Origin: a virus
Lineage: Duplodnaviria > Caudoviricetes
DNA length: 50,649 nt
Reading direction: 5' to 3' (one strand)
IMG/VR virus record: IMGVR_UViG_3300005534_000003
Coordinates: 1-50,649 of that record
Position numbers and translations under genes: made by a program. Below, one piece after another: positions 1 through 50,649 of the stretch. Position 1 is the stretch's first letter, and each line of letters opens with the position of its first letter. Below the pieces are notes generated by a model. It saw only the letters and a list, made by a program, of their open reading frames with translations. It had not been told where the DNA came from and did no database searches.

Positions 1-111
1 ATCTGCCGAAGTGCCTTCCAGTAGGCCTTCCCTTTCAGCTTGGAAAGGTCAACCTTGTTCTGCGGATTGGGATTGACCGTCTTCTTCTCCGGCACTGGAT
101 TGGCCGTGGTG
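1..111. repeat. Terminal direct repeat, copy 1 (circular assembly overlap)
   Basis: Bases 1-111 are identical to 50539-50649. The repeat lies inside the scaffold CDS, so it is most likely an assembler overlap. Confidence 0.95.
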
Positions 112-935
112 CGTTTATAACGATCAACGCGAGCCTTCGCGATCTTGTTCGACAGCGTTTCACCCACGTAGTTCAGGAGGGCGTCACCATCCAAGGATTC
201 CATCGTGGAGCGATGAATTTCCTTCAAGTCTCGGGCGACATAGGGAAGCACTTGCTCCACCGTGTATTCCTTCTTCTCGGACAAGCCCGCGTCGATGTAC
301 TGCGCGATGAGGGCGAGGCTGAGGCGCGTCTTCGGGATTTGGTTCGCATTCAATGCAACTTCGCATTCTTTCTCGAATTTCTGCGCCCACTCCTGGGTTT
401 TCCTGTTGGCTTCTGCGACTTTTGCCTCGGCTTCCTGTTGTTCTTTTAAAGCTTTGGCTTCTGCTTCACGTTCCTTGTATTCTTCAAGTTCTCGCTGCTC
501 CGGCGTCATATTCTGAAGGCGAAGTTGGTTGTAGAGAATCTCCGTAGCGAGCTTCGTTGCATCAATCCCCTGGAGTCTGCATTGCTTCTCGAACCCAAGC
601 GGATCAGACTGTAACATTCCTAGAAGCTTTTCTGCCATGTCCACCTTCTGGGCAGCAGTGCGAGCCTTCTCTTCTATTCCGAATACCTTCTGTAAGTCAG
701 CTTTTAACTTGTCCTCATTAGAGGCGTCATATTCAACATCTTTACCATTGACGTTCAGCTTATATATTTTCTTTGCAGAATCGAGAGCAACGCCATTCTC
801 GTCAACCTTAACGATTGGCGAGGCATCAACCTTCGGTGCAGGAGCTGAGGCATCGGCTTTAGACGCGGGGGCGGATACGTTGCTCGCGTCGCTAGATACT
901 GCTGGTGCAGCGGGTGTGGCGTTTGCATTTTCCAT
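1..935 (-). CDS. Capsid scaffolding protein, 5' part (continues across junction to 50487; about 328 aa)
   Basis: Not in the ORF track. ATG at 935 follows a GGGGAG RBS. Ala/Pro-rich N-terminus, KIYKLNVNGKDVEY motif and charged helical body. The same frame reaches TAA at 50487, upstream of the capsid gene. Confidence 0.75.
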   Translation of the reverse strand, partial: MENANATPAAPAVSSDASNVSAPASKADASAPAPKVDASPIVKVDENGVALDSAKKIYKLNVNGKDVEYDASNEDKLKADLQKVFGIEEKARTAAQKVDMAEKLLGMLQSDPLGFEKQCRLQGIDATKLATEILYNQLRLQNMTPEQRELEEYKEREAEAKALKEQQEAEAKVAEANRKTQEWAQKFEKECEVALNANQIPKTRLSLALIAQYIDAGLSEKKEYTVEQVLPYVARDLKEIHRSTMESLDGDALLNYVGETLSNKIAKARVDRYKRTTANPVPEKKTVNPNPQNKVDLSKLKGKAYWKALRQ

Positions 936-946
936 TTGGTCTCCCC

Positions 947-1213
947 TTAATATACGTCACCAAGAATTGTCTTGGCGCGTTCGGCGACGTTGGTTATGTC
1001 CTTCGTTAACGTGTCCATTTTTGCTTTATGAGCTGCTATCGTCGCCATCATATCGGCGATGTCCGCGTCCCTGTTCTTTCGCGTCAAAACGGCCTCTGAT
1101 GCCTGTACGGCCCAGAGACCCACTATGGCTATTGCAGTCATAGGCGACCGAAGATAAATGGCGACGGCCAATAAAGCTATCGTTAGCAAATACAGTGGTA
1201 TATTCTGTTTCAT
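947..1213 (-). CDS. Small membrane protein with two TM helices and a coiled-coil tail
   Basis: Two hydrophobic segments then a heptad-like helix; GGGGAG RBS. Confidence 0.65.
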   Translation of the reverse strand: MKQNIPLYLLTIALLAVAIYLRSPMTAIAIVGLWAVQASEAVLTRKNRDADIADMMATIAAHKAKMDTLTKDITNVAERAKTILGDVY

Positions 1214-1228
1214 TGTTCTCTCCCCGAT

Positions 1229-1492
1229 CTATAGATAAACGTTGTGAAAATAATCTTCCGCCTTTTGCTCAATCTCATTGAACGCCCATCCATCCATGAG
1301 GTCATCTGCGGCCCCAATGGCATGCCCAAGCGTGGTGGCTATACCGTTCCGTCTTTCCACAACTGTATCATTATGGAGAAGAAGAATCTCTGCCGAGAAC
1401 AAATTATCTCCGTGTGGTTTTATCCTAAACGCAAGAGAGACTACCGCCTCTGCTTGCGGAACAGCCTCTTCCCCGACTTTTGTTTTAGACAT
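1229..1492 (-). CDS. Hypothetical protein (87 aa)
   Basis: Start reassigned to MSKTKVGEE after an AAGGAG RBS, which avoids overlap with the upstream gene. Confidence 0.65.
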   Translation of the reverse strand: MSKTKVGEEAVPQAEAVVSLAFRIKPHGDNLFSAEILLLHNDTVVERRNGIATTLGHAIGAADDLMDGWAFNEIEQKAEDYFHNVYL

Positions 1493-1517
1493 TGATTTCT
1501 CCTTTTTTACAGTAGTC

Positions 1518-2039
1518 TTAGATAAATGTAACAACAACTTTTGCACCTGCACCTGGATTGGCTGTCCAAATAATCTTGAGAGAACCGTTCGTGTCATTCG
1601 TGAATCCAATCATAGCTACATTATTTGCGCCTGGCACTGATTGAGTAACGGCATAGATCGTGCTAGTCGTCAGAAGTCCGGCAATGGTCAACTCTTCATT
1701 GGCTGCACCGCCCACACTTGCGCTAGACAGGACATTAGAAAGAGTGGCTTGCTTTAATGCAGTATTGCCATTTAACTTATTGATTGCCTGCAAAATAGTG
1801 TCGGTAGCTGCAACTGTTCCAGCCCCTGAAATGTACCCTGTCAAAAGTTTCCCAGTAACAGTTGCCGATGAAATAGTAGCTGCTGCTGAGCCTGGACCGG
1901 TGGCGGTCACATCTCCGGTCAATGCAGTGATAGCATTCAGAGGAGCCTCTGGAATTTGAACGAGCCCGCTTTCAAAAACGTATTGCAATCCTAAATCTGA
2001 ATCAAACACAACTGCATATGGCTTTGGTCCTGATCCCAT
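1518..2039 (-). CDS. Virion appendage / fibre-like protein
   Basis: LTGDVTATG and VAATDTILQAINKLNG fibre-type motifs; Gly/Ala/Thr-rich; AGGAG RBS. Confidence 0.65.
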   Translation of the reverse strand: MGSGPKPYAVVFDSDLGLQYVFESGLVQIPEAPLNAITALTGDVTATGPGSAAATISSATVTGKLLTGYISGAGTVAATDTILQAINKLNGNTALKQATLSNVLSSASVGGAANEELTIAGLLTTSTIYAVTQSVPGANNVAMIGFTNDTNGSLKIIWTANPGAGAKVVVTFI

Positions 2040-2050
2040 TTAAATTCTCC

Positions 2051-2542
2051 TTATGACTGGGTTATTGTAACAGTAACGATGATACTAACTGCGGATGTTT
2101 TATTGAATGGTCCAATGGGAGCAATACGATTAAACATCGTAGATGTTCCATTAGTATTGCCATTAAACAATCCAAGCTCATTCCATGAAAAGTTCGCCAC
2201 GCCAGTCCCGAACGTCGAAACGATGGTGACGACCTCGGCGGTTCGAGAGGTGCCCGCGTCGGCAGTTTGAATCAAAACGGAGCCAGAGACAGAGGGGTTC
2301 AGCTTGGTCTGCCCGACGGCTGCAGCTGTGGAGTCGGTTCCGACGCCCACGTTGCCGACCGCTGCAGGGGGACCGCTTAGAGCGAAAAGTCGGTCCAATA
2401 ATAAATCTTTGCCAACTGTCACTATCAAATTATCGCCTTCGATGACCTTCAGAAGCTTGTCTCGTGTATCATTCTCATAAATCTCTAGCTTCCAGTGGCC
2501 CTTGAGACCGCAGCTTTTGTCGTGCAACTTAAGTTCGCTCAT
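2051..2542 (-). CDS. Structural protein resembling tail-collar / fibre-attachment domains
   Basis: NLIVTVGK...VGVGTDST...ANFSWNELGLF...MFNR pattern. Confidence 0.6.
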   Translation of the reverse strand: MSELKLHDKSCGLKGHWKLEIYENDTRDKLLKVIEGDNLIVTVGKDLLLDRLFALSGPPAAVGNVGVGTDSTAAAVGQTKLNPSVSGSVLIQTADAGTSRTAEVVTIVSTFGTGVANFSWNELGLFNGNTNGTSTMFNRIAPIGPFNKTSAVSIIVTVTITQS

Positions 2543-2703
2543 ATCGTATCCTCGTGCCGTATGGCATATAAGAATGTGCTCGGATCATCTTGGTCGACTA
2601 CAAAACCTTTGTCTGTTATCGCCACCTGGAGGCGGTCCTTCCAGAGGTTGTACTCATCCAAATCCGCTCCGATGATCTTGATGTACGTCAGGCAAGTGGC
2701 CAT
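2539..2703 (-). CDS. Hypothetical small protein
   Basis: ATG at 2703 after an AAGGGG RBS; stop overlaps the next start. Confidence 0.5.
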   Translation of the reverse strand: MATCLTYIKIIGADLDEYNLWKDRLQVAITDKGFVVDQDDPSTFLYAIRHEDTI

Positions 2704-2873
2704 GAGTATGTCCCCTTCTTTTGGATAGTTACCGTTTGGTTTCCAGGGTTCGCCTTCGTTAGCGTATACTCCTTCGAGTAAGTCGTCGCCCACGTTATCA
2801 TGGCGTTATATGTCGCCTGATCCTGAGCGGTAAATACGACTGTTGTAACCCCCGTACACGGCGAGATAGTCAT
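2688..2873 (-). CDS. Hypothetical small protein
   Basis: TAATG-coupled to the upstream gene. Confidence 0.5.
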   Translation of the reverse strand: MTISPCTGVTTVVFTAQDQATYNAMITWATTYSKEYTLTKANPGNQTVTIQKKGTYSWPLA

Positions 2874-3592
2874 TAAATAACAGCGACAATGTCCGTTGCT
2901 CCAGCGTCGACATTTAACACGGCTGGGGTCACACCTGCAACAGCATCATTCGTCCTATGTAGAATTTGCAACGATTGCAACTTTGCCAAGGTATTCACAC
3001 CGGCGGCGAACAGATCAAAGGTAAAATCTCCCGTGTTGTGGTTCACGTTGCCGTTAAGGCCAGAAAACGTAAACATAGTTATATCCGTAAAAAGAGCCGA
3101 GGATGAGTGTGCAATGATTGATACAGTGCTCGTCAGCAAGGTCGTCGTCAGGTTAAACCAGCCGCGATATAGAACAGTCGAAAATGTGATCGTACCGATA
3201 TTTGATCCTATGTCTGAAGTCATCGTTATTGTCGCCGATCCGCCGATAGTGGTTTGTAAAACTGCAAAAGTGCCATCATTCGCTCCATTGGCATTCGCGG
3301 GATTCGTGACGCCTGTACCCGCAGAGTTAGATAACCAAACACGAAGCGTGACTGTTCGGGCATCCGTCGGTGCAGGATTTGAATCTCCGAAATCTCCGGC
3401 GGGAAACTTGAGCGAAGCGGCATCTGTCGGGGCATTGTTCGAGTCCGCTTCCAACAACTTCAGAAGAAACGATGCATTGTCGGTCGGGGTCGCGTTTGAG
3501 TCGGCAGCCACGATGTTCAGCTTGAATGCGTCTGTGAGTCCGCCTCCAACCACGGTCGTGACCTTCTTTATGATCGGAAAAATCTTTGCCAT
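2873..3592 (-). CDS. Virion appendage protein with three DSNxxPTD repeats and a beta-rich C-terminal domain
   Basis: DSNATPTD, DSNNAPTD and DSNPAPTD repeats; lies in the structural operon. Confidence 0.6.
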   Translation of the reverse strand: MAKIFPIIKKVTTVVGGGLTDAFKLNIVAADSNATPTDNASFLLKLLEADSNNAPTDAASLKFPAGDFGDSNPAPTDARTVTLRVWLSNSAGTGVTNPANANGANDGTFAVLQTTIGGSATITMTSDIGSNIGTITFSTVLYRGWFNLTTTLLTSTVSIIAHSSSALFTDITMFTFSGLNGNVNHNTGDFTFDLFAAGVNTLAKLQSLQILHRTNDAVAGVTPAVLNVDAGATDIVAVI

Positions 3593-3593
3593 G

Positions 3594-4736
3594 TTAGTAC
3601 CGGAATCCCCACACTTGTACGGTTGTCCCGCTATTGGCGAACACCTTCACTTTATTTGTTTTAATCGTAATTGGGTTCGGGATACCATCATCGCATCGGA
3701 TGCCGATACTAGCTGTGGGCGTACCGCCGAATGGGTCAAGTCGTGCCTGGCCGCCGTCTGCACGCACCCACAGCAACACTACAGGACCGTTCACAAAGCT
3801 GAAGGTGAGAGCCGCGCCAGCACCCGCCTGATCTGCCAGGACCTCTCCAGAGCCGTATATGTCCTGGTCCAGGGAACTAATCGGGGCATCAACGACGTCC
3901 ATGTGGTAAAGGGCCGTTGTGCTGCCGTCCGTGCCGAACTGCGTGTTTTGAATTGTATACGAGGCTCCGATGTAGCGAGCACTGCTGGAAACGCGGACCT
4001 CATTGATGCCGCCGTTGAAGGGAAAACTTGAGGTCGCCCCCGACTTGCCGATCCAGAAGTGCGTAGTTCCATTATACATTTGAAGCGATGAAACAGCCAA
4101 GCCGCTTCCGATAAGCGTGCCGTCCACATACAGCCGCAGGGTTGACCCGTCATAAGACATTGCAACATCATGGTTCCCAAGCGCGATGGCCGAGGATTGG
4201 ATTGTCTGAATGGTCGCTCCGCCGTCGGTCACGCGTCCATTGATTTTATTGGCCGCGTCTATGAAAATCTGGAAGTTCATCTGGGCATCGTCAGCTGTGC
4301 CTAGGATAACCTGCGTCACTCCCAGCTTTCTCAGGGAGAATTTACACTCCACGGTGAAATTCGTGCTCACGCCAAAGGCTCCGCAGTCAATCCCCTGGTT
4401 CACAGCGGAACTTCCGCGATCTAGGCCGTCAAAAAGCGTTATCGTCGGCCAATTTGTAAATGTACCGGTCTGAAGAGTGGCAAAAGTGCCCCCAACAAAC
4501 ACTCCAGTGTGAAGATTTCCGCTGGAGTCCACGACAACAGGAGCACCATAGAAGGGGTTTGTTACTCGGCCAATTCGTCTGGCTTCGCGATCTGAAATAT
4601 CAACAGTACCACTGATGGGCTGTGTAGCGGGAAAATTCGTTACCTGCGTCTTCTGAGTACCATCAGTCTGTGCGGCTTTTATAGCGTCTAAATTGCCATT
4701 AGTTTCCTGTGCTACATTTGTCGAATCAAGAGGCAT
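3594..4736 (-). CDS. LamG / concanavalin A-like domain virion protein
   Basis: FTVECKF...HDVAMSYDGSTLRLYVDG...WIG...FNGGINEVRVS LamG signature. Confidence 0.8.
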   Translation of the reverse strand: MPLDSTNVAQETNGNLDAIKAAQTDGTQKTQVTNFPATQPISGTVDISDREARRIGRVTNPFYGAPVVVDSSGNLHTGVFVGGTFATLQTGTFTNWPTITLFDGLDRGSSAVNQGIDCGAFGVSTNFTVECKFSLRKLGVTQVILGTADDAQMNFQIFIDAANKINGRVTDGGATIQTIQSSAIALGNHDVAMSYDGSTLRLYVDGTLIGSGLAVSSLQMYNGTTHFWIGKSGATSSFPFNGGINEVRVSSSARYIGASYTIQNTQFGTDGSTTALYHMDVVDAPISSLDQDIYGSGEVLADQAGAGAALTFSFVNGPVVLLWVRADGGQARLDPFGGTPTASIGIRCDDGIPNPITIKTNKVKVFANSGTTVQVWGFRY

Positions 4737-4748
4737 TGATTTAGTCCA

Positions 4749-4898
4749 TTAATGGTACACGATGTAAAATATGTCAGCTTGTGAAGTTATCCCATATATT
4801 GTGTTAGATGAGCTTAAGGTCGAAAGCCATGTTGTCACTTCCACTGGATTATTCATATCCGCCACTACTATAACCTTTAAATTAAAGTAGCTCGCCAT
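4749..4898 (-). CDS. Small hypothetical protein (49 aa, MASYFNLKV...)
   Basis: Read by hand; TAATG-coupled and fills the gap between structural genes. Confidence 0.5.
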   Translation of the reverse strand: MASYFNLKVIVVADMNNPVEVTTWLSTLSSSNTIYGITSQADIFYIVYH

Positions 4899-5347
4899 TA
4901 TGTCAATTCTGTAATACTAATCGTTTGTGCCGGACCAAAATAGTCAATCTCACCTTGCCAAATTGTTTCAGTAAGGCTGCTGTTATTGGTCGGAATAACA
5001 TACGTGTAACTGGTAGCAGATGCCGTTACGCCAAATTTTACGTAAGTGGAATTATTACCCGAAGGAAACCAAATTATAACCTTCTTACGATTGGCATTTG
5101 CGGCAACTAGCTGAATATTCGTGTTGGCAGAAGCCGTAACACGAGTTAAAGTAGAAGTACTAGAAAGTGCAGATGATACCTGAAGAGGATGTGCTGATGT
5201 ACCTAGGATATTAGTACCGTCGGTTACTTCAACAGTCCATGATCCGGCGGGAGCAGCGGCTGTTCCTTGATTAGCCGTTACTGTACCGCTAATTGGTACG
5301 TTTGTGCTTCCGCCTTCAACTGTTACATCACTTGTAAATAGGCCCAT
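4898..5347 (-). CDS. Virion appendage protein, paralogue of 5357-6064
   Basis: Shares PxSGTVTANQGT and the C-terminal xxxNAxRK...VKFGxTAS...GxID...xTELT domain. Confidence 0.7.
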   Translation of the reverse strand: MGLFTSDVTVEGGSTNVPISGTVTANQGTAAAPAGSWTVEVTDGTNILGTSAHPLQVSSALSSTSTLTRVTASANTNIQLVAANANRKKVIIWFPSGNNSTYVKFGVTASATSYTYVIPTNNSSLTETIWQGEIDYFGPAQTISITELT

Positions 5348-5356
5348 GTTGTTCTC

Positions 5357-6064
5357 CTAAGTTAGTTCTGTCATTCTGGCTGCGCCAACAGCAACGGTCC
5401 ATATACCATCTATCTGCCCAGTATAGACAGGCGATGGAAACTCATAGTATGAGTTGGCAGACATCTTAACGGTGAAACTTGTTGAACTCGCAGTAGTGCC
5501 AAATTTCACAAACAACACACTGTTCGAGTCATTGTAAATCGTGGCCATCTTACGGCTTGCGTTTGAAGCTAAAAGAGTAACACTAGAGGTTGACGCAGAT
5601 GTATTGGTCAATACCGAACTGCTTACTGTAGACGGGGAGACTGTTCCCGATACAACCCAAGGGGATGTACCTTGATTAGCTGTTACTGTTCCGCTTACCG
5701 GTTGCGTGGCCGGAAAGTTCCCCACATTGACGGAGTCCGTCGTGTTGAGAAGCGTCCACGTGCGTCCTGTCGTCCATGCGCCAGATTGAGTGACCGCTAT
5801 TGTACCGGTGATAGATACTGGCGTGGCTCGTAATTGGGCATCTGTCAAAGGACCGGTGACTGCCACCGATGCAGGAAAATTATTTACTGAAACAAGCCAA
5901 GGGCTTGTGCCGCCCAATCCTTGATCTACTTTTCCAATGTCAACACTACCAGAGGCCAGGACGACCTTTAAATTTTCGTCCATATCCACGCGAAGTGGAT
6001 GTGTTTTGTCGAAAATATCTAGTGCTGTATTATATGTATCTGTTTGTGACGGTGTTTGTGGCAT
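5357..6064 (-). CDS. Virion appendage protein with NFPA repeats
   Basis: VNNFPAS and VGNFPATQPVSGTV repeats; Ser/Thr-rich beta domain. Confidence 0.7.
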   Translation of the reverse strand: MPQTPSQTDTYNTALDIFDKTHPLRVDMDENLKVVLASGSVDIGKVDQGLGGTSPWLVSVNNFPASVAVTGPLTDAQLRATPVSITGTIAVTQSGAWTTGRTWTLLNTTDSVNVGNFPATQPVSGTVTANQGTSPWVVSGTVSPSTVSSSVLTNTSASTSSVTLLASNASRKMATIYNDSNSVLFVKFGTTASSTSFTVKMSANSYYEFPSPVYTGQIDGIWTVAVGAARMTELT

Positions 6065-6190
6065 TTAACGCCTTTAAAGCCCTCACGACAGCCTTACCAA
6101 TACGTTCTGCTTGTATGTCTCCAACGCCTTCCTTTGCCAACTCACGCTTGATGACGCCTATGACGATGATGTCTTGCGCTTCCATCTTAC

Positions 6191-6553
6191 TTACCAGACC
6201 TGCGATCCGCCAGTGCCATACAACACGCCCTGCAACGCCAATGTACCCGCTGAAGGAGCGGCGGAGGATACTTGTAGAAAAGCATAGTCGATAGAACCAA
6301 GCTCAAACAAGGCATGGTCCGTGGTGCCACCGGTAAATGTGACGGTTTTAGCGGTGGAGAATCCAACAAAATTAACGCCGTCATTGCTGACTTGAAGCGT
6401 GACTACTCCCGTGGAACCCCCAATGGAAAAAGTGGAATTCAGCTGAAGGGAGGCACGATCTATCCCTTTCATGTCATACACAAAAGAGCCTGTACCGGCG
6501 GTGGCGGCTATGATCGTCTGCTTGTCTACAAATGGAACAGTCTGCATATTCAT
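6191..6553 (-). CDS. Small beta-sandwich virion protein
   Basis: GVVTLQVSNDGVNF motif; immediately downstream of the portal. Confidence 0.6.
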   Translation of the reverse strand: MNMQTVPFVDKQTIIAATAGTGSFVYDMKGIDRASLQLNSTFSIGGSTGVVTLQVSNDGVNFVGFSTAKTVTFTGGTTDHALFELGSIDYAFLQVSSAAPSAGTLALQGVLYGTGGSQVW

Positions 6554-6568
6554 TTCTTGTCTCCTCGG

Positions 6569-8665
6569 TTATTTTTTGGGCGGCGCAGCATTTCCCATCT
6601 GCGCGGCGGCAGCCGTGGTCAGCGGGGGTGTGGCTCTCGGCAAAATCGGTGCTCTTGGCGGCTTTATGTTTCCGGCTGCCTGGGCTAGTGGAGGTGTGGC
6701 ATTTGTCACTGGCGCGGCTCCGGCTGGCATAGGATTTGCTACCGGCCCTGGCGTTGGCTGTTCCGGCGCGGGTGCGCCTTGGGGTGCACCTTGCACATTG
6801 TTGCCCATCAAAGCCATGAGACGAGGGTCGGTAATATCGGCGATGCCAGGAAACAAGAAGCTCGCGTGAGACATAATATGCTGCATGGTGGCGGCAAACA
6901 CAGGATCGTTCTGCTTCTGCCGTAGCATGGGGTCCATCATAATGACGAAGTGCTGTGGAATGTGGTTCGCGTGGTTGTCCCACGGGGCGGCGATCTGCGG
7001 TATGCCACGCCGAAGCTGCTCGTTCTCTTTGATAATGAGCATGTTCTCGGCCTCGGGCCCTTCGGTCATGGGATCGAGCTGGCCGGTGGTGAGCACCTCG
7101 AAGTATTGGTTCGCGTCCTTTATGAGCCCCTTCGCCATGAGGTCCTGTGCGATCTGAAGCTTTCCCGCCTCTGATCTTGTGGCCGGATTGCCCGCAGATA
7201 CAATAACACGAGAAATATTTGAAAGATCGGCACCTGAGAATTCCCCCATGTACGGCTGTTTGCTCGCGCCCGCTATCGTAATCATGCGCTTCGTGCTGGC
7301 AAAGGACTTGAGCATGTTGAACAGACCGGTAGCCGACCGTTCCAAAAACGATATGTAGGCTTGTTGGATTGGGCTGTTGAATACGAGAGCCTGCGCCTGC
7401 AGAAACGCCATCGCCGTACCGGACTCCACGCCCGTCGGTGCCTGCCCACGAAGAATGGATGGCAAACCGGACAGCTTCTCCATCTGGTTCTCCAGCAACT
7501 CAAGGAACTTGAACACCTCAGCTGGCGTTTTGCATAACTCCAGCCCCACGGGCACGCCGTTCTTCATGTTCGTCTTTATGAAATTCAAGCCCTCGATCAC
7601 CTGTTCAGGTTTGGTCTGCGTAGACTCATCAATCACAATGTTGGTGATGGCAAAGGCTTGCTGATTGGTCACGATGACGCTTAGCGTCTTGTCGTAGGCA
7701 TACTGTAATTTAACCAATGAGGTCATCACAGTGCTGCCAAAATTGTTGAAGAGGGTCTGGTCCGGCATCATCGGGTAGAGCGGAATCTCGTCGTACGGGA
7801 GCGCAGTGTCGAGTATCCACGTCTCCGCGTCGATGTACTGAGTGAGCCGTCCTTCTGGACAGGATGCTGTCTTCCGGTGAACGAACGTGTAGACGGGAAT
7901 CAAATCTGAATTGGATGTCTGAGCATCTACAATGTGACCAAATCGAAACCGCTGGAGAGTGGTGGGCATACTATAGCCCTTCAACTCGTCCGTCAAGTCG
8001 GGCCGCTGCGCTATCAAGTCCCACTTATTGAGATATTCACGGACAATGTACCAGTCGTTGTTCGTGTCCATCCGCGTGTAGTCGCGAATTACGTCCATCG
8101 GGCCTAACACGGCGAACTCCACGTCCCCTTCCTTAATCGGCACCTGCTTTCCCGTGGGATCAGTCGTCACATCCACAATCTCGCCGATGTCGGCGTTCCA
8201 CTTCTCGAATAACCACCCTTCGCCCGTGACAAGGCCATACGTGAGGCCCATCTTGTACGAGTCTTCAAGCCTCTTGGCTTTTAAATAGTAGTTTGAAACG
8301 GAATCAAAGATGATGTCCTGGGACATACTCTTGTGGTCATCATTGATGGCTTCGGGCTGAAAACTTGGCCGTTGATTTGCGATTGTGCTAACCAAACCTG
8401 TGACGATAGATCGGTAGATATTTGATTCGATGAGTTTGTATTGTCCACGATCTCCTCCAAAGCGGATGCCAATTTTCATCTCCGAGCGCATCCACATTTC
8501 CCAGTTGGTGCGCCACGTGGTCAGCTTGCCGGTTCTCAGGGCATAGTCCTGGTAATCGTTTACGCGACGCTCACATTCTGATAGAAGGTCCTCTACCGGT
8601 AGCGTTGCGAAATACTGGTCCGGCTCTCCGCCGAAGGTCTTCGAGTTCATTGAGCCGCTGGCCAT
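6569..8665 (-). CDS. Portal protein
   Basis: 698 aa directly after TerL. QMEKLSGLPSILRG...SGTAM motif, WDNHANH C-terminal motif and Pro-rich tail typical of podovirus portals. Confidence 0.85.
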   Translation of the reverse strand: MASGSMNSKTFGGEPDQYFATLPVEDLLSECERRVNDYQDYALRTGKLTTWRTNWEMWMRSEMKIGIRFGGDRGQYKLIESNIYRSIVTGLVSTIANQRPSFQPEAINDDHKSMSQDIIFDSVSNYYLKAKRLEDSYKMGLTYGLVTGEGWLFEKWNADIGEIVDVTTDPTGKQVPIKEGDVEFAVLGPMDVIRDYTRMDTNNDWYIVREYLNKWDLIAQRPDLTDELKGYSMPTTLQRFRFGHIVDAQTSNSDLIPVYTFVHRKTASCPEGRLTQYIDAETWILDTALPYDEIPLYPMMPDQTLFNNFGSTVMTSLVKLQYAYDKTLSVIVTNQQAFAITNIVIDESTQTKPEQVIEGLNFIKTNMKNGVPVGLELCKTPAEVFKFLELLENQMEKLSGLPSILRGQAPTGVESGTAMAFLQAQALVFNSPIQQAYISFLERSATGLFNMLKSFASTKRMITIAGASKQPYMGEFSGADLSNISRVIVSAGNPATRSEAGKLQIAQDLMAKGLIKDANQYFEVLTTGQLDPMTEGPEAENMLIIKENEQLRRGIPQIAAPWDNHANHIPQHFVIMMDPMLRQKQNDPVFAATMQHIMSHASFLFPGIADITDPRLMALMGNNVQGAPQGAPAPEQPTPGPVANPMPAGAAPVTNATPPLAQAAGNIKPPRAPILPRATPPLTTAAAAQMGNAAPPKK

Positions 8666-8823
8666 TATTTATCTCCGTTTTCGCGTTGCTGAAATTCAAT
8701 CACTATCCGACTAAAAATACGCCTAATACAATCCTTACATGAGCCAATGTGATGGAGAAAAGCGGCAAAATCTTCGGCGTCAGTATCTCCATGCTTTATC
8801 TTCTCGCAATATTGGCTAGTCAT
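8665..8823 (-). CDS. 52-aa zinc-finger microprotein with ZAS-like C-x18-H-x3-C-x2-C motif
   Basis: Hand translation MTSQYCEKIKHGDTDAEDFAAFLHHIGSCKDCIRRIFSRIVIEFQQRENGDK. Overlaps the TerL stop and is TAATG-coupled to the portal. Confidence 0.65.
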   Translation of the reverse strand: MTSQYCEKIKHGDTDAEDFAAFLHHIGSCKDCIRRIFSRIVIEFQQRENGDK

Positions 8824-10288
8824 AGCTGTCATCGTGCTCTTTGACGTTGAATTCTTGTGCCATTGCCGCGTCCATGCCCGCGCTTATGATCTCAGCGGTT
8901 TGCGCCTTGTCACCCTCCAAGAGCTTCTTGGGGATGAAGGTGTTCTCCTCGTTGTGCCTGAATGCCGGTGGGAGCGGGTTCGTCAGCAAGTCCACGCTCC
9001 GCACGAGGTACATCAGCATGGCGAAGCCATCATAGTGGCCGAATGTCTTTGATCGCGAGAACTCCTTGCCCCGAGCCCCGCCCTTCGTCTTGGTCCACAC
9101 CCCGTTCTTGAGACAGCCAAGCGTCTGCACGCATTTCGGACTTACGAAAACACGCCCTTCTTTGATAAGCTCACGCACATCTGACACCATAACGTCCAAA
9201 TAGGTCTTGCTTTCCACGGGCGAGAAGTAGAGATGATGCCGCAAATTGAAGTCCTGAAGAAGCGACGGTGTGTTGTTGTCCGCTATTCGCTTCTTGATCT
9301 CCGCATCCGCGAACACCTCTTTCTCCTTCGCTATGATTCGCTCAGCCAAAAGATCGGTGGTCTGCTCGGGGCTCTTCATACAAACCTCATCCCGAAGCAC
9401 GATTACTGACTTCCCACCAACCCATTCCACGCTAGCGAATCCGCACACGGAATTGTCCGTCCATCCCTGGTCCAGCGCATCGTACTTGAACCAAAACTTG
9501 AAGTTGTCCGTCTTCGGCATCTCTTTCTCATACTCCGGCTTCCACTCTGGGCACAGCTGAAAGTCGGTGTCGATGACGAACTCGCAAAAGAACTCGCGCC
9601 GTACCTTGTGGGAGGTGATGCCCCCAAGGTCCTTTATGAACTTCTCCTGCCGCTCCAGCGAGTAGTGGCTGTCGCGGATGGTGAGCTTCATGTAGGCCCC
9701 GTCTATTTCGGCCTGGTCGCAGTAGCCCTTGAACGCGTGGTCGGGAGTGACCGGAGGCGTTGACAGTAGGAGCATGTTGCCATTACGCGGGATCAGTGTA
9801 GACACCAACGCGCCATCGACTATCTCATCAAGATTCGCAGAGAAGCCCGCCTCGTCGAGTATGATTAGGTCGAACGCAAAAGAACGAAGGTTGTTGTAGG
9901 ACGTTCCCACGCCCTTCCCCACGCCCCTGAAAAGTATCTTGGACCCGTTTGGGAAGACGAGTTGCGTCTTCCTAAGCTTTGGCCGCAGGTGCTCTGGGCA
10001 TGTCGCGAACACCACATCGTAGAGCTGCCGCACGTACTCCTGCACGTCATCCACGGTGGGGGCTATGAACGCCACGAGGGCGTTCTTGTTGGCGATGCAC
10101 GTTTCAGCCCCTAGGAACAAGCCGAGGACGCTCTTGCCTATCTTTCTGGAGCAGTTGACGACGAACTTGGAGTTCTTGCCGATACTCAGCTTGAACCGGT
10201 CATAAATCTTCTTCTGGGACGGGTTCAGGTGAACATAGAGCCGCCCTATCTGCCAGGAAGCCTCGATGGCCTTCTCGGCGTCGGTCAC
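8816..10288 (-). CDS. terL: Terminase large subunit
   Basis: Walker A SRKIGKS, Walker B IILDEAG, STP motif III, nuclease D (ALDQGWTD) and C-terminal HYDG. Confidence 0.93.
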   Translation of the reverse strand: MTDAEKAIEASWQIGRLYVHLNPSQKKIYDRFKLSIGKNSKFVVNCSRKIGKSVLGLFLGAETCIANKNALVAFIAPTVDDVQEYVRQLYDVVFATCPEHLRPKLRKTQLVFPNGSKILFRGVGKGVGTSYNNLRSFAFDLIILDEAGFSANLDEIVDGALVSTLIPRNGNMLLLSTPPVTPDHAFKGYCDQAEIDGAYMKLTIRDSHYSLERQEKFIKDLGGITSHKVRREFFCEFVIDTDFQLCPEWKPEYEKEMPKTDNFKFWFKYDALDQGWTDNSVCGFASVEWVGGKSVIVLRDEVCMKSPEQTTDLLAERIIAKEKEVFADAEIKKRIADNNTPSLLQDFNLRHHLYFSPVESKTYLDVMVSDVRELIKEGRVFVSPKCVQTLGCLKNGVWTKTKGGARGKEFSRSKTFGHYDGFAMLMYLVRSVDLLTNPLPPAFRHNEENTFIPKKLLEGDKAQTAEIISAGMDAAMAQEFNVKEHDDSYD

Positions 10289-10291
10289 TGG

Positions 10292-10513
10292 CTACTCTAC
10301 AAACGTCTGTTGTGGCGGCAACTGACCGCTCGCCACACCGTTCGGCCCGCATATAACATGGCCCATGCACCCAGCGCGCCCACAATATCCGCACGTCCAC
10401 TGCGGCCAATACTGCGCGGGATACACGACCGGCCATAGCTGACCAGCCCGAGCCTGCGTGCAGGCGTGGCATTCGCATCTTTGGTGCATGTTTGACAGGT
10501 TCCCGTTGTCCAT
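10292..10513 (-). CDS. Cys/His-rich small hypothetical protein
   Basis: CECHAC and CGYCG motifs; coupled between neighbouring genes. Confidence 0.45.
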   Translation of the reverse strand: MDNGNLSNMHQRCECHACTQARAGQLWPVVYPAQYWPQWTCGYCGRAGCMGHVICGPNGVASGQLPPQQTFVE

Positions 10514-10848
10514 TATGCCTTCGGAGCCTCGGCGGAGCCATGCTCGTCCGACAGGGACGCGGCGGTGGCCTTCTTGGCCTCGTCCACATTCACCTTGCTC
10601 AGCTCGGCCTTCGCAGCGGCCTCGATCTGCTTCGCCAGGTTCTCTCCCCGCACCTTAAAATCATTGTACTGGAACGCTAGGAAGTTCAGCACCTCCGCTA
10701 CCTTGCCACCTAGATGCCCAGGATGCGATGCTTGGGCTATGTAGTCGTGCGCGCGGGCAAAGAGGTCACGGACGGCTTCAATGTCCTTTAAAGACGCGGC
10801 AGGCGGCTGTGCGGCTGGTTGCGGTACGGCATTAGGTGTTTCGTTCAT
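10513..10848 (-). CDS. Hypothetical helical protein
   Basis: GGGGAG RBS; natural amino-acid composition. Confidence 0.7.
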   Translation of the reverse strand: MNETPNAVPQPAAQPPAASLKDIEAVRDLFARAHDYIAQASHPGHLGGKVAEVLNFLAFQYNDFKVRGENLAKQIEAAAKAELSKVNVDEAKKATAASLSDEHGSAEAPKA

Positions 10849-11049
10849 TTTCGATTCTCCCCGATGTTTATTTCCCGTTAGGGATTATTGTGCTACAAAT
10901 AGATCAATAAAACGTTGTGCTATCTTTATAGCAACTGGTAGCTGGCCCAAACCACCCACACGCTCCTGCACTTCGGGCACATTGTCGGCCCCAGCTTCCC
11001 CTCGAAGCGGTACCGACAATAGTCGTCCATGCAGACGTACTGTTCCAAG

Positions 11050-11436
11050 CTATCGCCCCTTCTCCTCCGGCACCTTAATGCCCTCGACATCGTACACGCA
11101 TCCGGTGATCCCCTCACTCCACCCGAGGCCATTTATGTCGCACCAGTATCGGCTATTCAGGTCATTGTCAGCGCAGTCCCTCAGCCAGTGCAGCATGATC
11201 TCCCCGCCGCACGTGACGCACTTGCGCCCCATGAACCGGTCCAGGCCCTCGGGATTGTACTCGTCTAATCGGATGATGCCATTCTCTGTCAGCTCGTGTA
11301 TCGGACATCCGTCCTCGCGTGCTTTCGTGGGCGTCTTCATGCACCACTTGCAACGCATGAGCATAACCGTCTCGTGGGGATTGTCCCCTACTTCCATTGA
11401 GCGTCCCGGCATGTCCGTGAAGTCGTGGCCTAGCAT
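11050..11436 (-). CDS. Cys-rich hypothetical protein
   Basis: CKWC and CVTC motifs; G-rich RBS. Confidence 0.5.
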   Translation of the reverse strand: MLGHDFTDMPGRSMEVGDNPHETVMLMRCKWCMKTPTKAREDGCPIHELTENGIIRLDEYNPEGLDRFMGRKCVTCGGEIMLHWLRDCADNDLNSRYWCDINGLGWSEGITGCVYDVEGIKVPEEKGR

Positions 11437-11623
11437 CCTCGCCCCCCGCCATACATCTCATAAAGCTCATGTATCCATTCAGGAATATGGCATGGGCATC
11501 CATCACCATGCTTGATCTTGTCACTCATTCGGCCACCTTTCCCTCTCGGCAAACTCTGGACATCTACACATGAGACACGGCCCATCTGAATGTGACGACT
11601 CGCTATGGTCGCACGCGCATACC

Positions 11624-12028
11624 CTAGGAATGCTTCGAGTCAAGGACGTGCTCAATGAATCTATTCTGCACAACGACGCGCATGGCTCGCTTAGGAAGTT
11701 TGGCTATCATGCGCCGCACCTCGTCGTTATCCTTGGGGTCCAATGCTCCGACACGTATCATGTTAGGCGGCATAGGTGCCAAGAAATCATTGTCCGTATC
11801 CAGCCAGTCGCTTGCCCCTTCATACAAGCCGAGCAGGTCAAGGCTGAAGCTATCCAAGGATACGCCTATCATCGTATAGCCTTGTAGCTCGTCATGCTTA
11901 CGTTTAATCGTTTGCTCTAGATACAATTCCCCGACATTATAACCGTTCGCATCTTGATACTTCCTAACGATACACAAGTTAACGGGACGCGGGCTAAAGA
12001 GATTCTTTAGATAAGCTATCAAGCGCAT
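11624..12028 (-). CDS. Hypothetical protein with weak DUF5675-like outline
   Basis: LCIVRKY...VGELYL N-terminus, but no IHxGN/GCI motif. Confidence 0.5.
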   Translation of the reverse strand: MRLIAYLKNLFSPRPVNLCIVRKYQDANGYNVGELYLEQTIKRKHDELQGYTMIGVSLDSFSLDLLGLYEGASDWLDTDNDFLAPMPPNMIRVGALDPKDNDEVRRMIAKLPKRAMRVVVQNRFIEHVLDSKHS

Positions 12029-12428
12029 CCGCTAACCTCCGAAGAATAGTAGGATTATCTTTCCCCATACCTAGGACATGATTACAATCGGAGCACAATA
12101 GAAAGCGAAATGTTCCCGTCTTATGGTCGTGGTCAGCGTTTAGTCGTTCCTTCAATTCTGATTGATGACGCATACAGCCAACACATTTCCCACCTTGGAT
12201 TTGATATTGTCTATCGTAATCGACGGGAGTAAATCTAGAACCGTCCACATTTTTAATCCCTTGACTAGCCCATTTGCTAGCGCGTTGCCAAGGCCGATAC
12301 ATGTCGGGATGCGCTCTACGCCAAACATCCGATGCCTTGTTAGCACACGTTCGACAACCACGGCTTGTGGTGCGGCCAACAATATGGGTGTCATGACCCT
12401 TAACGCAAAACTGTTTCGGTATGCTCAT
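11994..12428 (-). CDS. Endonuclease VII-family HNH homing endonuclease
   Basis: QGGKCVGC...DHDHKTG...LLCSDCN...G; N-terminal CVKGH...CRTC; start set at MSIPKQ. Confidence 0.85.
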   Translation of the reverse strand: MSIPKQFCVKGHDTHIVGRTTSRGCRTCANKASDVWRRAHPDMYRPWQRASKWASQGIKNVDGSRFTPVDYDRQYQIQGGKCVGCMRHQSELKERLNADHDHKTGTFRFLLCSDCNHVLGMGKDNPTILRRLADALDSLSKESL

Positions 12429-12820
12429 TCTCTCCCCTCTAGCGCATCCAGCGCAATTATAGCCGCCTTGCTTGCCCTGCCTTTCCATTTCCGTACGGGT
12501 ACTTTGTTTGTCGTGGTGATAAGATACGGCAAGAGCCGGAGCCATAATTTGATACGCGCCCGATTATTTGCAAGGATAGCGCGGGCAAAGTCTTCCTGCC
12601 AATTCAGCCCTGCTTTACGGAATGCCTTGGATATACTGCTCGGATGCTTGGCGTGCAGGTTGCGGGCACCTTTTGGCCTGCCGGTTGACTTGTTAAGCTT
12701 AGCTAACGGTATCCCCGCACCGTTAACAGGTGTTAAGGATTCCATGCCCGCTTGCATTGCTTTAACACCTACCGCAAAACTACTTGATTCTTCTATCATA
12801 AATTGGGTACTATGGCCCAT
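12425..12820 (-). CDS. Putative terminase small subunit (true start may be internal)
   Basis: GRPKGARN motif, basic, first gene of the leftward packaging operon. Confidence 0.5.
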   Translation of the reverse strand: MGHSTQFMIEESSSFAVGVKAMQAGMESLTPVNGAGIPLAKLNKSTGRPKGARNLHAKHPSSISKAFRKAGLNWQEDFARAILANNRARIKLWLRLLPYLITTTNKVPVRKWKGRASKAAIIALDALEGRE

Positions 12821-13151
12821 GTGGGCAGAATACGGGGCGAATAAATGGGTATTATAAATCTACCGCACAATGCGCCTATCAAGAAATAAACGCATTATAT
12901 GCTAGCATTCTAGCAACGTAGTGACCTAACAAGCTAGTATGTTAGTTTTTTACTATCCTACTTTGCAACGTTGCAAGCTCACTACTTTCAACGCTATAAC
13001 TAGCACGGATAAGCACTAGCATACAAAGAATACAGAAAACGCAAGGAGACATATAGACGTTGCCGCCATTTGGATTATGTCACCTCAGTGACCCCGCCTA
13101 CTGGTGTCTCACGTCCAGGGGCGAACAATCTTAAACGCTATTGCCTAGGAT

Positions 13152-13181
13152 AAAAGAAAAAGAAGCATACGCAATGTATGC
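13152..13181 (-). terminator. Intrinsic terminator-like hairpin directly after the leftward promoter motif
   Basis: Minus strand GCATAC-attgc-GTATGC followed by TTCTTTTTCTTTT. Confidence 0.5.
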
Positions 13182-13182
13182 C

Positions 13183-13222
13183 CCTCTCATTATAGGGGCC
13201 AATAACAGCGTTTTGCCGTACA
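13183..13222 (-). promoter_or_regulatory. 40-bp promoter-like motif, copy A (faces the virion arm)
   Basis: tgtacggcaaaa-cgctg-ttat-t-ggccccTATAATgagagg; 35/40 identical to 17680-17719. Confidence 0.7.
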
Positions 13223-13306
13223 ACGTCGCGGGTAGCCGCGCCGATGCTATAAAATAAATCGGATGTCGAATTCTCATATACTACAATGCGTTTTGTTTCC
13301 TATCCC

Positions 13307-13335
13307 TTGACATTCTAGCGTTTTGGTGATATCCT
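13307..13335 (+). promoter_or_regulatory. Sigma70-type early promoter
   Basis: TTGACA-17 nt-TATCCT with extended TGn; ATG at 13341 is near the predicted +1. Confidence 0.7.
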
Positions 13336-13340
13336 TACGC

Positions 13341-13535
13341 ATGGACAACAAACAAGCGAAAGCAGAAGCAATGAAGCAAGTGGAAGCATGGATAGCGAAG
13401 AGCAAACAAACGAGACAAGCGAAGACTGACTACAATGATAAAGCGATAGAAGTACCTAGTGCATGGGCACACCAATGCCCATACGGACTGGATCACGATG
13501 ATGTGGAAACGTTAAGAGACTGGGGGATAATTTAA
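13341..13535 (+). CDS. First early protein, probably leaderless
   Basis: MDNKQAKAE...; no SD sequence; TAATG-coupled to the next gene. Confidence 0.6.
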   Translation: MDNKQAKAEAMKQVEAWIAKSKQTRQAKTDYNDKAIEVPSAWAHQCPYGLDHDDVETLRDWGII

Positions 13536-13768
13536 TGACCCAAACAAAGACCTATCATAGAAGCGGATGCGAGAGAGTGTTTAAACGATATGATGCGGCA
13601 TGTCCCCGCTGTCAAGAGCTGGCCGCCGGAGCGGAAGCGCGGCGAGGCTGGGGGCCGTCTCGTGAGCAAAGAGACGCACAAGCAAGCGCGGAAATACACG
13701 CGCATTTCAGCGGCGAGAAACACCGCTCGGGCGGATGCGGCGTTGTGTGTACGTTCGGGGAGTGGTAA
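13535..13768 (+). CDS. Small Cys/His early protein
   Basis: CPRC and C-terminal CGVVCTFGEW; coupled start. Confidence 0.65.
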   Translation: MTQTKTYHRSGCERVFKRYDAACPRCQELAAGAEARRGWGPSREQRDAQASAEIHAHFSGEKHRSGGCGVVCTFGEW

Positions 13769-13954
13769 ACGTGGAAACGTGCGAGACATGCGGCAAAGAG
13801 ATAACGGACCCTCGCGAAGTGGCCTATCCGCACGGACACCACGGCGAGGACGTGCAATGCCTTGGATGCTATACAAGCGGCGCGGACGCCATATATGAAG
13901 AGTCACAAGATAGACGCGGGATTGACGGCAATTTAAAATGAGCCAAAAGACCCA

Positions 13955-13983
13955 TTGCAATTAGGTCCGACATATGTTAAGCT
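13955..13983 (+). promoter_or_regulatory. Second sigma70-type early promoter
   Basis: TTGCAA-17 nt-TAAGCT with TGn, upstream of the AAGGAG RBS of 14019. Confidence 0.5.
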
Positions 13984-14018
13984 TAAAGCGACACCAAAAA
14001 ACAAAAGGAGATAACACA

Positions 14019-14279
14019 ATGAACCTAACACCGATAAGAGCGAACATGACCGAGCTGGAGCTGGACGGAATGACGGTGCTTTTCAGCTACAAAACACCAG
14101 TGGCCGCGCTCGTACGCGAGCAAACAGCAGACGGTTTAATGACTTGGCACCAATATAAAACGGAAAAGTTTTGGTCCCGCACAACGTCGCGCCATATCAA
14201 CCAATGGAATCCACGCGGTGGCGCATTTGGTCTTAAACCTCAAGAATATTTCGACAATCTTCTCGCGGAGGTGAAATAA
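14019..14279 (+). CDS. Conserved phage early protein
   Basis: VLFSYKTPVA...WSRTTSRHINQW pattern common in phages; strong RBS. Confidence 0.75.
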   Translation: MNLTPIRANMTELELDGMTVLFSYKTPVAALVREQTADGLMTWHQYKTEKFWSRTTSRHINQWNPRGGAFGLKPQEYFDNLLAEVK

Positions 14280-14414
14280 CATGGGCCCATGGTATATGTG
14301 TCCCTTGTGCTTCAAAGACATAGAAGGGTGGGTACGTATTCCAAATCCCGTGCCATGTGACGAGTGTGCTAGTACGCTAGTGCTCAACGCTATAAATTCT
14401 AAGGAGGAAACAAT

Positions 14415-14627
14415 ATGAATCTTTCAGAATTAGTAGATGAAATGGTACAGGATTCTATAGAACATTTTGAAGAAGACGGTATGACTGTTACTATGCCGGA
14501 TGATGTTAAATTAAATCTCAAAAATGAAATGTGGCAAAGACTATACGACGCTGTAAATGATATCAGAGACGATATTGAGCTAGACGTAAGAGCTCATGCT
14601 GTTATGAATGACGAGGAGGTAGCATAA
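14415..14627 (+). CDS. Highly acidic small protein
   Basis: AAGGAGG RBS; Asp/Glu-rich. Confidence 0.7.
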   Translation: MNLSELVDEMVQDSIEHFEEDGMTVTMPDDVKLNLKNEMWQRLYDAVNDIRDDIELDVRAHAVMNDEEVA

Positions 14628-14628
14628 T

Positions 14629-14811
14629 ATGCCAACCAAACAAAAGCCGCTCATGCGTAAAGAACGTCCCCAGTCTGATTTTAAAGGGGGATGGTTTGAA
14701 ATGTGGACTATCATTTCACCATTCTATGACGAAAAAGGATTTAATCGCGAAGGTAGCACATTCTCCCGAGAGGGATTAGCTCGACTAGGTATTACGCCGG
14801 AGGTTAAATAA
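14629..14811 (+). CDS. Hypothetical protein
   Basis: GAGGAGG RBS; tight gene packing. Confidence 0.6.
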   Translation: MPTKQKPLMRKERPQSDFKGGWFEMWTIISPFYDEKGFNREGSTFSREGLARLGITPEVK

Positions 14812-15149
14812 TGTCCCCCGCAATGACGTGCCAGCTTTGCCATAAATTGTTAGCCGGTAGCGTCGACGGACAAACGGCGCATATGCGAAGATACCACAAT
14901 GTAAGTATAACTCGCAAATATATACCTATGGACCCCGAAGTAAAAGCACGGATTGTACAAAAAGTAGAGACCCGCCTAGGGGATCATATCATAGGCACGA
15001 ATGGGCGGCCCGTCTTTGTAGCCTCAAAAGCATATGAGGCACGAGCACAAGCGCGGCAACTATTAACACAAGCGACGGACGAAAGCACACGACAAGAGCT
15101 AGAAAAAATGATTGACGATTTAACGATAATCATAAGGGGGCAAAAATGA
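14811..15149 (+). CDS. C2H2-type zinc-finger protein
   Basis: CQLC-x13-HMRRYH; GGAGG RBS. Confidence 0.6.
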   Translation: MSPAMTCQLCHKLLAGSVDGQTAHMRRYHNVSITRKYIPMDPEVKARIVQKVETRLGDHIIGTNGRPVFVASKAYEARAQARQLLTQATDESTRQELEKMIDDLTIIIRGQK

Positions 15150-15622
15150 AACGTACATTAGTGATAGGAATCATAGTTTTAGGATTGTTTGGCCGTGCTT
15201 ATGCCGATGATGATGGAGAGATAGGGCCGCAAGGTCCTGTCGGTCCACAAGGACCGCAAGGGATACAAGGTCCTATAGGACCCGCCGGTAAAAATGGTGT
15301 CAATGGGCAACCCGGCACAAACGGAATAAATGGAATACAAGGTCCGGCAGGTGTAAAAGGTTCTAGTGGCGCGAACGGAACTAATGGGACAAATGGTACT
15401 AACGGAAAAGACGGTGACAGCGGATTAGATGCTACTCATGAAAATATAGGGGTGACAGTCCGATGGATCGATAAGCAGCGATTCTTTCTGACGAGTGGTT
15501 ATAAGTTTGACGTAAATCATCATGAACAAGAGATAGATATGATGGTATTAAATATAAAAATCGGATCATCTTATGAAGAACGCGAAATATCGCATCTTCG
15601 CAAACAGTTAGGGCTAAAATGA
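15146..15622 (+). CDS. Exported collagen-like protein
   Basis: Signal peptide ending AYA, 24 consecutive Gly-X-Y triplets and a beta-rich C-terminus. Confidence 0.85.
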   Translation: MKRTLVIGIIVLGLFGRAYADDDGEIGPQGPVGPQGPQGIQGPIGPAGKNGVNGQPGTNGINGIQGPAGVKGSSGANGTNGTNGTNGKDGDSGLDATHENIGVTVRWIDKQRFFLTSGYKFDVNHHEQEIDMMVLNIKIGSSYEEREISHLRKQLGLK

Positions 15623-15922
15623 GTTGGCCAAAACAAAAATCGCCACAAGGGGGTAATACGATGAGTTGTGAACGTTGGCAACACCAATATCAGTTTGTAA
15701 GTTGTCACATGGGTGAGGAAGAATATCGTTGTATCCATTGTGGTGACGAGCGGCGGCAATATGCCGATACATGCTCGGGGGGATAATATGAAACCATATG
15801 CACTTTGTTCTAACTGTTTAGATGGTCACGCAATACTTACATGGTGGCAAGATGGAGGAGCAAAAGTTTTTTACTGGTTTTGTATAGATTGTCATATCGA
15901 AATGCCACGATAGGGGGATAAC

Positions 15923-16273
15923 ATGGAAGAACACAAGCTAATAAAAGTGACGAACGGATGGACAACGGACTACGAAATATTTTCAGAGGCAACTATATGG
16001 ATATTCAATAAGTTTCTAGATTCTCGTCGAGAATTATTTGTATGCTCCGAAGATGCGATAAGAGGCGAACGCTTTACCAATGATTCAAGGGTGCTTTTAC
16101 GGCTTCAGTCGATGTTTTCTGAGCAAGACTTTCTGGCAAGGCCGCAACAGTGCATAGACGCGGCGTTGCTTAATTGTGCTAAATCAGATCGTTGGTACGC
16201 ATTTGAAAAAGACTGGGGCAATGACGACAATGAGTTATACGATGCGTACGGGGATGAAGGCAATGATTATTAA
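15923..16273 (+). CDS. Hypothetical protein
   Basis: GGGGGA RBS; acidic tail. Confidence 0.65.
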   Translation: MEEHKLIKVTNGWTTDYEIFSEATIWIFNKFLDSRRELFVCSEDAIRGERFTNDSRVLLRLQSMFSEQDFLARPQQCIDAALLNCAKSDRWYAFEKDWGNDDNELYDAYGDEGNDY

Positions 16274-16438
16274 AACTCTGTATCTCATTCTCTATGTCTT
16301 CACGGGACATCCAGCTATTGGAATCGGCGCGGCTTGTGCATGGGACGAGCCCACAAAGCAATGGGTATGCAACTACGAAAGTATCAAAGATTGTCTCGCG
16401 TATAACGACGATTGTATCAAACGAAGGAGGTTTGGAAA

Positions 16439-16654
16439 ATGAATACATTCACTGATAATGATTTGAAGCGGTTGAAAGAAAACTTGAAGCATTATAGTCC
16501 TCACGTGCCCTTGAGTACGGTTGATGGTACAGCTCTCCTCGCCCGTTTGGAAGCGGCGGAACAATGTTTTACTGAGCGAGAATGTGATTGTATGGAAATC
16601 CCTTGTTGGCATAGAAAGAGTTTAGAAAAATGGCGCAAGGCGGCGGGGAAATGA
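16439..16654 (+). CDS. Hypothetical protein
   Basis: AAGGAGG RBS; FTDNDLKRLKE...ALLARLEAAE. Confidence 0.65.
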   Translation: MNTFTDNDLKRLKENLKHYSPHVPLSTVDGTALLARLEAAEQCFTERECDCMEIPCWHRKSLEKWRKAAGK

Positions 16655-17145
16655 TTAAAAAGATTTGTGCCGTCTGCGGCCAGTTAAAAACCGGCAAAGA
16701 CTTCTATCTTCGTGGCGGAAAAGAGCGGAAGAAAGCATATCTTAGAAGTGTTTGCATTAAATGCTATTGGAAAAGTCGTGCAAGTGCTCATAAGAAGTGG
16801 GCGCATACTACCCACGGACGCTTTTTAATGGCGAGAAAAATTGCTAAAATGCACAAACATATCTGGGCTCTATCCGAAGAAGACTATACTGTTCTCTTAA
16901 AACTCCCATGCTACTATTGTCGACGCATTCATTTTGAGACGGGGATCGGTCTTGACCGTATCGACAATAGTTTGGGATATGAAAAGACAAATGTTTTACC
17001 ATGTTGTGGGACATGCAATAGAATACGCTGTCATCTTTTAACAGTCGAAGAAATGAAAGCAGTGATGGAAATGTTAATCAAGTTTCGCGCGGAGAAAAAA
17101 ATAAAAGAAAGTCTAGCCGTCGGAGGACTACGAGGTGCGACATGA
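16651..17145 (+). CDS. HNH-like endonuclease with N-terminal zinc ribbon
   Basis: PCYYC...GLDRIDNSLGYEKTNVLPCCGTCN; N-terminal KICAVCGQLK...CIKC. Confidence 0.8.
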   Translation: MIKKICAVCGQLKTGKDFYLRGGKERKKAYLRSVCIKCYWKSRASAHKKWAHTTHGRFLMARKIAKMHKHIWALSEEDYTVLLKLPCYYCRRIHFETGIGLDRIDNSLGYEKTNVLPCCGTCNRIRCHLLTVEEMKAVMEMLIKFRAEKKIKESLAVGGLRGAT

Positions 17146-17510
17146 TAATCAAAGCACTATTGCTAGGCACATTGATAGCGACCAGTTATCGGCCAGTCCC
17201 GTGGCAAACGAAACCAGAATGTATGAGCCGCGACCATTGCAGGACGGCCAACAATGAAAACGTTTCTGAACTGGGTGTGGCTGTATCTCAGGACTTTCTT
17301 GATAGCGGGGTTTTGCATTACGGTGATTGCTTGTATATTGATGGGGTGGGCTTTCGTTTGGTTAACGATTGTCTTAATCGTCGGTATACAAAAAGTGTTG
17401 ATGTTTTTGTCTATACTCAAAAAGAAGAACGAGCATTCGGGGTCCGACATTTAAAAGTGTGGCTCATAACACAGCCGGTCAAAACAGAAATCGCCGAGGA
17501 GGCAAAATGA
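17142..17510 (+). CDS. 3D-domain (MltA-like) peptidoglycan-active protein
   Basis: ATSY...TA...VAVSQD...GDCLYIDGVG..VND...VDVFV pattern. Confidence 0.7.
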   Translation: MIIKALLLGTLIATSYRPVPWQTKPECMSRDHCRTANNENVSELGVAVSQDFLDSGVLHYGDCLYIDGVGFRLVNDCLNRRYTKSVDVFVYTQKEERAFGVRHLKVWLITQPVKTEIAEEAK

Positions 17511-17679
17511 ACTATAAATCGTATCCAAACTGTAAGACAACGCGTTCGCGGCTAGCCCGCAAACATCTCCGTCAAGAAGTGTTCATGTTCAACAAGAAGG
17601 CAGCCCGTGCGCGGCGCAAAGCGGTTCGGCTTTTGAGACGCCAGTTAGAACAAGGCGAATAATCAATGGGAATACACGG

Positions 17680-17719
17680 TGTACGGCAAAATGGCCTTAT
17701 CGGCCCCTATAATGAGAGG
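17680..17719 (+). promoter_or_regulatory. 40-bp promoter-like motif, copy B (faces the replication genes)
   Basis: tgtacggcaaaa-tggcc-ttat-c-ggccccTATAATgagagg; intergenic. Confidence 0.7.
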
Positions 17720-17727
17720 AGTCTACC

Positions 17728-17883
17728 ATGCTAAAAAACGTTACAACGAATGATGAAACTTTTCTATGCGAAGATGGACAAGGAAATGGGTGCGGTCGTC
17801 TATTCGATGGCGTCGCTATACGCCAAATCCGAGGCCTCTGTGAGGTTTGCGCGGCTGACTTGCCAGACGAGGAAGGTTGCTAA
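17728..17883 (+). CDS. 51-aa Cys-containing microprotein
   Basis: GAGGAG RBS; C-x7-C...CEVC; TAATG-coupled to the sigma-like gene. Confidence 0.55.
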   Translation: MLKNVTTNDETFLCEDGQGNGCGRLFDGVAIRQIRGLCEVCAADLPDEEGC

Positions 17884-18278
17884 TGTCAAAGTATATTAAA
17901 ACACAAAAAACTCGCGTTAGACAAAGTAAAGATGCAAGTTTTAGTGAGAGTTCACCCTATTGGGATGATGTTAGACAGCATGGGCGTACTGGAAACAATG
18001 AAGAATGGGACGAACATCCCCAAGCAAATCCCGATGTATTGCCTGAAACGGATATAGCCGCTCCTTCGACTCCTCAACTCTTAATGGGCGAAGCGATTGA
18101 ACATCTGCAAGGGCGACAAAAAGAAGTGTATTTTTTAATTATGCGAGAGAATAAGTCTGAATCTGAAGTCGCAGAAATTCTAGATATTCCAAGAGGAAAT
18201 GTAAGTAAATATAAAAAACGTGCGGTAAAATTCATCTCACAATATTGTAAAGCGGCAATAGCAAAAGGGAGAGTATAA
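17883..18278 (+). CDS. Sigma70 region-4 HTH protein (transcription regulator)
   Basis: AIEHLQGRQKEVYFL...SESEVAEILDIPRGNVSKYKKRA; no evident region 2. Confidence 0.8.
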   Translation: MSKYIKTQKTRVRQSKDASFSESSPYWDDVRQHGRTGNNEEWDEHPQANPDVLPETDIAAPSTPQLLMGEAIEHLQGRQKEVYFLIMRENKSESEVAEILDIPRGNVSKYKKRAVKFISQYCKAAIAKGRV

Positions 18279-18454
18279 TGCCTAAACTAGATGGTGGTAC
18301 ATGGGTTGATATGTTTGGCGTAGTTATTCTTATCCGGTTGATATTGCCTCTTTTCCATTTTCCGCCGATGACATATGCGGAAGCGGGAATTTGGGGAACA
18401 ACGATAGCCTCATTTGCCTATAGTAATACGGGCAACGGACCCAAACAATCGTGA
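18278..18454 (+). CDS. Small membrane protein (holin-like)
   Basis: Hand translation MPKLDGGTWVDMFGVVILIRLILPLFHFPPMTYAEAGIWGTTIASFAY...; two hydrophobic segments. Confidence 0.5.
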   Translation: MPKLDGGTWVDMFGVVILIRLILPLFHFPPMTYAEAGIWGTTIASFAYSNTGNGPKQS

Positions 18455-18575
18455 AGATACTTTTAGCAATGGTGACGGGAGCAGTGACTAGTGCGGCATG
18501 GATCGCGCCAAAGCCTTGGCACTACTTGCTCGCGATTGTTTCGCTGGTGTTGTTTATAGTCACACGGGAGATACC

Positions 18576-19076
18576 ATGATACGATTACGTTATAAGATTT
18601 TAGCCATTCTAGCATTGCTCGCTGGTATAGTCGGATGGTTGCATTTCAAGCGGCCTATTCCAACGATCACACTGCCTGGAGTAGATGGGACGACTTTAAC
18701 CAAAAGACGTACTGACGAAAGCAAATTAAAGTTGCCAGACTATGGACATGGGAACATTATCATAGTCAAGAAAGAAGGAAATAAAACTGTGACAACGATT
18801 ACACCAAAGGTTATGGGAATGCCGTTTGACTTTGGTGCGTCCGGTGCGATTGGTGGAAAGAATACGGAACTATATCTGACCACGGAAATAGCTTACTATC
18901 GCCATGCGGAACTTTTAACCGGAGTGGGCATATCGTATCCTATCATTCATCCTCGCGTTATGCTCGCTGTCGGTTATCGTTTACCGTGGAAAGATGTAGA
19001 TAATATTTCGTTGTTTGCGGGATACAATTTTAACTACCCTATCGTCGGAATTTATGGACGATTTGGGTCAAACTAA
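18576..19076 (+). CDS. Membrane-anchored protein with amphipathic beta-strand C-terminal domain
   Basis: N-terminal TM helix; Gly/aromatic strands (LAVGYRL, SLFAGYNF, VGIYGRF). Confidence 0.65.
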   Translation: MIRLRYKILAILALLAGIVGWLHFKRPIPTITLPGVDGTTLTKRRTDESKLKLPDYGHGNIIIVKKEGNKTVTTITPKVMGMPFDFGASGAIGGKNTELYLTTEIAYYRHAELLTGVGISYPIIHPRVMLAVGYRLPWKDVDNISLFAGYNFNYPIVGIYGRFGSN

Positions 19077-19095
19077 GACCAAAGGAGAAAACGAA

Positions 19096-19455
19096 ATGGG
19101 TAGAACAATCGCAGATGAAAATGGTGGCGGAGGAGACTTTAATCCAACCGCTATGTTGAGAGAAGCAGGAGCGATGCTCAAGGGTATTCTCGTGGGCAAG
19201 CGCGATGTGAAGACGCAATATGGTGCAAAGCCAGTCTATACGTTTCAAGTATTGGATGCTTCATGTAAGTTCATGGCCAATAAAGCTGAAGTACAGCCCG
19301 CTGAAGGCGATAAGGTCGATGCCTTTGCGCCGACACGGTTGGCTCGCCAATTAGCGCATGTGAACACTGGCGAAACAGTGACGATTACTTATGCAGGGCA
19401 GAAGAAAGTAGGACGCGGTAATCCTGCGCATATATTCACAGTTGAGGTGGAATAA
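19096..19455 (+). CDS. OB-fold / ssDNA-binding-like protein
   Basis: AAGGAG RBS; GETVTITYAGQKK...AHIFTV pattern; replication context. Confidence 0.5.
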   Translation: MGRTIADENGGGGDFNPTAMLREAGAMLKGILVGKRDVKTQYGAKPVYTFQVLDASCKFMANKAEVQPAEGDKVDAFAPTRLARQLAHVNTGETVTITYAGQKKVGRGNPAHIFTVEVE

Positions 19456-19615
19456 ATGAGAATATTTACACAATTCGGCAATTTCACATTGGATGCCGAC
19501 CAAGTGTTGCATAGCGATCCAACGAGTAATCTAGTGAAAGTTTGCAAAAACTATAAAGAAGTAGCCGTATTTCGTGCGAGTGATGTTAAAGGCTATATTT
19601 TGGAGGAAAAACAAG

Positions 19616-19921
19616 ATGCCATTGCTTAAAAAAACAAATGGAGCCGTTGTAGAGCCACCGAAGCAAGACGCACCTACGCCCGCGCAAGCGGCGCATGTAG
19701 CCGCTGTGAAAAGGACCGTAGGAAAAGCCGCAAGTAGTGAAACCATGTCGAAAGCTGATTGGGCTGCAAAAGACTTGCGTATCTCGCGTCAAGGATTGTT
19801 CCAAGCCGCGCTTCAAAGCACCGGCCTATTGCAGCTGAACACCGGCAATACCCTCGAAGACTACCTCAAGCTCGTCGAACAAGCCGCTGAACGCGGATTG
19901 CAATTCGTGAATAGGGCCTAA
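19616..19921 (+). CDS. Hypothetical protein
   Basis: GGAGG RBS; DWAAKDLRISRQG motif. Confidence 0.65.
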   Translation: MPLLKKTNGAVVEPPKQDAPTPAQAAHVAAVKRTVGKAASSETMSKADWAAKDLRISRQGLFQAALQSTGLLQLNTGNTLEDYLKLVEQAAERGLQFVNRA

Positions 19922-20562
19922 TGCCACATAGCGAGTGCTTCATCGACGGAATTTGGTATCCAAGCGTGACGACTATCATGCGCGCTGAACCAAAGCCGTG
20001 GCTTGATAATTGGCGCGAGAAGTGGGGTACACGAGCTACGCGTAAAATGGATATCGCCGCTGCTGTTGGAACGGCATTCCATGATTGTGTCGAGCAGTAT
20101 CTTGACACGGGAAAATTCACGGCGAGAATGGAAAAATATTCGTCTTGTATTCCCCGCGTAGTAGGGATGATGGAGTCATGGATTGATTGGGCTGTGAACG
20201 TGGATGGCACAATAGATCATACGGAATTGAAAGTGATAAGTAAATTGTATACCTATAGCGGTACGTTTGACGCTGTGGGCCATATCGGTAAAGCACTTAG
20301 GCTGATCGACTGGAAAACGAGTAGTCGCATTTATGATGACTTCGAGTTGCAATTAGCCGCCTATGCTCAAGCATATAAAGAACAAACAGGCGTCGATGTT
20401 AGAGTTGGGTTGATCGTTCACGTCTCCAAAGATAAACCGCGATTCAAATTGACGACGAAAGAGTTCAAACTCGGGAAGCGTGTGTTAAGTAAATTCTTAA
20501 AGCTGCGGGCAATGTTCGATGAAATACAAACACCCGCTGAAGGAGTGACAGCAGATGAATAG
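19921..20562 (+). CDS. PD-(D/E)xK (Cas4/RecB-like) exonuclease
   Basis: YPSVTTI...GTAFH...E...YSGTFD...IDWKTS...QLAAY. Confidence 0.88.
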   Translation: MPHSECFIDGIWYPSVTTIMRAEPKPWLDNWREKWGTRATRKMDIAAAVGTAFHDCVEQYLDTGKFTARMEKYSSCIPRVVGMMESWIDWAVNVDGTIDHTELKVISKLYTYSGTFDAVGHIGKALRLIDWKTSSRIYDDFELQLAAYAQAYKEQTGVDVRVGLIVHVSKDKPRFKLTTKEFKLGKRVLSKFLKLRAMFDEIQTPAEGVTADE

Positions 20563-21598
20563 TTGGCATTCTTATAGTTCGATTTTCAACATGGGCCATA
20601 AGGCGATAGCAGATTTGCTCAAAGGGCCGGTATATGTCGAAGAGAAAGTGGACGGCTCACAATTCTCATTCGGCTTAATCGAAACATCCGAATTTGAACA
20701 ATCCCGAGGGAAAGAACCTTTTAAATTGCGGGTTCGTTCTAAAGGGGTTGAAATGGTGTTGGATGCGCCCGATAAGATGTTTTCATTGGCTGTCGCCACC
20801 GTAAAAGAGTTGAAAGATAAACTCCATCCTGGGTGGACATACCGTTGTGAATATCTTCGCGCACCTAAGCATAATGCTTTAATCTACAAACGTATCCCCG
20901 AGAAACATCTTATTATATTTGACATCGAAATCAACGAATGCGAGTTTCTTTCGTATCAAGAGAAGTTTGCTGAAGCTCAACGTTTGGGACTCGAAACTGT
21001 TCCATTATTGCACGAAGGAATTGTCAAAGACATCGAGGAATTCCGTCATTTCTTGAACTTGCAAAGCATTCTTGGTGGTCAAAATATTGAAGGCGTCGTA
21101 GTGAAGCCAGTAGGTTATGGCTTGTTTGGCAAGGATAAGAAAGTGCTTATGGGCAAATTCGTGAGCGAGGCATTCAAGGAAGTGCACGCACATATGTGGA
21201 AGGCCGACAATCCCACGGTCAATGACATTGTGGCAGCTCTTGGCACATCCTATGGCACACAAGCGCGTTGGCAGAAAGCTTTGCAGCATCTTTTGGAACA
21301 GGGGCTTATCACAGATGCACCGCAGGACATCGGCTTATTGATGAAAGAAGTACCAGTGGACATTAAGCGCGAGTGCCACGAAGAGATCATGGACAAGCTT
21401 TTCGCGTTTGCATGGCCGCACATATCGAGAATGGTCGTGCGAGGCTTGCCGGAATGGTACAAAGATTTGCTTTTGAAGAAACAATTTGAGAGGGAGGACA
21501 ACAATGAAAAAGCCCCCGTCGAACAAGCGGCAAGCGGTGAAGAAAATCAAAGTGTGCATTCGGGAGAGTCGGAAGCTGGCGCGGCAAATCAATCGTAA
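20555..21598 (+). CDS. ATP-dependent RNA ligase (Rnl2-like)
   Basis: Motif I EEKVDGSQ, IIFDI, VPLL, IEGVVVK, GKFVSEAFKE. Confidence 0.8.
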   Translation: MNSWHSYSSIFNMGHKAIADLLKGPVYVEEKVDGSQFSFGLIETSEFEQSRGKEPFKLRVRSKGVEMVLDAPDKMFSLAVATVKELKDKLHPGWTYRCEYLRAPKHNALIYKRIPEKHLIIFDIEINECEFLSYQEKFAEAQRLGLETVPLLHEGIVKDIEEFRHFLNLQSILGGQNIEGVVVKPVGYGLFGKDKKVLMGKFVSEAFKEVHAHMWKADNPTVNDIVAALGTSYGTQARWQKALQHLLEQGLITDAPQDIGLLMKEVPVDIKRECHEEIMDKLFAFAWPHISRMVVRGLPEWYKDLLLKKQFEREDNNEKAPVEQAASGEENQSVHSGESEAGAANQS

Positions 21599-21677
21599 AC
21601 TTGCATCATTGGCGGAATGGAACAAAGCCATTCAAGCGGCCAAGGAAGAATTGGTGAAACTATGCGGGCTAAAATGA
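21504..21677 (+). CDS. Small basic helical protein overlapping the ligase 3' end
   Basis: GGGAGG RBS before ATG 21504. Confidence 0.55.
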   Translation: MKKPPSNKRQAVKKIKVCIRESRKLARQINRKLASLAEWNKAIQAAKEELVKLCGLK

Positions 21678-21767
21678 TAGACTTATTTGATGCAATTATC
21701 GAAAGGATTATTTTATGGTCACTAAGATAAAGAAATGTCGATGCAAGTATTGTCGGGAGCGTGAAGC

Positions 21768-23360
21768 ATGGATAGACCTAGGGAGATGATGATGCAACAC
21801 GCATTACGCTACGCCGCCGATGGCTTCGCTGTGTTTCCCGTCTACGAACCGACGTGGAATCATCTTTTAGATGGTTGTGCGGCACTTGAATGTTCATGCG
21901 GGAAGTTTGGATGCAAAGGTAAACATCCGCGCACGGCAAATGGATGCACCGATGCAACGACGGATGCCGCTACGATAAAGGAATGGTGGACAAAATGGCC
22001 AAACGCGAGCGTGGGCATAGCGACTGGGAAAAAGAGTGGTTTAGCGGTAATAGATTTGGATGGTCCCGAAGGGATAATTTCGGGAAGACGTTTAGGGCTC
22101 TCATCATTAGTCACGGCCTTGACGGGGAGTGGCAGTCAGTTATTTTATGCGGACCCTGGGGGCCGACTAAAGAATTCTGTGAAGAAATTAGCGGGAGGGG
22201 TCGATACGCGTGGCGAAGGTGGCTATATAGTCTCCCCGCCAAGCCTTCATCCGAATGGAAAGAGATATTGTTGGAAAACAACACCACTATCGCGTATCGC
22301 TCTACCCCCACTCCCGCAAAGCCTCGCGGAAGAACCTTCAAAGCCAGCTGGATTGACGAGTACAATTCGTAAGCCTGATGGATGGATTGCTGCCGCTCTT
22401 GAGGAGATGAAAAAAGGCCATGTACACAATACTCTTATCAGTGTTCTCGGTAAATTTAGAGTACATAACTTCAGCGAAGAAGATACATTCAAGCTCTTGC
22501 ACCCTTATGCACTTGTTGACGGTAGACCCTATGAAGGACTTCGAGATAAAATTACAGAGATTTGGCGACGTTACCCGCAGACTAATACTGGGTCCGAGCG
22601 GTCTGAGTCAATAGATACATTCCTAGAGGATATAAAAGAGGTGGACTGGATATGCAAACCCTATATAGCAAAAAAATCAATCGGTTTCGTCGCTGGCTTG
22701 CCCGAAACACTAAAAACGTGGTTGTGTGCCGATTTAGCTGTGGAGTGTGCTCGGGGCGATGGCATGTGGCTTGGGATGTTTCCGGTGACAAACTGCAAGA
22801 TTTTATTCATCGACCAGGAGCGATGGAAAGGAGAAACGCAGAGGCGTTTCGGCTCCATCCTTGCAGCCAAGGGAATCTCCCATTCGCAACTCAGAGATTC
22901 ATTGAGTGTGAAATCTGGAACGACCATACGCTTAAACTTAGACTCCTCGTTCCAAGCTTTCCGAACAGAACTTCTGGAGATGCGGCCTGATTTAGTTATC
23001 GTCGATAGCTTTGTAGCCTTTCATACTGTGCCCGAGAATGATAAAGCGGAGATTCAAAAAGTGTTAGAACGAGTGAAATCGCTACGAAATGAAATTGGTT
23101 GTACGTTTTTATTCATCCACCATGAAAACAAGAATGCTTATCCAAACGGTGAACCGCAAGGCGAACCGAATATGAGCACTTTGTCTGGAAGCACAGGAAT
23201 ACCGGCTGCCGCTGAGTTTTGTCTCATTGTTCGTAAAGTTGAAGAGAATATGTCAATGGTTTGGCATGTCAAAAGCACAATGGCAAAAAAGACAAAACCG
23301 TTTTATGCTTCTGTGCAAGATGTGGATAATGGGATTGTTGTTCGCGGATTAAATGACTAA
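21768..23360 (+). CDS. Bifunctional primase-polymerase fused to a RecA-like (AAA_25) helicase
   Basis: CSCG...C.GKHP, GIATG...VIDLD, VDTRGEGGYIVSPPSLHPNG; Walker B LVIVDS; FIHH. Confidence 0.88.
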   Translation: MDRPREMMMQHALRYAADGFAVFPVYEPTWNHLLDGCAALECSCGKFGCKGKHPRTANGCTDATTDAATIKEWWTKWPNASVGIATGKKSGLAVIDLDGPEGIISGRRLGLSSLVTALTGSGSQLFYADPGGRLKNSVKKLAGGVDTRGEGGYIVSPPSLHPNGKRYCWKTTPLSRIALPPLPQSLAEEPSKPAGLTSTIRKPDGWIAAALEEMKKGHVHNTLISVLGKFRVHNFSEEDTFKLLHPYALVDGRPYEGLRDKITEIWRRYPQTNTGSERSESIDTFLEDIKEVDWICKPYIAKKSIGFVAGLPETLKTWLCADLAVECARGDGMWLGMFPVTNCKILFIDQERWKGETQRRFGSILAAKGISHSQLRDSLSVKSGTTIRLNLDSSFQAFRTELLEMRPDLVIVDSFVAFHTVPENDKAEIQKVLERVKSLRNEIGCTFLFIHHENKNAYPNGEPQGEPNMSTLSGSTGIPAAAEFCLIVRKVEENMSMVWHVKSTMAKKTKPFYASVQDVDNGIVVRGLND

Positions 23361-23468
23361 ATGGCCAATCGAATTCTTTATTGCTTTTGGTGCCATCGGC
23401 GAAATCGAAAAGGTTGTTGCGAAATTTGTTGGCTTGATTTCACTCGTTTCATGCTAGGGAGGGATTAA

Positions 23469-23828
23469 GTGCGGAACTTTTGGACTTTTGTAGAAATGAG
23501 ACCAAAAAGCGAATGCCTGTTTTGGAAAGGCTCTAAGAATCCCAAAGGTTATGGTTTGTTAGGGCCTCAATATAAACCGTATCGACGTGCTCATCGTTAT
23601 GCCTGGTTTCTATCGAATGGTCAAATACCGAAAGGTATGTTTATTTTGCATGTTTGCGACAATCCTAGTTGTGTAAATATTGGTCATTTAAAATTGGGAA
23701 CGGCAAAAGAGAATACCCAAGATATGATGGATAAAGGTCGTAATAACTATAATGCGGCAAGATTAAAACAAGTGGGATTTAAAAAAGGTAATCCTGGTTA
23801 TGGCTATAGGAGAAATAAAAATGCATGA
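23469..23828 (+). CDS. HNH homing endonuclease
   Basis: CLFWKG...GYG...AHRYAW...LHVCDNPSCVNIGHL.GT..EN..D. Confidence 0.9.
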   Translation: MRNFWTFVEMRPKSECLFWKGSKNPKGYGLLGPQYKPYRRAHRYAWFLSNGQIPKGMFILHVCDNPSCVNIGHLKLGTAKENTQDMMDKGRNNYNAARLKQVGFKKGNPGYGYRRNKNA

Positions 23829-24252
23829 TTGGTCTGACGAAAACGTAGACTGGCAAGGTATAAATGATGCCGCCGAATATATCGGCGATTGGCTGAATAA
23901 GTGGGCACGGCTCGGAAATTCTCAAAAAGAAAAGTGGGGAACTGTTCGTGTCAATATTCTTTCGTTTGGTTGGCACGGAATTTATCCGATCTATCGACCA
24001 GGATATTATTGGTATCCAACATGGTGGCCTATGCGTTTAGATTTTTGGCTCGCAAATACTAAAGTTTGGCAGTGGTTTAATAAATTGGTTATTCTTCTTC
24101 AGCAAAGGGCTTATGTATGGATATATAAAAGAGCGGTACAGAAATGGCCCCATTTGTATAAAGAGATTGTTAGTCAAGCAGATTATGGGGAATTGTTTGA
24201 AGGGAAGATACCAGGCTATAAACACTCGGACTATTGGAGAACAGTGTGCTAA
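23821..24252 (+). CDS. Hypothetical Trp-rich phage protein
   Basis: AGGAG RBS; QKEKWGTVR motif. Confidence 0.65.
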   Translation: MHDWSDENVDWQGINDAAEYIGDWLNKWARLGNSQKEKWGTVRVNILSFGWHGIYPIYRPGYYWYPTWWPMRLDFWLANTKVWQWFNKLVILLQQRAYVWIYKRAVQKWPHLYKEIVSQADYGELFEGKIPGYKHSDYWRTVC

Positions 24253-24257
24253 AATTC

Positions 24258-24755
24258 ATGCCTAAAAAGTATCTTCTCAAGGATGGTAGCATTTACTGGC
24301 ATAAATTGTATTTCGATTTGATGCCCGATTGGACCACAAAGGCTGGCCCCCTAGGTGGTAATTACAACTATGCCTATTATTTCGTTAAGCCGTCGAAATT
24401 GGTCGAAGATTGGTACTATCAAGCGAAATGGTTCATTCAGCGCGGATACCGAGGATACTCAGATAGTGATGTATGGGGATGGTATTCTCATATGGCTAGA
24501 ATCAATGTCGCGGCTTTACGGCGGTTGGCGGATAACAAGATAGGACATCCTTGCGGTATGACGATGAAAGGATGGCATATGCGCCTTCTCAAGATGGCAG
24601 ACGGATTTCAAGCAGTTATAGATGAGGAAGATGACATGATTTCGTACAAACGCCTTAGTCGCAAAGAATATTTATCATTATGTAGGCATCGCCAAAGGCG
24701 TCTTGAGGCGGGATTAAAATTGTACAGCAAATGTTTTCAAAACCTATGGGATTGA
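24258..24755 (+). CDS. Hypothetical phage protein
   Basis: FIQRGYRGYSDSDVW...FQNLWD pattern common in phages; exact start uncertain. Confidence 0.65.
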   Translation: MPKKYLLKDGSIYWHKLYFDLMPDWTTKAGPLGGNYNYAYYFVKPSKLVEDWYYQAKWFIQRGYRGYSDSDVWGWYSHMARINVAALRRLADNKIGHPCGMTMKGWHMRLLKMADGFQAVIDEEDDMISYKRLSRKEYLSLCRHRQRRLEAGLKLYSKCFQNLWD

Positions 24756-24763
24756 GGTATACT

Positions 24764-24955
24764 ATGACTAAAATTTGTCCTATTTGCGACTATGGCCTCA
24801 AAGACGGTGATGATGTGGTTGCCATCATGGTGGCCAAGTTTAAGATGTTAGACAGTGATACTACCTTTGCTATTGAACACCCAACAAGGTGTATTGAAAT
24901 TGTTCACAACGAATGTTTCGACTGGGAAGATTACCCTGAAGAGGAGAGTAACTAA
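24764..24955 (+). CDS. Small zinc-binding protein
   Basis: GAGG RBS; CPIC...HNEC. Confidence 0.55.
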   Translation: MTKICPICDYGLKDGDDVVAIMVAKFKMLDSDTTFAIEHPTRCIEIVHNECFDWEDYPEEESN

Positions 24956-24956
24956 C

Positions 24957-25400
24957 GTGAAGAATCTGAAATACGACTGCTATCTCGCGGGAGCTATGCA
25001 CAAGCGGCTCGGACGAGATGTGCTTGCGGAACGCGAGAACGCAAAAGTGATTTGCAAGCAACTTGGCCTTAAATATTATGATCCGGCGGAAGACGAGTTA
25101 ATCAAACCCCATTTGGTCATTGATGCGAAGCCAGATATGCGGCGAATGAAATGGTATGTCGCGAAGGACTTTAAGAATCTCGACAAATGCAAATCCGTGG
25201 TGGTGCTCACTGGTGATAGCTCAAGTTCCGGTACCGCGTGGGAAATGGCTCGCATGTATTTCAAGCATAAGCGGCCCATCATCCTCGTAGCCCCACGTAT
25301 GTATGACCGGCAACTCACCAACTTCACAACGATACTCGCCACAAAAATATGTGCGACGCAGAAACAAGCGTTAGCGTATCTCAAACGGAGGCTAAAATGA
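24957..25400 (+). CDS. Nucleoside 2-deoxyribosyltransferase / nucleotide N-hydrolase-like protein
   Basis: YLAGAM...YDP...D...SSGTAWEM...PI; GTG start after AGGAG. Confidence 0.75.
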   Translation: MKNLKYDCYLAGAMHKRLGRDVLAERENAKVICKQLGLKYYDPAEDELIKPHLVIDAKPDMRRMKWYVAKDFKNLDKCKSVVVLTGDSSSSGTAWEMARMYFKHKRPIILVAPRMYDRQLTNFTTILATKICATQKQALAYLKRRLK

Positions 25401-25537
25401 AGGTATTTCGCGTCATAGATAATAGTGATTGTGTTCTCACAACCGCAGATGAGTTAACCGCATTGCGCTTGCTCCAAAGAATTATGGAAAAGCATGATGT
25501 GACGTGGGGCTGGGTAGATACTGAGGAGGTAAAGTAA

Positions 25538-25795
25538 ATGCCATACATCGACAAGGCTATACGGGCATCGTTGGAAGACGGTCGCAAAGCAACAAAACCA
25601 GGAGAATTGAATTTCTTAATTAGCGAGCTGGTGGATAATTACTTGATGGGAAGAGGAGTCTCATACACCTCGTTGAATGAGGTCATAGGTGTATTGGCAT
25701 GTGTTCAAGCAGAAATATACAGACGCGTAGCCGCGCCATACGAGGACAAGAAACAATCCGAGAATGGCGATGTATTTAAGAGTGTGTCTCGATGA
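25538..25795 (+). CDS. Conserved phage protein (DUF6899-like)
   Basis: MPYI...GELNF...Y...NEVIGVL...EIYRRVAAPYEDKK..ENGDV. Confidence 0.75.
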   Translation: MPYIDKAIRASLEDGRKATKPGELNFLISELVDNYLMGRGVSYTSLNEVIGVLACVQAEIYRRVAAPYEDKKQSENGDVFKSVSR

Positions 25796-25961
25796 ATTGG
25801 CGACCGAAGCTTTGGTTTTTCAATTCGGGTAGTTCAGTAATCATCGCTGTCATATTCGCATCGGCGGGTAGGCCGATTTGTTTTGTTTTCGGAGCATTGG
25901 GTGCCTTCTATTGGCATATGGGAAATATAGCTATTGAACAGTACAAATAGGGAGAATAAAC

Positions 25962-26342
25962 ATGAGTTTTGACACGAAAGACAGTGGAAAACGCGAGGAA
26001 TTCACGACAGGAATGGTGAGGGACACACAAGATGACAAACCACGATATGATCTCATTGATGCGGTATTTCTCAAGCGTTGGGCCGAGCTTATGGCAAGAG
26101 GAGCACGAAAATATGGCGAGAATAATTGGCGAAAAGCTGCTACAGAAGAAGAACTTAGACGTTTTAAGGCAAGCGCAATTCGCCACATGTATCAATGGCT
26201 CAGCGGCGATCTTGATGAGGACCATGCCGTTGCAGTTGCGTTTAATTTGGCCGGAGCAGAAATGGTTAAAGAAAAACTCAAAATGCAAGTAAAAGAAAAC
26301 ACTTGTTTAACATGTGAAGGAACAGGAGAGATGCCATTCTAA
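25962..26342 (+). CDS. dATP/dGTP diphosphohydrolase-domain protein (DUF5664-like)
   Basis: GMVRD...KPRYDLI...GARKYGENNWRK...SAIRH...EDHA...N. Confidence 0.8.
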   Translation: MSFDTKDSGKREEFTTGMVRDTQDDKPRYDLIDAVFLKRWAELMARGARKYGENNWRKAATEEELRRFKASAIRHMYQWLSGDLDEDHAVAVAFNLAGAEMVKEKLKMQVKENTCLTCEGTGEMPF

Positions 26343-26362
26343 CTTACGAGGGCAAGCGCATC

Positions 26363-28177
26363 GTGGTCGTTGACTTCGAGACCTTCTATGATCGGAAGAG
26401 TGGCTACGACTTGAAGGCGATGAGCAACACAGAGTACGTGCGGGACAGCCGATTTTGGCCGCATGGCGTCGCTTATCGTTTCTTGGACGAAGACAAGACG
26501 CATTGGGTGACCAATCAGGATGGTTTCCCTGCGATGGTAGCATGGATCAACTCCGTGGATTGGAAGAATACTGTTGTGGTGGCGCATAATGCCCGCTTCG
26601 ACGGTTCCATCTTGGCGTGGCGATTCAATGTCAAGCCCTTTGCATGGTTGGATACTGTAGGGCTCGCTAAGGCGGTTTTAGGGGAGAATGTGTCGGGATA
26701 CTCCCTCAAACGCTTGGCTGAGTATCTTGGCTTGCCCGCCAAAGGGGACATATCGTGCGAGGGGGTCCGAGAGCCCTCGGCGGAGCAACTGGCGGCTCTA
26801 GGCGAGTATTGTAAGAACGACGTGGACTTGTGCAAGGGGATATATGAAAAGCTTATTTCGCAGTTTCCGGCAAGTCAACTCGGAGCTATCGACTGGACTA
26901 TCCGTGCTTTTGTCGAACCGGTACTTGTTCTTGACGCCGCAGTTCTGGAAAAAGGAGTGCAAAATGAAAAAGCGAGACGCGAGGAAGCCATCAAGAAAAG
27001 CGGGGTGGATAAGGCCATCCTCTCTAGTAATCAACAATTCGCGGCGCATCTTGCCGCGCAAGGGATACCAGTCCCCACAAAGCTTTCGAGCCGGACTGGT
27101 AAGCAGATTCCTGCGTTCGCCAGAACTGACGAGGGCCTTGCAAGACTCGCCATCGAAAACCCCGTCCTCCACGCCGCCCGCATCGCAAGCAAGTCGAACC
27201 TTCTTGAGACCAGGGGAGAGAGTCTTCTATCGGTGGCTAAGACTGGGACCTTCCCTTTTGATGTGGGCTTTTCGGGAGCGGTGCAAACACATCGTTACTC
27301 AGGTGGCTCCGGTGCCGGTGGAAATCCTCAGAACTTTACGCGCCAAAGCTTCCTACGAGACGCGATTTGCGCTCCTCGTGGACACTCTTTGGTTGTGGGC
27401 GACTTTGCCGCGATTGAATTACGACTCCTCGCATGGTTAGCCAAAGAACCCAAGCTTATGGGCAAAATCATAAACAACGAAGACATCTACTGTGACTTTG
27501 CTTCACTTAAATATGGACGCCGCATTACAAAATCAGACAAGATCGAACGCCAGTTCGGTAAATGTTCTATACTCGGGCTTGGGTATAACATGGGCTCCAA
27601 GAAATTCAGGTTTACAGTAAAGACGCAGACCGGCATGGACATAAGCGAGGAGGAAGCATGGAAGACAGTGAGCCTTTATCGGGATACATACTTCAATGTC
27701 CCGAAACTATGGGAGCAGACACATGCGCTTTTACCTTTAATCGCGACCGGCAGAGTTGGGTGTATCTGGTTTGCACCGTTCATCAAAGTTCGCCGAAACG
27801 CACTTATTTTGCCTTCAGGGTTGGAGATCAAGTACCCCAATTTGAGATTGGAGAATGACGAATGGGTCTACGATGTGTACCACAAGGTCTACGTCGCCGA
27901 GCCCACGAAGCTCTACGGCGGCAAAATCATCGAGAACATATGCCAGGCACTCGCCGGAGAGCTTTGCAAGGAGGCCATAACCCAGGCCGAAGCGGGCGGC
28001 CTCCGTTGCGTCGGCCAAGTGCACGATGAAATTCTCGCGGTCTGTGACGAGCGATACGACAGCGAAGCGGCAGGTCTGCTTAAAAGTTGCATGGAACGGT
28101 CACCTAAGTGGATGCCAACACTACGACTCAAAGCGGAGGTAGGATATGGCACGAATTGGAATGACGCAAAAGTTTAA
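26363..28177 (+). CDS. polA: Family A DNA polymerase with 3'-5' exonuclease (true start probably slightly upstream)
   Basis: ExoI DFET, ExoII AHNARFD, ExoIII YCKND; motif A DFAAIELR, motif B RQFGKCSILGLGY, motif C VHDE. Confidence 0.93.
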   Translation: MVVDFETFYDRKSGYDLKAMSNTEYVRDSRFWPHGVAYRFLDEDKTHWVTNQDGFPAMVAWINSVDWKNTVVVAHNARFDGSILAWRFNVKPFAWLDTVGLAKAVLGENVSGYSLKRLAEYLGLPAKGDISCEGVREPSAEQLAALGEYCKNDVDLCKGIYEKLISQFPASQLGAIDWTIRAFVEPVLVLDAAVLEKGVQNEKARREEAIKKSGVDKAILSSNQQFAAHLAAQGIPVPTKLSSRTGKQIPAFARTDEGLARLAIENPVLHAARIASKSNLLETRGESLLSVAKTGTFPFDVGFSGAVQTHRYSGGSGAGGNPQNFTRQSFLRDAICAPRGHSLVVGDFAAIELRLLAWLAKEPKLMGKIINNEDIYCDFASLKYGRRITKSDKIERQFGKCSILGLGYNMGSKKFRFTVKTQTGMDISEEEAWKTVSLYRDTYFNVPKLWEQTHALLPLIATGRVGCIWFAPFIKVRRNALILPSGLEIKYPNLRLENDEWVYDVYHKVYVAEPTKLYGGKIIENICQALAGELCKEAITQAEAGGLRCVGQVHDEILAVCDERYDSEAAGLLKSCMERSPKWMPTLRLKAEVGYGTNWNDAKV

Positions 28178-28548
28178 TCCTAGGACAAAGCAGTCATTGA
28201 ATGGCGAACTTGGCCTTATCATCGGAGAGATGGGTCGAGCTATGTGGAATGCAGATAGAAAATATATTGCTGAACAACCAGCATGTTCGCATGAAAGTTG
28301 GATTCGTTTTACTCCCGCAATGTGGGCAGTATGGAATAAATACGTGGAATTTTGCTGGAGGAATCCCAATGCTTAAGAGAATTGGTAGAGCTGTTTATCG
28401 TCGGGGAAAGCTTCACTTTGACGAGGTAGGATGGTCCATGATAAAAGATGTCGCCAAACGAACACATAAGTCGCCACGATGCGTCGTCATTGCCGCACTT
28501 ATGCGTTATGCAAAGTTGTATAATAATGGCAACAAAAGGATATTATAG

Positions 28549-28854
28549 ATGAAAAAGGCTAAGACACTTGAAATGAAACTCCGTTCAGCGATTCGTTTGA
28601 TTTGGTCACGGAGTGCAGAACGACGAGCCATTATAAAAGCCGCTACAACAGAAGATGGTTTATTTGTTTGTCCAATATGTGCACGCGAAATGTATATTCA
28701 AATGGCTGAAGTTGACCACGAACCTCCACTTGGAACATTCAATGACTGGCGCGACATCAAAAGTTTCATCGAGCGCATGTTTTTTGGACCGCAACGCGCT
28801 ATTTGCAAACTTTGTCATAAGCGTAAAACGGCAGAACAACGGAGGAAAAGATGA
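28549..28854 (+). CDS. HNH-like nuclease
   Basis: CPIC...EVDH...ICKLCHKRKT. Confidence 0.75.
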   Translation: MKKAKTLEMKLRSAIRLIWSRSAERRAIIKAATTEDGLFVCPICAREMYIQMAEVDHEPPLGTFNDWRDIKSFIERMFFGPQRAICKLCHKRKTAEQRRKR

Positions 28855-29147
28855 TTATATTTGAGCTAAATACCGATAGTGGATTTACGCGAAATGTTAT
28901 TTGGCTTGGAAGCACTATTTTAACAGATAATGATAAGTATGAGCAAGATGGAATATATGAACAACTTACCGCGCACGAGATTTTCCTCGATGAATAGACC
29001 GTCGGAGCTTGACATAGCCCAAATGAAGTTCGAGCTACGCCAGATGTACAAGCATCTTGGCTTCGAGGGATCAATTCAGGTCCTTTATGAGTTCATGGTA
29101 AGCGCACATCTGCTCGCGGAAGTCATACAGGAAGAAAGGAGCAAGGA

Positions 29148-29435
29148 ATGACCAAAGCACAGACAAAGACACGCGTATGGACGATCACTTGTCCACAATG
29201 CAAAGTAGAATTCTTTAGCCGTGCCCGCCATGACTATAGACTATGCGGATGTCCCGCTCAGACTATGGTGAATGGTGGCTTTAGCGGTTACGTGCGGTAC
29301 GGAGGACAAGATGTCACTCTTCTCAAAGCGTCCTTCCGCTACCGCTTCGTCAAAGCATCAAAGCAGGAATTATATGACGATTGGAACAGAATGCAAAATA
29401 GATTCGGCGTTATAAGCAAAAAGGGAGCCAAATAA
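29148..29435 (+). CDS. Small zinc-binding phage protein
   Basis: CPQC...SRARHDYRLCGC...VNGG..YVRYG. Confidence 0.7.
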   Translation: MTKAQTKTRVWTITCPQCKVEFFSRARHDYRLCGCPAQTMVNGGFSGYVRYGGQDVTLLKASFRYRFVKASKQELYDDWNRMQNRFGVISKKGAK

Positions 29436-30190
29436 TGGCAAATCTTCGAGTGCTGGTATTCGACATAGAAACAGCCCCTATGACGGCCTACATTTGGGCG
29501 TTAAAGGACCAATATGTTGATGTCAAGCAATTGAAAACCGACTGGTATGTCTTAGCATGGGGCGCAAAGTGGCTCGGTGATCCGCCGTCGAAGGTTATCT
29601 ATCGAGATCAGCGAAATGCTGCGAAAATAGAGAATGACAAGCCTTTGCTTCTTGAGCTTTGGAAGTTATTGGATGAGGCTGACGTTGTTATCACACAAAA
29701 TGGCGAGAAGTTTGATAGTCCTCGCCTCAATGCTCGTTTCATGTTGCACGGGATGAAGCCCCCACGTCCTTATAGGCACATAGATACGTTTAGGCTCGTC
29801 AAAAAGGTCGCTGCCTTTACTTCCAATGGCCTTGAGTATTTGACGAAGAAATTCTGTGTTAAATATAAGAAGTTATCGCACAAGAAGTTTCCTGGTTTGT
29901 CATTGTGGACGGAATGTATTGCGGGAAATAAGCGAGCTTGGGAGGAAATGAAACGTTACAATATCCATGACGTTCTTTCCACTGAAGAATTCTACATGAA
30001 GATACGGGCATGGGCTCCTGAGTCTATGCCTACGCCTTTCCTTGCAGAAAAGGTTTCTATCTTGTGCAAAACCTGCGGTGACAAGGGACATATGACTAAG
30101 CAGGGCTTTTCTGTGAAAAATAAGTTCAAGTATCAACAATGGCAATGCCAAACTTGTGGCAAGTGGGCCACGGGTGATAGAATTAAATGA
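29435..30190 (+). CDS. DEDD / RNase H-like exonuclease with C-terminal zinc ribbon
   Basis: FDIET, NGEKFD, HIDT, YNIHDV; CKTC...CQTCG. Confidence 0.85.
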   Translation: MANLRVLVFDIETAPMTAYIWALKDQYVDVKQLKTDWYVLAWGAKWLGDPPSKVIYRDQRNAAKIENDKPLLLELWKLLDEADVVITQNGEKFDSPRLNARFMLHGMKPPRPYRHIDTFRLVKKVAAFTSNGLEYLTKKFCVKYKKLSHKKFPGLSLWTECIAGNKRAWEEMKRYNIHDVLSTEEFYMKIRAWAPESMPTPFLAEKVSILCKTCGDKGHMTKQGFSVKNKFKYQQWQCQTCGKWATGDRIK

Positions 30191-30466
30191 GTGTCTACGA
30201 GATCATTACGACCCTCACAGAATTATATATTGCCGGTATCTTGACGGCGGAGTATTTTTGGGGTCGCTCGGATACTGACATGAAAAATGAAGCCAAAAGA
30301 AAGAGAAAGTTTCGAGAGAAGCACAACTTCGAGCGATTGACAACGGGGGAAGGAAAATGAGCGATAACATCATTATGTTAGGAGTAGTTATTATATACGC
30401 GGGCATCGCGGGTATTGGGACAGCACTCGTGTGGCTTTGTATTTGGTTGATGTTTTAGGAGGGACT

Positions 30467-30676
30467 ATGGTGCAAGAAGGTTTCCTCACAAATATTCGTA
30501 CCGCTGAGTTATTTTTTCGTGTTTGCCGACGATATCATATCGAGGCGGAAAAAGATCGCATTTTGCTATTGCGAGAATTGACAAAGCGACATAAAGCAAA
30601 GTATGTACGAGACGTGAGTCCATTGTTGTCCGGCAAGAAAGTCCTGAAAATAGGATTTAAGCCAAAGGAGAAGTAA
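30467..30676 (+). CDS. Hypothetical basic protein
   Basis: AGGAGG RBS before MVQEGFL. Confidence 0.55.
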   Translation: MVQEGFLTNIRTAELFFRVCRRYHIEAEKDRILLLRELTKRHKAKYVRDVSPLLSGKKVLKIGFKPKEK

Positions 30677-31408
30677 ATGAAACGAACCATTAGAACGTGC
30701 GCCATTCTCATCCTGCTTGGCCTTGGAATCTACGGATACAAGAAAAATCGTATACCGGAAATCAGAGCTAAAATGCCTACCACGCGTTATCACGGCTATG
30801 AAATAAACCGCGCGGCCATCGCTAGAACCAAGGCTTTCACTGTCCTTATAAGCAATGAGGGCATTGGTGGTGTTGGTCGTGGTACCGGCATCCTCATTGA
30901 CGCTACGCATGTTCTCACATGCGCTCATATGGTACGAAGTCCGCAGGATGACTTGTGGATTTTCCCCTTTCCTGTAGGTGTCGTGGCTAAAGGAAAACCT
31001 GTATTCGTCGGTAAGTCGGTGGACCTTGCCATCCTTGAACTTGACAAATCCATTGATCTGGAACATTATGCGACATTTCAAGAGGAGCACTATGATGGGG
31101 AACCCATAACGATCATCGGTAACACAAAAGGCTTGATGATGTGGTTTGTGAGTTTCGGTATCATTAGCGGCAGCCAAGAAAACTACTTGCTAACCGATGG
31201 TACACTTTACGGTGGCAATAGTGGAGGCCCGTGGATCAACGAGAAAGGCGAAGTGTTGGCTTTGACCGATTGGACGCTTGTTTACAATGGGGTTGAGAGC
31301 GGCATTCATGGTGGTGTGTCGGCTAAGACAATCAATGAGTTTCTAGGCGTATGGAAGAATCCAATGGTGGGGATGTTGTTGAAAATTCTTAGTGGAGGTG
31401 GCAAGTGA
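30677..31408 (+). CDS. Trypsin-like (S1) serine protease with N-terminal anchor
   Basis: Catalytic triad LTCAH, DLAIL, GNSGGP; hydrophobic N-terminus. Confidence 0.9.
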   Translation: MKRTIRTCAILILLGLGIYGYKKNRIPEIRAKMPTTRYHGYEINRAAIARTKAFTVLISNEGIGGVGRGTGILIDATHVLTCAHMVRSPQDDLWIFPFPVGVVAKGKPVFVGKSVDLAILELDKSIDLEHYATFQEEHYDGEPITIIGNTKGLMMWFVSFGIISGSQENYLLTDGTLYGGNSGGPWINEKGEVLALTDWTLVYNGVESGIHGGVSAKTINEFLGVWKNPMVGMLLKILSGGGK

Positions 31409-31596
31409 GACGATTCATTAGTTTGGGCTTGTTGCTTTCCTTGATTCTCTTCCCTCTTTTCGCATATACCTACATAAAGGGATGCCAAGATGGCGTAGCA
31501 CGGTACAAAAGAAGCAAGAACTTCATGCTCACGCTCTATAGTATGTATAGATATGGTTTAAATGATGGTTGTACCGATAAGGCCCTTTGCAAATGA
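31405..31596 (+). CDS. Small membrane protein
   Basis: N-terminal TM helix; GGAGG RBS. Confidence 0.55.
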   Translation: MRRFISLGLLLSLILFPLFAYTYIKGCQDGVARYKRSKNFMLTLYSMYRYGLNDGCTDKALCK

Positions 31597-31748
31597 ACGA
31601 TTGGTTCATTTGCGAGGATTGCGGTGGCTCGGGCTGTACGAATAGGGGCTTAATTTTGGATGTGTGCCGAAATTGTGGTGGAATGGGACGGCGACAGAGG
31701 AGAACTCTCGATGAAAAAAGCAATAATGTGGATAGTCAACTATCTTAA
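31593..31748 (+). CDS. DnaJ-type zinc-finger microprotein (51 aa)
   Basis: Hand translation gives CEDCGGSG...CRNCGGMG. Confidence 0.55.
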   Translation: MNDWFICEDCGGSGCTNRGLILDVCRNCGGMGRRQRRTLDEKSNNVDSQLS

Positions 31749-32955
31749 AGTCGGATTGGCGTGGTTGTTGGACTTCGTGAATTGGGCCTACGATCCCTTC
31801 AAGGAATTCACTCGGCCCGACGATATTAAATACGCCGAGAGATTGAACGAGAAGGAAGCCAAGTTCTCTATGGATATGGAGCGTTTTTGGTGGCCCGCTC
31901 GCAAGGTCTATCTCTACACTCTCCCAGGCAACTCCGGCGATCAATGCCTTCATCATGGCATCTATACCGCTATGACAGCCTGCAAGTATGCCGTTACGAA
32001 GGACGAGATTACTCTTAGCAAACTAAAGGATTGCGCTTTGGGGCTTAGGATGCACCAAGTGTCGGATTCTGGTGACGAGATTCGTCTCATTCGTGGCTGG
32101 CGTTCCGACGCGACGTACGAGGACAACGTTTCCAACGATCAAGCATCCGGCCATGTCCTGGGTATCTACTTCCTTTGGAAATATGGCGACATTTTGTCGC
32201 GAAATATGTCGCGAGGACTTATTGTCGGGTTAGCAAATGAATTGCTCGCTCACGATAATTGTTTCGTGAATGCCGATGAGACTCCGACACCATTCGGGAA
32301 ATTGGTGGATGGTTATCTAACAGACCCCCTTAACTTGACCCTTTGCTTGGTAATATACAAGTTGGCGCACGAGATGACGGATGATGTCCGCTATGAAGTG
32401 GCCTATAACGACATCTTGTCATTATACAAGCCGCTCATTCCCTATGCGAATCTCAAGCTCTGGTGGTGGAAGCAGGACTCCTGCGCCGTGCGAGCCGCCA
32501 TCCACTACACTATTCTTTGTGATTTGGAGAAAGATCATGACACACAACGAATGTATTTGAGGGGCCTTCTTCGCACATGGCGGATGGAACGAAAGACGGC
32601 CAATCCACTCGTCTACTTTCTCATGCGACGGATTTGCTTGTATGATCCAGCTTATGAGGACCGTATAAGGAGACATTTACGTGAAATGACGCTTGAAGAC
32701 AAAGGAAGCAACATTGAACGAATCAATTCTACTCGTGCGGGAGTAGAATCATTCAAGTGGGGAAATTACTTACGCTCGCGCCAACCACTCGCCTTATGGC
32801 GCATGGGTGCCCAGGATTCATTTTGGCTTCGTAATTTGTCGTCAGTAGACGATTGGGTAGGAAATAAAGTGCCCGATACGCAATACAACGGCGGAGATTT
32901 TTTAATTGCCTACTGGGGACTTCGATCCCTTGGAATTATTGGGAGTGCGGAATGA
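31711..32955 (+). CDS. Large helical protein, possibly an alpha/alpha-toroid hydrolase
   Basis: GAGGAG RBS before MKKAIMW; helical, aromatic-rich, GD...G and SNDQ..G motifs. Fold is inferred. Confidence 0.55.
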   Translation: MKKAIMWIVNYLKVGLAWLLDFVNWAYDPFKEFTRPDDIKYAERLNEKEAKFSMDMERFWWPARKVYLYTLPGNSGDQCLHHGIYTAMTACKYAVTKDEITLSKLKDCALGLRMHQVSDSGDEIRLIRGWRSDATYEDNVSNDQASGHVLGIYFLWKYGDILSRNMSRGLIVGLANELLAHDNCFVNADETPTPFGKLVDGYLTDPLNLTLCLVIYKLAHEMTDDVRYEVAYNDILSLYKPLIPYANLKLWWWKQDSCAVRAAIHYTILCDLEKDHDTQRMYLRGLLRTWRMERKTANPLVYFLMRRICLYDPAYEDRIRRHLREMTLEDKGSNIERINSTRAGVESFKWGNYLRSRQPLALWRMGAQDSFWLRNLSSVDDWVGNKVPDTQYNGGDFLIAYWGLRSLGIIGSAE

Positions 32956-33075
32956 ATTGCGAGGGGTGTGGATTGCCAGGAGAGGCATGCCACTGTTTGC
33001 AATTATGAAATTAGGTAAGTTAGTTGTTATGGTGGGAATATTTGTTTTATTGGCGTGGTTTTCTTTTTGGTTACA

Positions 33076-33615
33076 TCATTCTATAATTTCTATAAATTGG
33101 GGGCCGTTCTTTAAAGCGGATTGAATCAATGGAAACAAACGATCAAATGCCTCCCTCGATTCCTCTAATGTGTCTCCTGTGCGTTGATCCCCGAGAATTA
33201 TACAACCCTTACTATCTTGGAAAACATTCCCGCAATGTATTTCTATCTCACTTCTGTTCGGAACATCTTTTAGAATTGGTACAAGATGTCCTGCATGAGG
33301 TGAGTCATAGAGGTCTAGGCCATATTGTCCCGCTGGAATTGATAAAGCCCGATTCTCCAGCGTAAAACAAAAGCGTTCTCCCCTAAAGTCCATATCTCCA
33401 ACCAGACTGCTTGTCGTCGACATCGATAGGTTTCTTCGTACTCTTAGGAGCGGGCTTGTCGCACTCGTGGATGTCAAGATTGAAGCTGCAACGTTCTCGG
33501 GGGCACTTGGTGATGCGCCACCACTGTTTTGTTTTTGCATCGTGCTCGAAGATTGCAATAGGTTCAATAGAGAGGTTGCAACCTGGACAAATAATTGCCA
33601 TACACTTCCCTCCAT
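33076..33615 (-). CDS. DUF5675-family putative endolysin
   Basis: FCFTLE...IPAGQY...DVPNRSEIEIHCGN..DSKGCIILG...SREAF. Confidence 0.8.
   Translation of the reverse strand: MEGSVWQLFVQVATSLLNLLQSSSTMQKQNSGGASPSAPENVAASILTSTSATSPLLRVRRNLSMSTTSSLVGDMDFRGERFCFTLENRALSIPAGQYGLDLYDSPHAGHLVPILKDVPNRSEIEIHCGNVFQDSKGCIILGDQRTGDTLEESREAFDRLFPLIQSALKNGPQFIEIIE
33383..33601 (-). CDS. Zinc-ribbon ORF nested in the endolysin gene (alternate frame)
   Basis: Own GGAGGG RBS; CPGC-x24-CPRERC. Confidence 0.45.
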   Translation of the reverse strand: MAIICPGCNLSIEPIAIFEHDAKTKQWWRITKCPRERCSFNLDIHECDKPAPKSTKKPIDVDDKQSGWRYGL

Positions 33616-33617
33616 AT

Positions 33618-33794
33618 CTATTTCCCCCAGAGATGAACGTGCTTAATAGCTTCCACGAGAACTGGAGAGCCTAGCACGAACCAAATCATTTTTTTCAGCC
33701 ACTTCAGATCGCCGCGAATTTCGCCAGACTCGATTAAGTGATTTTCCACAGTTTTTTCAAGGCTTGTCAAACGCTTATCGAGGCTTGGCATCAT
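33618..33794 (-). CDS. XhlA-like holin candidate (58 aa)
   Basis: Hand translation MMPSLDKRLTSLEK...DLKWLKKMIWFVLGSPVLVEAI; AAGGAG RBS; directly before the endolysin. Confidence 0.65.
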   Translation of the reverse strand: MMPSLDKRLTSLEKTVENHLIESGEIRGDLKWLKKMIWFVLGSPVLVEAIKHVHLWGK

Positions 33795-35658
33795 AACTCT
33801 CCTTCTTTGTTTTTATAAATGCCTGGAGTTGATCTTTCATGTCGGTGTTAAATTGTCCATCACCTTTCTTGGCCACCACTCCACCTTCTGCCATTTTGGC
33901 AGGATTATTGGCCGGTTGATTTGGTAGACTGTTGGATGATTCTTTAGACACTGGATTATCGGACATTTTCTGTTTTGCCGCTGCGTAGGATGGATCGCGC
34001 TGACTCAACACGAAGTCTGTGATAGCTTGAGACTTTTGCGCTTCACCCGCATTTGTGGCAGTGGCCGCATTCTTTTGAAATGTTGCTTTCCAAGGAGCCA
34101 TCGCCGGATGGTTTACATCTAAACTCGTAGGACTAGTAGGAGTAGATGTAGAAGGTTCAGAATGAACTGGTTTCGTTTCACCCATATTCTGGTGGATAGG
34201 GCCGGTGGCAAGTTGTGCTCCAGCGATAGGTAATGCCCCGGCAATTCCTGGAACTGCTCCCGCCGCTTTTGTTGCAAGGCTTGACATTGCACGAGGATTT
34301 TGTAATGTTGCAGTGGCCGCTCCGATAGCCCAAAGAGGATGGCCCGCGCCTAGAAGACCCATAGAGGTGAGGGCATTGATAGCGGGCTTATCTTGGCCTG
34401 GCATTTGTCCGACAAGCTTTCCGATCATACCAAAGCCTTTGGCCGGAACATTCCCTGCACGTTCGCCGCCTAAAACATCTTTCAATCCATTAACAACGGG
34501 ATAGAGTTTAGAATAATCTGACATAGCGGTTTTTAAATCTTCGGGAAGATTAGGATTTGCCGCCGCTTTGTCAATGATGGTCTTTTGTCCTGCGCTAAGT
34601 TGGCTGTAGACATCCGCCGCTGCTGGATTTTTTACCGCACCATTTTCGAAGGCTGAATTGCCGTAAGATTTCTTTAATTGCTGTAATTGATCGAAGCTCA
34701 CGAAACTCCCTGGTTGCTCCGTGAGGATATCAGGAGCGATCCGTTCAGCCCCATTCCGATTGGCCATAGCTAAGATGTCCGCCGCACCGCGCTTATAAAA
34801 TAGAGCCGCCTTTCGTTCATCTGGATTGGCTAATTGGGAAGCTGCTTGATATTTCGCTTCGAGAGCATCTAGGAGTGGCTTTGTATCGGCGGTCAAGCCC
34901 AAATCTTTAGATTGTGCACCGATTTGCCCGATTTTCTGCCCGGCTTCTTCGTGCAAATTTTTAGCCGCATCAAACATCTCTTGTGTAGAAGCCCCTTCTC
35001 TCACAATACCTTTATCCATGAGCATTTTGCCGGTGTCAATGACCTCTTGTTGGCTCATATTGCCAAGCTCTTTGGACCCCATACCAACGCCCTGGGCCGC
35101 TTTTCGTGCGGCATATTCTTCGATGCCTGGGACGGCCTCTGTGGCCAATCCGGCAAGCTTTTGACCGACGGCTCCCCCTGCCGCGCCTAATCCTGCCCCT
35201 AAAGCCACGTCCCCTACCGCTTTGGCTCCTGAACCCCCGCCAGCAAGCGTATCTATAGCGTTTCCTGCCCCAAATCCGCCCCCAATTACCGCTCCTTGGC
35301 CTGCGGCACCCGCGAGGCTCTCTGGGACGCTAGAACCCCCCGTTACGAGCGCGGGAGCCACTATCCCAGCGGCTTGCCCTGCCACTCTGGCCACGGGATG
35401 ATTGGCCTTGTCGGCGGCCACTTCTTTTTCCAATTCTTGGCGTTCCTGCAAATAGGGTTTGTTTTCCGCCGCTCCGGCAATGGCAGAATAAGCTTGTTCC
35501 CCCAGGGGTATCATACTGGCCGCGCCGCGCCCAGCCGCGCCTAGGGCCGTCGTCTCGTCTACCGGTTCGTCCTGGCCCACGGCGGGGATGCCGCCGATGG
35601 CCGAGAAGTCTATCTTGCCCGTGTGGGCCGGTGTTCCGCCAATTTGTGAAAAGTCCAT
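33775..35658 (-). CDS. Internal virion / ejection protein
   Basis: Gly/Ala-rich hydrophobic helices, DFSxIGG N-terminal repeats and a C-terminal MAEGG; positional support. Confidence 0.7.
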   Translation of the reverse strand: MDFSQIGGTPAHTGKIDFSAIGGIPAVGQDEPVDETTALGAAGRGAASMIPLGEQAYSAIAGAAENKPYLQERQELEKEVAADKANHPVARVAGQAAGIVAPALVTGGSSVPESLAGAAGQGAVIGGGFGAGNAIDTLAGGGSGAKAVGDVALGAGLGAAGGAVGQKLAGLATEAVPGIEEYAARKAAQGVGMGSKELGNMSQQEVIDTGKMLMDKGIVREGASTQEMFDAAKNLHEEAGQKIGQIGAQSKDLGLTADTKPLLDALEAKYQAASQLANPDERKAALFYKRGAADILAMANRNGAERIAPDILTEQPGSFVSFDQLQQLKKSYGNSAFENGAVKNPAAADVYSQLSAGQKTIIDKAAANPNLPEDLKTAMSDYSKLYPVVNGLKDVLGGERAGNVPAKGFGMIGKLVGQMPGQDKPAINALTSMGLLGAGHPLWAIGAATATLQNPRAMSSLATKAAGAVPGIAGALPIAGAQLATGPIHQNMGETKPVHSEPSTSTPTSPTSLDVNHPAMAPWKATFQKNAATATNAGEAQKSQAITDFVLSQRDPSYAAAKQKMSDNPVSKESSNSLPNQPANNPAKMAEGGVVAKKGDGQFNTDMKDQLQAFIKTKKESYDAKPR

Positions 35659-35671
35659 TTTTAACCCCTAT

Positions 35672-37918
35672 TTACGGTTGAACCTGGAGATTCGGGTCCA
35701 TTTGTTTGGCTTTTGGCAAGTTCTGCGCGGGAATCCACTGTGCCGGTCCGCCGTCCGAGGGCTTCACGAGGACGTTCCCCTTCGCCCTGTTGAAATACTG
35801 GTCCGCCAGCTTCGCGCCGCTCGCCTGCAGCTGGGCTGAGCTTGGCTTTATGCCAAGGACCGAGGCGTTCTTCACCGCATTGTCCACGTCCGTGCCTGCC
35901 TGCGCGTGAGCCTTCATGTACAAGTCCGCGTCCTTCTCCTGCTTGGCCACTTGAGCCGACATGAGCTGAAAATACGTATTTAAGTCCTTCTTCATGGTGC
36001 CCTTCGGGGCTCCAATGAGGCTGTTCAAGTGTTCATCCACGCCATATGCGTCAGCAGCAGCGGCCTGCTTCAAGGCGTTGTCGCCCATCTGCGTCTGCAA
36101 CTGTAGCTTCTCGATCCTGTCCTGCCGAGCTTTGTCGAAGTTGGCCAGGGCCTCGTCGCGCTGGGTCTTCTCCATGCTGAATATGTTCTGGAGCGAGTGC
36201 TGCTCTCTGCCGCCCTTCGCCGCGAGTGCGTCGCCGAGGCCGGAGACGGCCTGGGCTATGATGCTGCCGATGCCATGCTGCTGCTCCTGCAGTTTGTTTG
36301 CGAGGGCCTGTCGGTCTTCCGCGTTCACGCCTTCCGTTAACTTCGACGTGTCCTGGTTGAATATGGTCTTGAGATTCGGCATGTCGCTGCTCGCTGTGCT
36401 ACTGGTCCCTCCAATGGCTGTCGAGGGAACCATCGGCGGCATCGTAGGAGTTGGGGCCGTCGGCATCGCAGCCGGAGAAATCGGCGGGGTAGCTGGACCG
36501 CCTGCTATCGGGGGTGTGGGAACCGGCAAGCTCGCGCCGGTGAGCTTATTAACTGCAGACACAGCCGGTGGGATCAGTGGTGCAGCCGCGCTTCCCGCCG
36601 CTTGGGCCGGAACCGCCGCCGCGCCTGCCGCGCTGGCCATAGGGGATGTCACCTGAGTGAGTGCCGCCTTGATCTGGTCCCAGTATGTCGGGTCGCTCGG
36701 GCTCGGGGCAGAGGGTTGCAGGCCGCTCGGCGTCGCGTCGCTGACCGAAACTCCGCCATCCGCGTACTTTTTTATGCCCATAGCCTTGTAGATTTCTTTG
36801 AGTTTGGCTTCGTGCGATAGATCGGTGAGGCTTGGCTTTTCCGGCTCCTTGTTCGCCGGTGGAATCGCGCCACCGTCGGCATGGTGCCACTTTTTCGCGT
36901 TGATGGCGAACTGCGCCCGCTTGCGGAGCGTCTCGTTGTCCGAGTTGGCTGCGTGTTCAAGCTTCTTTTCAGGAATATTTTTGTCCTCGGATACACCAAG
37001 TTCCTTATGCAAGGCTCCTTTCTTTAATCCTTCTAGGAAATGTGGCGTCTTGCCACCCTTTGCCATGTGCGCTGGATTTTCTTTCTCGCCGGTTTCTGTC
37101 GTGGTTGTGGGACCCGCCGGTGCACCCTCCATATGAGTGTCCTTCTTGACCTGCTCGGGGCTCTCGTTCTCTAAAAACGTGACGTGCGGGTAGCCACCCT
37201 CGGCGTAGCCGCCGTCGGACATGGCTCGGGCCATCATGCCGTTCGGCACGGGATGTGCCAAAGAGGATCGCATGACGGGTCCACCTTTTTCATAGTTATT
37301 CGGAGCATATTTCGAGACAGTATTGATATCCGTTGCATTGACTTTGGGCAAATCTCCTAGCTTGTCCGTTTCTTCCATGATTGGAGCGGATTGAGTAGAA
37401 GCTCCCGTCTCGGCGGGCAATAGACCCTTCTCACGCAAAATATGTTCAGGCACCGATGCAGGATCAGAACCATAGCCTAGCTTGGCTATCTCGTCAGGAT
37501 CGCCGCGCACGCCCCATAGTTTTACTTCATTGCCCGTGGGGCTTTTTTGAATTCCTTTGATAAAGGCTTCAACTTTCGGGGCACTCTCAGTCGCCGCTTC
37601 CTCCACTTTCGGGGCAATTGTGATTGCACCCTTCTCGCCCAATCCTTCAATAGCCGGAAGAGCTTCGTTAATAGCTCCTCCTTTCATGGCCGGTCCTAGC
37701 AAAAACGGCAATAGAAAATCCGTCGCGGTCGCATCCTGCACGCCAGGCTCGTTAGGGTCCGGCTTGACCTCTCCGCCTTCGGCCATGTTCTTTCCGCCGT
37801 TTGGATGCGCGTTGTGCAACGCTGCGGCGACGGCCTGGTCATGTGGATGGCCTGACGCAACCATCTCATGTATATTTTTTGCTATTACTTCTTTGGACTT
37901 TCCTTCGTGTAATGGCAT
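35672..37918 (-). CDS. Internal virion / cargo protein, polyprotein-like
   Basis: Seven xAxGG-type motifs separate short modules; helical C-terminal domain. Confidence 0.7.
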   Translation of the reverse strand: MPLHEGKSKEVIAKNIHEMVASGHPHDQAVAAALHNAHPNGGKNMAEGGEVKPDPNEPGVQDATATDFLLPFLLGPAMKGGAINEALPAIEGLGEKGAITIAPKVEEAATESAPKVEAFIKGIQKSPTGNEVKLWGVRGDPDEIAKLGYGSDPASVPEHILREKGLLPAETGASTQSAPIMEETDKLGDLPKVNATDINTVSKYAPNNYEKGGPVMRSSLAHPVPNGMMARAMSDGGYAEGGYPHVTFLENESPEQVKKDTHMEGAPAGPTTTTETGEKENPAHMAKGGKTPHFLEGLKKGALHKELGVSEDKNIPEKKLEHAANSDNETLRKRAQFAINAKKWHHADGGAIPPANKEPEKPSLTDLSHEAKLKEIYKAMGIKKYADGGVSVSDATPSGLQPSAPSPSDPTYWDQIKAALTQVTSPMASAAGAAAVPAQAAGSAAAPLIPPAVSAVNKLTGASLPVPTPPIAGGPATPPISPAAMPTAPTPTMPPMVPSTAIGGTSSTASSDMPNLKTIFNQDTSKLTEGVNAEDRQALANKLQEQQHGIGSIIAQAVSGLGDALAAKGGREQHSLQNIFSMEKTQRDEALANFDKARQDRIEKLQLQTQMGDNALKQAAAADAYGVDEHLNSLIGAPKGTMKKDLNTYFQLMSAQVAKQEKDADLYMKAHAQAGTDVDNAVKNASVLGIKPSSAQLQASGAKLADQYFNRAKGNVLVKPSDGGPAQWIPAQNLPKAKQMDPNLQVQP

Positions 37919-37919
37919 C

Positions 37920-39239
37920 TTATTTACCTCTCCGGTAGCCTTTCGTGAACGATGTCAAATCGACTTTCTTGCCCGTGCCTGGGACTGGGGCATTTTTGGC
38001 GAACTCTTCCATGTGTGGGCCATCTTTTGGCACCGAGCGCGGGATAACAAGCTCCCCTGGGCTCAAAAGCGCGGGCACTGTGTCGTTCTCCTCACTGTCG
38101 CCTTCTACCTTGGCATGTCCGCTGATATGGCCGCCAAGTTTCATACAAATCGCATGATCGTGCGCCACACCACCGTCTGCATAGCAGGTGTAGCCACCCT
38201 TAGAATAACCGATTACTCCACCGTTGGCTAATGGTTTATACTGGTTCGGGTTTGTCGGTGTTGAGATGGGTTGTCCCTGATTTTGTCCGATCACTTTAGA
38301 TGCCTGCCCGCCGATTGCTGCACCGACCGGACCGCCAATGGCAGCTCCGCCGATTGTCCCTGCCGCTCCGAGTAACGATCCTGCAAATCCCAAGTTCGCG
38401 TTCGTGGCGTTCTGGGCTGCGCCCGCCTGTTGTTGGCTCACTCCGGCTATTCCAGCCGCCTTGTTTAACTCATTGTTGAATTGCTGCTGAGGAAGAGCCG
38501 CATTGTAGTAAACTTTATTTTGTCCAGCGGCAGTATTGGCTGCGTTGACGCCTTGCGCTGTGTTCGTGTTGAATTCACCAGTTTGAATTTGATTTGCCAC
38601 ATTGCCAGTATTTGCGGTATTTATGTAGCCCTGATTTACTGCATTAATTTGATTCTGAGCCGCAGCCTTGGCCGCAGCCTGCGCATAGTCTGAGGCGTTC
38701 ACGCCCCCGCCGATGTTCGCCATAGCGTTTAGAGCGGCTTCCCGATTGGCCTCCGCCATAGCGGCGGTCTGCAGTCCCTGCTCCGCTCCCGTGTTTGATG
38801 CGCCCTGCGCCGCGATGGCTCGTTGCGTGAGAGCGAAGTCCCCTCCTCCTTGGCCTTCGGCTTGGGCTGCGTTCATAATCGCGCCTTGCGCTCCTCGTGA
38901 CTGTGTATTGGCAGCATCAATGGCCTGCTGAAGAGCTAACTTGGCGTTTGCGTCAAGACCGCCCGCATTTGCGATGTCCGTATACTGACCTAAAGCTGCC
39001 ATTTGGGCGGCTCTTGTTGCGGGATCGAGGGAAATATTGTTGTAGGCCGATGGGGCTTGCTCTGCCACCTGGATGGGGGCCGGAGTGACAGTTCCCTGCA
39101 CCGACTCCATAGGGAGGTTCCCCACCGTCTCGGAGGCGATGGTAGGCACATTGGCGTTTTGATAGGCCGCTAGGGCCTGTTGCAGATATTTTTGCGACTC
39201 CGTGTCGGAAGAGCCGAATAGATTGTCGAATAAGCCCAT
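37920..39239 (-). CDS. Internal virion / pilot-like protein with C-terminal DTVPALLSPGELVIP domain
   Basis: MGLFDNLFG start, Ala/Gln/Asn helices, glycine-zipper segment and clustered xxGG motifs. Confidence 0.7.
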   Translation of the reverse strand: MGLFDNLFGSSDTESQKYLQQALAAYQNANVPTIASETVGNLPMESVQGTVTPAPIQVAEQAPSAYNNISLDPATRAAQMAALGQYTDIANAGGLDANAKLALQQAIDAANTQSRGAQGAIMNAAQAEGQGGGDFALTQRAIAAQGASNTGAEQGLQTAAMAEANREAALNAMANIGGGVNASDYAQAAAKAAAQNQINAVNQGYINTANTGNVANQIQTGEFNTNTAQGVNAANTAAGQNKVYYNAALPQQQFNNELNKAAGIAGVSQQQAGAAQNATNANLGFAGSLLGAAGTIGGAAIGGPVGAAIGGQASKVIGQNQGQPISTPTNPNQYKPLANGGVIGYSKGGYTCYADGGVAHDHAICMKLGGHISGHAKVEGDSEENDTVPALLSPGELVIPRSVPKDGPHMEEFAKNAPVPGTGKKVDLTSFTKGYRRGK

Positions 39240-39240
39240 G

Positions 39241-39459
39241 TTAGCGTACTCCTGTTGGAAGCCTGTTTATCAGTCCTTGGAACGGCGGCTGGGACTGTTG
39301 CTTTGTCTTCATATATTGCTGCATTGCTGCTAGAAATTGAGCATCGTTCACGTCAGGAAATTCTTTTGCAAACTTTTTGATGGCCTCCATGAGTTGTGGC
39401 TCGGACGCTTTTGGCATCGTGTTCTTTAGAACTTTCAGGACATTTTGCACATTAATCAT
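39241..39459 (-). CDS. Small hypothetical protein
   Basis: Exactly fills the gap between two virion genes. Confidence 0.6.
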   Translation of the reverse strand: MINVQNVLKVLKNTMPKASEPQLMEAIKKFAKEFPDVNDAQFLAAMQQYMKTKQQSQPPFQGLINRLPTGVR

Positions 39460-41367
39460 CTAAAAGAGACCTCCAAAAAAGTCACCGATTTTTCCCAGAA
39501 CATTTTGGACGGACGATCCGAGACTCTTGATAACACTTGGGTCAAACATCAAAGACCCAAGGCCCAAAGTTCCTATGGAGGCGGCTATGTTCCCGATATT
39601 GTTCTGCGTAAGATTTTGGTAGATTCTGTTCCCCGCCTCAGCGGCCACGGTGGGAATTGTTGCCACCCCACTCGCTAGACCGGCATTTCTCAATGTTCGC
39701 AGAGTGTTATCGTTCGCAGGAGTTGGAGCAGACGGAAGACTTATGCTGCCTACGGGTGCCAAGTCGGCCTGCAATTTTGTGAGGAGATTGTTGTAGTTTG
39801 TGGCTGTCTGCGGAACCCATCCTATGCCCTGTGCTGCTCCAGGTTTTGCAGCATCTCCCGCATTTGCCTTTTGAACGGCGGCATTTGCCTGTTGTTGTAA
39901 GGCCTGCCATGCTGGATTGGGTACTGATTGTTGGATCGTTGGTGGTTGGCCGTGGCCAGAAGAGGGATTTCTTACTGTTTGTGTGATCGTAGCGGGCACC
40001 TTGTTGCCGTTCGCGTCATAGAGGACTGGATTGTTTTGGGGAGTCACGGGAGTGTAGATGTTTGGTGTGCTTTCTCCCGTTATCTTCATAAAGTCTTGTC
40101 GTCCGGCGTCGGCATTCGCCTGTGCTGCCTGAAAGGGAGCCATCGCCTTCGTAATCTGGCCGCCAATGCCGGAAAGCTCACTCGTCATCGCTGCTGGCAC
40201 TGCACCATTGCTCAAAGCAGCCAATATATTTTGATAGTCAACCGGAAGAGCCGTACCAGCTTGCGAAGCGGTGCTCGCGTTGATATTCGTGCTTACGGGA
40301 TTCGGGCCATTCAGCGTCTGCAAGGCAGCTGCAGTGGTGTAGTCCTGGGGCGTTGCCACCTGGGCCAATGTTGGAGCCCCGCCATATGGCTGCAAATTCA
40401 TCCATGCACTAAAATCGGCGGTGGTGGGATTCGTTATCTGCGGATTTGCCCGCAGGAAGTCCTGAACGTCCGCATTGTAGGACGTGGCCGCGCCCGTTAA
40501 GGCAGACACGTCCTTGTTGTATCCGGCGATGTTCCCTTGGGCGGTGGTCAGCTCATTGCCCACCTGGGCGTTCAAAGCGGCTGTTTGGTCGGCTATGGCT
40601 TTGTTCGCCGCCGCGTTGGCCGATGATATGTCGCCCTTCGTCTGTGCGATGTTCTTGTTCACGTCCGCCGCGCCGCCGCTGAGGCTCGTCAGTAGATTCG
40701 AGAATGGGTCATAGGCAGTTTCTACAGAATTCAAGGCTGTCGGACTTTGGGACAAAATCGCGCTGTCAAGAGCAGTCACGCCAGGACTTTTCACCTGTTC
40801 CGCGTTTTGCAGAAGCCCCTCGCGTCCCGCCTCGGTTTTTGTAGCATTTTGTCCCTGGGCGATGGCTTGGTTTATAGCCGTCTGCTGATTTTGATACTGA
40901 TTCGTGCTCTCGGCAGATGCGGGACCGTTGTATGTCGCGTTCAACAGCTTTTGAAAAGAAGGGATATTACTCGGATTGCTAGCGAAGGATACTGGGTTGG
41001 CCGATTCCGCCGCTATCGTCTCACTGGCATTCGGGACGGCATTGGCCGACACCTGTTTTCCGATGTCGCCTAAAGTGGAAGTATTTTGTGTGGCCAAGTT
41101 TTGATACTGCTTGTTGATGCCGCCAGTAATTTGTCCGGCTAGGGGTTCTGCTTGTCCCTGGTTGGCCGTGAGATATTGGTTTAAAGTAGCAAATTGACCG
41201 CCAGCCGACGTTGGCGTAGTACCGCTTGGTTGTGGACCGCCACCAGCCGGAGCCACAGACGTGGAAGGAGCAAGGTGAACCGCACCTCCTCCGCCGATTG
41301 GTGAGACTGGACCGGAAGGAGCGGTCATTTGGTCCTTTTCTTGATCCATGTTTTCAACGAATGGCAT
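39460..41367 (-). CDS. Internal virion / ejection protein
   Basis: Ala/Gln/Asn/Thr-rich helical protein with hydrophobic C-terminus; AGGAG RBS. Confidence 0.65.
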   Translation of the reverse strand: MPFVENMDQEKDQMTAPSGPVSPIGGGGAVHLAPSTSVAPAGGGPQPSGTTPTSAGGQFATLNQYLTANQGQAEPLAGQITGGINKQYQNLATQNTSTLGDIGKQVSANAVPNASETIAAESANPVSFASNPSNIPSFQKLLNATYNGPASAESTNQYQNQQTAINQAIAQGQNATKTEAGREGLLQNAEQVKSPGVTALDSAILSQSPTALNSVETAYDPFSNLLTSLSGGAADVNKNIAQTKGDISSANAAANKAIADQTAALNAQVGNELTTAQGNIAGYNKDVSALTGAATSYNADVQDFLRANPQITNPTTADFSAWMNLQPYGGAPTLAQVATPQDYTTAAALQTLNGPNPVSTNINASTASQAGTALPVDYQNILAALSNGAVPAAMTSELSGIGGQITKAMAPFQAAQANADAGRQDFMKITGESTPNIYTPVTPQNNPVLYDANGNKVPATITQTVRNPSSGHGQPPTIQQSVPNPAWQALQQQANAAVQKANAGDAAKPGAAQGIGWVPQTATNYNNLLTKLQADLAPVGSISLPSAPTPANDNTLRTLRNAGLASGVATIPTVAAEAGNRIYQNLTQNNIGNIAASIGTLGLGSLMFDPSVIKSLGSSVQNVLGKIGDFFGGLF

Positions 41368-41376
41368 TTAATTCTC

Positions 41377-41802
41377 CTAATTGACTATCGGGGCCCAGCG
41401 GATTTCTACTGTTATACTGTACGTCACTCCGTCTGTGAGACCACAAATTCCCAAAATATTGAGTAGTCCATTGGCGAATGACCAACTCACGAAGGGAGCA
41501 GTCGTAAATATTGGACTTGATCCATCTGTCGGAACAATTTTACCAAGGGTCAAGCGACTCGGTTGATACGAAAACAGCGTGAGAAAGCTGAACACGTTGT
41601 TGCTCGGCGTGGACGAGCCCGTCAACGTGAATGTCTTCACCTGACAAATATCGTTTTGCTCCGGCGTGAGCTGATTCTGCAGACCATAGTATATCTGTTG
41701 AAAGTATAGATTAATCGCGTAGAGCAACTTCTGCTTCCAACTTCCTTTTGGAGCATCCTGCAAATCTTCCTCAGTTATGCGCCTGTACGTTGGAAGTATC
41801 AT
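41377..41802 (-). CDS. Tail-associated protein (141 aa)
   Basis: Start reassigned to MILPTYRR, TAATG-coupled to the nozzle stop. Confidence 0.65.
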   Translation of the reverse strand: MILPTYRRITEEDLQDAPKGSWKQKLLYAINLYFQQIYYGLQNQLTPEQNDICQVKTFTLTGSSTPSNNVFSFLTLFSYQPSRLTLGKIVPTDGSSPIFTTAPFVSWSFANGLLNILGICGLTDGVTYSITVEIRWAPIVN

Positions 41803-44633
41803 TATTTGCTCCGAGTCGTAACGTCCGTGTATTGAACCACACAACCACCATACGTGAATCCCACCATCGCCTGATTCAAGCTGAGCGACAAATTGAGCCA
41901 ATGGGCACGTCGAGCGTATATTGGGACGTATGTGCGAACGGATGATACGGCGAATGGGTCCAAGCCGCCCCAAGGAATTTGCCCCCAGGGAAATTGACCC
42001 CATCCCACAGATGTCCCCACCGGCACAAGGGGTATGGTGGTTGCGCTCGCCAAAAAATCACTGGAAAAACTCACGCCCACGGAAGTAAACTGAACATTCT
42101 GGAAGAAAAACTGCACTTCCTTGAAAAACTTTATAAGACTTGGATTCCCAGGCATGTTTGCATATGCGCCTGTTCCGCTTATCGGGCAATACCGCACCGC
42201 CACCGGAATGGGTTGTTCTATAGCAGTAAATGGAGTTCCGGTCAAATCCCAAATAATTGTGTCTGCAACAGTAATCTGCGTGGAATTTAAAATGCCGGTG
42301 ATGACCGATATATTCTTAACCTGCGATATGGAATTCCCCGTTCCTGCTATCAGCTGAACAAGGCTCCATCCTAGTTGCACTTGTGAAGTGTCTGTTAAGG
42401 TCACCGTAGTACCACTAAAACCAGTAATTATCACGGGAAGCTCAACATCCGCGAAGTCTATGCGCGTGAACGTCTTCCGCTCCTGAAACACATACGGATA
42501 AGCGGTGGATGCGGATGTCACATACAATCGCTGCTCTGTCGGGCTCTCAAGAATATCCCATACAGGAATCGGATAGAGATAGGTGGTCCATGACTCAGTG
42601 ATGGTGTCATAGACGTACTGGATCGTGGCCTTCTGGAATTTGTCAGCAGAAGAAATCGTGCTCATCAGGTACTTTCTGTCCGTCTGATACGCCGTTCCGA
42701 ACGTCACCACGGGAAAATTTGGGTATAAAACGGAGCTTATTGGCTGAAGGATGTTCTCGATGGGCCGAGATATGATCCCTGGTCCCGTCTCCGATATGGC
42801 CACGACGCCTTGGTTCGTGTACGCGAACACCTGGTTGTTCATCACGGCGCACGATTCTGGTGCGGTCAATATAGTGCCAGTGTCCAACGTCGTCACCGTG
42901 AATGGAAACGTGGTTCCCGTGAGCTGGAACAATCCATCCTGCTTCAACACGATGACGCTGTTTCTTAGAGGAAGACAACGAAGCCACTCAAAGTTCGGAT
43001 TGCCGACATTTATGGTGTTCGCCAAGGGCACAGCCTCTGGCTGCTGGAACTTAGAACAAAAGCCCATTCCCTTTCCACCACCAGCCAACGATATGGAGCC
43101 TACGGATATGTCCTGCGCCGTACCGGTGGTGAAACCAGTCGTATTCGCCACAACAAGATGAGTAGCATCCATCACGGTGGTCACCGTGGTCGCGAACGTA
43201 CTTTGCGTGATGGTGTCTCCAGCTGTTATTCCAGTGGTAGAAACAACTGTCAAATGGGTCATGTCAACTACCGTGGAAATCGTGAAGTTTAGAATCGGCT
43301 GCAACGCCGGAGTCCAGCACGTTGACCGCGAGGAAAACACGTAGAATGGACCACCGCCTACGCCCTGTTCTTGCAAGAAGAAGTCCCCTGGCAGTGACGT
43401 GGTATTGTTCGGGTCCGTTGCGTCAAAAGCATACACGAGCGTCTGCGACTGCCTATTAAGCACGTGGATCAATGATTGTTTGGTCTGAACAAGGTCGCTT
43501 CCAGGGGTGCCGCCGGAGAAAACCTGAAATTGGCCCAGGCCTATGTTTTCACTCGCGGCTCCCGTGAGGATGAACTGTGTGGCCCCGTTCGCCACGGTGA
43601 AGGTGTCCCCAATTTGGATGCCATTTGGCGGCTCGGATGATAAAAGCGATAGGAGAAACTTCTGCTGCGTTGTACAAGAACCATATATCACATAGCCAAA
43701 GTAAAAACAAAGATCATTGGAAAGCGGAGGAATCGTGTTGGCCTGGGCGATTCCTTGCTGGCCGGAGTTCGTGTAAAGGGCCGCGCCGAGCTGGCTTTGC
43801 GGAACTGTGTCCTTTACCGTGAAAAATCCGTTGGATATGTCCGTCGAAGTGGGATTTCCCTGCAAGACTTCCTGCAACTCGTCCGACGGAGCTGTTGTTC
43901 CAGTTGCTGACATGGGGGAGCGATATATCTTCCATTGCTGGGCTGTTGTCGCGCCATGCGGGATGGTGAACGTGAGCTGCACGTTTCGACTGCCGCCAGA
44001 ATTGTTGGCAATAACGACACGCGTGCTTGGCGCGCCTTCCACTGCGTTATGGTTCGCATCGGTGAATGTCCATGTTATCCGATAGGCCACTTCTGTGTTC
44101 GTGGACATGAATCCCGCGACATCGGTAAGGGCCGCCGATCCATCCAACCCTGGCAATCCACCAGCAGAATAGAGGGGATTTGCCGGAGCATCCGTCTTCA
44201 ATATGCCATTCGCCGATGTTAGATAGAGATTGTTGTTGCTCTGCGTCGAACGATATGTGTCCGTTAATTTATATGCAGGGGAAGGAAATGGGTGGGTCGT
44301 TTGCACCCACGTCCCGAGGCCGTCGCTGTCATAGGCGAAGTAGGCCCTTGCCGCGCTTGCTATTGCTGCCGTGGAATCCCCATACCATATGAGTTTTGTA
44401 CCCTTGTAGAAGAACTCCTGAAAAATCTCCGTGTTCGGGTTTCCCGTGAGCGTCGCAAGATTCGTGCCAAATTGTTTGATGCCTCGGCGCACGCTAAGGA
44501 GGCCATTGTAGTCTACAACAACATTCTGAGCCTGTAGCAAGGAACCCTTCGGCACCTGCGACAGACTATTGGGCATCGTGAATAGGCCCTTACAGTCGAG
44601 TTGTATGTATTGTGGATCTGTCTGTAGAGTCAA
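41802..44633 (-). CDS. Tail nozzle / tubular protein B-like (packaged-DNA stabilisation)
   Basis: 943 aa beta-rich protein, AQNVVVD..G.LSVRRG N-terminal motif; follows the adaptor gene. Confidence 0.65.
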   Translation of the reverse strand: MTLQTDPQYIQLDCKGLFTMPNSLSQVPKGSLLQAQNVVVDYNGLLSVRRGIKQFGTNLATLTGNPNTEIFQEFFYKGTKLIWYGDSTAAIASAARAYFAYDSDGLGTWVQTTHPFPSPAYKLTDTYRSTQSNNNLYLTSANGILKTDAPANPLYSAGGLPGLDGSAALTDVAGFMSTNTEVAYRITWTFTDANHNAVEGAPSTRVVIANNSGGSRNVQLTFTIPHGATTAQQWKIYRSPMSATGTTAPSDELQEVLQGNPTSTDISNGFFTVKDTVPQSQLGAALYTNSGQQGIAQANTIPPLSNDLCFYFGYVIYGSCTTQQKFLLSLLSSEPPNGIQIGDTFTVANGATQFILTGAASENIGLGQFQVFSGGTPGSDLVQTKQSLIHVLNRQSQTLVYAFDATDPNNTTSLPGDFFLQEQGVGGGPFYVFSSRSTCWTPALQPILNFTISTVVDMTHLTVVSTTGITAGDTITQSTFATTVTTVMDATHLVVANTTGFTTGTAQDISVGSISLAGGGKGMGFCSKFQQPEAVPLANTINVGNPNFEWLRCLPLRNSVIVLKQDGLFQLTGTTFPFTVTTLDTGTILTAPESCAVMNNQVFAYTNQGVVAISETGPGIISRPIENILQPISSVLYPNFPVVTFGTAYQTDRKYLMSTISSADKFQKATIQYVYDTITESWTTYLYPIPVWDILESPTEQRLYVTSASTAYPYVFQERKTFTRIDFADVELPVIITGFSGTTVTLTDTSQVQLGWSLVQLIAGTGNSISQVKNISVITGILNSTQITVADTIIWDLTGTPFTAIEQPIPVAVRYCPISGTGAYANMPGNPSLIKFFKEVQFFFQNVQFTSVGVSFSSDFLASATTIPLVPVGTSVGWGQFPWGQIPWGGLDPFAVSSVRTYVPIYARRAHWLNLSLSLNQAMVGFTYGGCVVQYTDVTTRSK

Positions 44634-44642
44634 ATTGAACCT

Positions 44643-45569
44643 CTAGTCCCAGGCGTAAAGAGAATTGGGCGTCGTCAAGCGAATAACATTGCCATCTACG
44701 CGAGGTGTTATAACTGAAATAAAGAACTCTTTCATGTCGGTCGCTTGTGACATAGCCACATTAAATCCTTGAGTGTCTCCGTGAATCTCAAGGCATTTGG
44801 CCGCCGAGAGTTGGAGCAATAGCTGAAAGCCAGGCTTGAATGGAATCTGCGGGATCGGCGATTGCATGGCAAGACAAACCCAGTCACCCACTTGAACCGT
44901 AGGAGGCAACGCAGTGAAAGTTATGTTGCTGCCAGTGATGTTAGTGACAGTCAAGTCATCGCCCTGGCTTACGAACATCTGAGGGCTATTCGACACAATG
45001 TCATAGGTCACGCTAGTCGTGAATGTCAACGGAACATTGCCGACCGTCACCACGTTTCCAGTAATGGCCGTGATCTGCCCGCAATTCGTGGAAAGCACGA
45101 GCGTGCTGGGCATTCTGACATATCGCAAACGGAGAAACTTGTAGGCTTGGCTTGTTCCAGTGAAGCTTCCCAAATAGAGCACGCATTTGTCATTCTGCAG
45201 ATAGAAACCCCATAAGGCGGGATTGATTGCCAAACCCGTGGAGTTGACGTTCGACATGATGTCCTCAGGTCGTAAGCGGGGAATGCGAATCTCATTGTTG
45301 TTCGAGTCCACGAATGAGACGGATCGCAGCTTGTCCGCCGTGGCCCGCACGGGAAGCGGATATACGGTCACGCTTTGATTGTATGGAATGTCGGCTGGGA
45401 CAATGAAGTATTCCTCCGCTTGGTTGTCGATCAACGGAAGAATCTTCGAACTCATCTCAAAGTCCATAATGTTCGTGAGGTCCATGTCCGAGAACAATGC
45501 CTGGACAGATGGCATGAGCGGAAGAAGACGAAGCATGGTTAAAAGAGAATCAACAGTATATGGAGACAT
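44643..45569 (-). CDS. Head-tail adaptor / tail tubular protein A-like
   Basis: Helical N- and C-termini around a beta domain (YPLP...LRLRYVRMP...PQIP); positional support. Confidence 0.6.
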   Translation of the reverse strand: MSPYTVDSLLTMLRLLPLMPSVQALFSDMDLTNIMDFEMSSKILPLIDNQAEEYFIVPADIPYNQSVTVYPLPVRATADKLRSVSFVDSNNNEIRIPRLRPEDIMSNVNSTGLAINPALWGFYLQNDKCVLYLGSFTGTSQAYKFLRLRYVRMPSTLVLSTNCGQITAITGNVVTVGNVPLTFTTSVTYDIVSNSPQMFVSQGDDLTVTNITGSNITFTALPPTVQVGDWVCLAMQSPIPQIPFKPGFQLLLQLSAAKCLEIHGDTQGFNVAMSQATDMKEFFISVITPRVDGNVIRLTTPNSLYAWD

Positions 45570-45578
45570 TCTAGCTCC

Positions 45579-47645
45579 TTAAATCGGATAAGAAAACTGT
45601 ACGGCAACGGTATCACTAGTAGTATATAAATCTGTTCCTGTATTTTTACTTATATTTCCTCCACCAGCTGCAGCTATGCCAACATAAACAACTGTTCGAT
45701 CTGTCCCTGATGAAAATATTTGACCGAAATCAGAACTTGCAAATGAAGCACCAACATTTGCAACTCTTAATGCTTGTCCTAAACGAGGATTTCCAATAAG
45801 AACATTTATTTTTGAACCATTTACAGAGGTGCTATTTGGCAATGAAAATGTAACAGTTGTTGCTGATGGAGTGCCACATTGAAACTGTCCTTGAACAAAA
45901 ATTGTTTTACCAATTTGTTGCCACCAAAATTGTGCATTAGAAACAGTTCCGCATCCAGTAACAGTTGGTGTATATGATGCCCAATCAGTAACCGTCGGTA
46001 TTTGACCAAAAGCGGCAGCATCACTAGAAGCTGTTCCATTTGCTAAACCAGTAATTTTGTTGGTTCCCATCGCAATCGTCGAACCAGACATTGTGATTGC
46101 GCCTGCTCCACCGGTGTACGTATAACTGCCATTTATAGATGCGCCATTCGCATCACTTACGGCATTCGTGCTTGTCGCATAGTAGGCGAGATGTGTCGCT
46201 GTCCCACTATTAACTGTGCCTGTCCCAGCTACATTTTGAAAGGTAGGAAGAGCACCGGCTCCATTCGATGTCAAAACCTGACCAGAAGAACCGACACTAA
46301 CGACATTCTGCAAAGCCCCAGTAGACGTAATTCCGCCACAAATCAATGTGTAGGCAGTGAAAGAGGCGTCACCCGTGCCCCCATTTGCAACAGTAAGAGG
46401 ATTCGTAAGCGTTAAGCTTGCGAAAGTAGGGCTAGAAGTTGTGGCGATGCTCTGCGGCAACGATAAAGTAACTGAACCAGTTGCAGAAGAAGCTATGACT
46501 TGATTGGTGGTGCCTGTGATTGAATTTACAATGGCCTGAAAAGTTGGATCAGTCGTCGCTCCCGTCGAGACAAGAGCGAAATTCGTGGTTCCAGGTCCGG
46601 CAAATGCTATAGGAGATGTCCCTTCGCCTAAGAGAACGGAGTGGGCAGTTAAAGTAGAGTCGCCAGTTCCACCATTAGCAACGGGCAATATGCCAGTAAC
46701 GCCAGTTGTAAGAGGCAAACCTGTGGCGTTTGTTAAGACAACCGCAGATGGCGTTCCAAGATTGGGAGTAACCAAAGTAGGACTAGTGGCCAAGACAACG
46801 CTTCCTGAACCTGTCGAAGAGCTTGATATAGATGATTCCACGATTGCGCCAGCAGATGAGGCCATCAATTTGCCATTGGCCAAAGCCGTGGAGCTATTCG
46901 TTCCTCCATTGGCTATCGGCAGAACACCTGTTACTCCGGTCGTGAGTGGCAAGCCTGTTGCATTCGTTAGTATCGCGCTCGTCGGCGTGCCCAAGGCTGG
47001 CGTCACGAGCGTCGCATTCGTCCATGTTCCCGTTAAAGTGTAGTTTCCCTTGTCCAATAAGAAGTTTGCCGATGCGCCCGCGTCGGGAATAATATACGTT
47101 CGCGACGCAGAAGGAGCAGTTGCTGAGATAGTAGTAGTATTGGTTGTACCGAGGATGAGTTGATTTGTAGTATTGGAGAGAATTTCTGACGCAAATGTAG
47201 GGCTAGAGGATAAAGCGATGCTTTGCGGAAGGGAAAGAGTGACATTTCCAGTCGATGAAGAGGCAATGACTTGATTGGCAGTTCCAATTATGGAAGTCAC
47301 ATCACCTGTGCTCGTGGCGATGATGTCCCCGCGCCACGTCAGATTGCCGCTTCCGTCGGTCGTAAGGGGATAGTTGCTCGCGCTGAAGGCGATTACGTCC
47401 GTGCCGCTTAGGCGTAGTACGCCCGTGGTCGCGATGCCCGCACTTTCTGACTTGTAGTACGGGCTCTTTATGCCAAAGGTGGGTCCGAAGTCAACCTCGG
47501 CGGTCAACGGGAAGCTTCCACCGGCTTTCTGGAGCATACCTGCGGTGACGGCCTGAGCCCACCCAGTCGCATTGACTCCCCAATTTGTGTCAAAGTCAAC
47601 TGGGTATTGAAAGGTTACACCGTTAATTATAAGAGGAACCGCCAT
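45579..47645 (-). CDS. Tail fibre protein
   Basis: Ser/Thr/Gly-rich; repeated ANGGT and LVTPxLGTP units; KITGLANGTASSDAA motif; WASYTPT tip domain. Confidence 0.85.
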   Translation of the reverse strand: MAVPLIINGVTFQYPVDFDTNWGVNATGWAQAVTAGMLQKAGGSFPLTAEVDFGPTFGIKSPYYKSESAGIATTGVLRLSGTDVIAFSASNYPLTTDGSGNLTWRGDIIATSTGDVTSIIGTANQVIASSSTGNVTLSLPQSIALSSSPTFASEILSNTTNQLILGTTNTTTISATAPSASRTYIIPDAGASANFLLDKGNYTLTGTWTNATLVTPALGTPTSAILTNATGLPLTTGVTGVLPIANGGTNSSTALANGKLMASSAGAIVESSISSSSTGSGSVVLATSPTLVTPNLGTPSAVVLTNATGLPLTTGVTGILPVANGGTGDSTLTAHSVLLGEGTSPIAFAGPGTTNFALVSTGATTDPTFQAIVNSITGTTNQVIASSATGSVTLSLPQSIATTSSPTFASLTLTNPLTVANGGTGDASFTAYTLICGGITSTGALQNVVSVGSSGQVLTSNGAGALPTFQNVAGTGTVNSGTATHLAYYATSTNAVSDANGASINGSYTYTGGAGAITMSGSTIAMGTNKITGLANGTASSDAAAFGQIPTVTDWASYTPTVTGCGTVSNAQFWWQQIGKTIFVQGQFQCGTPSATTVTFSLPNSTSVNGSKINVLIGNPRLGQALRVANVGASFASSDFGQIFSSGTDRTVVYVGIAAAGGGNISKNTGTDLYTTSDTVAVQFSYPI

Positions 47646-47732
47646 ATATTTCTCCTGTACTAAATTGCGGGGGTTTTTCGAAGGAAATCACCCCAAACCT
47701 GTAAGAAAAAGGACGAATTTTTTCTTACAAAA

Positions 47733-48167
47733 CTACTTCTTTTTCTTTTTGGCGAACAAGCTCGCGAACATGGAGGTTGGCTCGGAAACCGGCTCAACGT
47801 CTCCTTCAGCTTCGCGTTCTGCTTCGGATTCAGTGGCTTCTTCATGTGCTGATCCTTCTTTGTCAGGATGACCTTCCGCTGATTCGTAGGGAATTGGCCC
47901 TGAATGAATGTTAGGAGTAGGATCAGTGGCGTTAACTTTCTCCACGACTCCACCCTTACTCAACTCATGCGTTACCACATCATGCTCTGGTGTGGGATGA
48001 TCCATGTCGTGATCGGCTACCTCGACGCGCTCGGCTTGGATGCCGTGCATGTCGCCCTCGCCTTCGGGATGTTTGAGTCCGCCTTCTACCTCGCCTACGG
48101 CGTGGGATTTAAGCATTCCCAGTAGTTTCTGAATCATTTTATGTTTTTCGTCGAAATGGTCTGTCAT
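47733..48167 (-). CDS. Acidic His-rich disordered protein
   Basis: AGGAG RBS; Glu/His-rich; LSKGG motif; KKKKK end. Confidence 0.7.
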   Translation of the reverse strand: MTDHFDEKHKMIQKLLGMLKSHAVGEVEGGLKHPEGEGDMHGIQAERVEVADHDMDHPTPEHDVVTHELSKGGVVEKVNATDPTPNIHSGPIPYESAEGHPDKEGSAHEEATESEAEREAEGDVEPVSEPTSMFASLFAKKKKK

Positions 48168-48191
48168 TGTAGCGTCTCCTTGGAAGCCGTA

Positions 48192-48377
48192 TTAAGAAAC
48201 AGCCGTAGTGAAGGATGTTTGATTAAAAGAACCATTAGAAACCCCTTCAAGGTATCGCGCGGCTCGCATAATCGCTTCCGCATTGTTTGAGTTTGAAGTA
48301 GTTCCAACGCCTTGCAACTGATCCGTCACCATAGCGACAGAATCAGGAGTTACAATTGTAATAACGAGCGTGGCCAT
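48192..48377 (-). CDS. Small virion-associated protein
   Basis: AGGAG RBS; downstream of the capsid gene. Confidence 0.65.
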   Translation of the reverse strand: MATLVITIVTPDSVAMVTDQLQGVGTTSNSNNAEAIMRAARYLEGVSNGSFNQTSFTTAVS

Positions 48378-48404
48378 GTTTATTCTCCTGTGTTTTATAG
48401 TTTA

Positions 48405-48457
48405 CATCTCAACACTCTTGCCGCCGTCGGGGGAGGCAGCGGCAAGGTATTGAGACA
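48405..48457 (-). other. Long imperfect hairpin (processing site or terminator)
   Basis: tctcaa...cttgccgc / gcggcaag...ttgaga arms; no U-tract on the coding strand. Confidence 0.55.
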
Positions 48458-48466
48458 GGTGATTAA

Positions 48467-48814
48467 CTACCGAAGGTAATCAATCGCTTTTTGGAGGATC
48501 ACTATACTATCTCTTGCTTTTCCAACCATATGATTACAAGAAAGACACAATAAGCCGCGTACTTTACCTGTCAAATGGTTATGATCTACATGAGCAGTAT
48601 AGAGTGTTTCAAAGGGTAATGAACAAATTTTGCATTGCCCATTTTGACTTTTAAACATCTCCGTTTTTTCCTGAAGGGTGATACCGTACTTCGAAAGCAA
48701 TTTTCGATTGACGACCTTATCTTTATGAACTTGCTCATACTTTAGACTTGCAAGCCGATGTTTTTCGGGATGCAATCTATTATATTCGCGATGATAGGCT
48801 CGTCTATCTTTCAT
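48467..48814 (-). CDS. Endonuclease VII-family homing endonuclease
   Basis: KYGIT...QNGQCKIC...HVDHNHLTGKVRGLLCLSCN...AIDYL. Confidence 0.9.
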   Translation of the reverse strand: MKDRRAYHREYNRLHPEKHRLASLKYEQVHKDKVVNRKLLSKYGITLQEKTEMFKSQNGQCKICSLPFETLYTAHVDHNHLTGKVRGLLCLSCNHMVGKARDSIVILQKAIDYLR

Positions 48815-50100
48815 TAGCTTCGCGGAACGATATTGTTAATCAAGCACATATGTGAGGGAGTTTCGGCAAACACTGTATTGTCTGCCCAAATTCTCACTTG
48901 GTACCCAGCGAAGTCTCCGAGAGGAACCTGGAGATAGCTGTCCGTGGAAGTCCCAGGGAGCTGGAACGTCAGCTCGCTTGAACCGATGCGGGTGATGCTA
49001 TCCGTAGGATAGAGCAGAGCCTCGCCGCGCTTCATCAGCGGGTGCGGGACAATGGTCATCGTACCGGAAGGAGAATAGAACTCAAGGGCGTCGGCCCCGT
49101 TGTCCATTTTCTTCCCTTTCACATCGCCGTATCGGCGGGCAGCCGCCTGCTCGGTCAAGAGGTCGCTGAAGGATGTCAAGGGCACCAGCACGGTGCACTC
49201 TTCGCCCATCAGTCCCTTGTCGCCAGGCAGAGTGATAGCCTTTTGCAGCTTGCCGAAGGACAGAGGAGCCGTACCGGCGTCGTACGTATTCCCTTGCCAA
49301 AGCGGCCACGTCACTGAATTGATGCTGAACAGCGTTCCCATGTTGGAGGCAATGGTGATTAAGCCAACGCCTTCGATGGGGGTAGTGAACGTCGATCCGA
49401 ACGCGCCGTTGAAAGCAACGTTCAGCGGTGTGGCGGTCAAGGCAACGAGAGCAGTGCTGCCAGTCGTGGTACCATTGACAGTGATCGTGAAGGACGTGAA
49501 GTTCATACCAACCACTTGGAACACGGAATCCGCGCCAGAAGAAACTAACGCATTCGTGTCAGAGCGGTAGAACTGCACTTGCGCTCCAATCGAGGAAGCC
49601 CAGATGCCAGTCGCCCAAGAATCGGCGGTCAGTTGCACCGTAGACTGCGTGGAGCTAACGGCTGTGACAGAAGACGAAAGACCAATACCACGGGTTCCGT
49701 GGAGATAGGTACATTCGAGGCGGAAGCCCGCCCCTTCGGTCATGTCGTTGAGCGTGATGTCAACGGCCTTTCCGAAGCTGTTCTTTCCAGCCGAACGGCT
49801 GATGGCCGTGTAGCTGATGTTGTCTCGGCGAATGAGGCTGAACGCCGGTACGAGAGCATTTTCCATCTGGAGCCCAATGGCCGCGTTCAACGCGAAGGCT
49901 GAGCCATCGGTGTTGTACGTGTATCCCTGGCCGGACTGGACTTTCACCGGAGCGTTGAACTTGTCTCCGAGTTGCTTCATCCCTTTTTCTACGGTCGTGT
50001 TCTTGAGAATGTACGCGTAGTTGGGAACTAAGTCTTTGATCTTGTCCTGGTAGGCTTGTTTAAAGTCACCATTCAATGCACTTAAATCTACGTCACTCAT
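48814..50100 (-). CDS. Major capsid protein
   Basis: 428 aa after the scaffold; outline consistent with an HK97-type fold; strongly biased codon usage. Confidence 0.8.
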   Translation of the reverse strand: MSDVDLSALNGDFKQAYQDKIKDLVPNYAYILKNTTVEKGMKQLGDKFNAPVKVQSGQGYTYNTDGSAFALNAAIGLQMENALVPAFSLIRRDNISYTAISRSAGKNSFGKAVDITLNDMTEGAGFRLECTYLHGTRGIGLSSSVTAVSSTQSTVQLTADSWATGIWASSIGAQVQFYRSDTNALVSSGADSVFQVVGMNFTSFTITVNGTTTGSTALVALTATPLNVAFNGAFGSTFTTPIEGVGLITIASNMGTLFSINSVTWPLWQGNTYDAGTAPLSFGKLQKAITLPGDKGLMGEECTVLVPLTSFSDLLTEQAAARRYGDVKGKKMDNGADALEFYSPSGTMTIVPHPLMKRGEALLYPTDSITRIGSSELTFQLPGTSTDSYLQVPLGDFAGYQVRIWADNTVFAETPSHMCLINNIVPRS

Positions 50101-50406
50101 TTTGTTTTTCCTTTACTGCATGATCGCCACCAATCAAAGCTACTCGCCGAGGATTTGGATAGGTGTTAGCGTCCTCTTTCTCGTCTTTCGACAGGGTACG
50201 GTGGTCGTCATCTTCCGCTTCGGCTTGATCTGGTCCCCTCGCGGCTTGGGGATGCAGATAAATCGTGTCAGGTTTTTTGGAAAGAAAACTTGACATAAAA
50301 ACTTAGTCCCAGATAAGACTTGCACTTATAACCTAGCCCCTACGGGCTACTCTCTCGTTGTTGAGCTACTGGTATCCCTTTTCGGGCTGGTTTGACCAAT
50401 TCCAGA
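50101..50406 (-). ncRNA. Candidate structured RNA leader of the capsid gene
   Basis: Nested stems ctgcat/atgcag, gatc/gatc, ccacc/ggtgg and gcta/tagc, plus hairpins gtc-GAAA-gac, tagccc-gtag-gggcta and tgtca..tgaca. Confidence 0.5.
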
Positions 50407-50481
50407 TGGTTGCAGGGAAGGGAGTCGAACCCTCTATCTTCGGCTTATGAGGCCGACGAGATGCCGTTTCTCCACCCTACG
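50407..50481 (-). tRNA. tRNA-Met(CAT), initiator (fMet) type, with encoded CCA
   Basis: Cloverleaf CGTAGGG TG GAGA AACGGCA TCTC G TCGGC CTCATAA GCCGA AGATA GAGGG TTCGACT CCCTT CCCTGCA A CCA; C1xA72 and A11-U24. Confidence 0.92.
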
Positions 50482-50486
50482 AATCT

Positions 50487-50649
50487 TTACGAGTTGCCTG
50501 GCGCGCCAGGATGAAGCCCGATCCCCTGCTCCGACTTCATCTGCCGAAGTGCCTTCCAGTAGGCCTTCCCTTTCAGCTTGGAAAGGTCAACCTTGTTCTG
50601 CGGATTGGGATTGACCGTCTTCTTCTCCGGCACTGGATTGGCCGTGGTG
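50487..50649 (-). CDS. Scaffolding protein, 3' part (joins 1-935)
   Basis: In frame across the junction; ends MKSEQGIGLHPGAPGNS, TAA at 50487. Confidence 0.75.
   Translation of the reverse strand, partial: TTANPVPEKKTVNPNPQNKVDLSKLKGKAYWKALRQMKSEQGIGLHPGAPGNS
50539..50649. repeat. Terminal direct repeat, copy 2
   Basis: Identical to 1-111. Confidence 0.95.

Follow-up and report, generated by a model that had tools for sequence, protein, structure and literature searches.

The question raised by this locus is why four otherwise unrelated phage proteins repeat one short glycine-containing pattern. The window analysed, a whole stretch of 50,649 nucleotides, is a virus record of the Caudoviricetes (IMGVR_UViG_3300005534_000003). 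An earlier note, made from its sequence alone, described an xAxGG punctuation code in four virion cargo proteins and proposed a tag for cleavage at di-glycine or for capsid loading. The proteins and their motif copies are the following.

33775..35658, minus strand: p627, glycine-rich, partly hydrophobic internal protein of 627 aa with a single motif copy near its C-terminus
33880..33894, minus strand: MAEGG of p627, in an indel-prone linker
35672..37918, minus strand: p748, putative modular internal or ejection protein of 748 aa
37786 down to 36752, minus strand: the seven motif copies of p748, residues 45-389
37920..39239, minus strand: p439, putative mini tape-measure-like ejection protein of 439 aa
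38130..38231, minus strand: motif cluster of p439 (LANGG, YSKGG, YADGG, MKLGG), residues 337-370
47733..48167, minus strand: p144, acidic, His-rich protein encoded downstream of the capsid gene, with a single motif copy
47949..47963, minus strand: LSKGG of p144

All 13 pentapeptides were confirmed where the note had placed them in p627, p748 (in order MAEGG, YEKGG, MSDGG, YAEGG, MAKGG, HADGG and YADGG), p439 and p144; the p439 span, given as 38232-38129, was rightly located and only one base off at each end (38231 to 38130). The remark that most copies continue with x-[V/I] was generous, as V or I stands two residues past the GG in seven of the 13 (298/537 family instances). Counted over 69 ORFs (15,319 aa), all 13 occurrences of the earlier reader's own pattern [LMYH][AESK][DEKNL]GG, defined post hoc, fall within the 1,958 aa of the four proteins, and the remaining 13,361 aa contain not one; capsid and portal are free of it, as had been observed. 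The proposed enrichment check thus bears the observation out: composition-preserving within-protein shuffles gave a mean of 0.29 copies and a maximum of 4, and none of 2,000 reached 13. A second pattern, [MYFH][AS]xGG, taken independently from homologues, was found nine times in the four proteins (0.45 expected) and three times elsewhere in the proteome. At synonymous sites the 13 copies use unlike codons, which indicates selection on the protein and rules out a DNA-level repeat or recombination hotspot.

The motif is real and conserved: orthologues of each of the four proteins carry it in the same places, with varying copy number. The family logo, from 537 instances, reads K-[KGN]-[MY]-A-[ED]-G-G-x-[VIP], and 540 of the 1,164 GG dipeptides in 120 homologues lie inside the motif. 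Orthologues of p627 were found at 6/6 related loci; MAEGG is present in five of seven sequences, the segment being absent in L003 and L004. The p144 position is occupied in all four alignable sequences, by LSKGG, YSKGG, MAEGG or MHTGG.

Scanned against Pfam and PHROG, the four proteins returned a single match, phrog_2423 on p748 residues 1-38, and no tape-measure family for p439, p748 or p627 themselves. p439 consists of a Q/N/A-rich helical N-terminal part, a hydrophobic segment (Kyte-Doolittle windows above 1.2 at residues 283-292), the motif cluster and a conserved C-terminal module, the second and last of which are located as follows.

38307..38393, minus strand: hydrophobic glycine-rich (glycine-zipper-like) segment, p439 residues 283-311, just upstream of the motif cluster
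38031..38102, minus strand: module core NDTVPALLSPGELVIP and flanks, p439 residues 380-403, common to tape measure proteins

Homologues of p439 numbered 185. The core NDTVPALLSPGELVIP is near-invariant across 120 of them and reads D-x-V-P-A-x-L-x-x-G-E-x-V at residues 386-399; inspection of the p748, p627 and p144 sequences found no such core. Interleaved with YADGG and MKLGG are C352, H360, H362 and C365, invariant in 119-120 of 120 homologues, and two motif copies bracket invariant Cys and His within a segment of 70-90% conservation; LANGG is an insertion seen in 1/120. AlphaFold2 predicted helices at residues 73-285 of whole p439 (mean pLDDT 54) and reached a mean pLDDT of 64 for the C-terminal 110 aa with a deeper alignment (49 rows); the motif stretch stayed below 50 in both models. 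A PDB search with the whole-p439 alignment gave a single chance-level match to an enoyl reductase (E 0.95), and one with the C-terminal profile gave nothing at E≤10. The ESM Atlas returned unnamed viral clusters only, the nearest named protein being a crassvirus cargo protein at chance level (0.81), and tblastn with whole p439 and a typical 318-aa relative (P0345) gave no cultured-phage match at 1e-3.

A profile of the p439 C-terminal region matched 3,437 proteins at E≤1e-3 and 255 at E≤1e-10, with values reaching 1e-25. Many of the matches are two to eight thousand residues long with 4-9 matched stretches, and the module occurs one to nine times per tape measure protein. Tape-measure identity was checked in nine matches, hand-picked out of 149: six carry Pfam PhageMin_Tail (PF10145) or TMP_3 (PF20155), and eight match PHROG tape-measure families. 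The module is included in the profiles phrog_25241, phrog_17300 and phrog_35029; no Pfam model matches it, and literature searches by string and keyword found the motif or core described nowhere, returning unrelated papers or primer strings. The core residues D, P, A, L, P, G, E and V are kept in 438 domain instances from the 149 profile matches. In 92 large tape-measure-like matches, 608 motifs were counted against 43 expected, a 14-fold enrichment, with 178 lying 5-24 aa upstream of the core and 259 lying 30-54 aa downstream of the core start. MKLGG, 20 aa upstream of the p439 core, falls inside the former range, and the downstream copy is missing because the protein ends. Among weak tblastn matches, 17/19 fell inside annotated tape measure genes; the tape measures of Stiles and Lilbeanie show motif clusters, and that of Gordonia phage Lilbeanie reached 30.7 bits in a profile comparison.

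In core, motif offset, profile similarity and upstream hydrophobic segment, p439 agrees with a tape-measure-type C-terminal module. This stops short of a tape measure protein proper, a ruler of tail length encoded between tail chaperone and distal tail genes and accompanied by a tail tube gene: scans of the window's ORFs matched no tape-measure, chaperone or tube family. The earlier idea that the motif is special to this phage's cargo does not hold, given how enriched it is in tape measures, which are tail proteins. The motif is a boundary mark of a widespread, unnamed tape-measure/ejection module and not this phage's own code.

A different arrangement is found in p748. Homologue alignment resolves its N-terminal half into a chain of small modules joined by the motif and its C-terminal half (about residues 520-748) into a conserved helical domain. 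Two of the small modules could be placed.

37805..37918, minus strand: module A (phrog_2423), p748 residues 1-38
36881..37039, minus strand: module B, basic, p748 residues 294-346, between MAKGG and HADGG

Among 124 homologues of p748, the best 60 each contain 3-10 motif copies. Module A (E 2.8e-10 to phrog_2423) has free-standing forms of 49-63 aa and also makes up the N-terminus of prohead protease-scaffold fusions without the motif (BcepB1A gp26, Acinetobacter AB2 gp14). In 40 short module-A proteins, the motif stands right behind the module in 21/27 of at least 86 aa and in 0/13 of at most 82 aa. Elsewhere, module B makes up a whole protein of about 60 aa, one free-standing form of which (P0484) attains the cut-off of Pfam PF25632, and a fusion protein (P0100) carries the motif on the flanks of its modules. 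The inter-motif modules are known as free-standing proteins of 49-65 aa, so that "punctuation" was an apt word: the motif marks junctions of small modules that exist elsewhere on their own.

The gene order around p439, p748 and p627 resembles that of T7-like internal proteins. These genes lie in the place of the T7 internal core genes, after two putative tail-body genes, and their presumed role is alike. T7 gp14, gp15 and gp16 leave through the tail and bridge the envelope. In contrast to the proteins studied here, T7 gp13-gp16 show no motif enrichment (two loose matches in 2,399 aa) and no core, which rules out that the motif is universal among ejection proteins.

Two well-studied tape measure proteins were compared with p439. 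Residues 691-784 of lambda gpH have the p439 layout, with a hydrophobic glycine-rich stretch (691-725) followed by FATGG (733-737), a GEFVF core and YATGG (778-782). Residues 732-784 are 45% identical to the module family over 53 aa (E 1.5e-5 in a small, pre-selected database of 372,117 letters); gpH was missed by both profiles and is linked by pairwise matches only. The part in question belongs to the C-terminal region, which is released as gpHC. The proteins differ in that gpH is an 853-aa ruler of a long tail and p439 a 439-aa protein of a phage without a recognised tail tube gene, and lambda has no counterpart of the multi-copy N-terminal half of p748. In the 2025 Ur-lambda paper (PMC12617516), gpH is cleaved in its glycine-rich C-terminal region, residues ~690-817 are not resolved by cryo-EM, and neither the site nor the catalyst of cleavage is given as known. 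Separately, lambda gpK showed an NlpC/P60 domain and a sub-threshold Prok-JAB match, a lead for lambda only.

In T5 pb2, PMC10038345 places a cut after R1127. This residue is the first letter of the sole A-x-G-G motif of pb2, RAEGG (1127-1131), and the motif-starting pb2C is the released, functional C-terminal piece of 92 residues, for which the same paper reports a metallopeptidase-type H..E motif behind the cut site and muralytic activity. The order is like that in p439, where the motif likewise stands behind a hydrophobic stretch (about 1040-1075 in pb2), and three differences apply: the cut site is followed by the H..E motif and not by a DTVPAML core, position 0 (P1) is Arg and not hydrophobic, and neither profile nor pairwise comparison found significant similarity between pb2 and the module. 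As a suggested link between motif and processing, the coincidence concerns one site. It lends the proteolysis proposed in the earlier note a single experimental precedent and moves the position, the cut falling before Ala and not after Gly-Gly.

The reading that we rate highest, at about an even chance of being correct, is that the Gly-Gly of the motif would join, or act as a hinge between, the modules of proteins that exit through the tail, with a few copies possibly serving as processing sites. The consensus K-x-[M/Y/F]-A-x-G-G-x-[V/I/P] would then be a recurrent boundary element of a module hosted by siphovirus and myovirus tape measure proteins and by the putative internal/ejection proteins of this podovirus-like phage. 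The full unit would comprise the motif, 8-20 residues, the core D-T-V-P-A-M-L-S/T-P-G-E-hydrophobic-V, about 25 residues and a second motif. In p439, one such unit would stand behind the hydrophobic glycine-rich segment, and p748, p627 and p144 would retain the boundary element only, at joints of small modules that are free-standing elsewhere; the copies in these core-less proteins could be convergent. The Gly-Gly may form an exposed tight turn or hinge between independently folding modules of a chain that would travel unfolded through the tail channel. The pLDDT below 50 over the motif stretches fits such flexibility. One or few copies, likeliest just behind the hydrophobic segment, may be cut after assembly as in T5 pb2; a cut in this phage, if any, would fall before Ala. 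Since the AlphaFold2 models are poor, we infer the hinge, like any cleavage in this phage, from sequence. The clustering of His and Cys at many copies is not explained by a plain hinge.

A more far-reaching role for proteolysis appears doubtful, though it is the closest competitor. Most copies would be cleavage sites and the N-terminal half of p748 a cargo polyprotein, cut in the virion or after ejection by a host enzyme, a phage S1 peptidase or the chain itself. The pb2 cut, which sets free a functional piece (PMC10038345), is consistent with this, as are the free-standing inter-motif modules, the motif's presence only where something follows module A and the predicted lack of structure around the motif. 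Position 0 is M, Y, F, L or H, both in the family instances and in the large tape-measure-like matches. Such residues suit chymotrypsin-like P1 preferences, and the phage has a gene (30677-31408) for an S1 peptidase of chymotrypsin fold that carries the His, Asp and Ser motifs and is kept in 6/6 related loci. This peptidase has an N-terminal membrane anchor, however, and is lacking in the module-bearing MW202675 and in L007, a record of an estimated 53% completeness; the idea that it is a common processing enzyme is not supported, since it was found in close relatives only. Cutting at the two p439 copies that bracket invariant Cys and His would destroy the conserved segment around them. MSDGG and YAEGG of p748 are only 5 aa apart, and the p627 copy is missing from 2/7 sequences. 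Only one cut each is reported for T5 and lambda, yet lambda has two copies.

Known GG-processing systems were compared as well. The phage motif shares with adenovirus, ubiquitin-like and double-glycine systems a hydrophobic residue a few places ahead of GG and a proposed role as a processing mark; for a cut after GG, it would have that residue at P5 and Ala at P4. The only mapped cut of the motif, that in T5, precedes the Ala. A double-glycine leader is a single N-terminal stretch of 15-30 aa ending in GG, paired with a C39 peptidase or ABC exporter of its own. The motif is repeated and lies internally or C-terminally, and the 70 ORFs scanned contain no C39 or ABC domain, so the likeness drawn earlier to such leaders fails. 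The parallel with ubiquitin-like processing, which involves a beta-grasp domain ending in GG and a JAB, ULP or deubiquitinase peptidase, fares no better, there being no such Pfam matches in the window and the flanks being predicted unstructured. Adenovirus and ASFV sites, (M/L/I)-x-G-G, are cut after GG by an encoded clan CE cysteine protease; this type was rejected, as the motif is offset by one position, which puts Ala at P4, and the window scans gave no clan CE protease. Overall, domain scans of the window gave no C39, clan CE, JAB or deubiquitinase domain as a matching protease.

An improbable reading is that the motif and nearby His/Cys residues form zinc- or nickel-binding knuckles that staple modules together. 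The invariant C352, H360, H362 and C365 interleaved with YADGG and MKLGG speak for it, as do His at +3 after GG in 124/537 instances and ahead of the motif in 72/537, and the arrangement C-Y-A-x-G-G-E-V-H-D-H-E-x-C in related proteins. A comparable case may be pb2C, which starts with the motif, continues with the H..E motif and has reported muralytic activity (PMC10038345). Most tape-measure copies in the 92 large matches are nevertheless F/Y-A-S/T-G-G-V-V without a neighbouring His or Cys, both residues are missing from the motif itself in p627 and p144, and neither low-confidence AlphaFold2 model of p439 contains a metal-site fold.

Still less probable is a loading or targeting tag, by which a portal, scaffold or chaperone would recognise the motif and draw the proteins into the particle. 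The confinement of the reader's pattern to four virion-module proteins of this proteome and the Lys-Lys often found just ahead of the motif in the family would fit. The 14-fold enrichment in tape measure proteins, which occupy the tail lumen and are not capsid cargo, argues against the capsid-loading signal raised in the note; copies come and go, numbering 3 to 10, and the T7 internal core proteins lack enrichment. Module A of p748, common to the motif-less N-termini of prohead protease-scaffold fusions, is the better head-targeting candidate. A T4-type capsid targeting sequence is a short N-terminal peptide on head-internal proteins that is removed by the prohead protease; this was discarded for a motif that is not N-terminal and is abundant in tail proteins, and no prohead protease was identified in the window. 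A chance by-product of composition, to which the GG-richness of the four proteins (37 GG in 1,958 aa versus 87 in 13,361 aa elsewhere) could point, is refuted by the shuffles and by the enrichment and fixed spacing in the 92 tape-measure-like proteins, as well as being at odds with the conserved positions in orthologues.

Few parts of the virion are as poorly understood as tape measure and ejection proteins. The element described here delimits a module in thousands of them, coincides with the one mapped tape-measure cut (T5) and flanks a unit within the unresolved, processed part of gpH; together, these observations yield a concrete prediction for lambda and T5. If hydrophobic-A-x-G-G were a general processing mark of tail-sent proteins, the gpH cut site included and the N-terminal half of p748 a cargo polyprotein, which we consider rather unlikely, gpH would be cut at F733/A734 (by analogy with T5) or after G737, and p748 would yield several small basic modules into the host. 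For the ejection proteins of uncultured podovirus-like phages, the element offers an annotation handle where p439, p748 and p627 otherwise match nothing.

The 13 xAxGG-type pentapeptides that the earlier note had read in four proteins of this virus (p627, p748, p439 and p144) are all present where it had placed them, apart from the p439 range, which is off by one base at both ends. At 50,649 bases, the window represents a complete virus record; it has an exact 111-base direct terminal repeat (window 1–111 and 50539–50649) and contains the following genes, among others:

6569–8665, minus strand, portal (family match)
8816–10288, minus strand, terminase (family match)
33775–35658, minus strand, p627
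35672–37918, minus strand, p748
37920–39239, minus strand, p439
47733–48167, minus strand, p144
48814–50100, minus strand, major head protein (capsid gene; weak match)

Downstream of the capsid gene, the minus strand encodes p144, a fibre-like 688-aa protein (p688), proteins of 308 and 943 aa, and then p635, p439, p748 and p627, and the plus strand carries a replication block (primase-helicase, DNA polymerase A and other genes). The order appears similar to that of T7-like phages, in which the genes for the internal core proteins come after the tail-body genes. Family scans of the window ORFs detected no tail tube, sheath, chaperone or tape measure families. A scaffold-like coiled-coil ORF (3–935, minus) runs on across the window ends toward the capsid gene. 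Two Endonuclease VII-domain ORFs and one HNH_3 ORF (48467–48814, minus; 11994–12545, minus; 23469–23828, plus) look like homing endonuclease insertions, one of the former being wedged between p144 and the capsid gene. In the early region, an ORF of 158 aa (15146–15622, plus) encodes a collagen triple-helix repeat (E 1e-11). Immediately after p627 lies a DUF5675 protein (33076–33615, minus; E 6e-19), kept in 6/6 loci; its His...Gly-Cys-Ile pattern, as in L,D-transpeptidase-like folds, makes it a candidate wall-active enzyme.

The earlier note proposed testing the motif for enrichment across the proteome and relatives, and the observation was confirmed. The four proteins contain the note's pattern 13 times, and the remaining 13,361 aa of the 69 ORFs not once, compared to a mean of 0.29 in within-protein shuffles, where 0 of 2,000 reached 13. 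As this pattern had been fitted to the data, a second one, [MYFH][AS]xGG, was derived from homologues; it occurs nine times in the four proteins (0.45 expected) and three times elsewhere in the ORFs. The codons of the 13 copies vary at synonymous sites, indicating that the repeat is kept up at the protein level. The x-[V/I] sequel described for most copies holds in 7 of 13, counting V or I two places past GG. Three internal repeats in p688 (45579–47645, minus) end in [IV]ANGGT[NG]; they were caught by the loosest pattern and, having another context, were left out of the motif count.

The motif is conserved both in metagenomic homologues and in IMG/VR orthologues. The N-terminal half of p748 has 124 metagenomic homologues, with 3–10 copies in each of the best 60, and 540 of the 1,164 GG dipeptides in the 120 p748 homologues listed lie within the motif, whose logo (537 instances) reads K-[KGN]-[MY]-A-[ED]-G-G-x-[VIP]. 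Orthologues in related IMG/VR loci keep it in place in five loci each for p439 and for p748, in two for p144 and in 4/6 for p627, and the aligned position in p144 is LSKGG, YSKGG, MAEGG or MHTGG in all four alignable sequences. The p627 copy lies within a linker that is present in five of seven sequences and deleted in two, and LANGG, the first p439 copy, is an insertion peculiar to this phage (1/120 homologues). The motif is thus conserved, yet copies also come and go as a small cassette.

Over its last ~95 residues, p439 is near-invariant among 120 homologues. Invariant elements include C352, H360, H362 and C365, interleaved with YADGG and MKLGG, as well as NDTVPALLSPGELVIP. The resulting C-x7-H-x-H-x2-C frame (residues 352–365, within 38130–38231, minus), invariant in 119–120 of the 120, suggests a small metal site; related proteins carry the same C/H/H/C frame with HDHE. 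When the C-terminal part was compared to cultured phages by tblastn, only weak matches were obtained (E 0.04–7), contained in annotated tape measure genes in 17/19 records; the whole protein and a typical 318-aa relative gave no match at 1e-3 in such searches. Corynebacterium phage Stiles and Gordonia phage Lilbeanie each have a tape measure protein with motif clusters beside a D-x-I-P-A-x-L-S-x-G-E-x-V-V core. A profile of the p439 C-terminus and five orthologues, searched against 1.84 billion representative proteins, matched 3,437 proteins at E ≤ 1e-3, of which 255 reached E ≤ 1e-10; lengths of 2,000–7,900 residues with 4–9 matched stretches are common among them. Nine matches were hand-picked from 149 retrieved for a family check: six contained Pfam PhageMin_Tail or TMP_3 and eight matched PHROG tape-measure families, the ninth (318 aa, p439-like) matching neither Pfam nor PHROG. 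The core, D-T-V-P-A-M-L-(T/S)-P-G-E-(F/I)-V, was invariant across 438 domain instances. In the 92 matches of at least 800 aa, [MYFH][AS]xGG occurred 608 times, vs 43 ± 6.6 in shuffles, with 178 copies 5–24 aa upstream of the core, 259 located 30–54 aa downstream of the core start, and 171 elsewhere. Judged by these sequence comparisons, the motif is a flanking element of a repeated tape measure protein module.

p439 is a small protein on the same plan, comprising in order a predicted helical N-terminal part, a hydrophobic glycine-rich segment (283–311), the motif cluster, the core and a basic tail, as do ~50 similar proteins of 100–480 aa from uncultured phages. Both structure predictions for p439 or its C-terminus were poor, and PDB profile searches with the p439 alignment and the C-terminal profile returned no matching solved structure. 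The tape-measure-like proteins P0247–P0391 (3,000–7,900 residues, 4–9 module copies) are much longer than any ruler known to us.

'Punctuation', as the earlier note had put it, is a fair description, since the motif marks joints of modules found free-standing or fused elsewhere and shuffled in evolution. The first p748 module (residues 1–38; 37805–37918, minus; phrog_2423) is homologous to the N-termini of prohead protease-scaffold fusions, namely Burkholderia phage BcepB1A gp26 and Acinetobacter phage AB2 gp14, both without the motif, and is also found free-standing (49–63 aa). It may serve in targeting to the head interior or in DNA binding. Among 40 short proteins starting with this module, the motif follows straight after it in 21 of 27 of at least 86 aa and in none of the 13 of at most 82 aa. 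The second, basic module (residues 294–346; 36881–37039, minus) is flanked by MAKGG and HADGG and is very common as a free-standing basic protein of ~60 aa, one of which (P0484) matched Pfam fusellovirus VP2 with 28.1 bits (cut-off 27). In the 676-aa protein P0100, motif copies mark the joints between a p439-like N-terminal part, the second module of p748 and a core of the p439 type, and in MW202675 a 194-aa protein adjoining 'internal virion protein D' links the first module with two core units.

A similar arrangement was found in lambda gpH, in which a hydrophobic glycine-rich stretch (~691–725) is followed by FATGG (733–737), a GEFVF core and YATGG (778–782). gpH 690–853 aligns with the first module of giant tape-measure-like matches (e.g. 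45% identity over 53 aa, E 1.5e-5 with blastp; down to 4.8e-10 with phmmer); as the database of 372,117 letters held pre-selected proteins, these E-values test a targeted hypothesis rather than a blind search. Neither of the two module profiles matched lambda or T5. In a 2025 Ur-lambda paper (PMC12617516), gpH is reported to be cut in its glycine-rich C-terminal region, the exact site and catalysis of the cleavage are described as not known and residues ~690–817 as not resolved; the FATGG-to-YATGG unit falls within this processed region. Lambda gpK matches NlpC/P60 and, below threshold, Prok-JAB, which offers a lead for lambda alone. For the T5 tape measure pb2 (1,219 aa), PMC10038345 maps the cut after R1127, which opens RAEGG (1127–1131), the sole A-x-G-G among five GG dipeptides. 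This experimentally mapped cut thus lies inside the motif, before Ala, although it is a single site, its first letter is Arg, and pb2 is without wider similarity to the module.

The earlier note also envisaged proteolytic cleavage at the di-glycine. The T5 site is a precedent for a cut within the motif, but cleavage of every copy is argued against by the invariant Cys/His frame surrounding two p439 copies, by copies only 5 aa apart, by the dispensable p627 copy, and by the single cuts reported for T5 and lambda. A capsid-loading signal, its other proposal, fits poorly with the abundance of the motif in tail-lumen proteins, and the first p748 module is the better head-targeting candidate. The S1 peptidase of this phage (30677–31408, plus) has a trypsin fold (Trypsin_2, E 2e-19) with His, Asp and Ser motifs and an N-terminal hydrophobic membrane anchor, and its gene, which closes the replication block not far from lysis-like genes, is kept in 6/6 close relatives; its absence from MW202675, which has the module, and from the L007 record (estimated 53% complete) rules it out as a general partner. 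The comparisons establish a conserved, exposed-looking Gly-Gly element at the module seams of proteins leaving through the tail, with one cleavage, in T5, mapped at such an element. It would act as a hinge or tight turn, and post-assembly cleavage may take place at a few of the copies that lie behind hydrophobic segments.
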